IMG/VR virus record: IMGVR_UViG_3300017613_000412
From: a virus
Length of the DNA stretch: 36,450 nt
Direction: 5' to 3' (one strand)
Shown here piece after piece: positions 1-36,450 of this stretch; the first letter of the stretch is position 1, and the number at the start of each line of letters is the position of its first letter. Under the pieces are notes generated by a model. The model had not been told where the DNA came from, searched no databases, and worked only from the letters and a program-made list of their open reading frames with translations. The position numbers were made by a program, and so were the translations under genes.

Positions 1-121
1 TCCGCCAAATAAGAACGCTTCGTTGAATTTATTGAAACGATGTGTAGGATCAACAAAATTAGCAATCTGACGGCGTAGATTTGATAATATCATAGTCTTG
101 CCATATTTTATGTAAAAGTAA
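1..121. repeat. Left copy of a 121-bp exact direct terminal repeat, identical to 36330..36450. Either a circular-assembly overlap or a true DTR.
   Basis: Read directly: 1..121 is repeated verbatim at the window end. Positions 1..93 (minus) duplicate the first 31 codons of the portal ORF. Confidence 0.95.
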
Positions 122-129
122 TAAATTTA
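112..129 (-). promoter_or_regulatory. Recurrent late-gene motif variant (plus-strand gtaaaagtaataaattta; minus-strand TTACTTTTAC) upstream of portal
   Basis: Lies between the terminase stop (132) and the portal ATG (93, equivalent to 36422). Resembles the Bacteroidota -7 box TAnnTTTG. It is intact only in the left copy because it crosses the repeat boundary at 121. Confidence 0.35.
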
Positions 130-131
130 TA

Positions 132-1289
132 TTAAAATGTAAATACATCATGTTTACCGCTTAATGATTCCATTTCATGATACCTAATACCATCAATTAA
201 ATGATTAAAAGTATCAATAGGTTTATTAAGTGTCTTTCCTTGTTTGTCTTTATCCCATGAGTAATTGCGTAACTCTTTTATTAAGTTAGTACTCTCTTTA
301 GTAACCAAATAATCCTGCCTTTGCATTGTATCAATACCATAGACTATTGAATCTCTGCCTTTTGATGCTCCTACAATGTTAATACCTTTACGTCTTATCT
401 CTTCTATTGATTTAGGCTCTGCACTATCAGCATAAACTATAACATCGTTAGGTAACACGTTGCTTATATCATCATTAACCATTCCTGTTCTGTAACATAT
501 CTCATTTAAGATACGTTTATCATTGTACTTGTAAACTTCACAAATAGCAGTTGGATCGTTAGTATATCCAAAGTCTAAACCTATTCCTATCAGTTTAGCT
601 TCTTCAGGTATCTTATCTATTATGTTATAATTACTGAATATAACACCCTCTAGGAAACCTATTTGACCAAGTCCGTAAACGTTCCACCAGTTTTCCCAGT
701 ATTTGCTTGTCTTTGCTTTCTCTCTTGCTTTCTCAATCTCTCTTACTATACTTTGATCTAAAGCCTCATTATCTTTGTATGTTAAGATAATAAAATCAGT
801 ATCAGGATCAGGCTTTAATTCTGTATGAGCGTAGAACTCAAATGTAGGATTATAATCTACCCATACCTCTTTAGATGTTCTTATTGCTAATTGATTGTAA
901 GCATCAAAAGGAATGTTGTTAGTTTCATTGATATAAAGAATATCACGTCTAGCACCTCTTAATCTATCTGGTTGATCAGCACTAAAGAACTCCATATAAG
1001 AGCCGTTATGTAGCGTGTATTGAAGTAAAGACTTATTCCATTTGTTAGAATCCCATCTACCCGTAGAGATTAAACCGTTTATAAAGTCTTTGATTGCACC
1101 ACGTCTTAAATGTGGTATTGATTCACTAACTACACTTATAACTGTATTAGGGTTGTTTACTGCCTTTGAGTAGAGTATTGGTAGTATGTTGTATGTCTTA
1201 CCTGCTGAAGTGCCACCCTGAACAACCTTAACACGTTTCTTTAGTTTGGCTAATTTCTGTAATGCCGTTGTATCTACAAACTTATTCAA
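132..1289 (-). CDS. terL: Terminase large subunit (PBSX/Terminase_3-like)
   Basis: Walker A QGGTSAGKT near the N-terminus. C-terminal nuclease-like region GLDFGYTNDPTA...YADSAEP...DGIRY. TTG start overlaps the upstream stop. Located next to portal in the circular map. Confidence 0.85.
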   Translation of the reverse strand: MNKFVDTTALQKLAKLKKRVKVVQGGTSAGKTYNILPILYSKAVNNPNTVISVVSESIPHLRRGAIKDFINGLISTGRWDSNKWNKSLLQYTLHNGSYMEFFSADQPDRLRGARRDILYINETNNIPFDAYNQLAIRTSKEVWVDYNPTFEFYAHTELKPDPDTDFIILTYKDNEALDQSIVREIEKAREKAKTSKYWENWWNVYGLGQIGFLEGVIFSNYNIIDKIPEEAKLIGIGLDFGYTNDPTAICEVYKYNDKRILNEICYRTGMVNDDISNVLPNDVIVYADSAEPKSIEEIRRKGINIVGASKGRDSIVYGIDTMQRQDYLVTKESTNLIKELRNYSWDKDKQGKTLNKPIDTFNHLIDGIRYHEMESLSGKHDVFTF

Positions 1290-1530
1290 CTTGTATAATA
1301 GGAGTTTCTTCTATCTGTGTAACCTCTAGCTTTTCTTTAGGTCTGCCATACATATATTCAAACCACATCTTTACAGCCCAATTATTGCCATCGTCTAAAC
1401 CATCTTCTAATGCTTTATAGGCTTTAGCAGCTAAAGGAGTAAGTTTCTCTATTAGCTTTTGTTCATCGGCTTTACCTGGTCTTCCAGCTCCTGATCTTAC
1501 ACCACCGTTATTTTTTCTACCGTCTGCCAT
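1282..1530 (-). CDS. Putative terminase small subunit
   Basis: Sits immediately upstream of and overlapping terL. Small protein with a GGVRSGAGRPGK motif. ATG at 1530 is preferred over the track's TTG at 1554 because a TAACTTTG box sits at 1561..1568. Confidence 0.5.
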   Translation of the reverse strand: MADGRKNNGGVRSGAGRPGKADEQKLIEKLTPLAAKAYKALEDGLDDGNNWAVKMWFEYMYGRPKEKLEVTQIEETPIIQVE

Positions 1531-1560
1531 AATTGATAAAGATTGTTTATTCAATCAATA

Positions 1561-1575
1561 CAAAGTTAATAAAAA
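1561..1575 (-). promoter_or_regulatory. Candidate Bacteroidota-type -7 box (minus-strand TATTAACTTTG) upstream of the packaging genes
   Basis: Exact TAnnTTTG match (TAACTTTG) on the minus strand, about 30 nt upstream of the ATG at 1530. Confidence 0.4.
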
Positions 1576-1576
1576 A

Positions 1577-1795
1577 CTACAAACACTTTAAAAGCAATCT
1601 AATTAACTTCTTTATTTGCTTTCTGTTTAGTTGAATATATCCATCGGGACTTGATTCTAATGTTAATTGTACTGTGTGATCATCACCACCATAAAAACTA
1701 GTTACGTGTAAACTACAATCACTATAACACTTATCATCGTTATATCTATTTATTAATTCGTGTCTACCTTTTATTTTACCTAATTCTGTACTCAT
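1577..1795 (-). CDS. Hypothetical protein (72 aa from ATG)
   Basis: ORF in the track. The ATG at 1795 follows a terminator hairpin, and the track's TTG at 1819 lies inside that hairpin. Confidence 0.5.
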   Translation of the reverse strand: MSTELGKIKGRHELINRYNDDKCYSDCSLHVTSFYGGDDHTVQLTLESSPDGYIQLNRKQIKKLIRLLLKCL

Positions 1796-1808
1796 AATAT
1801 TTATTTTT

Positions 1809-1838
1809 AAAAAAGTCAAGAACCATAAAACTTGACTT
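1809..1838 (-). terminator. Intrinsic terminator at the early/late boundary
   Basis: Perfect 8-bp stem aagtcaag (1813..1820) / cttgactt (1831..1838) with a 10-nt loop. On the minus strand it is followed by a run of T. Confidence 0.6.
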
Positions 1839-1945
1839 AACTAACCCAACTAAAACAATGAAAACGTGTATGGTTTTTATAAGAGAGATTATCAGAATCC
1901 TTTCAACCGTTAATATTCGTTTTACTCTCTCTTTGCTATTAATCA

Positions 1946-2266
1946 TTAAATTACTATTAGAGGTCTATAAGATACTACTTCAGAAATCCTATTATTTTCA
2001 TCGTATTGTGATACTCCTAGATATGAAATTCGTTTTTTATGTATTAGCGTGTTTATTGTTTCAGATGCATAAAAAATATCATCTGCTATTATATTTATTT
2101 CAAATCCTGTTAGCACCCCTGATTCATATTCCTCAAACGGTGTATTAATTAAGTGATAAGTGAATATCTCATCATCACAAACCTGAAATAATACCTCTCT
2201 ATCTAATTCATCTTTTAAGAATCCTTTTAATTCTTCTAATGTTACATCTAGTATTTTGCTTTCCAT
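1946..2266 (-). CDS. Hypothetical protein (106 aa, acidic)
   Basis: ATG-initiated ORF in the track; no recognisable motif. Confidence 0.6.
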   Translation of the reverse strand: MESKILDVTLEELKGFLKDELDREVLFQVCDDEIFTYHLINTPFEEYESGVLTGFEINIIADDIFYASETINTLIHKKRISYLGVSQYDENNRISEVVSYRPLIVI

Positions 2267-2284
2267 TGTTATATTATTTAATTG

Positions 2285-2533
2285 TTACAATTTCTCTATT
2301 TCTTGTTTAACTCCTTCCCAATATTTTCTATTATTTTTAGGTGTTGTATTTAACTCCCAATATAATACAGTTAATTCTAAAATCTCATCTACACATATTA
2401 AAGAACATTGTTTGGCGTGTGGTCTATCAACATATCCACATACACAAACATCACAAGTACTTTCATTACCACAACTACAAGGTAAATCTATATTTTCAAA
2501 CTTATCTACTAACTCTTTTGCTTTTTGTTTCAT
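2285..2533 (-). CDS. Hypothetical Cys-rich protein; paralog of 2757..2969
   Basis: Shares the N-terminus MKxKAKELVxxF, the internal KQCxLIC and the C-terminus KQEIEKL with the neighbouring ORF. Confidence 0.65.
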   Translation of the reverse strand: MKQKAKELVDKFENIDLPCSCGNESTCDVCVCGYVDRPHAKQCSLICVDEILELTVLYWELNTTPKNNRKYWEGVKQEIEKL

Positions 2534-2760
2534 TGTTTTAATAGTTTTTGTTTAAGCCATCTTGCGCCATCACGATATATTTCTGACGGTATTACACCTC
2601 GTTTTTCATAACTTTTTTGCACAATTATCTTATCAGTAATTGCCTCAACCTTTGCTTTGTGGTAGGCTTCTGCAAATGCTATTTTTTCATTCTCTAATTT
2701 TGTTAAATGAGGCATTTTTAATAAACCGTTTTCTGTTCTATAATATTCTTCTGCTTTCAT
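2530..2760 (-). CDS. Hypothetical protein (76 aa)
   Basis: ATG ORF with 4-nt overlaps (ATGA type) on both sides. Confidence 0.55.
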   Translation of the reverse strand: MKAEEYYRTENGLLKMPHLTKLENEKIAFAEAYHKAKVEAITDKIIVQKSYEKRGVIPSEIYRDGARWLKQKLLKQ

Positions 2761-2969
2761 AACTTCTCTATTTCTTGTTTTTCCCTTGATAAATCCTTTA
2801 GTATAAAGATATAATTATCATTGTCTAATTGATGGGATATACTATGAATTAATTCTTTCTTTTCTTTATTACATATTAAAGCACATTGTTTCATTTCTTC
2901 TAAATCTGAAAAATAAACATCTGTTTCATTTAAAAATCTCTCTACTAACTCTTTTGCTTTGTCTTTCAT
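2757..2969 (-). CDS. Hypothetical protein; paralog of 2285..2533
   Basis: Start is MKDKAKELVERF at the ATG at 2969 (the track's longer start at 3005 is non-ATG). Ends in KQEIEKL. Confidence 0.6.
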   Translation of the reverse strand: MKDKAKELVERFLNETDVYFSDLEEMKQCALICNKEKKELIHSISHQLDNDNYIFILKDLSREKQEIEKL

Positions 2970-2982
2970 TGTTCTAATTGTT

Positions 2983-3174
2983 TTAACGCCATAAATTAGC
3001 GACATTATTTTTTTGTTGTTTTTTAGAATGTTTAGAAACTTTATTTCTATGCTTCATACTTTTTAAACATTCTCGTCTATCTTGATAAATTTTACAACCA
3101 CTTATTTTATTATGTCTATCATAGTGTTCGCATTTATCTCCTATACCACATCTTTTACTTATCTCTGCTTTCAT
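2983..3174 (-). CDS. Small basic Cys-containing protein (63 aa)
   Basis: ATG ORF with a lysine-rich C-terminus. Confidence 0.5.
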   Translation of the reverse strand: MKAEISKRCGIGDKCEHYDRHNKISGCKIYQDRRECLKSMKHRNKVSKHSKKQQKNNVANLWR

Positions 3175-3338
3175 ATCTCTTTAATTTTATAAATGTATTC
3201 GTATTTTGCTTTCCATCCATCGGGATAGGTTATTTCGTAATCTTCTTGTATATCTCTAATTAACTTAACTCGACGTTTTAGATCAGCTTCTGTTGTAAAG
3301 AGTAGTACCTGGTTATCTGTTTTTAGTTTGTATTTCAA
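3171..3338 (-). CDS. Small ORF (55 aa) absent from the track
   Basis: Hand translation gives (M)KYKLKTDNQVLLFTTEADLKRRVKLIRDIQEDYEITYPDGWKAKYEYIYKIKEI. The TTG start lies inside the TTTTGA stop context of the upstream gene, and its stop overlaps the next ATG (ATGA). It fills an otherwise empty gap exactly. Confidence 0.45.
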   Translation of the reverse strand: MKYKLKTDNQVLLFTTEADLKRRVKLIRDIQEDYEITYPDGWKAKYEYIYKIKEI

Positions 3339-4474
3339 AATATTGATATTTGATTTTGTGCTACTTCTTTATAAGCATCAGCATTAAACATAATTACATC
3401 GCTGCTATCTAAACTTTTAATACCTGTATATTTATAACTATAACTTGGACGAAACATAATTTTTCTTCCACTATTATCTTGTCCCGGTGTTTTTAAATGT
3501 CCAGCAGTTTGTGACCAATTACTATCTCTATCAAGTGCAATTCCTAAAGCTGGATTCATAGTTCTAATAAACATTTGATGTTTTTCTTTCCAATATAAAG
3601 CACTAATATAATTAACTATTTCTTTTCCTAATCCTAATCCTTGAAAATCAGGTAAAACGACAATTCTGCTTATGCGTCTTGTTTTCGTATCGCCTACGCC
3701 TGGAAATGGCAATATTCCTACAAAAGCTATTGGTTTATCACTCCATAAAAAAACATAACATTGAGCTGCTTTGTTTAAATCTTCTGTTAAATAATGATGT
3801 TGTTTGAATATATTCCAAGTTTCATATCTACATCGAAATATCTGTAATTGAATTTTTGGTCTTTGCCTTCGACTTGACGCTCTTTCAAGACGCCCTTTTA
3901 ATGGTGAATAAATCCAATCTGGCAATAACCATTCCATAATATCAAAATGACAAGACGCAAGTATTATTTTTTTATTTGTTCTTCTTATGTATTTTTGTAA
4001 TGCGTTACTCATCGCTTTCGCTACATCTCTATCAACTACACTTGTAAACTCATCAATCAATATAACATCATTTTCAGACGCTTTGCCAACTTTATAAGCT
4101 AAAGATGCTCTATATTGTTCACCATTACTTAAAAGTGCGTAAGGTCGCAACCAAGTGGGTACAGACGCTAATCCCATAGCAGATAATAAAAACGTGGCTT
4201 CTTTAGGCTCTAACCAATCAAAATTACTTATTAATGGTTTTTCTAAATCAAATACATCTTTAGTTAAGTTGCCAAATTCTTTTAATAAAGTTGTTTTACC
4301 AGTTCCAGAGCCACCGTAAATAACACCAATATTCCAATCAAATGTTTTACATTCGCTAAAGTTGATTGGTATTTTAACAGAAGTTTCTTCTTTGTTTTGA
4401 ATATCAAATGCTTCATACACATATTCAGTATATTTATCATTAATTATTTTATTTTTTCGCTCTATGTATTTCAT
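3335..4474 (-). CDS. ABC-type ATPase fused to a C-terminal GNAT acetyltransferase domain
   Basis: Walker A GGSGTGKTT, ABC signature LSNGEQ, Walker B VILIDEFTSVVD, H-loop ASCHFD. The C-terminal GNAT motif A is RIVVLPDFQGLGLGKE. Confidence 0.7.
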   Translation of the reverse strand: MKYIERKNKIINDKYTEYVYEAFDIQNKEETSVKIPINFSECKTFDWNIGVIYGGSGTGKTTLLKEFGNLTKDVFDLEKPLISNFDWLEPKEATFLLSAMGLASVPTWLRPYALLSNGEQYRASLAYKVGKASENDVILIDEFTSVVDRDVAKAMSNALQKYIRRTNKKIILASCHFDIMEWLLPDWIYSPLKGRLERASSRRQRPKIQLQIFRCRYETWNIFKQHHYLTEDLNKAAQCYVFLWSDKPIAFVGILPFPGVGDTKTRRISRIVVLPDFQGLGLGKEIVNYISALYWKEKHQMFIRTMNPALGIALDRDSNWSQTAGHLKTPGQDNSGRKIMFRPSYSYKYTGIKSLDSSDVIMFNADAYKEVAQNQISIF

Positions 4475-4829
4475 CGTTTAGTTCTTGTAGTAGTAATTCC
4501 TTTTCAAATTTAAACAATTTACTCGTGGTATTAGCTTTTATTCTTAATAAATTCATAAACTCTTCACCTTTTTTATAGTATAACCATTCTGTAAATTCTA
4601 CTGGAGTTTTATGAGCTGAAAACTTACTACTGAAAACATGATGAGCCACACATAAACAAACTCCATTTTTAACGTGCCACCTTGTACTCTTTTTGGATCG
4701 ACTGTAAATATGATGACTGTTTAGTGTTGTTGTCTTACCACAATATTCGCATTTCATTCCTGCTCGTATCTTTACAAGTTTGCTCCAGGCTTCATCTAAT
4801 TTGCCTTCTATACCTTTTCTACGCTTCAT
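4449..4829 (-). CDS. HNH / His-Me finger nuclease, NinG (Rap)-like
   Basis: CEYCG...NSHHIYSRS...RWHVKNGVCLCVAHH matches the CxxC + HH...N...CxxxHH pattern of NinG-like HNH proteins. Confidence 0.6.
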   Translation of the reverse strand: MKRRKGIEGKLDEAWSKLVKIRAGMKCEYCGKTTTLNSHHIYSRSKKSTRWHVKNGVCLCVAHHVFSSKFSAHKTPVEFTEWLYYKKGEEFMNLLRIKANTTSKLFKFEKELLLQELNDEIHRAKK

Positions 4830-5028
4830 CTATGTATTTTTTTATTGGTTTATTAAGCCATTCAACAATATTTAAAAACATTGATACTTTCATATCTTTT
4901 GATTTATAAAGATTGCAAACAGTAAAACGTGAAACTCCCAAATAATCTGCTAAATTCTGCTGCGTGTATTTAGTCCTATTCATTGTTTTTAATACGTCTG
5001 TATGTAAAAGATTTGTTTTTAGTTTCAT
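4819..5028 (-). CDS. Small helix-turn-helix DNA-binding protein
   Basis: YTQQNLADYLGVSRFTVCNLYK is a typical XRE-like HTH segment. Confidence 0.6.
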   Translation of the reverse strand: MKLKTNLLHTDVLKTMNRTKYTQQNLADYLGVSRFTVCNLYKSKDMKVSMFLNIVEWLNKPIKKYIDEA

Positions 5029-5675
5029 GCTAATAATATTTCTTTACAAAGTTCATAAGGTATTTTAGAACGTTCATAATTATTCTTTAATCCTTGTGTG
5101 CCTGTCTTTGATCCTCTTGGTGCTGGTTCATGATGACAATTAGGATTTCCATTATAGCATTCTGGTCTTGGTTGCCATCCATCTGGATTAAATATAGAAT
5201 AAATATTATTACTCCATATATCCGTAGGTTTCGCTCTTGTATCACCATATTGACAATACCATACAGTTGTTTTTGGTATTCCTAACATAAAAGGCATCTT
5301 TCTTAAATAACCTCTAGGATTCTCTATATACCATTTAAAGTTAGGATTGATTTTTAATATATCTTTATAAAGTTTTAATACATTTAATACAACCCTATCA
5401 CTCTTTTCTGCAAAATTAGTCTTTGGTTTTCCGTTATCTCTATGAGTTGAAATAGCTGCTATTGAGTAAGTAGTACACATTGGAGAACCCCACCCAAAAT
5501 CAGGAATAAAAGGAATATCATCTACTGTTAAGAACTCAATATCTTTAACTAAATCAATTTTATCAAAAGGTTTTACATCAACTGAAAAAACCTCATACCC
5601 TAATTCATCACATACTTTTCCTATTGATCTACTACCCGCAAATAATTCTAATACTTTCTTTTTATTTTTTTCCAT
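5025..5675 (-). CDS. Short DNA (cytosine-5)-methyltransferase
   Basis: Motif I VLELFAGSRS, motif IV GSPMCTTYS (a PC-motif variant), motif VI ENPRGY. ATG at 5675 (MEKNKKK). Confidence 0.65.
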   Translation of the reverse strand: MEKNKKKVLELFAGSRSIGKVCDELGYEVFSVDVKPFDKIDLVKDIEFLTVDDIPFIPDFGWGSPMCTTYSIAAISTHRDNGKPKTNFAEKSDRVVLNVLKLYKDILKINPNFKWYIENPRGYLRKMPFMLGIPKTTVWYCQYGDTRAKPTDIWSNNIYSIFNPDGWQPRPECYNGNPNCHHEPAPRGSKTGTQGLKNNYERSKIPYELCKEILLA

Positions 5676-5763
5676 TGCCAAATAAATTTTGTAACACCAC
5701 ATCCCATACAACTATACCTAAAATATCTTTTCCCTACTAATACGTAATCATGTTTACATTCTT

Positions 5764-6360
5764 TCACAATAAATCTTTTAAGTGTTTTCCTTTTACCTCT
5801 AATCGTTCAAAATATTTTCTTAATAAATAACGCATTGCTAGTTGTTCAGGTTCTGATGCTTTTTGCTCTACTGCATTGTTGTAAGCACTCCACTTAACTT
5901 TATGACTGTCATTTATGAGTTCTCTTTGTTCAAGAAATAGATAAACCCATGATGACCGTCTATCTACTTTGCGATTGCTTAAAAAGTAATCATAATGATT
6001 AATAGCATCCAGCTCATCTTGTCTTATTTTATCGTACAATTTAGCCTCTGGTTTACTTCTTTTTTCTGATTTATACGATTGGTATATCTGACCTACTAAA
6101 GCACGATCTAAATATCCTGAAACAGGTTTAACTGACAGTTGACCATCAACATACATTTCAAACATTTTCTTTATGTCTAAAAATCCTAACGACCAGCAAT
6201 GTTTTTTAATACCTTTAAGAGCTTCGTTTAGTTGTATCTCTTTTTCTGCTTTGATTGAGAGCAGAACAGATAACCAGGCTTTTACTTGTGTTTCCAATAA
6301 AGTATCTATTTCAGGAATAGCTTTTATTGGAGTATTTTCATGTTTAATTACTAATTCCAT
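5764..6360 (-). CDS. Hypothetical protein (198 aa)
   Basis: ATG ORF in the early region; no recognised motif. Confidence 0.6.
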   Translation of the reverse strand: MELVIKHENTPIKAIPEIDTLLETQVKAWLSVLLSIKAEKEIQLNEALKGIKKHCWSLGFLDIKKMFEMYVDGQLSVKPVSGYLDRALVGQIYQSYKSEKRSKPEAKLYDKIRQDELDAINHYDYFLSNRKVDRRSSWVYLFLEQRELINDSHKVKWSAYNNAVEQKASEPEQLAMRYLLRKYFERLEVKGKHLKDLL

Positions 6361-6967
6361 AATCTTTTTTCATTTTATCTATTAACAATCCACTTTCTTT
6401 TTTAGCCGAACTTTTTTCTTTTTCAAACCGTTTTTGATTTTTAAGCCAAGTTGCTAATCTTCTTGAAATATCAAAAGGCTGGTTTTTTGCATATTCAAAA
6501 CGCATCTTTTTTCCTTTTTCGTTGTGTTCTGTCCAGTAATCGTAAAATTCATTTCTTAACCCAACTTCATATTTTTCATAGAAAGGTGATAAGGATTTCA
6601 TAAAATCCGCCTTTCTTTTATTTATATCATTAACTATTACTTTATCTTTATCTTTATCTTTATCTTTATCGGCTTTTTTGGGTTTGCCAGAAAAGGCTTG
6701 GGTTATTTGGGTTTTAGGTCTGCCACCTTTTAAACCGTTAACACGTTGTTTTTCAATGAATTGATTATATTTAACTAAATCCCTTTTTAACGTTCTTTTA
6801 ATAGGTTCAAACACTATTTTAGTTAATCTATCAGGTGCTTCTGGATTAAGATCATTGATATATTCTAAATAATGCTTAAATAATATACCTGCTTCTTCAT
6901 TAGTCAATTCTTTAACTGTATGAATTATATCGCAATAAAGTAAAACTGATTTCTTATTTTCTGCCAT
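6344..6967 (-). CDS. Conserved phage protein with an NGLKGGRPK motif and a (DK)5 linker; possibly DNA-binding or replication-associated
   Basis: N-terminal LTNEEAGILFKHYLEY...NGLKGGRPK. Sits next to the DnaA-like gene. The function assignment is weak. Confidence 0.35.
   Translation of the reverse strand: MAENKKSVLLYCDIIHTVKELTNEEAGILFKHYLEYINDLNPEAPDRLTKIVFEPIKRTLKRDLVKYNQFIEKQRVNGLKGGRPKTQITQAFSGKPKKADKDKDKDKDKVIVNDINKRKADFMKSLSPFYEKYEVGLRNEFYDYWTEHNEKGKKMRFEYAKNQPFDISRRLATWLKNQKRFEKEKSSAKKESGLLIDKMKKDYGISN
6641..6670. repeat. Perfect hexanucleotide tandem repeat (tttatc)x5, encoding (DK)5 on the minus strand
   Basis: Read directly from the sequence. Confidence 0.95.
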
Positions 6968-6975
6968 AATTCTAT

Positions 6976-7023
6976 AAAAAAACCCTAAAGGTTCATCTCC
7001 GCACAGAATCCCCTTTAAGGTTT
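6976..7023 (-). terminator. Long hairpin and T-run in the 118-nt intergenic region
   Basis: aaaccctaaagg (6980..6991) pairs with cctttaaggttt (7012..7023): 12 bp, 1 mismatch, 20-nt loop. On the minus strand it is followed by TTTT. Confidence 0.45.
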
Positions 7024-7085
7024 AAACTAAATTTATAAGTATCTAATGAGTGCGGTCATAACAATCGCTAATATAGTAAAAATAT

Positions 7086-7691
7086 CTAACATACAACCTC
7101 TATATCTCTAATGTTTTTGTAGTTTCTTCTTCTGCTTTCAATCAGCTTTAGATAAGGTTTGAATCTGGTTTGCAGAAACTCCTCTCTAAATACATAAGGC
7201 AGTGTTAATAACTCACTAATAAACTTATCTTTTATTGCATTTCTAGTACGTTCTAACTCTATTTGATGCTCTTTTTTAAGCTCGTATATCTCTCTGTTTT
7301 TAGTGTATTCAATGCGTTCTATTCCATTCATTTCTGCTAGATTATTTAATTCATCGTTCCTAAATTCTATCTCTTTTAAGCATTTCATATGTAGTTTTTT
7401 AAATACAGGATCTACATCTAATAAGTCTTTAACTCGTTTACATGAGTTTATAACCGTTGCGTGAGTTTGACCTAGCATATCAGCTATTTCAACAAGAGAG
7501 TAAGGTTTAAAAGATACATCATCATCAAAATAAACTTCATTTTTACCATAATTAAAAGCTAGATAAGTCCATAGTTGTCTTAACTCTTTTAACTCTCTTT
7601 TTCGAGTGTAATAGCCTGTTTCTGGATTAATCTTTAAAAAGTCTTTTCCGGAATATAACTCTACTACGTTTCTTATTTGTTCTGCTGTCAT
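7086..7691 (-). CDS. DnaA domain IV-like HTH protein (replication initiation or regulator)
   Basis: RELKELRQLWTYLAF...YSLVEIADMLGQTHATVINSCKRV resembles the DnaA C-terminal DNA-binding domain. Confidence 0.55.
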   Translation of the reverse strand: MTAEQIRNVVELYSGKDFLKINPETGYYTRKRELKELRQLWTYLAFNYGKNEVYFDDDVSFKPYSLVEIADMLGQTHATVINSCKRVKDLLDVDPVFKKLHMKCLKEIEFRNDELNNLAEMNGIERIEYTKNREIYELKKEHQIELERTRNAIKDKFISELLTLPYVFREEFLQTRFKPYLKLIESRRRNYKNIRDIEVVC

Positions 7692-8185
7692 GATTTCATT
7701 AATTCGTTATAATTAAAATGATTTCCTAAACATTCAATAATGTTAGTTTGCTCTATATCTACACCCATATACATTTTATTGTAAATATGTATTCTTTTAT
7801 GAGTTGTTATTTTATTTAAAACAAAATCTTTACCTTTATCTGTTATTTTCCATTCACCTAAACTTTTAGTTTTACCATTGCTTTTTTGATCGTTCTGTTT
7901 AATAAATCCCCAGTATTTAAGTAAAGTCCAATCATGGTTATTTTTAAAACTATTAACTCGTAAAAAATCTTTTACATTTATCCATCTATCACTAATTAAA
8001 CTTTCTTTGTATAGTCTAATTAATATAACCGCCATCCCACTATTTAATTTTCTTTTATATAATTTAACAAACTGACCGCAGCACTTACAAGAAGTGCCTT
8101 TATCCCAATTATCTCTTAATTCTTGTTTAGCTTGTTGTAATGTATCAGAAAATAATTCTGTTTGTTCTAATCCTGTTGTTTCCAT
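7688..8185 (-). CDS. Hypothetical protein with a CxxC element; possibly DNA-binding
   Basis: CKCCGQFVKLYKRKLNSGMAVILIRLYK; function not established. Confidence 0.4.
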   Translation of the reverse strand: METTGLEQTELFSDTLQQAKQELRDNWDKGTSCKCCGQFVKLYKRKLNSGMAVILIRLYKESLISDRWINVKDFLRVNSFKNNHDWTLLKYWGFIKQNDQKSNGKTKSLGEWKITDKGKDFVLNKITTHKRIHIYNKMYMGVDIEQTNIIECLGNHFNYNELMKS

Positions 8186-8490
8186 AAACTTATCTGTGTT
8201 CTAATATCCTTTTGTAGTTCTGAATAATGCCTTAATATCTTTCTTATTTCGTCCAGCTCCGGTACTTTAAATTCTGCTTCTTTGATCTTGGCAGATTGAC
8301 TGTTACCTTTTGATTGAAATACTACACTTTGAAAATCATGGTAATAGTCTTTGCGTAATTGCACTAAATAAGACAAATTACAGCCTAAATCCCGCAGTAT
8401 CTCGCTTAACTCGTATGTTTCTATCAACTGGACGTTTTGATAGCGTAAAACAACGTTATTTAAGTTGTTTAATACTTCTTCTAGTTTCAT
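8167..8490 (-). CDS. Hypothetical protein (107 aa)
   Basis: ATG ORF in the track. Confidence 0.55.
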   Translation of the reverse strand: MKLEEVLNNLNNVVLRYQNVQLIETYELSEILRDLGCNLSYLVQLRKDYYHDFQSVVFQSKGNSQSAKIKEAEFKVPELDEIRKILRHYSELQKDIRTQISLWKQQD

Positions 8491-8599
8491 ATTCTATTTC
8501 TTTAAAATCTGCGTGTTCTCTACATAGTGAGCAAAGATCTGTTTCAAATAGTGGTGGCATCCCACAACAATTACTTAATTTTTCTTTTTGAAACCTCAT
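8456..8599 (-). CDS. Possible small Cys-rich ORF (47 aa)
   Basis: Hand translation gives MRFQKEKLSNCCGMPPLFETDLCSLCREHADFKEIEY.... It overlaps both neighbours. Confidence 0.25.
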   Translation of the reverse strand: MRFQKEKLSNCCGMPPLFETDLCSLCREHADFKEIEYETRRSIKQLK

Positions 8600-8711
8600 C
8601 TTTTTTAAATGATTTCATGCAGTAACCAAATTCTTTCTGACAATGATTAAATGTCATTTGCTCGACTACATCGTTATCTTCTATTTCAAGTATTATTTGT
8701 ATTGTTCTCAT
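8571..8711 (-). CDS. Possible small ORF (46 aa)
   Basis: The ATG overlaps the Erf stop (ATGA). Translation: MRTIQIILEIEDNDVVEQMTFNHCQKEFGYCMKSFKKDEVSKRKIK. Confidence 0.35.
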   Translation of the reverse strand: MRTIQIILEIEDNDVVEQMTFNHCQKEFGYCMKSFKKDEVSKRKIK

Positions 8712-9274
8712 TTCACATCTTCTAATAATAATTCTTCAGCAGCTTTAGAAATCTTAAATCTATTTCTTAAATACCACATATCTTTACCCTCTTTTAGAGT
8801 TGCTACTGCACGTTTCCAATCTCTAGTTAATTCTGTATTACTTTTATCTGTAAACTTATTTAACCATACTTTTTCGACGTCCTGGACTGTTTGCTTTTGA
8901 ACTGTTTTATTAGCATCATCATCTTCAGCTTGTAATCCTAAAAGACTTGCTAATGTATAACGTCTGTAATAAGTGATTTCAGAACCTCGTTTTTGTGGAT
9001 CGGTTTGATTTGTTAATTCTAAACCGCTCTCAATATGGTATAAAGAATCTACATCTTTTAAATCAATATCATCAATACTTGTTATTCTTGAATAAACTAT
9101 ATTTTCTTCAATCGGTTGTAATAAAAGTAAATTATGCTTTGCTAATATCGGTTCAACGTGTTCTAATAGTTGATTAATATCAAAATACTTTGATTTGTAA
9201 AAAGGGTTCGTACTATCTTTAGAGATTTTGCCAATCTCTTGTTTTGCCTCAAATAATTTTTTGTAAATACTCAT
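8708..9274 (-). CDS. erf: ERF-family single-strand annealing protein
   Basis: NPFYKSKYFDINQLLEHVEPIL...GSEITYYRRYTLASLLGLQAEDDD matches Erf hallmarks. Confidence 0.8.
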   Translation of the reverse strand: MSIYKKLFEAKQEIGKISKDSTNPFYKSKYFDINQLLEHVEPILAKHNLLLLQPIEENIVYSRITSIDDIDLKDVDSLYHIESGLELTNQTDPQKRGSEITYYRRYTLASLLGLQAEDDDANKTVQKQTVQDVEKVWLNKFTDKSNTELTRDWKRAVATLKEGKDMWYLRNRFKISKAAEELLLEDVK

Positions 9275-9285
9275 TTTTATTTATT

Positions 9286-9477
9286 TTAAATTAATGACAT
9301 ATAAGCCATTTCGTTAAGTTCACTATAATAATCTTCACCCATCTGATCTAACTCATCTTCTGTTAGTGGTGTTCCATCATCCCATTCTGCATAAGTAAAA
9401 AATGCATCGCTGAAGTCCGGATAATCTTTAGTATCCACTCCGTCTAATTGTACGGTATTCCAATCAATTTTTTTCAT
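9286..9477 (-). CDS. Small, highly acidic protein (63 aa from ATG)
   Basis: MKKIDWNTVQLDG...EDELDQMGEDYYSELNE. The ATG at 9477 is preferred to the track's non-ATG start at 9513. Confidence 0.55.
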   Translation of the reverse strand: MKKIDWNTVQLDGVDTKDYPDFSDAFFTYAEWDDGTPLTEDELDQMGEDYYSELNEMAYMSLI

Positions 9478-9577
9478 CTTGTTTATTTTGGTAATCTCTA
9501 GCCTCGATAGCACATAAAATGTATGTTACTAATGAGAATCCAAAGAGTATTGTTAGTATTAAAATTGTCTGTATCAT
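9464..9577 (-). CDS. Possible 37-aa single-pass membrane peptide
   Basis: ATGA overlap with the upstream stop. Translation: MIQTILILTILFGFSLVTYILCAIEARDYQNKQDEKN. Confidence 0.35.
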   Translation of the reverse strand: MIQTILILTILFGFSLVTYILCAIEARDYQNKQDEKN

Positions 9578-9798
9578 TTGTATATTGATTTAAACATATT
9601 ACTAATTCCGTTAGCTATCATTTCACCCTGTGCCATCTGACGCTTAAATTCAGCCTCTCGATCTATACTCTTTTTTTGTCTAACTTCCTGATAAATAACT
9701 TCTGTATTGTAAAGTTCAGAATCTACCTCAATCCTGGTTTTACCTTTTACTTTCTTTTCACTTGTGGTAAGTGTACCTTTGTTAAATTGTCGTTTCAT
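9574..9798 (-). CDS. Hypothetical basic protein (74 aa)
   Basis: ATG ORF in the track. Confidence 0.55.
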   Translation of the reverse strand: MKRQFNKGTLTTSEKKVKGKTRIEVDSELYNTEVIYQEVRQKKSIDREAEFKRQMAQGEMIANGISNMFKSIYK

Positions 9799-9956
9799 GC
9801 TTTATGTATTCCTGTTATTTTTCTAAATTTATATCGTCTGTGAAAAGCTGTAAACCACAAGCCAAATTCACCTTCATTTTTAAACTCTTTTTCAATCTGA
9901 CCTACTCCACCTCTTTCTTCACCAAAGTATTGTCGATAAATTATTAATCGTTTCAT
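9795..9956 (-). CDS. Small ORF (53 aa) absent from the track
   Basis: MKRLIIYRQYFGEERGGVGQIEKEFKNEGEFGLWFTAFHRRYKFRKITGIHKA, with ATGA overlaps at both ends. Confidence 0.45.
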   Translation of the reverse strand: MKRLIIYRQYFGEERGGVGQIEKEFKNEGEFGLWFTAFHRRYKFRKITGIHKA

Positions 9957-10060
9957 AACCATTCTTTAAAACCGTATCGGATTATCATATAAGTAATAAG
10001 TACAGAATAAACCAATAAGGAAATTAATAATACTTTTAATTGTCTGTTAGTGAATTTCAT
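9953..10060 (-). CDS. Small membrane ORF (35 aa)
   Basis: MKFTNRQLKVLLISLLVYSVLITYMIIRYGFKEWL. Hydrophobic core; ATGA-coupled. Confidence 0.35.
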   Translation of the reverse strand: MKFTNRQLKVLLISLLVYSVLITYMIIRYGFKEWL

Positions 10061-10196
10061 TAATTTGTTGTTCAAGGATTGATAGTTTAAATTCTGTGAA
10101 ATCTGATATTCTACCAGAACCTACTTCTCGATTATAAACATTATTCCATCGTTCTAACTCAATGTTTAATTCTTCTAAATGTGTAAAAGGTTTCAT
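10047..10196 (-). CDS. Small ORF (49 aa); first gene of the minus-strand early block
   Basis: MKPFTHLEELNIELERWNNVYNREVGSGRISDFTEFKLSILEQQINEIH. Sits next to the divergent intergenic region. Confidence 0.4.
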   Translation of the reverse strand: MKPFTHLEELNIELERWNNVYNREVGSGRISDFTEFKLSILEQQINEIH

Positions 10197-10283
10197 AATA
10201 TTAGTTTTAATTATACCGCAAGATAGTAAATAAAAATGTTAACAACAAAGAAAAGTTTATTTTTTTATTAAATTATTTTTAGT

Positions 10284-10291
10284 TACTTTTG
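10284..10291 (+). promoter_or_regulatory. Candidate -7 box TACTTTTG for the plus-strand XRE gene
   Basis: Exact TAnnTTTG match 17 nt upstream of the ATG at 10308, within the 111-nt divergent intergenic region. Confidence 0.45.
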
Positions 10292-10307
10292 TATAAAATA
10301 TAAAATT

Positions 10308-10514
10308 ATGAATTTAGTATCAATAGGAGAGTACATAAAACTAACCAGGAAAAAAGCAGTTCTAACTATTAAAGAGTTGTCTTTGATTTCTGGAGTATCA
10401 GAACCAACGATTCACAAAATAGAGAAGGGTAAAAGCGTGAATTTAGATAAATTAGCAAATGTTTGTGATGCTCTACATAAAAGAGTTGATGTGAGAGTTT
10501 GGAATAAAAGATAA
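10308..10514 (+). CDS. XRE/Cro-CI family HTH regulator
   Basis: LTIKELSLISGVSEPTIHKIEKGKSVNLDKL is a classic HTH_3 pattern. Confidence 0.8.
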   Translation: MNLVSIGEYIKLTRKKAVLTIKELSLISGVSEPTIHKIEKGKSVNLDKLANVCDALHKRVDVRVWNKR

Positions 10515-10522
10515 CGGTTTGG

Positions 10523-10552
10523 CTATGCGCCTGTACTTTGTATGGCGTATAG
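10523..10552 (+). terminator. Hairpin downstream of the XRE gene
   Basis: ctatgcgcc (10523..10531) pairs with ggcgtatag (10544..10552): 9 bp including one G-U pair. The trailing U tract (GGTTGTGTT) is weak. Confidence 0.35.
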
Positions 10553-10553
10553 G

Positions 10554-10570
10554 TTGTGTTAGCATTAGTA
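10554..10570. repeat. Left arm of the 17-bp inverted repeat bracketing the endonuclease gene
   Basis: The reverse complement of ttgtgttagcattagta matches 10880..10896 (tattaatgctaacacaa) with one mismatch; 14 bp are perfect. Confidence 0.85.
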
Positions 10571-10591
10571 CGGATTATTAAAAACAGAATT

Positions 10592-10879
10592 ATGAAATAC
10601 AATTTACCAATAGATTACACAAAACTGCATTGGACTGAACGCAGACAAGTTAGAGAACAATATATTGAAGAACAAGAGCATAAATGTTATTACTGTGGAT
10701 GCAGTTTAAAAGAAGTTGCACCAAAACACATAATGGATAAAAATATAAACTGGAAATTATTTCCTGAAAACTTTTTAAAGTACCCAATACACTTGCAACA
10801 CAACCACGATACAGGAATGACAGAAGGTGCGGTGCATAACTATTGTAATGCAGTTATGTGGCAATATGAAGGACGATAG
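10592..10879 (+). CDS. Endonuclease VII-like / HNH nuclease
   Basis: CYYCGC...HLQHNHDTGMTEGAVHNYCNAV fits the T4 endo VII family pattern (CxxC, HxxHDxxTG, CN). ATG at 10592; the track start at 10556 falls inside the inverted repeat. Confidence 0.6.
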   Translation: MKYNLPIDYTKLHWTERRQVREQYIEEQEHKCYYCGCSLKEVAPKHIMDKNINWKLFPENFLKYPIHLQHNHDTGMTEGAVHNYCNAVMWQYEGR

Positions 10880-10896
10880 TATTAATGCTAACACAA
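10880..10896. repeat. Right arm of the inverted repeat bracketing the endonuclease gene
   Basis: See 10554..10570. Confidence 0.85.
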
Positions 10897-10897
10897 A

Positions 10898-10925
10898 GCT
10901 ATGTTTCGTTTTAATGAAATATAGC
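10898..10925. terminator. Hairpin in the convergent intergenic region (candidate bidirectional terminator)
   Basis: gctatgtttc (10898..10907) pairs with gaaatatagc (10916..10925): 10 bp with one G-U pair on the plus-strand RNA and an 8-nt loop. The minus-strand RNA is followed by TTTGTGTT. Confidence 0.45.
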
Positions 10926-10954
10926 AACTGTTATAAATCGTATGACAATATGAT

Positions 10955-11839
10955 TTAACTTATAAAATTCTTATACGCTGAATTACTAATATTGTAGTTT
11001 TGACCACATGAGTTACATTCCATTACTCTTGAAATAGTACCTTTTTCAGTAACATCGTTTTTAAGTAGTATCAAATCTTCAGAGTTTCCACAAATAGGAC
11101 AACTATATTTTTCATTTCCTTTATGTACTCCAGCGTGAGTATTTGGTTTTACATAAGGTTGTAATGCATAGTAAACGTCTTTTAATACAATTATATCCAT
11201 ATCACAATATTTAACCATATCTTTCAATGCTTGTTTATCTCCATCTAAACATTTAACCCACATATCAAATCCCTCATGCTCTAATTTTGCACCTACGCCT
11301 AGAAATTTAGCAATGTAATCTAATCTATTAGAATTAAAAGAAAAGCCACCACGTGCTTTTTTAAGCGTGTCTAATGTTCTGTATTTAGGAAACATTGGTA
11401 TTCTGTGATAGATGCACCTGGTACGTATTTTTTTAATATCAAATCTATCTCCATTATGTGCAATGATCTCATCTGCTGTATTTGCTAATTTAATAAAGTC
11501 TATTAGCATTTTTTTATCGCATTGGTTCTTATCCCATGTTAAGTTATGTACTTTATCAGATCCGTTCCAGGAATAGCTTATACAAATAATCTTCCAATCC
11601 TGTATTATATTATCGTAAGGCAAGTTAATCTTCCAACCTACACGCCAACTGTAAACGATCATTGGTGAGGTTTCTATATCAAAAAACAACCGTTTTATAG
11701 GTTGCTCCATTGATAAATTAAAATACTTTTCTATTTGTTTTTTTGATAACCGGTAGCGTTGCCCTTTATTTGGTACTAGACCAATTTTACGAGCAGTATA
11801 ATCGTTCATTCGATAACGATTACTTTTGTTTTTTCTCAT
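10955..11839 (-). CDS. DnaQ/PolB-exonuclease-like 3'-5' exonuclease (RNase H fold) with a C-terminal zinc ribbon
   Basis: Exo I FFDIETS, Exo II IAHNGDRFD, Exo III YCDMDIIVL, and C-terminal CPICG...CNSCG. Confidence 0.65.
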   Translation of the reverse strand: MRKNKSNRYRMNDYTARKIGLVPNKGQRYRLSKKQIEKYFNLSMEQPIKRLFFDIETSPMIVYSWRVGWKINLPYDNIIQDWKIICISYSWNGSDKVHNLTWDKNQCDKKMLIDFIKLANTADEIIAHNGDRFDIKKIRTRCIYHRIPMFPKYRTLDTLKKARGGFSFNSNRLDYIAKFLGVGAKLEHEGFDMWVKCLDGDKQALKDMVKYCDMDIIVLKDVYYALQPYVKPNTHAGVHKGNEKYSCPICGNSEDLILLKNDVTEKGTISRVMECNSCGQNYNISNSAYKNFIS

Positions 11840-11845
11840 GTAGAA

Positions 11846-12208
11846 TTATTTGATTAGTAGAATTGCAGCCACGCCAATCCCTGCAACCAGGTAAGGCTTT
11901 AGTTTTTGACGTTTTAACTGCTTTAGAAGTAAGTTACGCTGTTCGTATAGATTCTTTTTATCTTTATTTAGAAGTAATATTTGTTTGTCTTTAATTGATA
12001 ATTCTGCTTCTTGTATTGTTCGTATCTCATTACATTTACCTAAAAGCTGATTAGTAACATTCAGCTCTTTAACTACTAAAGGATATTCTAACAACGTTAA
12101 AACAATCTCTTTTTTAGTTTCTAACTGGACGTTTATACGTTCTGATTGTCCTGTCGATTTGACGCTCATTAAGAGAGTAAACACTATCAGGAAGATTATC
12201 TTGTGCAT
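11846..12208 (-). CDS. Membrane-associated coiled-coil protein with an N-terminal signal and a C-terminal TM segment; spanin-like candidate
   Basis: MHKIIFLIVFTLLMSV..., a central heptad-like region, and C-terminal PYLVAGIGVAAILLIK. The ATG is embedded out of frame in the 3' end of the upstream gene. Confidence 0.45.
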   Translation of the reverse strand: MHKIIFLIVFTLLMSVKSTGQSERINVQLETKKEIVLTLLEYPLVVKELNVTNQLLGKCNEIRTIQEAELSIKDKQILLLNKDKKNLYEQRNLLLKQLKRQKLKPYLVAGIGVAAILLIK

Positions 12209-12449
12209 CTTGTATAGGTTTTAGATATTTGTATATGGTCTTATACTCTATTATAGTCTTATTTTTGATTTTAAGTATGCTATCTGACGTTTTAAGTAGT
12301 TTTAAGTATTCACCCTTTGACAACTTTAGTTCGTTGTTTAAAACGTCTAATTTAGCGTTTAGCGTTTTGTTGGTACTGCATTGATTTGCTAAAATTAAAG
12401 TTAGCAGAACCGTTAAAATATAAGGAAGTACTTTAAGAAGTGTTTTCAT
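12114..12449 (-). CDS. Signal or lipoprotein-like coiled-coil protein; spanin-like candidate
   Basis: MKTLLKVLPYILTVLLTLILANQCS, then a coiled-coil-like LNAKLDVLNNELKLSKGEYLKLL. Overlaps the next ORF by 95 nt. Confidence 0.45.
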   Translation of the reverse strand: MKTLLKVLPYILTVLLTLILANQCSTNKTLNAKLDVLNNELKLSKGEYLKLLKTSDSILKIKNKTIIEYKTIYKYLKPIQDAQDNLPDSVYSLNERQIDRTIRTYKRPVRN

Positions 12450-12646
12450 TAAATACCTGTTTCGGCTCTAAAGTTAATGATTATTTTTTCAAATTCCTTG
12501 AATTGTATTGATTTTGTTTGACAAAACATCTGTAATCCCTCTAAATCCTGCAAAAAATACTTATCATCTAATTCAAAAAGATAGTTTTCAAAATCGCTAG
12601 GACTTTCAAATAATATTAATTCCCCTTCGTGTATCTCTACTTCCAT
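12449..12646 (-). CDS. Small acidic hypothetical protein (65 aa)
   Basis: ATG ORF in the track. Confidence 0.5.
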   Translation of the reverse strand: MEVEIHEGELILFESPSDFENYLFELDDKYFLQDLEGLQMFCQTKSIQFKEFEKIIINFRAETGI

Positions 12647-13119
12647 TTAATTAATTTTGTGATTACAAAGGTGTCTTCCATTGCTCTAGGCGTGTGTATT
12701 TGATTTACAGGAAAAAATATATCCTCATTTGCCTCTGCTCTGCTTCCTGTAATAGGACAAAAAATACAACCACTCACAATATTTAAAATCTCTGCTATGT
12801 CTGAATGAAAATGTTCCCCTATCGTACCACCTTTCTTAAAATGGCTTTCAAATACTATTTCTTCTTCTGACTTCTCAACTACTCTACTACGTATCTTATC
12901 GTTGAAATCAATCCACTCATAGATTGGGAACTTATCCAACTCACTAAAAGGTATATCTCTTGCCTCTGCATCTCCATTGTTAAAGTCTGCTATTGTTTTC
13001 TTAATGCTATGATCTAAAACAAGAAACTCTGAAAGCATCCGTTTACTTTCATTCTTTAGCTCTAAAGTTCTTTCTTTATATTTATCTTCTTTTCCAATAT
13101 GTTTCTTACGCCAGAACAT
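12637..13119 (-). CDS. Cupin-domain protein
   Basis: Exact cupin motif 1, G-x5-HxH-x4-E-x6-G: GGTIGEHFHSDIAEILNIVSG. The region downstream (PVNQIH) resembles motif 2. Confidence 0.6.
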   Translation of the reverse strand: MFWRKKHIGKEDKYKERTLELKNESKRMLSEFLVLDHSIKKTIADFNNGDAEARDIPFSELDKFPIYEWIDFNDKIRSRVVEKSEEEIVFESHFKKGGTIGEHFHSDIAEILNIVSGCIFCPITGSRAEANEDIFFPVNQIHTPRAMEDTFVITKLIKWK

Positions 13120-13394
13120 TACTTATGACCTCTTACTATTTCCTTAATCTCATTAGCTAAATTCGTGTACAGTTTATACACTTCAAACATATCTTTATTA
13201 TTTTCCTTTAGATCGGCAAGATGTTGATTTATAATGCGCTCTATCTTATCTTCTTTGTCTTTCATTCTCTTTCGTGTATCACGAATCTCCCACATCATTA
13301 CACCTATTATAGTTAATAATAGACCAACAACAGGTACTTTTTCTATCGTTAAGATTCGTTCAAAGAACCCTACATCTTGAATTAACTCAATCAT
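13119..13394 (-). CDS. Single-TM protein with a charged coiled C-terminus (holin or lysis-regulator candidate)
   Basis: TM segment VPVVGLLLTIIGVMMW followed by a Lys/Glu-rich tail. Confidence 0.4.
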   Translation of the reverse strand: MIELIQDVGFFERILTIEKVPVVGLLLTIIGVMMWEIRDTRKRMKDKEDKIERIINQHLADLKENNKDMFEVYKLYTNLANEIKEIVRGHK

Positions 13395-13396
13395 AA

Positions 13397-13582
13397 TTAG
13401 AAGTTAGAAATCGCATCTGACATCTGTCTGCCATGCAAGAACAGATACAATACGAAAGTGATTAGAAAAATAGCATTTGATATGTCTTTGTTAAATGAAA
13501 CCTCAATAGCCCACCCTATTAATATTAAAGCAGGAATTATAAAAGGTTTCGCTAATCTCCATAGTCTTAAAAATGTTTTCAT
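13397..13582 (-). CDS. Two-TM small membrane protein (holin candidate)
   Basis: 61 aa with hydrophobic segments FIIPALILIGWAI and AIFLITFVLYLFL. Located in the lysis neighbourhood. Confidence 0.45.
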   Translation of the reverse strand: MKTFLRLWRLAKPFIIPALILIGWAIEVSFNKDISNAIFLITFVLYLFLHGRQMSDAISNF

Positions 13583-13839
13583 AATACTTGTAATTTTTTA
13601 CGTTTATATAAGGTTTGCTTGTTGTAAACTGTATCTTTTCCCTTTAGTACAATGTAATGCAAATATAAGCGATTATACCTTAACGGTTTGTCTGCGTAAA
13701 GAGAATCCATCTTTTGATTCAACTCTTTCTCGCAATTCTTTTTTAATCTAACTAAAGGTTTTTTGTCGATGTCCTCTAATAATATTATAGGATCTTGTGA
13801 AAAACAAACAACGGTAAATAATAAAAATAATAGTTTCAT
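13579..13839 (-). CDS. Small secreted protein or lipoprotein
   Basis: MKLLFLLFTVVCFSQD is a signal peptide with Cys followed by an SQD-type Bacteroidota lipoprotein context. Confidence 0.45.
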   Translation of the reverse strand: MKLLFLLFTVVCFSQDPIILLEDIDKKPLVRLKKNCEKELNQKMDSLYADKPLRYNRLYLHYIVLKGKDTVYNKQTLYKRKKLQVL

Positions 13840-14423
13840 AATATCTTGGTTATGTATTTTATCTTAAAACGAAAAGTGTATCTCTCGTTAGTTGTACCTA
13901 TATGCAACTCAACAAAGAAACGCCAAAAGAATCTTTTAGCATAACTGTAACGCCAATACAAAGTGTTATCTGTGTAATACGTTACCCACATCTTACCAAA
14001 GATACTGTATTTTTTACTCAAATAAGCACCTTTATTATCTTTGTACTCACCAAATAAATTAACATATTTCAATACTGCCATTTGGTAAATATCTTGCTCA
14101 ACACCGTTTTTAGATAAGTAACCTTTTGATGTTCTGCGTTCTCTTAAACCTATTTTAGGTTTTAACGATGCTTGTAGATTCCAAGCAGGATTACGTAAAG
14201 CACACCATTTGTAAGAAGTCCAGAAGTTACGTTTTTTATCACCTAACCACCAATCAACGCCGTACAAACCATCCTCGTCATCGTGATAAAGCCAAAGTAT
14301 CTTATCTCTAAAAACAGGTATATCTCTTGTTAAATAAGCAATAGGAAACATAAATTTAGCAGTAACCCAACCTAATAGATTTACTAACATTACTAAAAAC
14401 CATCTTAAAACGCTCCAAATCAT
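13836..14423 (-). CDS. N-terminally membrane-anchored Trp-rich protein of unknown function
   Basis: The ATG at 14423 forms ATGA with the endolysin stop (the track start at 14444 is GTG). Motifs WLYHDDEDGLYGVDWW and CALRNPAWNL. Confidence 0.5.
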   Translation of the reverse strand: MIWSVLRWFLVMLVNLLGWVTAKFMFPIAYLTRDIPVFRDKILWLYHDDEDGLYGVDWWLGDKKRNFWTSYKWCALRNPAWNLQASLKPKIGLRERRTSKGYLSKNGVEQDIYQMAVLKYVNLFGEYKDNKGAYLSKKYSIFGKMWVTYYTDNTLYWRYSYAKRFFWRFFVELHIGTTNERYTFRFKIKYITKIL

Positions 14424-14845
14424 ATAAATCGTATAAATTTCCACTTACTATCAGAACCACTTTCATACAGTTCTCTTTGTCCTGTTTTGGTTCTTTTGTA
14501 ATCACAATGAATGAATGAATTATAAACTGCTATTCTTGTATAGTCTGTTTGCTTAATTATTAAATCTAAAAAGTCATTTTTAAATAGTGCGAAATATTGA
14601 CACGTCCAATCAACCGCACCCTTACCTTTGAAAACGTGTTGACTTTTTCCGCTTCTGCCATGTGAACGCTCCCAACTTACAGAACGATAACCGCTTTTTT
14701 GACTTGCCCATATAGCCTTACTAAATATATCTCTTACCCTTTGCATTGGTAATATATGCCATTTAAGAATCTTATCAGCAACAGTTTCCGGAATAGACTT
14801 GCCACTAATATTAAAATCAGATATGTTAAAGTTGAGAGTAACCAT
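14420..14845 (-). CDS. Endolysin, peptidase M15 (D-Ala-D-Ala / L-Ala-D-Glu peptidase-like)
   Basis: SGYRSVSWERSHGRSGKSQHVFKGKGAVDW...FIHCDY fits the M15 Zn-ligand pattern (H...D...H). Confidence 0.65.
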   Translation of the reverse strand: MVTLNFNISDFNISGKSIPETVADKILKWHILPMQRVRDIFSKAIWASQKSGYRSVSWERSHGRSGKSQHVFKGKGAVDWTCQYFALFKNDFLDLIIKQTDYTRIAVYNSFIHCDYKRTKTGQRELYESGSDSKWKFIRFI

Positions 14846-14849
14846 CGTT

Positions 14850-14948
14850 TTATTCTATTTCTATTTTAACGTGAATAGGAAAATTATCATCTAATGGATT
14901 ATCTATATCCTCAATTTCTATACTTATATGAATTGGGAAATCATTCAT
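14850..14948 (-). CDS. Possible 32-aa peptide with an internal repeat
   Basis: MNDFPIHISIEIEDIDNPLDDNFPIHVKIEIE. The ATG overlaps the stop of the lyase gene (ATGAATGA). Confidence 0.2.
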   Translation of the reverse strand: MNDFPIHISIEIEDIDNPLDDNFPIHVKIEIE

Positions 14949-17511
14949 CGACTTGATTTAAAAATTCCTCTAACCACGTGTAATCGTTTGGACCTATATC
15001 GTTGTGACTATCTCCAGGACTCATATTAGCGTCAAACCAAACTTCAGGTATATGTGAACTTTTTTCTTCTTTATAATATCCTGCTGGTCTTTTATTAATT
15101 GCCGTTGTACTTACACTTGCCCAAAATGTACTCCAGTGGTCTGTTGTATGAAAATTATGTCCACCACTTGAAGCAGTATAACTAACTCCTGTTCCTGCCA
15201 CTATCCCATCTACATAAACAGTATCTAAAGCATCATGTCCTACTGTTACGCTACCATCAGCATTTAGTGAGGCATTTGCACCACAATCGTCATCTAAAGC
15301 AGCTATTAAAACATCAGCTTCTATTATTGAAGGTGTATTAACTAAATCGGAATGAGGTGTAGCTTTCTTTAAATCAGTAAATGCAGTTGGGCTTATCGGT
15401 TGGTAAATTCCTTTTTTACCGTTTTCTTCTGTCCAATCAAGGTAACTACTCCAGCCATCACCTCTATCTTGAAATAAACATAACTGATTAGTATAAGGCT
15501 GAACCTCATCAATATTTCCAGCATAATCCCAAGGATCATCTGTTTTAGATAATAAAATTGTACCCTCTTTATCAAGTATATTACCAGTTGTGTAAATTTC
15601 TTGGGCTGATTCCGCTACTAATTGCATACCAACATTAGCAATACCATCCGCAACAGAACTTAACGCTCCCATAGTATAGTAGTTACTAATATGATTTATT
15701 TTATTAGTTCCCTCAACTACTGATAATCTATTTTTCCAATTAAATACAACATTATTAATTATATCCTGTCTGTCATCAGAATTTGCGTTTGGGTGTCTGT
15801 GAGGTACGTTATAATGCATATTTCTTAAATAAGACATTCTGTAATTTATAGAAGTGTTATTACTATCCCCAAAAATAGAGCCTGTTTTACCTTCTGCTAT
15901 TAAACAATTCTGAATAGTTATATCTTCCGAAGTACCTCTAAATGTAACAATCTCATCTCCACCCCAAGAAAAAGAGCAATGGTCTAATATAACATTACTG
16001 CAATTTAAAAAGTCTAAAGCATCATCTCCACCCCAACTACTATCGGGTAAATTATGTCTGAATTTTACATATCTTATAATTATATTACTTCCTGATGTTT
16101 GGATTAATGGACTTACAATAGTAATACCACCTTCAGGAGCGGTTTGACCTGCTATTGTTACATCAGAAGGAATACTGATTGTTCCATTTGAAAGTAATAT
16201 TTCAATAGTACCTGAAACATCAAAAACAATAATTCTTGCACCTGTGTAATCTTCTATCGCCTCTCTAAATGAACCTGTTCCACCATCTACCAAAGTATCA
16301 ACATGAATAACTTGCCCACCTCTGCCACCTGTGGCATTAGAGCCACCACCATTTGCTGTTGGAAATGCTTTAACATCACTAACCTCGTAAGGGATGCAAG
16401 TCACCACGCAAGTATCTGTAAAACTGCCGTCTGTTGTAGTAAAAGTTATCGTTGCCGTTCCGCTATCTGCCAATCCAGAACATAAACCATTAGAATCAAC
16501 GGTTACATTTGCCTCTGTATCACTAGACCATGTACCGCTTTTATCAGAGGCATCTGACGGTGAAACTACTTTTGTAAGTTGTAATGTTCTAGTGTTTTCT
16601 AAATCACTCGTAGCTGGTGAAACTGAAACACTTGTTACCGAAACACCTGCTGGAGTTTCAGCCTCAACTAGAATTTCATTTGATTGTGGAAAAACAGGTG
16701 GTACTGCATTTATATATCGACATTCTAATTTAAAAGTGTGATCCTCTTCAACATCTAAACCTGATATGGTTCTGGTGAAACCACTATATGAATCTCTGTC
16801 ATTCTGATCGACATCATCTATAAATGTATCATACCCACCAATAGGAGTTAAAGCGTATGTCGGCAAAGAGAAATTTAAAACATAATTAGCACCATTAAGA
16901 ACCGCTGAATCTAATACAGGTGCTAATTGTGTAAGTACTGAAACCTCGCAAGTATCTGTGTAAGAACCATCATTTGTTGTATAAGTGATCGTTACTCCAC
17001 CGTAAGCTACACTTGTAACTAATCCGTTAGAATCGACGGTTGCTATATCTGTATCATCAGAACTCCAAACACCTGTCTGATCGACTGCATTTGAAGGTAT
17101 TATATCTTTTGTTAGTTGAGTTGTTTCTCCTAAAGTTAAATCATAAGTAGAAGGTGTAACTGTAACACCTGTTACTGGTATAGGTGGATTTTCAACCGTT
17201 ACATCACAAGAATCATTAAACCCTCTATCATTCGCTGTAAAAGTTATTGTAACTAAACCATCTAAAATACCTGTTACTAATCCATTTTGGTCAACGGTTG
17301 CTTTATCAGTATCACTACTAGACCAAACGCCTGTCTGGTTTGTAGCGTTGTCTGGTATAATTGTTGCAGTTAATTGTGTTGTGCTTCCTTCATCTACACT
17401 TACCGTTGCTGGAGTTACTACAACTTCTGTTATCGGTATAGTTGGATCGTTTCCTTCTTCAATGGTTGTTTCACCTGTTGATCTGATTGTTATGTTTATA
17501 TATTTTCCCAT
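14941..17511 (-). CDS. Virion-associated polysaccharide lyase: three Big_2 Ig-like repeats, an FN3-like spacer, and a PL1 pectate-lyase catalytic domain
   Basis: Three Big_2-like units (VTPxT...TxQLTxxIxPxxAxxQxGxWSSxDTxxATVDxNGLVT). Catalytic region TGGRGGQVIHVDTLVDGGTGSFREAI...IVFDVSGTI...TIAGQTAPEGGITI...IIRYVKFR...LDHCSFSWGGDE. Confidence 0.75.
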   Translation of the reverse strand: MGKYINITIRSTGETTIEEGNDPTIPITEVVVTPATVSVDEGSTTQLTATIIPDNATNQTGVWSSSDTDKATVDQNGLVTGILDGLVTITFTANDRGFNDSCDVTVENPPIPVTGVTVTPSTYDLTLGETTQLTKDIIPSNAVDQTGVWSSDDTDIATVDSNGLVTSVAYGGVTITYTTNDGSYTDTCEVSVLTQLAPVLDSAVLNGANYVLNFSLPTYALTPIGGYDTFIDDVDQNDRDSYSGFTRTISGLDVEEDHTFKLECRYINAVPPVFPQSNEILVEAETPAGVSVTSVSVSPATSDLENTRTLQLTKVVSPSDASDKSGTWSSDTEANVTVDSNGLCSGLADSGTATITFTTTDGSFTDTCVVTCIPYEVSDVKAFPTANGGGSNATGGRGGQVIHVDTLVDGGTGSFREAIEDYTGARIIVFDVSGTIEILLSNGTISIPSDVTIAGQTAPEGGITIVSPLIQTSGSNIIIRYVKFRHNLPDSSWGGDDALDFLNCSNVILDHCSFSWGGDEIVTFRGTSEDITIQNCLIAEGKTGSIFGDSNNTSINYRMSYLRNMHYNVPHRHPNANSDDRQDIINNVVFNWKNRLSVVEGTNKINHISNYYTMGALSSVADGIANVGMQLVAESAQEIYTTGNILDKEGTILLSKTDDPWDYAGNIDEVQPYTNQLCLFQDRGDGWSSYLDWTEENGKKGIYQPISPTAFTDLKKATPHSDLVNTPSIIEADVLIAALDDDCGANASLNADGSVTVGHDALDTVYVDGIVAGTGVSYTASSGGHNFHTTDHWSTFWASVSTTAINKRPAGYYKEEKSSHIPEVWFDANMSPGDSHNDIGPNDYTWLEEFLNQVDE

Positions 17512-17514
17512 TTT

Positions 17515-18594
17515 CTAATTATCTACTACATAAGCATCCATTGCTCCGATTGCTTTAGTTCCGTTTGAGTTTGATGTAACTTGTATCTTTATTATTCCTG
17601 CTCCCGAAAAACTTTTAGGTAATTCGTATGTATGCTTCCATGGATTATTAGCCTCTACAAGTAAAAAATTTTCTTTGTTTGTCCATGCGGTATTATCAAC
17701 AACATTTGTCGCTGGGTCTGGCATCCATAATATTTCACCGTCTGCTCTCTGTGATGAACCTGTACCTTTTACAATTTCAGCTAAAAACTGTTTGACTTGT
17801 AATGATTGTGTGCTTGGTATTCCGTAAATCATCATTTGGGTTTGATTTTGACCTGTAAGAATAGCTGCTGTTATTGTGCTATCTGTGTCTGCTGTTGCTG
17901 TTATATCATCTTCATTAACACCACTTGAACCCCAAGTAACAGCTTTCATTCTATGGATTATTACATAATTATTGGCAGTAGCAACATTTGACGTACCATT
18001 CATTGTAATAGTTTCGTTTACTTCTGCTGTATCCCAATCCGTTAAACCGTAAACTTTAATAGTTCTCGCTCCCGTTCCTGCACTTGTGTCGTTAGTACTC
18101 GTTGATGTTATTTGATGTGTTCTAGCTTGTGTCGGTGGTGACCATATATCAGTAGAAAGTGAGCCGTTTGCACCATCCCAAATATCTGTTTTAACCCCAC
18201 TATCACAATCTATAGCTTCACCGAATTTATTAACTTTTGAATAACCCGAAACAGAACCCTCTGCAACGGCTAAATCGAAAGGTTTTTGTGTTGTACTCAT
18301 ATTATTTATTATTATCCAATTTGTTCCATCTGATACTATCGAAATACTATCATTCTGATTTAAAGTTACATTTAACTCACCATCTATCGTTTCACTTAAA
18401 GCTCCCTCTATTGTTAAAGTTCCCGTTCCGGTACTTTTAAAAGTGTATTGAACAGGATAAACATCAGCTGCTGATTCTAATGTATAAGTGCGATCCGTTG
18501 CCGATGTGTATAATAAAGCTCCATCGTGTTTTGAAACTTTATAATTCGCATCAGGTGGCTCTTTAAATACTAATACATTAGTTGTATTTCCCAT
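17515..18594 (-). CDS. Putative tail fibre or receptor-binding structural protein
   Basis: Lies among tail-fibre genes and is Thr/Ser/Gly-rich. No named family recognised. Confidence 0.4.
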   Translation of the reverse strand: MGNTTNVLVFKEPPDANYKVSKHDGALLYTSATDRTYTLESAADVYPVQYTFKSTGTGTLTIEGALSETIDGELNVTLNQNDSISIVSDGTNWIIINNMSTTQKPFDLAVAEGSVSGYSKVNKFGEAIDCDSGVKTDIWDGANGSLSTDIWSPPTQARTHQITSTSTNDTSAGTGARTIKVYGLTDWDTAEVNETITMNGTSNVATANNYVIIHRMKAVTWGSSGVNEDDITATADTDSTITAAILTGQNQTQMMIYGIPSTQSLQVKQFLAEIVKGTGSSQRADGEILWMPDPATNVVDNTAWTNKENFLLVEANNPWKHTYELPKSFSGAGIIKIQVTSNSNGTKAIGAMDAYVVDN

Positions 18595-18857
18595 TAGCCT
18601 ACTACTGCTGAAAGTGCTGTTGCTATTGTCGCTTCTGTTGTATAGGAACTTCCATCTAACTCAAAATCTGCATAAGTTATACCAACTTCATTTTCATTCC
18701 ACGCAAGAGTGGAATTTGGTTCTGCGTTGTTTTTTAACCATACTTTTGCACCGTCAAATCTAAACGATACCCATGATGCGTTCCAATAGTGGTCTGCCAC
18801 CGTTCCTACTTTATTAACCCATAAAACGTTGTCTGTTATTACACAATCTACTGCCAT
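18594..18857 (-). CDS. Hypothetical structural-module protein (87 aa)
   Basis: ATG ORF abutting the fibre gene. Confidence 0.45.
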   Translation of the reverse strand: MAVDCVITDNVLWVNKVGTVADHYWNASWVSFRFDGAKVWLKNNAEPNSTLAWNENEVGITYADFELDGSSYTTEATIATALSAVVG

Positions 18858-18874
18858 TTTTATTTATTTTTATA

Positions 18875-19180
18875 TTAATATTTATTTTCAAAGATACTAA
18901 TAGTTGTACTAACAACTAAAGCACTTCCTGTTCCATAAGCTATATCTGCCCAACTAAAACCTGTTTTTGGCTTATCTAAAAACTCTTTTCCTACACTTAA
19001 CAATCCTACTACACCAACACTAAAAGCTATGCTTTCCACTTTATTTAACTCTAAATGTTCTCTTGCTATTGCAAAAGTAGCACCACCTACTAAACCACCA
19101 CCTAAAGCGTGTAGTTGCTTGTCTTGTTCAATTAATTGAGCGTTAAGTAACAAAGGAAATAAAAGAATTAATAGTTTCAT
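18875..19180 (-). CDS. Secreted or membrane protein embedded in the tail-fibre region (moron candidate)
   Basis: Signal peptide MKLLILLFPLLLNAQ, then Gly-rich hydrophobic segments (GGGLVGGATFAI, FSVGVVGLLSVG). Confidence 0.5.
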   Translation of the reverse strand: MKLLILLFPLLLNAQLIEQDKQLHALGGGLVGGATFAIAREHLELNKVESIAFSVGVVGLLSVGKEFLDKPKTGFSWADIAYGTGSALVVSTTISIFENKY

Positions 19181-19578
19181 AATACCTCTTTTATACTTAC
19201 GTTATCAATAACCATATTAGTTGCGTTGGAGTAAAACTCAAAATGAGCGGAAGTTCCTGTTGCTACTAAAACCTCACTTTGAGAACCTACAGTATCATGT
19301 GCATCACCTGTACCAAAAGCACCATAGCTATTCATTTTTATCCAATTTGCATCAACGGAAACTATATCGAAAGTTAGTAAATAAGATTTGCCTATCTCAA
19401 AAGTGCCACTAATTTGTTGTGTTAATTTACCACCTGCCGATGCATGAGTAGCAACACCACCGCTTATTGTCCAATCTGTTCCTTTTGTCCAATCTGAATC
19501 TGTATCAAATCCACCATTTGTAACTAACTCATCCCCGTAAGGACTTTTTTCACCACTCATTAATAATATTTTTTTCAT
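19177..19578 (-). CDS. Carbohydrate-binding-module-like tail-fibre accessory protein
   Basis: ELVTNGGFDTDSDWTKGTDWTISGG resembles the N-terminal strand pattern of CBM4/9-type jelly rolls. Confidence 0.4.
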   Translation of the reverse strand: MKKILLMSGEKSPYGDELVTNGGFDTDSDWTKGTDWTISGGVATHASAGGKLTQQISGTFEIGKSYLLTFDIVSVDANWIKMNSYGAFGTGDAHDTVGSQSEVLVATGTSAHFEFYSNATNMVIDNVSIKEVL

Positions 19579-19579
19579 C

Positions 19580-21631
19580 TTAATTACCTGTTAAAGTTCT
19601 CATTTCAAACCAATCTGTATTTAATACATTTGCACTTCCTGTTGTTAGTCGTTTCCAACCTCTTATAATATATGCAGGACTTCCTGTTTCACTTGGATTA
19701 CTATTTATCACCTCATCACCTAAAACCCACGAACCGCTGGAAGGCATTGTTGCACTCGCTGTTACCATTGTTTTTAGATTACTATTAGTTTCACCACCTA
19801 AATACAAACCGCCATTAGATATAAGTTCATTACCTACTACTCCATAGGCTTGTCTAGGTTCATCACTATCATCTGTTTTTAAATGTCCTCTAGCATAACC
19901 TTTATAAACACCTGCCTCGTATAATGTAACAGTTCCTGTACCATTTTTAATAGGGTAAATAGTAAAACGCCATCTATCCTGACTTCCACTTCCTGTTGCT
20001 TTTGCTCCTATCATAGCTAAAACCCATACATTAGCAGGTAGATAAATATCTTTTTGCCAAAGTGTTCTTGTAGCCGAGCCTGTCCATTGTCGCATTTCTA
20101 ATTTTGAAGTAATAGCGGTTGTTGAATGCATCCAAACTCTACCTGTATATTGATTATTTCTTAAAATATTACCTAAAGCATAATTAGGTGTTTCAAACAT
20201 TATATCACCATTTGATGACGTACTTGTTATATCTGAACCGCCACCGTTAGGACTATAATTACCATCTGGATCGGTTAACCCTGTATTAGCTGCAATCGTG
20301 CAATCTGTTGCTGTCCATTGACTAAAATCATTAGAATAGCCTATTAAGTTAGTTCCACCTACTCCACCTAAATTCGTGCTTTCGTTTACACTTGGCATAT
20401 CCCTGCGAATACCACCTAAATTATAATCTATTACATCAACATATCCTAAACCTGCAACATGACTACCACCATGTAAATTTCCTGTGTTTTGTGAGTTTGT
20501 ACTATGATAATCTGTAAACACGTTGGCTCGACAATCGCTATCTACCTCAACAGTTCCTGTACCTGCTATATATTTTAAATCAAAACCATTTTCTGAACTA
20601 CCTATGCTATTTGTGTTTGCTGTTAATTCAATATGCAAACCGCTATTTGTTTCTATAACTCCATCAAAATAATTATTAACCGCTGCTTCATATTTTAAAC
20701 CTGCAGCACAATGAATCTCCATCTGTTTAAATTGGTTCATTAAAACTCTTGATGCTCCTGTAGTTAATTCGTCACTAGCCTCAATAGCTAGTCCTAGCCG
20801 ATTGATCCTAATATTTTTAAATGTATTGTAGTTTGTTCCATCATTAATACCATCCGCAACTGATAATAATTTAATTCCAGTATTGTTAGAATCGTTACCA
20901 CTGCCATTACCTGCTATTTCCATATCCTGAAAATCAGCAAATTTAGTTCTGGTAAAACTAAAAGCACAAGCATCTGTTGTGTCCTGTCTTACAATCCAAT
21001 TACCACCATGTATTTTAGGATAATTACATAACTGAAAATCAAACCCCTCACCATCAATATCAAAAAGTATAGTAGCTCCATGAGCCATTATATTAATACC
21101 GTTTAAAGATGTAAATACATAACTCGATGATATTAAAAATACATAGCCACTTGGAAATAAAACTGTTTTCTGTGCTTTTAAAGCTGCATTGTTTCCATCA
21201 TCATCTGCACCACTTGAAAACTCATCTAAAGCTAAAGCAATATCAGCTGTATCATCCGTTACACCATCGCCTATTGCTCCATAATCTAAAACATTAATAT
21301 AACGGTTTAATCCTGTTGTATCAATAGGTATTTCAATTAAATTAAATACAGTTTGCGTATCTGTAACCGCTATAAATGACAGTGTGCTTGTTAAATCAAC
21401 TACTAAAACACCGTTGTTTGTATATGTTCCAGAATCTTCGCAAATGTAGATACCATCTTCTGTTACTACTGCATCGGCTGCTGCTACACTACCAATAAAA
21501 CCACTTACTAAAGCCTTTTGAAAATTAGCCTTTGTTATTTTATAAGAGTTAGAACCTTGTGCAACGTGAATATAAGCCGTTTCAAGTGCTGTTGTTATTG
21601 CATTTTTCTGTGATAATTTTTTTCTTGACAT
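19580..21631 (-). CDS. Tailspike with a right-handed beta-helix (pectate_lyase_3-like) domain
   Basis: INVLDYGAIGDGVTDDTADIALAL is the hallmark N-terminal motif of this beta-helix family. Large Gly/Asn/Thr-rich body. Confidence 0.65.
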   Translation of the reverse strand: MSRKKLSQKNAITTALETAYIHVAQGSNSYKITKANFQKALVSGFIGSVAAADAVVTEDGIYICEDSGTYTNNGVLVVDLTSTLSFIAVTDTQTVFNLIEIPIDTTGLNRYINVLDYGAIGDGVTDDTADIALALDEFSSGADDDGNNAALKAQKTVLFPSGYVFLISSSYVFTSLNGINIMAHGATILFDIDGEGFDFQLCNYPKIHGGNWIVRQDTTDACAFSFTRTKFADFQDMEIAGNGSGNDSNNTGIKLLSVADGINDGTNYNTFKNIRINRLGLAIEASDELTTGASRVLMNQFKQMEIHCAAGLKYEAAVNNYFDGVIETNSGLHIELTANTNSIGSSENGFDLKYIAGTGTVEVDSDCRANVFTDYHSTNSQNTGNLHGGSHVAGLGYVDVIDYNLGGIRRDMPSVNESTNLGGVGGTNLIGYSNDFSQWTATDCTIAANTGLTDPDGNYSPNGGGSDITSTSSNGDIMFETPNYALGNILRNNQYTGRVWMHSTTAITSKLEMRQWTGSATRTLWQKDIYLPANVWVLAMIGAKATGSGSQDRWRFTIYPIKNGTGTVTLYEAGVYKGYARGHLKTDDSDEPRQAYGVVGNELISNGGLYLGGETNSNLKTMVTASATMPSSGSWVLGDEVINSNPSETGSPAYIIRGWKRLTTGSANVLNTDWFEMRTLTGN

Positions 21632-21634
21632 CTT

Positions 21635-22111
21635 TTAATCTTCAAATATATATGTATCTCCTTCTTCATACTGATACGTTGTATCTGCAATATCTACTAT
21701 TGTAGGTTCGCCGTAACCCTCTATCGTTCCATCAAACGTTAAATAATCGCCTTGTGGTGCATTTTCTGATAAATTTACAATATAACCTTCTCCGGTTTGT
21801 TCAAACACCCCATCTACTTTTATCTTCCAGTCAATCCTGGTTCTTGCTCTTTTTAAAACCCTTAAAGTGTCTAAACTATACCTCGTCGGTGTTGTTTCAT
21901 CCGTAATAATCTGCACTCCCGTAAAGTTAATATTAAAACTTTGATTTTGTGGTCGTGACGTTTTCCACCCCTCATTGTCGGAAGTTGTAGTTTCGAGCAT
22001 ATCGACAGTTTCTGAAAAACCGTTGTCCTGTAAACACGCAATAGGACAATCGACGCCACCAACTACTAGATAAAGTATCTGTTCTTCTCCTTTATAAAAC
22101 GTTTCTGCCAT
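21635..22111 (-). CDS. Tail-tube-like paralog (baseplate or tube-related)
   Basis: Aligns by eye with the major tail protein at 26614..27054: GxExILY, PxxCL, SExVD, SFxIxFxG, LRxLK...WKI. Confidence 0.5.
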   Translation of the reverse strand: MAETFYKGEEQILYLVVGGVDCPIACLQDNGFSETVDMLETTTSDNEGWKTSRPQNQSFNINFTGVQIITDETTPTRYSLDTLRVLKRARTRIDWKIKVDGVFEQTGEGYIVNLSENAPQGDYLTFDGTIEGYGEPTIVDIADTTYQYEEGDTYIFED

Positions 22112-22114
22112 GTT

Positions 22115-22130
22115 GTAAAGTTAATAAATA
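22115..22130 (-). promoter_or_regulatory. Recurrent motif gtaaagttaataaata (minus-strand TATTTATTAACTTTAC)
   Basis: Shares a 15-mer with 29451.. and 33969... It fills the 19-nt intergenic gap before the ATG at 22111. Confidence 0.3.
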
Positions 22131-24035
22131 TTATTCTATTGCTGGTCTTACTATGTTTTCACTCTCTAAAGCGAATGTCAAACTTAAATCATCATAAATA
22201 TCATCATCAAAAACACGTTCAAATTCAGCTTCTATTCTATCTGTTTTTAAGTCGTGTGTATAACTTAAACATTGAAAATTACCATCTATGTTATTAATTG
22301 TTAAAACTCCCAAATAAGGCAAATACCCCAAAATACCACCTCTGAATATCATAGAATTACCACCGCTTATCTGCATCCTATCTCTTGCTAACCAATTAAG
22401 CAAAGGAAACATTTTAGTATCATCTATTACTCCTGAAATAGCTTTAGCCCATTGTACTGTATTATTTGCTGCTGAATCCTCAATAGCTCCTATGTAAGAA
22501 TCACCATCATTATCACAGACAAAAACCTTGCTTTCAACATCAACAACTGCTGAAACCTCATCTGTTTTAGTTGCTGTCCAACTCTCACCCTTAACACCTA
22601 ATTGAACACCTGCTATACTTATGTTTTTAATTACTGTATAACTTCCATAGTCTGTATCATCATAATAAGGTCTGTAAAATATTAAAGTTATAGTTCCATC
22701 TTCAGGCAGTCCGTTTGCTGAAATATCAGTTGTAAAATTCATTTCTCTTGTTCTTCTTCCAACTGACCAATTATACTTATATAGTTGAATATTAGCAACT
22801 GAAATAGTCCATTCACCTGTATCATTTAAATAATAAGGAGTTCCTGAATCACCAATAAAAGTTACTCTTATTTTCTGCCCGTAAACACAAGCAAGACCAC
22901 CAACATCTAAATTTACAAAAGCCTCTATTTTTATTTTTAAAGTAGCATCTAAATCTAAATCATTATCATAAGTTGTATGATCGTATTCTATTGTTTTATC
23001 TGTTGTACTGCTGTTTTGTGGCAACATTTGACCTTCATAGTAACCACTTGCCCATCCTGGTATAGCATCTTTTAATACAAAATCCCAATCAGTAGCATGA
23101 TCGTAAACAGTCCAGCCATCAATATCACCTACACCATCATTAAAGTACATTTTAGGATTCTCTAACACTGAATTAACAATGCCATATTCGTAATAGGCTT
23201 TAAAACCACCTAAAGCTGCGTTGTAGTTCTTTTGTTGATTTGCTCCTGCATGACAAGGATTATACCCATCAATATCACTTCCTAACGTTGTACGTGGATC
23301 TACTGCACCGTAACTAATAAAAACACCATCAGAATCATACTCACTAAAAGATATACTTGTAGCATCTGTATAGTAGTCGATTATGCGTACTATATGCCAT
23401 TTATTTTCCTGTTGTGTAATAAAGCACCCATACTTCTTTAAAAGGCTTTCCAGGACTTCTTTAACTGTGAATACAGAACCCTTTTTATCATCCTTTACAT
23501 ATCTGTCAGTGTTTACATAAGTGTCAAACAACGCTTGTTGTGTTATTACAGGATCGGTATCATCTACTGAAAAATACATATTCAGGTCATAGATTCGATA
23601 ATTCATTGTCGCTCCTGTCAACTCTATACATCTTTGTAAGATGTCAAGTTCTGACATTGAACCTTGATAAATATCACCATCAGGATTAAGAAATTTAATA
23701 TTCTCTAATAATCCTAAACCATCAACTGCCTGAATATTGATAAGCCAAAAATCTGTAACAAAACTCTCTACTATTCCATCTGGTTTTATCCAACCATTCC
23801 AAAAATCTATTCCATCTTTTGTAACTAAAACAGGAAGTTGTTTATCTCCGACAGTTGAATATAAAGGTTCTTGATAAGTAGAATCTGTGTCTGCTTCTAA
23901 TTGCATATTAAGAGAAGAACCTCTTAACATATCCATAGTCTTTACTCTAGGTCGTGTAATTTTAGCAGTTCCTTGAATAGTAAAGATGACACTTGAATAA
24001 TTAGGATCATATATTTCTATTTCATATACTGCCAT
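22131..24035 (-). CDS. Baseplate / distal tail (Dit-like) protein, called by position
   Basis: Sits immediately downstream of the tape measure with a 1-nt overlap. 634 aa. No motif recognised. Confidence 0.4.
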   Translation of the reverse strand: MAVYEIEIYDPNYSSVIFTIQGTAKITRPRVKTMDMLRGSSLNMQLEADTDSTYQEPLYSTVGDKQLPVLVTKDGIDFWNGWIKPDGIVESFVTDFWLINIQAVDGLGLLENIKFLNPDGDIYQGSMSELDILQRCIELTGATMNYRIYDLNMYFSVDDTDPVITQQALFDTYVNTDRYVKDDKKGSVFTVKEVLESLLKKYGCFITQQENKWHIVRIIDYYTDATSISFSEYDSDGVFISYGAVDPRTTLGSDIDGYNPCHAGANQQKNYNAALGGFKAYYEYGIVNSVLENPKMYFNDGVGDIDGWTVYDHATDWDFVLKDAIPGWASGYYEGQMLPQNSSTTDKTIEYDHTTYDNDLDLDATLKIKIEAFVNLDVGGLACVYGQKIRVTFIGDSGTPYYLNDTGEWTISVANIQLYKYNWSVGRRTREMNFTTDISANGLPEDGTITLIFYRPYYDDTDYGSYTVIKNISIAGVQLGVKGESWTATKTDEVSAVVDVESKVFVCDNDGDSYIGAIEDSAANNTVQWAKAISGVIDDTKMFPLLNWLARDRMQISGGNSMIFRGGILGYLPYLGVLTINNIDGNFQCLSYTHDLKTDRIEAEFERVFDDDIYDDLSLTFALESENIVRPAIE

Positions 24036-25960
24036 TAGTCCGATGTAATTAATCCAGCATAATCTCCTGTTCTACCATTGTTATTAGTGTAGTTATTCAG
24101 AACTCCGTAGAGCTTATCTCCAGCGATTTCAAAAATCACTTTTCCTTCACCACTAAAACTACTTGAACCGTAAGAAGTGCCATAGTTATTACCTGAATAT
24201 CCACCACTTGAACCGCTTGAACTACTACCACCAAACCCTGCACTTGCTAAAGCACCAATAGCTGCACCTGCTGCTGCAAGTAATATACCTGTCTTAATTG
24301 CTGCTGCACCTGCTACGATTGCCACAGGTCCACCCGCTGCGATTGCTATGTCTAGTTTTCCTTTTGCAACGGCTAACTTACCGTATAAAATCATCTGCGC
24401 TCCCATCTTGCTTATGAAAGAACCAAAAGATTTTAATAAAGACTGTCCTATTGCACCAATAATATTACCACCTTCAGCTAAAGCCGTTCCTATTGCACCA
24501 GATAGATCTTGTAAAGCAGGCAACCAAGAATCGCTTAATATCTCTTTCATTTTTACTTGGTGATCTCTAAATAACGCTTCTTCATTTGTTAATCCTCTTG
24601 CGGATGCAGCGACAGCTTGATTTATCTGTTGTTCAGAAAGTTTATAATAACCTTCCATTCTTACTAAATGATCACGATAATTTTGCTCTCTATTAGTATA
24701 TATTCCTACTGTATCAGAATTTAACCCACCAGCTTCAACTCCAAAACCACTTAAAAAATCATCTTTAGGTTTACCGCCTTTATCTACAAACTCGAAAAAT
24801 ACAGGTATTTTTATAGGTGCTTTATTAATTAATTCCTGTGCTTTTCTATTTAGACTATCTAAAAGATTAAATTGTAAACCAAGTTCTTCAGTTAATTTTT
24901 TATCTAGTTCTAGTTTATTATTAGATAGTTTTAGTTTCTGTTTCTGTAATTCTAATAAGGCATCTTCTAGCTTCTTTTGTTTCTCTAATTCTTTTGCGGT
25001 TGCAGGATCAACTTCTGTGTTAATACCTACTAAATTTGCACCTGCTTTAAAGTTCCTTTCCCACCATTCCCTATACTCGTCTAGCTTAACATCTTTCTTA
25101 AATTTATTGAAATTAGAAAGCCACCAATCTTTATATTGCCCCCATGCATTAGCTGAAGTTCCAGCAACCAACCCCCATGTAGAAACTATTTCGTTTGCTT
25201 CCTTTTGAATCTTTAATAACTCTTGTCTTTCTGTTATAAGTACACTAATTGAATCTATTTGAGCATTTAATATTTTTCTACGTTCATTTAATATATCTGT
25301 TGTAGATTTGCCTTGAAGTTTTAAACTTTTCTCTAATTCTTTGTTATATCCTAATTCTATCCCAAACGACTTATTTAAGTCCTCTAACTTCTTTTCTAGT
25401 TTTTTAGCTTTAGATGTTGCACCACCCATTGAAGAACCAAAAGCAACTAAAGCAGAAGTAACCACTGAAACTGCTAATAATATACCCGCCGGACCTACTA
25501 ACGCACCTAACAAAGCACTACGCATAGAAACTCCTGCTGCTTTAGCGTTCTGTCGCAAGTAACCCATTTGAGCCGTTAATTGCTGAATGTTGTTTGCTAC
25601 ACCTCTAATTCCATAGGGTGCATCCTGAATAACTTGTGAAAAAGATGTTAAAGCTGGAGTAGTACCTCGAACCATACCACCCATTTGTTTAATACCTTTA
25701 CCACCTTGAACTGCTCCAGTACCTAAACTCTGTAACTCTCTTCTGTATCTACGTACATTTGCACCCGCTTTGTCAAGTCTAGCGGTGTTTTTAGCTATTG
25801 CGTTGTAATACTGGTCAGAAGATAAAGCACCCGCCTTAAATGTAGCTTCTAGTGCCTTATTAGATAGTTTAAACTTATCAAGTTGTCTTTGTGCTTTCGC
25901 TAAACCTCTTTCTAGTCCTTTTACTTCAGCACCTATTTGTATTTGAACTTGGTCAGCCAT
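24035..25960 (-). CDS. Tail tape measure protein
   Basis: 641 aa with long coiled-coil segments, Gly/Ala-rich hydrophobic stretches and a GSSSSGSSGG tail. Located after the G/GT chaperones. Confidence 0.8.
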   Translation of the reverse strand: MADQVQIQIGAEVKGLERGLAKAQRQLDKFKLSNKALEATFKAGALSSDQYYNAIAKNTARLDKAGANVRRYRRELQSLGTGAVQGGKGIKQMGGMVRGTTPALTSFSQVIQDAPYGIRGVANNIQQLTAQMGYLRQNAKAAGVSMRSALLGALVGPAGILLAVSVVTSALVAFGSSMGGATSKAKKLEKKLEDLNKSFGIELGYNKELEKSLKLQGKSTTDILNERRKILNAQIDSISVLITERQELLKIQKEANEIVSTWGLVAGTSANAWGQYKDWWLSNFNKFKKDVKLDEYREWWERNFKAGANLVGINTEVDPATAKELEKQKKLEDALLELQKQKLKLSNNKLELDKKLTEELGLQFNLLDSLNRKAQELINKAPIKIPVFFEFVDKGGKPKDDFLSGFGVEAGGLNSDTVGIYTNREQNYRDHLVRMEGYYKLSEQQINQAVAASARGLTNEEALFRDHQVKMKEILSDSWLPALQDLSGAIGTALAEGGNIIGAIGQSLLKSFGSFISKMGAQMILYGKLAVAKGKLDIAIAAGGPVAIVAGAAAIKTGILLAAAGAAIGALASAGFGGSSSSGSSGGYSGNNYGTSYGSSSFSGEGKVIFEIAGDKLYGVLNNYTNNNGRTGDYAGLITSD

Positions 25961-26611
25961 TCTTTTCTCTTTTGTATTTTTCTTGTGCTTTACGCAATGC
26001 CTCTAAATGTCTATCTGTTACAACTGGTTCTTTTTTATCTATCGCCCAATACCTATCTTTGCTTATTGGTCGTTGTCCTTTTTTACCGTAAAAGTTAGAT
26101 ACATAAATTTGATAACAAACTTCTCTTGTCAAATATAGTTTCTCTTTTTGTTGTCTATGATATGAAAAAGACCGTAGTCTAAACTCATACCAGGACATAC
26201 GTTTAAAATAATCCAACGATAACCCTAACTCGCCTAAACCAAAAGAAACAACGTCTTTAGCCCAATCTATTTTTTTTTTGAACTATCTTCGTCTGTTTCT
26301 TCTTCTAATGGATGATCACCCAAAATGAAAACACTAAAAGCATCTGACCACTTTTTAACGTTCTCGTTTGCATCGGATAAACCACCCTCATTAGAAAGCC
26401 ATTTAGTAAACTCTTTTAGAGTAAAATCTAACTCTTTTTCATAAGCCACTTGACAAGATATATACATAGCTAATGGATAATATTTAAAAGGATTATTCAC
26501 AAGCAACTGTAACAACTCATTATAAGGCTTATCAGCTTCAGATATAAAGTTACCCATAAACTCTAAATCTATGTTAAAATTTAGGTCTTTATTGTTTATT
26601 TTCAGTTTCAT
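25953..26611 (-). CDS. Tail assembly chaperone G-T fusion made by a programmed -1 frameshift
   Basis: The -1 frame is open from the A10 run (26270..26279) through to the stop at 25953. It reads ...SSKKK-IDWAKDVVSFGLGELGLSLDYFKR... Confidence 0.65.
26267..26611 (-). CDS. Tail assembly chaperone G
   Basis: Lies between the major tail and tape measure genes. Acidic C-terminus ending in KKK, encoded by the slippery run. Confidence 0.65.
   Translation of the reverse strand: MKLKINNKDLNFNIDLEFMGNFISEADKPYNELLQLLVNNPFKYYPLAMYISCQVAYEKELDFTLKEFTKWLSNEGGLSDANENVKKWSDAFSVFILGDHPLEEETDEDSSKKK
26270..26279 (-). other. Slippery A10 run (A AAA AAA heptamer) for the G/GT -1 frameshift
   Basis: Ten consecutive T on the plus strand immediately before the G stop codon TAG. 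Confidence 0.7.
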
Positions 26612-26613
26612 TT

Positions 26614-27054
26614 TTAGGTTGCGTTTGGATCTACTGCCGTAATTGAGCCACTTCCTATTAAAGTGCCACTAAACGTTATTTTTTCCTTATTCGCTGCTGT
26701 TTTCTCTAAATTACCAAAGAATCCTGTTCCATACTCGACATCTGAACCACTTGCATAAGTAGTTGTAATTCGCCATGTAAAAGTTCCTAATGCTCTTAAC
26801 TTGGTTCTTAATTCTGCCCAACTAAAAGTATCACTTGCAGTTTCAGCATAAAGTCCTTCAAAGGATATTTCATAAGAATAATCACCTGGAGTTTTTACTA
26901 ATGCGTTTCCAGAATCGCATTTTGTCAATGGTGCTGCCACTTCATCCACGTTCTCGTTTAAAGAATGTGAAATAAGACAAACCACCGGATCATAAGAGTT
27001 GCTGTCATCCCAGACATACAATATCTCATCTTGCCCATCAATGTATGTAGCCAT
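26614..27054 (-). CDS. Major tail (tube) protein
   Basis: 146 aa located directly upstream of the chaperones. TP901/phi13-like pattern. Confidence 0.65.
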   Translation of the reverse strand: MATYIDGQDEILYVWDDSNSYDPVVCLISHSLNENVDEVAAPLTKCDSGNALVKTPGDYSYEISFEGLYAETASDTFSWAELRTKLRALGTFTWRITTTYASGSDVEYGTGFFGNLEKTAANKEKITFSGTLIGSGSITAVDPNAT

Positions 27055-27080
27055 AAGTATAAATATTTAAAAAATTAATA

Positions 27081-27094
27081 TATGTAAAAGTAAT
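27081..27094 (-). promoter_or_regulatory. Motif tatgtaaaagtaat (minus-strand ATTACTTTTACATA) upstream of the major tail gene
   Basis: The same 14-mer occurs at 109..122 upstream of portal. It is TAnnTTTG-like (TACTTTTA). Confidence 0.35.
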
Positions 27095-27522
27095 CATTTT
27101 ATTTTTAACTCTAAACGCATCAATTTACGGTAAACTACTTCGTCATCCGTTACCTCGTTAAACTCATTTAGAAAGTTCTGTTTTTGCTCTATTACGGTTA
27201 ATCCACCTGTTAATACTAAATCATTTGTTAAGTTTCTAACCGAATCCATTATATCATCTGCTAGCTGTTTGCTTCCTGGATTACCTGGTCGTTTATACCT
27301 CGTCACAACATCTAAAAGAATAGATGAATCCCATAAATCCTCACACTTATTAAAATCCTCAACTAAATTGGTTTGTGTACTCATTAGAATATAATGGTCT
27401 GGATCTGTAACACCGGAAACTCTATAAGTAAAACAGTTAATGGTTTCACCTGAAACTGTAATGCCATTTAAAACAGCTTGTATTGCCTTTCTAACGTATT
27501 TATCTGGTAATGTCTTTTGCAT
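27094..27522 (-). CDS. Tail completion / terminator-like protein
   Basis: Lies between the gp10-like gene and the major tail protein; 142 aa. Confidence 0.45.
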   Translation of the reverse strand: MQKTLPDKYVRKAIQAVLNGITVSGETINCFTYRVSGVTDPDHYILMSTQTNLVEDFNKCEDLWDSSILLDVVTRYKRPGNPGSKQLADDIMDSVRNLTNDLVLTGGLTVIEQKQNFLNEFNEVTDDEVVYRKLMRLELKIK

Positions 27523-27892
27523 GATGTTTTATTCCTTTTTTTAGTTCTTTAACGTATTTAGGTGCTACAATTTTTAAAGCAGGATACATATAAGGTCTGG
27601 GGCCACCGTTCGGGCCTGTACCTATTGGCTTACCATATTCTACATAAGCAGCGTAATTTGTGCCAGTTGAAATAACTCTTGTAAGACCATCTGAACCTGG
27701 TAGGTCAAAATCATGAATAGAATCGTGTAATCTACTTGTGTCTTTAGGCACTATTACTTTTGCTTCAACTTCGATTTGTTCTGACGCTATTCTAGTTTGT
27801 GATTTAATTTCTTGCACTCCCTTTTCGCCAAAGTCCTTTAACTTATTAATAAGCTTATCTACTCCCTTTATTTGCATATTTAATTTAGCCAT
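27500..27892 (-). CDS. HK97 gp10-family head-tail joining protein
   Basis: VPKDTSRLHDSI...NYAAYVEYG...RPYMYPAL matches the gp10 family pattern. Confidence 0.7.
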   Translation of the reverse strand: MAKLNMQIKGVDKLINKLKDFGEKGVQEIKSQTRIASEQIEVEAKVIVPKDTSRLHDSIHDFDLPGSDGLTRVISTGTNYAAYVEYGKPIGTGPNGGPRPYMYPALKIVAPKYVKELKKGIKHHAKDITR

Positions 27893-28208
27893 TCTTTACT
27901 GCTATAAATTGAATAAATCTATTATCGAAATTAGTATTCGTTGGAAAACTCTTAATTGTATATTCTTCTGATTTGTACTTTATGAAATGCTTTTTAGCGT
28001 TAAAGTCAAATACATCTGGTTTACGTACTGTAACCATGATATTTAAAGACTTATTGTCTAAGCCTAGTTCAGTTATATCTCTACCTTTTAAAGTTCTTAA
28101 ATCAGCCCACATATCGTATAACTTTTCGCTTGTTATATTACCATCGCCATATTCATCAACAACTGCGGTTATTAACCAAACTTCTATTTGTTTTCTTAAC
28201 TCTCTCAC
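27885..28208 (-). CDS. Head-tail adaptor / head closure protein (SPP1 gp16-like)
   Basis: Size and position, plus a DEYGD...WADL...G pattern. The GTG start is coupled to the upstream stop (GTGA). Confidence 0.55.
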   Translation of the reverse strand: MRELRKQIEVWLITAVVDEYGDGNITSEKLYDMWADLRTLKGRDITELGLDNKSLNIMVTVRKPDVFDFNAKKHFIKYKSEEYTIKSFPTNTNFDNRFIQFIAVKNG

Positions 28209-28681
28209 AATATAAATCGTTTATTGCTAAATAATATCTCTCTTGACATTTCAGATAAATCCTTTGCTATTGTTTTGCCTGTTTCATGAGAGTAATACAA
28301 TAAGTCAATTATCTCTAATGCTACATCAATTAAATCAGGTGGTACATCAGCAGGATCTAAATAACCTACCGTAAGCGTTAAATCTGTTGTTTCTGAACCG
28401 TAATTATAGATATTATAAGTTGTCTTTTCTATTGTATCATCGTCATCGTAATCCGTTGGTACATCAACTGAATCAATAGGATAATCATACACATAAACAC
28501 ACCCATCAACCATTAAATAGGTTTGTGAACGTTGATATACTAAAATATTAGTTTGTCGTTCTACGTAGCTTAAAGCAGTCTTAATCATGCGTGTAATAGC
28601 ATCATTATCCGCTGTTAATGTTTCATCTACTCTTAAATGCGTTTTAGCCGTTGCTAAAGGTATTACATCAATATATGCCAT
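28205..28681 (-). CDS. Head-tail connector (gp6-like)
   Basis: LATAKTHLRVDETLTADNDAITRMIKTALSYVERQT is the typical gp6-like N-terminus. Confidence 0.7.
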   Translation of the reverse strand: MAYIDVIPLATAKTHLRVDETLTADNDAITRMIKTALSYVERQTNILVYQRSQTYLMVDGCVYVYDYPIDSVDVPTDYDDDDTIEKTTYNIYNYGSETTDLTLTVGYLDPADVPPDLIDVALEIIDLLYYSHETGKTIAKDLSEMSREILFSNKRFIL

Positions 28682-28682
28682 T

Positions 28683-28862
28683 TTATAAATCTTTTAATTC
28701 GCCAAATAAGGCAGTTTCTTTATCTATTCTAATATCATAAACAACTGAATACCCTTTGTATGTTCTTTTTTTGAATCCTATTGAATTATTAGGGTTCATT
28801 ACAAAAACTAATGGCTTATCAATTTTAGGGTGTTCTGAAATCATTTTGTTTAATAGTTCCAT
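28683..28862 (-). CDS. Small ORF (59 aa) absent from the track
   Basis: MELLNKMISEHPKIDKPLVFVMNPNNSIGFKKRTYKGYSVVYDIRIDKETALFGELKDL. It abuts both neighbours. Confidence 0.45.
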   Translation of the reverse strand: MELLNKMISEHPKIDKPLVFVMNPNNSIGFKKRTYKGYSVVYDIRIDKETALFGELKDL

Positions 28863-29021
28863 TTAATTAGTTTTTTGCCATTTATTATTTACTTTTTCAA
28901 TATCTACCATTTTACCATCTTGCATATAACAATAAGTTTTAGTAGAATCTATTTCGCCATTTTTATCTAACTCTGAAAACCTTTCTAACCAATCAGATAA
29001 TACTCTTTCCGATGTTCTCAT
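28863..29021 (-). CDS. Small ORF (52 aa) absent from the track
   Basis: MRTSERVLSDWLERFSELDKNGEIDSTKTYCYMQDGKMVDIEKVNNKWQKTN. ATGA overlap with the upstream stop. Confidence 0.45.
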   Translation of the reverse strand: MRTSERVLSDWLERFSELDKNGEIDSTKTYCYMQDGKMVDIEKVNNKWQKTN

Positions 29022-29200
29022 TGCTCTTTTTTACCTCTTTTTGGTTTAACTTCTTTTTTCTCTGTTCTTACTCTCTTAACCAGCCCTAAAGTTATTAAAT
29101 AATCTTCTCTGCTTTTCGTTAAACCTCTTATTATCTCACCTACCTTTTTAGTACTCTGATCGGTGGTTAAATGTTGAAACTCCTTAATTACTTTAATCAT
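29018..29200 (-). CDS. Small protein with a basic C-terminal tail (60 aa)
   Basis: ATG ORF with a KKEVKPKRGKKEQ tail. Confidence 0.5.
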   Translation of the reverse strand: MIKVIKEFQHLTTDQSTKKVGEIIRGLTKSREDYLITLGLVKRVRTEKKEVKPKRGKKEQ

Positions 29201-29436
29201 TTCTTTCTAGTTTTACGTTCTGAACGTCTTTGTTTTAGTCTGTTATCGTAATTCTCTTGTAACGTTTTTTCTTTTTTGACTACCTTTTTAACCACTTTTT
29301 TAACAGGTGGTTTAATTTCTTGTGCAATACCTCTACCCACTACTACATTTGAATGTTTGACGTCTGCAAAGTAAATAGAACCCGTTGCTTTAAACTCGCC
29401 ATCATAATAATGGTTCTTTAATGCTTTTAATTTCAT
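29197..29436 (-). CDS. Small protein with a (VKK)n basic tail (79 aa)
   Basis: PPVKKVVKKVVKKEK...RRSERKTRKK. Preceded by the recurrent motif. Confidence 0.5.
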   Translation of the reverse strand: MKLKALKNHYYDGEFKATGSIYFADVKHSNVVVGRGIAQEIKPPVKKVVKKVVKKEKTLQENYDNRLKQRRSERKTRKK

Positions 29437-29450
29437 GACTATAAATTTTA

Positions 29451-29469
29451 GTAAAGTTAATAAATTTTA
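29451..29469 (-). promoter_or_regulatory. Recurrent motif gtaaagttaataaatttta
   Basis: 17 of its nucleotides are identical to 33969..33985. On the minus strand TAACTTTA lies 15 nt upstream of the ATG at 29436. Confidence 0.35.
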
Positions 29470-30024
29470 TTTTAAATGAGATTGCTCGTATCTTGGCTCT
29501 TTTCCCCATTCTCTGTATAAGTGAAACATGTAAATTCCTTTTGCTATTCCTATCTTACCACCAATCTTTTCAACATAACGACTTAATACGTTATCCAAGT
29601 ATGAACCTTTATAAGCTATTCCACCTTCAGGAAACCGTCCTACATCTTCCCATGTCTGTTTACTGAATAACATCATAACTCCAGCTATTAATGGATTAGG
29701 TGATTCTTCTACTAAAGAACCGTACTTATCGTATCTCTCGTGTGCTATTTTAACGTGATTCTTAATATTGAAATCCTCTGAACAAATCCCGTTATGACAT
29801 TGATATAAAACGCCTTGTCTGTTTGTCATACAACTTACTAAATCAAATTCGTTTGCTTCTGCAATATCTTCACATTGTTTAAAAAAGGCTCTATGATGTA
29901 AAGGGAAGGTGTCGATGTCACGAACACAAATCCAATCTTCATCCGAAAGAAACTCTATTAATTCATTTAATGCTCTTCCTAAATCTTTATCTGCTCTACC
30001 TGGAGTTATGTGATGAACTGTCAA
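29467..30024 (-). CDS. GT-A-fold glycosyltransferase-like protein
   Basis: DxD-like ICVRDIDTF and AGVMMLFSKQTWEDVGRFPEG. The TTG start lies in the TTTTGA stop context of the methylase. Confidence 0.45.
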   Translation of the reverse strand: MTVHHITPGRADKDLGRALNELIEFLSDEDWICVRDIDTFPLHHRAFFKQCEDIAEANEFDLVSCMTNRQGVLYQCHNGICSEDFNIKNHVKIAHERYDKYGSLVEESPNPLIAGVMMLFSKQTWEDVGRFPEGGIAYKGSYLDNVLSRYVEKIGGKIGIAKGIYMFHLYREWGKEPRYEQSHLK

Positions 30025-30668
30025 AATATTGTTAGTTGTGATTGGTGTTGCTTTAGTCTTTTCATTGCTGCATCGTAATATTCCTTATCAAGCTCACAAG
30101 CTGTTAAATCATATTTAAGGTTGTGACAAGCTATCGCAATACTACCACTTCCTAAATGAGTATCAAGTATTAAATCCCCCTCTTTGGCATAGTTCATTAA
30201 AAGCCACTCGTATAGTTTAATGGGTTTTTGAGTTGGGTGTATTTTTATTTCTTTATTTTTCATATCTTCTTGAATAAAACCAAACCAAGTGTATTTATGT
30301 ATTTTTAATGCTGTTTTAAAACTTGTCCAAGCTAATTCACCATCAGCAAAAAAACTCTCTTTATTATTTTTATCCCAAATAATAATTGATGGCGTTGAAT
30401 TTAAATATTCTAAAAAATAATTACCACCCCAAATGATTTGATTTTTACTAACTCTCATTAATTCGTTAAAGTATTCAACATTTGGTGTTGCATTATCCCA
30501 ATCTTTTTTGGTAAATTCAGTTGCTTTAGCGTGTTTATTACTTATCCCAACCTTTCCTGTTTTAGCGGCATCTATTCCATAAGGCGGATCGACTATTGCT
30601 AAATCAAAGTAATTATCTTCATATCTCGCCATTAGTTTCATATTATCTTCATTAGTTATTGTTATCAT
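30021..30668 (-). CDS. Beta-class DNA N6-adenine/N4-cytosine methyltransferase
   Basis: Motif IV IVDPPYGI precedes the AdoMet motif LDTHLGSGS. HPTQKP is present. Confidence 0.85.
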   Translation of the reverse strand: MITITNEDNMKLMARYEDNYFDLAIVDPPYGIDAAKTGKVGISNKHAKATEFTKKDWDNATPNVEYFNELMRVSKNQIIWGGNYFLEYLNSTPSIIIWDKNNKESFFADGELAWTSFKTALKIHKYTWFGFIQEDMKNKEIKIHPTQKPIKLYEWLLMNYAKEGDLILDTHLGSGSIAIACHNLKYDLTACELDKEYYDAAMKRLKQHQSQLTIF

Positions 30669-31288
30669 AGATAATAATTTTGTTTATGTCCTTTCATAAT
30701 TATTGCGTATTGTCCTTTTTCATGTCCTGAAGTGATATTTTCAGGTAGTATTCCTGTTTTCCAACAAGCATAAGGTAAACTGACTTGATCTCTAGGTGCA
30801 AATTTACACGTTTCCTCATACCAAACATCGTGCAATCGGTTTATCTTTTCATCATTCCTTCTTACATGAAAACCATTTAAAAATAGATATTTACCTGCAT
30901 AACCTTGACTTCGATAGTAGTTTATTTGTTTGTCTATTATTTCTCTAGGAAATCTACCGTTTTTAATGATTTGTGCTGCTTCCTGGAATATATCCGTTCT
31001 TGCGATATGTGTAAACCATACTGGTTCGTTAGGTGGTTCTTTAAGTAGTTTCTGATTGCCATCTATGTAACATACTAAATCGTATTCAGGTATAAACTTA
31101 TGAGGTAATATTTTTACTTCTCGACTTAACAAAAGAGGGTTATCACTTTGAAAATATCTAATATCCCAACCTTTAGAATCTTCTCTATATTCATCTGTAA
31201 ACATTATAGAATCCCAACCCTCGAATTTAGGTGCTATTGGTAGTTCATCATAATCACCTGTTATTACGCTAAATATTGCTTTTTTCAT
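30665..31288 (-). CDS. DUF616-type glycosyltransferase
   Basis: IFSVITGDYDEL...SREVKILPHKF...YIDGN...YYRSQGY...RDQVSLPYACWKTG matches the DUF616 pattern. Confidence 0.7.
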   Translation of the reverse strand: MKKAIFSVITGDYDELPIAPKFEGWDSIMFTDEYREDSKGWDIRYFQSDNPLLLSREVKILPHKFIPEYDLVCYIDGNQKLLKEPPNEPVWFTHIARTDIFQEAAQIIKNGRFPREIIDKQINYYRSQGYAGKYLFLNGFHVRRNDEKINRLHDVWYEETCKFAPRDQVSLPYACWKTGILPENITSGHEKGQYAIIMKGHKQNYYL

Positions 31289-31412
31289 TGAACTGCTTAC
31301 ATTCTTGTTTTACTATTTTTACTAAATAATCAATATAAGTTTCTAAATCATTCTCGTATTTACCATTTATAAAGTCTTTAGAGTAATAATCTTTAGGGTT
31401 TGGTCTTTTCAT
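31269..31412 (-). CDS. Possible small ORF (47 aa)
   Basis: MKRPNPKDYYSKDFINGKYENDLETYIDYLVKIVKQECKQFNEKSNI. It bridges the 104-nt gap and overlaps both neighbours. Confidence 0.3.
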   Translation of the reverse strand: MKRPNPKDYYSKDFINGKYENDLETYIDYLVKIVKQECKQFNEKSNI

Positions 31413-31971
31413 AATATTTCTGTTTATTGATTGTTGTATCTCTGTCTAACTTTGTTTCAAACGTTGTATCTGCATAAACCGTAACATCTGACATATAAAA
31501 CTCAAAACCTTTATCTTTTAGTCGTTGCATAAACTCTGTGTCATCATAACCGTAGTTGCCACAAAAACGCTCATCATAACCACCAACATCCCGTAAATCA
31601 CTTACATTTGCAAGGTAGATATTTTTATGCGGATTTATCCACTTTCCTTTATGTTTTCTTTTGAATCTAACAATCTCTTTTTCTTCCGGAATGAAGTTGT
31701 ATAATCTAGGTAAGTCTTTAACATTAAAATAATGATCAATATCCATTCTTAACACTAATCCGTTAATCTTACTAAACCCTAAATTGTTTGCTTTAGGTTG
31801 ATTCCATTTAACGTCCTTTTCTATTCTGTAAACAGTTGCCCATTCGCATTTTAAAGGTACTTTAGAACCGTCATCTATAATAACTATGTCAATATCTGCT
31901 TTATCAAATCCAAGACGTTCAAGGTTCTTTATCGCCTCTGGCTGATTGTAGTATAAATATAAAATGGTCAT
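31393..31971 (-). CDS. Family-2 glycosyltransferase
   Basis: MTILYLYYNQ..., VIIDDGS, DIDH, GGYDERFCGNYGYDDTEF. The ATG at 31971 lies just downstream of the capsid-gene terminator. Confidence 0.7.
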   Translation of the reverse strand: MTILYLYYNQPEAIKNLERLGFDKADIDIVIIDDGSKVPLKCEWATVYRIEKDVKWNQPKANNLGFSKINGLVLRMDIDHYFNVKDLPRLYNFIPEEKEIVRFKRKHKGKWINPHKNIYLANVSDLRDVGGYDERFCGNYGYDDTEFMQRLKDKGFEFYMSDVTVYADTTFETKLDRDTTINKQKYYEKTKP

Positions 31972-31984
31972 AAAAAGTAAAGAT

Positions 31985-32016
31985 ACAAAAAAAGAGGGAT
32001 TAATCAAAACCCCTCT
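31985..32016 (-). terminator. Intrinsic terminator downstream of the major capsid gene
   Basis: The stem agaggg (31993..31998) pairs with ccctct (32011..32016). On the minus strand it is followed by TTTTTTTGT. Confidence 0.5.
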
Positions 32017-32073
32017 CTTTCACAATGAAAACAAACAACCAAATTTACAACCGATTGTAAGTTTTATAAACTA

Positions 32074-33249
32074 TTAGGTGGCTGTGAAATCACCATAAAT
32101 AATTGCTCCAGGTCTGTGAATTGCAATACCAATTTGAGCTTCTATTCTAGCCGTGATATTGTTTTTTCTCCAGTTGTCCTCGTCATGTTCAGAGAATCCT
32201 AAACTGATTCCTTCTGTAACCACGCGGTTTACCTCTGAAAAATTACCCACAAAGTACTTATTGGCTGCTAACCAATTAACCCATACTACTGGTGCTCCTA
32301 ATATTCTAACTACACCATCTGGTGATACAGTTGTACCTAAAGGCAATCCATATCCAGCTCCAGTTGACTTCTCAAATTGTAAGATGTCAAAATAGTCTGA
32401 CGGTGTCACACAAATTACATCTGGTGCATAATTCGCTGCGGCTAAAGTTGCCACTTCTCCATATAACATTCCTGCTTTAGAACTAGAAGTGATAGCTTCT
32501 GTACTAGCGGTTGCTGCACTTACTAAAGCTGCTGCAAAAAGAGTGTCCTCTGCGTTTACATACTTACGTCTTAACTCTCCAGGTAAGAAACTTTCCAAGA
32601 AAGGAAGATTATTTTTCATCTTCTTCGAGTACACTGAAAATCCGGCTAGATAATCTGTAGCCACATCCGTATTCACAAAGTCAGAATCTACTTGCGCTTT
32701 ATCGTTTCCTTCAGTCTGGACGGCAATCGTGCCCTCACCCTCTGTTAAACTTGTAGGATAAGTGTAGGTGCCCACGCCGATATTTATATCAGCTCCAATT
32801 AAATCAATAACGTGAGTTAATCGTCCTGGCATACCTATAACGTTTCTGCTATATTCTCTTTCTTCGTCACCTGTTAAGTTTGCAGTTGTCATATTACCAA
32901 CCGCCTTAACTTCGTGATATTTTAATTTACCATCAAGTTTAGTAATTTCATCACCTTTTTCTTTGATAAATTCACCTAATTTCGCTTCAAATCCTTTAGC
33001 ACTTTGATTCTGTACTGATTTGTTTTGCATCCTTACGTCTAACTTATCTAAATGATCTTGAACTGCTTTTAGTCCTTCGTTTATTTCTTTTTGAGCGTTT
33101 TCCATATCTTCTTTTGTAGAGAAGTTATCATACGCTTTTTCTTGCTCATCTTTAAATGCATCCATAGCAGTCTTTACTTCTTCTGCCGTTTTACCCTCTA
33201 AAGACGTTTTTAAAGCATCTAGTGCTTCATTAAATTTCTTTTCGTCCAT
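32074..33249 (-). CDS. Major capsid protein, HK97 fold, with an N-terminal coiled-coil delta/scaffold region
   Basis: 391 aa directly after the prohead protease. Glu/Lys-rich N-terminus of about 90 aa, then a capsid-like body. Confidence 0.8.
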   Translation of the reverse strand: MDEKKFNEALDALKTSLEGKTAEEVKTAMDAFKDEQEKAYDNFSTKEDMENAQKEINEGLKAVQDHLDKLDVRMQNKSVQNQSAKGFEAKLGEFIKEKGDEITKLDGKLKYHEVKAVGNMTTANLTGDEEREYSRNVIGMPGRLTHVIDLIGADINIGVGTYTYPTSLTEGEGTIAVQTEGNDKAQVDSDFVNTDVATDYLAGFSVYSKKMKNNLPFLESFLPGELRRKYVNAEDTLFAAALVSAATASTEAITSSSKAGMLYGEVATLAAANYAPDVICVTPSDYFDILQFEKSTGAGYGLPLGTTVSPDGVVRILGAPVVWVNWLAANKYFVGNFSEVNRVVTEGISLGFSEHDEDNWRKNNITARIEAQIGIAIHRPGAIIYGDFTAT

Positions 33250-33252
33250 CTT

Positions 33253-33948
33253 TTAAAAATTGTTTTTAATAAAATTATTTATAATGTCGGCAGAGTTGTC
33301 TTTTTGAGTAGGTAAAACTGGCTCATGTTCAACTTGTGACTTTGTTCCTAGTATGTAAGCATGAGATTGTAGTTCTTTTAAAGCGAACTCTAGCAATACA
33401 AAACTCTCGTCTGTTAATGTACCATCCCTCAATGCTTTTGTTATTTTCTTTATCTTATCGTTTGAATCGGCTAATGTAAGGTTCTTAAAGCCGGTAAAAG
33501 GAGTTTCAGGGTTCGCGCCTAAAGTGACATTCGATCCCTCATATAACTTGATTTCTTTTATTGTTCTAATACCTGTCTTTTGGTCTTTATCTGCTTTGAT
33601 AGTATTAAAACCAATAGAATGTTCGTTTATTACTCCAGCTTCATATAACTTTAAAAGGTCTGTTGAATAAGTAGTTTCTAGCAAAGGTTCACTCTCAAAG
33701 TATAAACCCTTTTCATCTTCTTGTAAGACTGCAAACTTACCATGCGGTTGTTTCCAATCGTGTTGGTTTAAGAATCTTATTTGGTCTTTACGTTCTGATA
33801 ACGTTTTACTAAACGCTCCTTTTTCAATTATATCATTGTCAAAATCTTTATTTCCAAAGGCTGATAAATACCCTGTTACTATTCTTTTCTTTACATCAAC
33901 ATCTTTTAGTGAATCTCCGTAACTTTTAAATCTTAATATATCGTTCAT
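33253..33948 (-). CDS. Prohead protease (HK97 / S78 family)
   Basis: VTGYLSAFGNKDFDNDIIEKGAFSKTL...FLNQHD...GKF...EDEKGLYF. Confidence 0.8.
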   Translation of the reverse strand: MNDILRFKSYGDSLKDVDVKKRIVTGYLSAFGNKDFDNDIIEKGAFSKTLSERKDQIRFLNQHDWKQPHGKFAVLQEDEKGLYFESEPLLETTYSTDLLKLYEAGVINEHSIGFNTIKADKDQKTGIRTIKEIKLYEGSNVTLGANPETPFTGFKNLTLADSNDKIKKITKALRDGTLTDESFVLLEFALKELQSHAYILGTKSQVEHEPVLPTQKDNSADIINNFIKNNF

Positions 33949-33968
33949 AGCTTGTATCTATATAATTC

Positions 33969-33986
33969 GTAAAGTTAATAAATTTA
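33969..33986 (-). promoter_or_regulatory. Recurrent motif gtaaagttaataaattta upstream of the protease/capsid genes
   Basis: On the minus strand TAACTTTA lies 21 nt upstream of the ATG at 33948. A TTG sits 17 nt further upstream (-33-like). Confidence 0.4.
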
Positions 33987-34040
33987 TTTTATATCAATTC
34001 TTTTGTTAATTCGATTAAGTTGTTTATCTTTGATTATCTG

Positions 34041-34071
34041 AAAAAACGTGAGTTATGCGTTGCCGTATAAC
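34041..34071 (-). terminator. Hairpin with a GCAA loop and a nearby T6 run
   Basis: gttatgcg (34052..34059) pairs with cgtataac (34064..34071). On the minus strand T6 follows after 5 nt. Confidence 0.35.
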
Positions 34072-34082
34072 GAAACATTAAA

Positions 34083-34109
34083 CTCGCCTCGTCAATCGGC
34101 GGGTTTTTT
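34083..34109 (+). terminator. GC-rich hairpin followed by T6 on the plus strand (an antisense or bidirectional terminator)
   Basis: ctcgcc (34083..34088) pairs with ggcggg (34098..34103), then tttttt (34104..34109). An A-run precedes it on the minus-strand reading. Confidence 0.5.
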
Positions 34110-34110
34110 G

Positions 34111-34941
34111 TTATGTCCTAATCAAATTACCATCCTTGTCTCTTGCTGCTATAATAGAAACTGAACAACGGCAATTAATAATATTCCCTGCTGAACCTCT
34201 AAACTTATCACCTGGATAACTTAATTCTTCATATCCTTTCATTGGTATTAAACCTCTCATAGGCACTTTAAAGTTTTCTTTTAATCCAACTTGTTTAAGG
34301 TGCATATCGAAATGGTCAAACTTTGCTTTAGGGAAACGTCTAGTTCTTGCGTCACTTGCTGAAATCCATATCTTATTAGTTACAAACCCTGTTATTTCTC
34401 CAGCGTGTAAAGCTGCCTTATTCGCTGCTGACGTTGCTTCTGTTCTAGCTATTCTTCTTGCTTGGTATCTGTAAAACCCTCTTTGGTTTACTGTACGTTG
34501 TAGATTTCTAGCGATTTCTTCAATCCCTAAACCCTCTTGAAATCCATTTGATATAATTCTTACTATTGTTCTTTTAAATGTATTAGCAATCGTTTTAATG
34601 TTATCTGCACCATGTTCACGCAACCAATCTAATATAACTGATATGTAAGAACTATTAAAGTTGTTTAATTCAAAGAACTTTGTTGTTTTGTTAAACTCTG
34701 CTCCTATTCGTTTACCATGTACTAAACCTATATTTGTGTAAATAAGATATAATGATTCTTCTAATAACTTCGTGTCTATTGCTTCATCTATAAGTTGATC
34801 ATAATTAAAGTAATTTAACTTATCAAAGTCAATAGCTTTACCCCACGTTTTAAATGTTTGGTCTAATGGTTTTAAGGCTCTCTTTTCATATTGCTTATGC
34901 CACCTTAACCATCTACGCCGATATTTATTTAGCTTTGCCAT
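34111..34941 (-). CDS. Head morphogenesis protein (Mu F / SPP1 gp7 family)
   Basis: RRIARTEATSAANKAALHAGE...ISASDARTRRFP...HFDMHL...GNIINCRCS. Confidence 0.8.
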   Translation of the reverse strand: MAKLNKYRRRWLRWHKQYEKRALKPLDQTFKTWGKAIDFDKLNYFNYDQLIDEAIDTKLLEESLYLIYTNIGLVHGKRIGAEFNKTTKFFELNNFNSSYISVILDWLREHGADNIKTIANTFKRTIVRIISNGFQEGLGIEEIARNLQRTVNQRGFYRYQARRIARTEATSAANKAALHAGEITGFVTNKIWISASDARTRRFPKAKFDHFDMHLKQVGLKENFKVPMRGLIPMKGYEELSYPGDKFRGSAGNIINCRCSVSIIAARDKDGNLIRT

Positions 34942-35039
34942 TCTTTAAATACGTGCAATTATCCTCTAGGTGGTCGATGTATCTATCTAAATCCTCAACA
35001 TAACCTAGTAAACCCTCATAACTACCTGAATTATAATCT

Positions 35040-36422
35040 TCAATTTGTGGTCTTTCCAATGTCAAAATCGTTATTTAATGCTTCTTCTAAACTTATAATG
35101 TCACTTGTTACAGTGTACGCTTCCATTGCATCATTCTCAACCTCTAGGTATTGTATAGCGTTTCTATACTCGTTTCTGTTTATTACACCTCTGTCTAATG
35201 CGTTATTTAACCATTCAGTCATTTCTTTAATATCTGACTGCATTTCAGGTAACTCCATTACATCAAAGATAATCTCACTATTCTCGTACCCTTTGAATTT
35301 TGGAACGAAATATATGTTTAACGCCTGTTCTAATAGCTTTATATCTGGCTGGATATTATCAACTACTCTCTGTTTTCTTATTTGTTGAATAGTACCACCG
35401 AAATCTGAATTACCATCGTTAATCTCCCAATTAAGACAAGCAGCTATTTGTTTCTCATCGAACTTAAAGTAATCAAACGGTTTTAACTCATCACTTGTAA
35501 GCGACATTCTAGTAAAAGCTAACTCATGACTAAAACCACCAATCTTACCTAATGCTTCAGTAGATGCATTCATTTCAAGTAATCTCTCTTTTATAGCCTT
35601 TGCTTGTGTATCGGTTAATGATTGATTTTTAGCGTGAAGAAAGCCAAATGCTCCACCACTTAACATCGTTTTAATGTTTAGGTCTAAACCTAGATTACTA
35701 GATTGTATATTCTTTAATGCTGCTCTTAACGGTGACATTCCATAAAGATGCTCTCCATTCTCGCTATAATTTGGATTAGAATATTTAATGTGAATAACGT
35801 CAGGTTCTTCAAATTCTATAAACTGCCTTCCATATGTAAGTAAGTAACCTTTTACCGGACTTTCATCCATTAACATATTGGTGTTGTCCTTTACAACTAT
35901 CTGTATTAAATGAGAGGGTAGAATATAAACGTGTAAAGGTGTTCCTTTGTTCATCCCATCCTCTGGTGATAATGTATATAAATAAACGTTACCTGTGCAT
36001 TTTAACATTGTCTTATACAACGAAAGAAACTCTGTCCATGTTTGATTAGGATTAGGACGTTCTAAAGGAAACTCTCTATCTTCTTTTGAGTAGGCTTTAG
36101 ATTGCAGTTTAACATACTTTAAGAGTTGTGTCATTGACATATCTCCTTTAGTCGATTGCATTAATTGTGTTAACTTTCTATTGGCTTGTTCGTCTTCTAT
36201 GTCTTTAATGTAAAAAGGTACGTTAGCAGTCTTTGTAGCCATTTGATTTACCATCGAATAGACTAAAGGGTTAACGTTATATCCGCTTTCTATGTAGGTT
36301 CTTCCATTAGGATCGTAAGGAGTATAATTTCCGCCAAATAAGAACGCTTCGTTGAATTTATTGAAACGATGTGTAGGATCAACAAAATTAGCAATCTGAC
36401 GGCGTAGATTTGATAATATCAT
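35040..36422 (-). CDS. Portal protein
   Basis: 460 aa located between terL (via circular closure) and the Mu F-like gene. The N-terminus lies in the terminal repeat. Confidence 0.8.
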   Translation of the reverse strand: MILSNLRRQIANFVDPTHRFNKFNEAFLFGGNYTPYDPNGRTYIESGYNVNPLVYSMVNQMATKTANVPFYIKDIEDEQANRKLTQLMQSTKGDMSMTQLLKYVKLQSKAYSKEDREFPLERPNPNQTWTEFLSLYKTMLKCTGNVYLYTLSPEDGMNKGTPLHVYILPSHLIQIVVKDNTNMLMDESPVKGYLLTYGRQFIEFEEPDVIHIKYSNPNYSENGEHLYGMSPLRAALKNIQSSNLGLDLNIKTMLSGGAFGFLHAKNQSLTDTQAKAIKERLLEMNASTEALGKIGGFSHELAFTRMSLTSDELKPFDYFKFDEKQIAACLNWEINDGNSDFGGTIQQIRKQRVVDNIQPDIKLLEQALNIYFVPKFKGYENSEIIFDVMELPEMQSDIKEMTEWLNNALDRGVINRNEYRNAIQYLEVENDAMEAYTVTSDIISLEEALNNDFDIGKTTN

Positions 36423-36450
36423 AGTCTTGCCATATTTTATGTAAAAGTAA
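36330..36450. repeat. Right copy of the 121-bp direct terminal repeat
   Basis: Verbatim identity to 1..121. Confidence 0.95.

Follow-up and report, generated by a model that had tools for sequence, protein, structure and literature searches.

What do glycosyltransferase genes and a DNA methyltransferase gene do in the middle of a phage head module? The question is raised by a virus genome from IMG/VR (record IMGVR_UViG_3300017613_000412), analyzed here as a single stretch of 36,450 nt (the window) that forms a complete circle with a 121-nt terminal overlap. Four genes on its minus strand, here called A, B, C and D, lie after the capsid gene and before the head-tail adaptor region (Table 1). 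We judge it probable, with moderate confidence, that this island is expressed late and serves as a cassette for glycosylating the virion, within which a DNA methylase gene has settled.

Layout and insertion of the island

Matches to Pfam and PHROG profiles bear out the four enzymes that an original prediction from the sequence had proposed, at the positions and on the strand given in Table 1. The 4-nt overlaps it described are present as well, as ATGA at the B/C junction (30665-30668) and TTGA at the C/D junction (30021-30024). Its placement of the island between capsid and connector genes is correct for the region, but direct contact with the connector is not found: four small ORFs occupy 28683..29436 between D and the adaptor gene, so the island does not abut it. 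One of these, the 79-aa gene at the downstream edge, has homologues directly downstream of D in four relatives (L002, L003, L009 and L011), and in relatives lacking D similar MK(V/L)(I/L)K... ORFs come right after the capsid hairpin.

Table 1. Features of the island and its flanks in the window
Feature	Position	Strand	Evidence
Major capsid protein (HK97-type, 391 aa, ends ...IYGDFTAT)	32074..33249	-	PF05065 at 1.4e-12, phrog_10
Terminator-like hairpin, 14-bp stem and T7 tail, 3' of capsid gene	31988..32021	-	sequence
Gene A, small GT2-family glycosyltransferase, 192 aa from ATG	31393..31971	-	Pfam Glyco_tranf_2_2, Glyco_transf_7C, Glycos_transf_2
Gene B, DUF616/TOD1_MUCI70 GT-A glycosyltransferase, 207 aa	30665..31288	-	PF04765 at 1.9e-9
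Gene C, N6/N4 DNA methyltransferase	30021..30668	-	PF01555 at 5e-19, phrog_67
Gene D, minimal GT-A glycosyltransferase, 185 aa, TTG start	29467..30024	-	phrog_14179, phrog_26101
Promoter-like 15-mer ATTTATTAACTTTAC	29451..29465	-	repeated exact copies
Small conserved gene, 79 aa, downstream edge of insertion	29197..29436	-	homologues in relatives
Head-tail adaptor (gp6-like connector), where the structural module resumes	28205..28681	-	PF05135 at 2.4e-5, phrog_442, phrog_40
Major tail (tube) protein, 146 aa, ends ...AVDPNAT	26614..27054	-	phrog_1407 at 3.9e-15

The original prediction had called for a comparison with related phages that lack the island. Among about 200 related loci, 15 close relatives without it pass from the capsid gene to the adaptor gene in ~190-420 nt, so the glycosyltransferase genes are a true insertion in the head module, as had been proposed. 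The cassette varies in a modular way, with D as its sole constant and B, A and the methyltransferase slot as options. Versions seen in relatives are capsid-[B][D]; capsid-A-B-[Methyltransf_11]-D; capsid-[Methyltransf_23]-D; a lone D upstream of the terminase gene; a Methyltransf_24 gene followed by a B-D fusion, between the MuF and protease genes; and a series of GT2, RmlD-like reductase, sugar C-methyltransferase and then D.

The hairpin with its T7 tail after the capsid gene exists, but it does not mark the upstream boundary of the island as had been supposed: equivalent GC-rich hairpins lie 3' of the capsid gene in 20 relatives, whether the island is present or absent. The capsid hairpin thus belongs to this phage group as such and did not come with the island, into which it probably attenuates transcription. 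The promoter-like motif on the other side does recur as described, ATTTATTAACTTTAC having three exact copies in the genome, all on the minus strand (22115..22129, 29451..29465 and 33969..33983) and each just upstream of a gene start, against 0.10 copies expected by shuffling (0/100 shuffles gave three matches). The copy beside the island ends 14 nt before the next gene. The 15-mer is absent from all fetched relatives.

The four enzymes and the gene D family

All three predicted glycosyltransferases stand, A by the Pfam cut-offs for GT2 and B and D by confident GT-A models. Gene A carries the motifs IIDDGS, MDIDH and GGYDERF and passes the gathering scores of PF10111 (Glyco_tranf_2_2, 33.5 versus 27.3), PF02709 (Glyco_transf_7C, 27.6 versus 23) and, marginally, PF00535 (Glycos_transf_2, 23.4 versus 23.3); these matches and its DxD-type motifs (DDG, DID) make it a member of GT2. 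It is an optional part of the cassette, found among the relatives examined only in the L003/L004/L036 lineage, and is predicted to extend the glycan. Gene B scores 37.7 bits against PF04765 (TOD1_MUCI70, formerly DUF616; cut-off 21.4) in a match that spans only profile positions 151-288 of 314, and it matches the N-terminal half of phrog_26101 at 6e-17. Its AlphaFold2 (AF2) model (pLDDT 92.2) has a GT-A-like fold, in keeping with the DUF616 assignment, with GT6 ABO transferases as best PDB matches in Foldseek (3e-7, TM ~0.57). B is predicted to elongate the glycan.

Gene D has no Pfam or NCBIfam match; phrog_14179 (6e-37) and, with its C-terminal half, phrog_26101 (7e-39), profiles both labelled glycosyltransferase, recognize it over its full length. 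It carries the motif RDIDT, and all of 28 family sequences share residues D36, D38 and H168, so that D combines the full-length profile match, GT-A fold, Asp-x-Asp and C-terminal His that define it. The AF2 model (pLDDT 92.7) finds GT-A matches in both the PDB and BFVD libraries, the best in the PDB being GT27 polypeptide GalNAc-transferases (1.5e-5, TM ~0.53); weaker matches include the wall-teichoic-acid rhamnosyltransferase RmlT and a TET-associated glycosyltransferase. D would thus lie closest to protein-directed polypeptide GalNAc-transferases and B to the glycan-extending GT6 family, and these modelled folds fit a role for D as an initiating, protein-directed O-glycosyltransferase, which is what we predict, with B acting after it. 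D and GT27, and B and the GT6 ABO/alpha-1,3-Gal transferases, have in common the GT-A fold and an Asp-x-Asp type metal site, at 9-18% identity, a fold-level likeness that does not establish donor or acceptor; D, at only 185 aa, is without the lectin domain of the polypeptide GalNAc-transferases. The fold matches of D and B are of a generic GT-A kind (TM about 0.5) that points to no particular acceptor.

The D family comprises 851 clusters at 50% identity (E<=1e-10). A pattern-limited scan of 185,579 GTDB genomes found it at only four loci. Three of them adjoin phage head genes, and two Chitinophagaceae prophages are among these. At all siphovirus loci examined with identifiable neighbors, D lies within or beside head-morphogenesis genes.

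Gene C scores 69.5 bits against PF01555 (N6_N4_Mtase) and matches phrog_67 at 1.8e-44. The motif IVDPPYG places its DPPY at residues 27-30, near the N-terminus, and a SAM-binding motif, DTHLGSGS, lies near the C-terminus; with the Pfam match, these (D/N/S)PP(Y/F) and FxGxG-type motifs mark it as an N6/N4 DNA methyltransferase. It partially matches CcrM-type adenine methylases, and no C5 DNA-methylase family is among its Pfam matches. The original prediction had placed this enzyme in one island with the glycosyltransferases. In other Flavobacteriia phages, homologues at 58% identity lie among genes of DNA metabolism, and only in this phage does the methyltransferase slot hold a DNA methylase, whereas in relatives it holds unrelated class I SAM methyltransferases of sugar type (Methyltransf_11, _23, _24), placed between B and D or immediately before the glycosyltransferase genes, or none. 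On these grounds, C is probably a passenger that acts on DNA and takes no part in making the glycan.

The last residue of capsid and tail tube

The two functions first offered for the island were virion glycosylation and remodelling of the host envelope; specific support was found for the former, in a co-variation of D with the last residue of two virion proteins, and none for the latter. At D-positive loci with a complete capsid ORF, the last residue of the capsid protein is Ser or Thr in 21/21 clusters (70% identity; kinship ignored). D-negative relatives have Val, Ile or Ala at this place, and never Ser or Thr (0/5 clusters); D-negative status is here assigned from partial loci and from non-retrieval in a pattern-based collection scan, and these controls all come from the window's own clade. 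The Ser/Thr ends are of more than 12 unrelated types, such as GDFTAT, VSGT, VTLAS, AGPVT, EAFS, LTSS, FNAS and LETT, with TPTT, TRTT, GATT, NATT, AAHS, TFGS, NDPS and LPES as further examples. In the clade to which the window belongs, 10 D-positive capsid proteins end in ...GDFTAT, and 15 D-negative ones end in TAV, TAI, TATA, TSA or VAI (Fisher p = 3e-7, kinship ignored; p = 1.2e-4 when D-negative contigs are limited to those of at least 31 kb).

The major tail protein follows the same rule, being Ser/Thr-terminal in 13/15 D-positive clusters versus 0/3 D-negative ones (kinship ignored). D-positive tubes end, for example, in ...VDPNAT, PNAS or PEGS, and D-negative ones in ...DPNA, DPNV or DPEA, their last residue being A, V, I or P. 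Three tubes of D-positive phages are exceptions (...TTDPHP, ...PIADTI and ...ESGGF). As a control, seven other virion proteins from the same loci are Ser/Thr-terminal in 9/116 clusters (7.8%), and in the window genome 5/51 ORFs end this way. The three GTDB loci that have both capsid and tube genes all obey the rule. Phapecoctavirus-like coliphages carry a D homologue outside the head module, and their major capsid protein ends in ...LTTA.

From this pattern, we predict that Thr391 of the capsid protein is a glycan acceptor and that Thr146 of the tail tube is a second one. The cassette would then most likely serve virion O-glycosylation, with the DNA methylase as a passenger. Read-through past the capsid hairpin would carry transcripts of the head operon, in smaller amounts, into the four island genes, where the ATGA and TTGA overlaps may couple translation from B to C and from C to D. 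D, as a metal-dependent GT-A enzyme, would use a nucleotide sugar to place the first sugar on the C-terminal Thr hydroxyl of both proteins, and the DUF616 enzyme B, of GT6-like fold, and the GT2 enzyme A would lengthen it to a short oligosaccharide. In relatives, the class I SAM methyltransferase, between B and D or upstream of the glycosyltransferase genes, probably methylates the sugar; here, the DPPY enzyme in its slot most likely methylates phage DNA as a functionally separate activity. The analysis itself shows what the genes are, how their products are modelled to fold, that the island was inserted and varies in a modular way, and that D strictly co-varies with a Ser/Thr end on capsid and tube; we infer which residue accepts the glycan, which sugar is used, in what order the enzymes act and what the phage gains, which may be surface shielding or an altered stickiness of the virion.

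Alternatives and known systems

Phage GT-A enzymes that modify host surface glycans are well known, and the enzymes of the island could instead remodel an O-antigen, a capsule or, in the Bacteroidota envelope, a lipid-linked precursor, as seroconverting and TarP-type glycosyltransferases do. This would block superinfection or keep new virions from being lost by adsorption to debris and to cells already infected. RmlT among the structural matches of D, the prophage nature of some D-positive elements and the coliphage homologue outside the structural module all agree with such a role. We nevertheless consider it unlikely: it leaves the co-variation of D with the capsid and tube ends unexplained, and siphovirus D loci keep to the head-morphogenesis genes. 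Among the ORFs scanned in the circular genome, which took in all larger ones and some of the small ones, there was no integrase, repressor or lysogeny module and no match to GtrA/GtrB or a Gtr-like family, which also argues against Gtr-like seroconversion.

It is more doubtful still that the association between D and a terminal Ser/Thr is an artefact of lineage and that the true substrate of D is something else, for instance a small molecule or a further protein of phage or host. The counts ignore kinship among what are related sequences, the D-negative controls come from one clade, and the tube exceptions and the Ala end of the coliphage capsid protein depart from the rule. On the capsid tree, however, phages with and without D are intermingled, which implies that D and the end residue changed together several times independently. 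The rule also spans two unrelated proteins, the many unrelated C-terminal types listed above and three collections sampled on D alone; control proteins end in Ser/Thr at a low base rate; and mycobacteriophages whose glycosylation is experimental fact bear the same signature.

Finally, methylase and glycosyltransferases might jointly hypermodify phage DNA with glycosylated bases against restriction, like clusters of methyltransferase, TET and glycosyltransferase (MT-TET-GT) or of a ThyA homologue and glycosyltransferase; GT-A enzymes do glycosylate 5hmC in many phages, from clusters that may lie near structural genes (bioRxiv 10.1101/2023.12.21.572611), and the weak structural hits of D include a TET-associated enzyme. 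The nearest such case is the hypermodification cluster gp26-gp28 of Nonlabens phage P12024L, in which methyltransferase and GT-A genes also cluster and gp28, 58.6% identical to gene C, adjoins a TET/JBP oxygenase and a glycosyltransferase. We regard this reading as very improbable, since the P12024L glycosyltransferase is unrelated to A, B and D, the N6/N4 enzyme C cannot supply 5mC, the slot in relatives holds small-molecule-type methyltransferases or none, the capsid and tube co-variation goes unexplained, and the complete genome yielded no TET/JBP oxygenase, thymidylate-synthase-like (ThyA-like) hydroxymethylase or C5 methyltransferase in PHROG and Pfam searches of all larger ORFs or by tblastn (E >= 1.7 with the P12024L TET protein).

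Virion glycosylation thus remains our preferred reading, and to our knowledge glycosylation of phage particles has been shown only in mycobacteriophages; Freeman and colleagues reportedly judged it rare elsewhere. The virus PBCV-1, a chlorovirus, decorates its major capsid protein with its own cytoplasmic glycosyltransferases and methyltransferase domains, although it is a eukaryotic giant virus with N-linked glycans at atypical sequons, other enzymes and another capsid fold. In phages Che8 and Corndog, the C-termini of capsid and tail-tube proteins bear glycans, according to PMC12619734 and PMC11600133, which cite Freeman 2023 (work also cited in PMC12363180). These proteins end in Ser (Che8 gp6 ...KTGS and gp11 ...SDGS; Corndog gp41 ...LVGS and gp49 ...KGDS), and those of D-positive phages in Ser or Thr, so that the window's ...FTAT and ...PNAT resemble the mycobacteriophage type of C-terminal acceptor. 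In both groups the glycosyltransferases are phage-encoded GT-A enzymes, often joined by a SAM methyltransferase (the Che8 gp108-110 region; Corndog gp35-38). The statement that mycobacteriophage glycosyltransferases can adjoin structural genes is true for Corndog, in which an O-methyltransferase (gp35) and three glycosyltransferases (gp36-38) lie between gp34 and the capsid gene gp41, a cassette inside the head module as here.

There are differences as well. Mycobacteriophage hosts are Actinobacteria, and those of D-carrying phages are Bacteroidota or uncultured aquatic bacteria; the Corndog methyltransferase is an O-methyltransferase and the window's a DNA methylase; and the mycobacteriophage glycans were shown experimentally, whereas the D family is known from sequence and predicted structure. 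No homology of D to the essential enzymes Che8 gp110/Corndog gp38 was detected: the D profile gives hhalign probabilities of 0.3% against Corndog gp38 (GT25-like) and 3.9% against gp37, and BLASTP of Corndog gp35-38 against the island and head-module proteins found only motif-level similarity, of gp37 to A. With no detectable homology to D (hhalign <5%), function is not transferable from the mycobacteriophage enzymes.

One named relative is gp41 of Cellulophaga phage phi18:1 (Helsingorvirus), a "putative glycosyltransferase" of phrog_26101 and of the same family as B and D. Cultured D-positive phages comprise phi18:1 and the Cellulophaga phages phi12:1 and phi17:1. This 407-aa protein is a B-D fusion, as in a large clade of relatives, 31% identical to B and 45% to D, which are split genes in the window. 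It too is encoded in a head module whose capsid (...VSGT) and tube (...VRTVGT) proteins end in Thr, but between a MuF-like gene and the protease gene and not after the capsid gene, and it lacks a GT2 partner. The gene before it, gp40, is a Methyltransf_24 gene and like Corndog gp35 matches PF13578, whereas a DNA methylase interrupts B and D in the window.

We lean, less firmly than for the cassette itself, towards viewing the D family as a widespread, previously unrecognized virion-glycosylation system of Bacteroidota phages and many uncultured aquatic siphoviruses, with the last Ser/Thr of capsid and tube as attachment point, which arose independently of the mycobacteriophage system or diverged from it past recognition. 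If so, self-glycosylation of capsid and tail would reach a second bacterial phylum and abundant aquatic phages by way of a different enzyme family. Attaching glycans to the terminal residue of capsid and tube would be a strategy of phages in general, one that sequence alone could predict, with D and the terminal Ser/Thr as a signature for predictions across metagenomes. It may bear on contacts of the virion surface with hosts, particles, grazers and immune systems, and could offer a one-residue glyco-tag for phage display and engineering. Annotation of the D family might gain as well; its members are currently labelled generic "glycosyltransferase" or hypothetical.

Gene content and folds of the island enzymes

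The four enzymes, their overlaps, the hairpin and the promoter-like motif on which the original prediction was built are all present in the window. Gene A carries the motifs quoted for it (DDGS, DIDH and GGYDERF) and scores above the cut-offs of three GT2-type Pfam models, though only just in one case. Gene B belongs to PF04765 (TOD1_MUCI70, formerly DUF616), and gene C encodes an N6_N4 DNA methyltransferase with a DPPY motif (PF01555 at 5e-19, phrog_67 at 2e-44). Gene D matches two PHROG families labelled glycosyltransferase (~1e-37) and no Pfam or NCBIfam model; its family comprises 851 clusters at 50% identity (E <= 1e-10), with no curated model. The 4-nt overlaps read ATGA between B and C and TTGA between C and D. 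In phrog_26101 (407 residues), the N-terminal half matches B and the C-terminal half matches D. A literature search on DUF616 in phages and on Phapecoctavirus glycosyltransferases returned nothing relevant.

Features of the window and of the related loci (L numbers) discussed in the text
Sequence	Feature	Coordinates	Strand	Details
window	Terminase	132..1289		
window	ATPase/acetyltransferase fusion	3335..4474	minus	379 aa; AAA-type/GNAT; phrog_11143 at 3e-152, Pfam Acetyltransf_1
window	Second DNA methyltransferase	5025..5711	minus	early region; phrog_757 at 8e-27, no Pfam match
window	ORF with weak Cupin_2 match	12637..13119		E = 0.032, below cut-off
window	Tail fibre	14941..17511	minus	856 aa; three Ig-like repeats, pectate-lyase-like domain
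window	Major-tail-protein-like paralogue	21635..22111	minus	phrog_1407 at 4e-25
window	Major tail (tube) protein	26614..27054		ends ...VDPNAT
window	Head-closure protein (Hc1)	27885..28208		
window	Head-tail adaptor	28205..28681		
window	Three small ORFs	28683..29200	minus	59, 52 and 60 aa
window	Gene D	29467..30024	minus	TTG start
window	Gene C	30021..30668	minus	
window	Gene B	30665..31288	minus	
window	Rejected ORF	31269..31412	minus	47 aa
window	Gene A	31393..31971	minus	ATG start
window	Hairpin	32021..31988		T7 tail
window	Major capsid protein	32074..33249		HK97-type
window	Prohead protease	33253..33948		
window	Head-morphogenesis protein	34111..34941		MuF-like
window	Portal	35040..36422		
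L003	Adaptor with insertion	6786..7592		insertion of ~110 aa
L013	TET/JBP oxygenase, GT, C homologue	2371..4636		Nonlabens phage P12024L
L015	Four-glycosyltransferase array	4998..8174		Phapecoctavirus-like coliphage
L024	Gene in other insertion	2872..3861		329-aa protein
L104	Capsid to D	6524..10531		

Searching the PDB by sequence profile, from the alignments of D and of B, yielded no hit worth noting, and fold comparison alone succeeded. AlphaFold models built from homologue alignments (pLDDT 92.7 for D, 92.2 for B) both show a GT-A fold, with the best solved-structure matches to polypeptide GalNAc-transferases (GT27, E = 1.5e-5) for D and to ABO and alpha-1,3-galactosyl transferases (GT6, E = 3e-7) for B; with TM-scores of just ~0.5-0.6, these comparisons allow a conclusion on the fold but not on specificity. 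The glycosyltransferase assignments are thus upheld, by Pfam for A and by the GT-A models for B and D. A 47-aa ORF that fills the 104 nt separating A from B, and runs into each of them, lacks support as a gene, and is probably not one, since A and B overlap directly in the related locus L003.

The ends of the window share 121 identical bases (1..121 and 36330..36450), so that it represents a circular, complete phage genome of ~36.3 kb in which, once the ends are joined, the terminase gene immediately precedes the portal gene. GC content is ~32%, nearly all genes run on the minus strand, and no integrase or other lysogeny function was found among the ORFs scanned. From high to low coordinates, the head-to-tail module encodes portal, MuF-like protein, protease, capsid, the island, four small ORFs, adaptor, head-closure protein, Neck1, tail terminator, major tail protein, chaperones and tape measure. 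A megablast of positions 28000-33500 against 50,697 phage records gave no match.

Insertion site and modular variants

We compared the window with relatives drawn from IMG/VR, other assemblies and metagenomes. Fifteen relatives without the island, the comparison that the original prediction had called for, have capsids 42-51% identical to that of the window and pass from capsid to adaptor within ~190-420 nt. Judged by gene order, the island is a real insertion, and a modular one. The hairpin had been proposed as the island's own boundary, a reading that fails because a GC-rich hairpin lies 3' of the capsid gene in relatives both with and without the island; it is probably a native attenuator, with the island inserted just downstream. 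The recurrent motif ATTTATTAACTTTAC (15 nt) occurs in exactly three copies, each closely preceding the start of a minus-strand gene (0.10 expected), and is absent from the 144 related loci searched.

Cassette composition varies widely, and D is the sole constant part across the fetched relatives. After the capsid gene we find capsid-[B][D], capsid-A-B-[Methyltransf_11]-D, capsid-[Methyltransf_23]-D, and capsid-GT2-RmlD-like reductase-sugar C-methyltransferase-D-adaptor. Upstream of the terminase gene lie D alone or B-[Methyltransf_11]-D, and a large clade carries a B-D fusion between portal and protease. The type member of phrog_26101, gp41 of Cellulophaga phage phi18:1, is such a fusion, flanked by the MuF-like and protease genes and preceded by a Methyltransf_24 gene; the capsid of this phage ends ...LVSGT and its major tail protein ...RTVGT. 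Cellulophaga phages phi12:1 and phi17:1 likewise combine a B-D fusion with Methyltransf_24. In L104, a capsid ending ...ILETT is followed by a 399-aa GT2, the reductase and the sugar C-methyltransferase (Methyltransf_13/14) before D, a gene content with which the cassette appears to supply a methylated deoxysugar.

Other variation clusters at the same place. In the D-negative locus L024 (D-negative meaning that no homologue of D was found), another insertion, of 1.5 kb, occupies the capsid-adaptor site and encodes a protein unrelated to the glycosyltransferases, which suggests that this junction is generally prone to insertions. Three small ORFs between a conserved 79-aa gene and the adaptor gene are missing from relatives such as L002, marking a second variable spot beside the island. 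The adaptor itself carries a Ser/Thr/Gly-rich insertion in the D-positive relatives L003, L035 and L036; the window's adaptor has none.

Terminal Ser/Thr residues of capsid and tail tube

To locate the capsid genes, we searched six-frame ORFs of all fetched loci iteratively with profiles. Wherever D is present and the capsid ORF is complete, the last capsid residue is Ser or Thr, and the C-terminal sequences concerned are of more than a dozen unrelated types. Within the window's clade, D-positive capsids end ...GDFTAT, whereas D-negative ones end in Val, Ile or Ala (...GDFTAV, ...TAI, ...TATA, ...TSA, ...FVAI). Tail tubes behave likewise: ...VDPNAT, ...PNAS, ...PEGS and ...DPIT with D, against ...DPNA, ...DPNV, ...DPEA and ...DPTI without it.

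Counted as clusters at 70% identity, Ser/Thr endings occur in 21/21 D-positive and 0/5 D-negative capsids and in 13/15 and 0/3 tail tubes, compared with 9/116 and 4/49 for seven control virion proteins pooled; D-negative controls come from the window's clade only, their status resting on partial loci and on the lack of a hit when the collection was scanned by pattern. Within that clade, in statistics that ignore phylogenetic kinship, the association with D gives Fisher p = 3e-7 for the capsid against all D-negative relatives, p = 1.2e-4 when these are restricted to contigs of at least 31 kb, and p = 9e-4 for the tube. On a neighbour-joining tree of capsids the two states interleave (D-positive L008 with D-negative L031, L009 with L024, and L005 beside a D-negative clade), implying several independent co-transitions. 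In the large clade, a search with a 5-sequence capsid alignment retrieved D-positive relatives only, so that it offers no D-negative controls.

The rule also holds in independent GTDB samples selected only on D (two Chitinophagaceae prophages and a MAG contig) and in new metagenome contigs picked on D alone. Only five of 51 window ORFs end in Ser or Thr, the capsid and tube being two of them. Three D-positive phages are exceptions for the tail tube. Phapecoctavirus-like coliphages (L015; L142, Escherichia phage Antha) encode a D homologue with 35% identity that leads a four-glycosyltransferase array between endolysin and primase genes, outside the head module; contrary to the rule their major head protein ends ...KLTTA, while the exposed head decoration protein and the tail sheath terminate in ...VVFTS and ...STVSS, respectively.

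The head-closure protein Hc1 also ends in Thr in D-positive L092, L102-L107 and L103 (...NFNEPT, ...NFNETT, ...RNENTT, ...GDLVST), and might serve as a third substrate in certain lineages. A second major-tail-protein-like paralogue of the window, downstream of the tape measure region and with one of the exact 15-nt motif copies ahead of it, ends ...TYIFED.

Proposed virion glycosylation and the place of the methyltransferase

Virions of mycobacteriophages Che8, Corndog and Myrna are described as glycosylated by phage-encoded glycosyltransferases, with glycans reported at capsid and tail-tube C-termini, and Cluster O phages as encoding an O-methyltransferase followed by three glycosyltransferases (Freeman et al., 2023, as relayed in PMC12619734, PMC11600133, PMC12363180 and PMC10877033). 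Read directly from the sequences, capsid and major tail protein end ...NKTGS and ...YSDGS in Che8, and ...PLVGS and ...IKGDS in Corndog; their remaining head-tail proteins lack a Ser/Thr ending, save Corndog gp42 (...KSTS). The Corndog cassette (gp35, TylF/Methyltransf_24, and gp36-38) sits between gp34 and the capsid gene, the position held by the B-D fusion and Methyltransf_24 in phi18:1 and the large clade. However, D has no detectable homology to Corndog gp38 (GT25-like) or gp37, which points to a mycobacteriophage-like working with enzyme families that are not shared.

We consider it reasonably probable, from these comparisons, that the island is a modular virion-glycosylation cassette of a new enzyme family, with the terminal Ser/Thr of capsid and tail tube as its predicted target and C as a passenger. 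The original prediction had offered virion glycosylation or remodelling of the host envelope; the former is favoured by the co-variation of D with the capsid and tube endings, while the methyltransferase is set apart.

C homologues have a bearing on another reading, in which the glycosyltransferases and the methylase act together in DNA glycosylation. It was considered because in Nonlabens phage P12024L a 58.6%-identical homologue of C adjoins a TET/JBP-family oxygenase and a glycosyltransferase, a cluster that resembles a DNA base-hypermodification cluster with an N6/N4, not C5, methylase. We regard this as very improbable: the complete genome yielded no TET/JBP, ThyA-like or C5-methylase gene among the larger ORFs scanned (a weak Cupin_2 match was judged insignificant), the P12024L glycosyltransferase is unrelated to A, B and D, and the slot between B and D holds in relatives a small-molecule-type class I methyltransferase or nothing. 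Among the relatives fetched, only the window has an N6/N4 DNA methylase there. Recruitment of C to methylate the glycan was also judged unlikely, its closest homologues (58% identity) being stand-alone methylases in DNA-metabolism regions of other Flavobacteriia phages. Taken together, these points lead us to read C as a DNA methylase, probably a passenger that landed in a recombination-prone gene junction. With the early-region enzyme, the phage has two methylases.

Beyond gene identification, we infer the following working for the virion-glycosylation cassette. Late head-operon transcription would continue past the capsid hairpin, at a lower level, into A-B-C-D, giving catalytic amounts of enzyme while capsid copies number in the hundreds. 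D is the component present throughout and has a fold nearest to that of the protein-directed GT27 enzymes; it would add the first sugar to the terminal Thr of capsid (Thr391) and tube (Thr146), and B, closest to glycan-extending GT6, and A would lengthen the glycan; in relatives, O- or C-methylation or deoxysugar synthesis would be added. C would methylate DNA. An aquatic phage might, for example, gain protection against proteases, against lectin-like defences or against unproductive adsorption. Virion glycosylation outside actinobacteriophages becomes directly testable in cultured Cellulophaga phages, which gives the cassette fairly high interest.

Elsewhere in the window, an AAA-type ATPase is fused to a GNAT acetyltransferase, and the tail fibre is probably a polysaccharide depolymerase.
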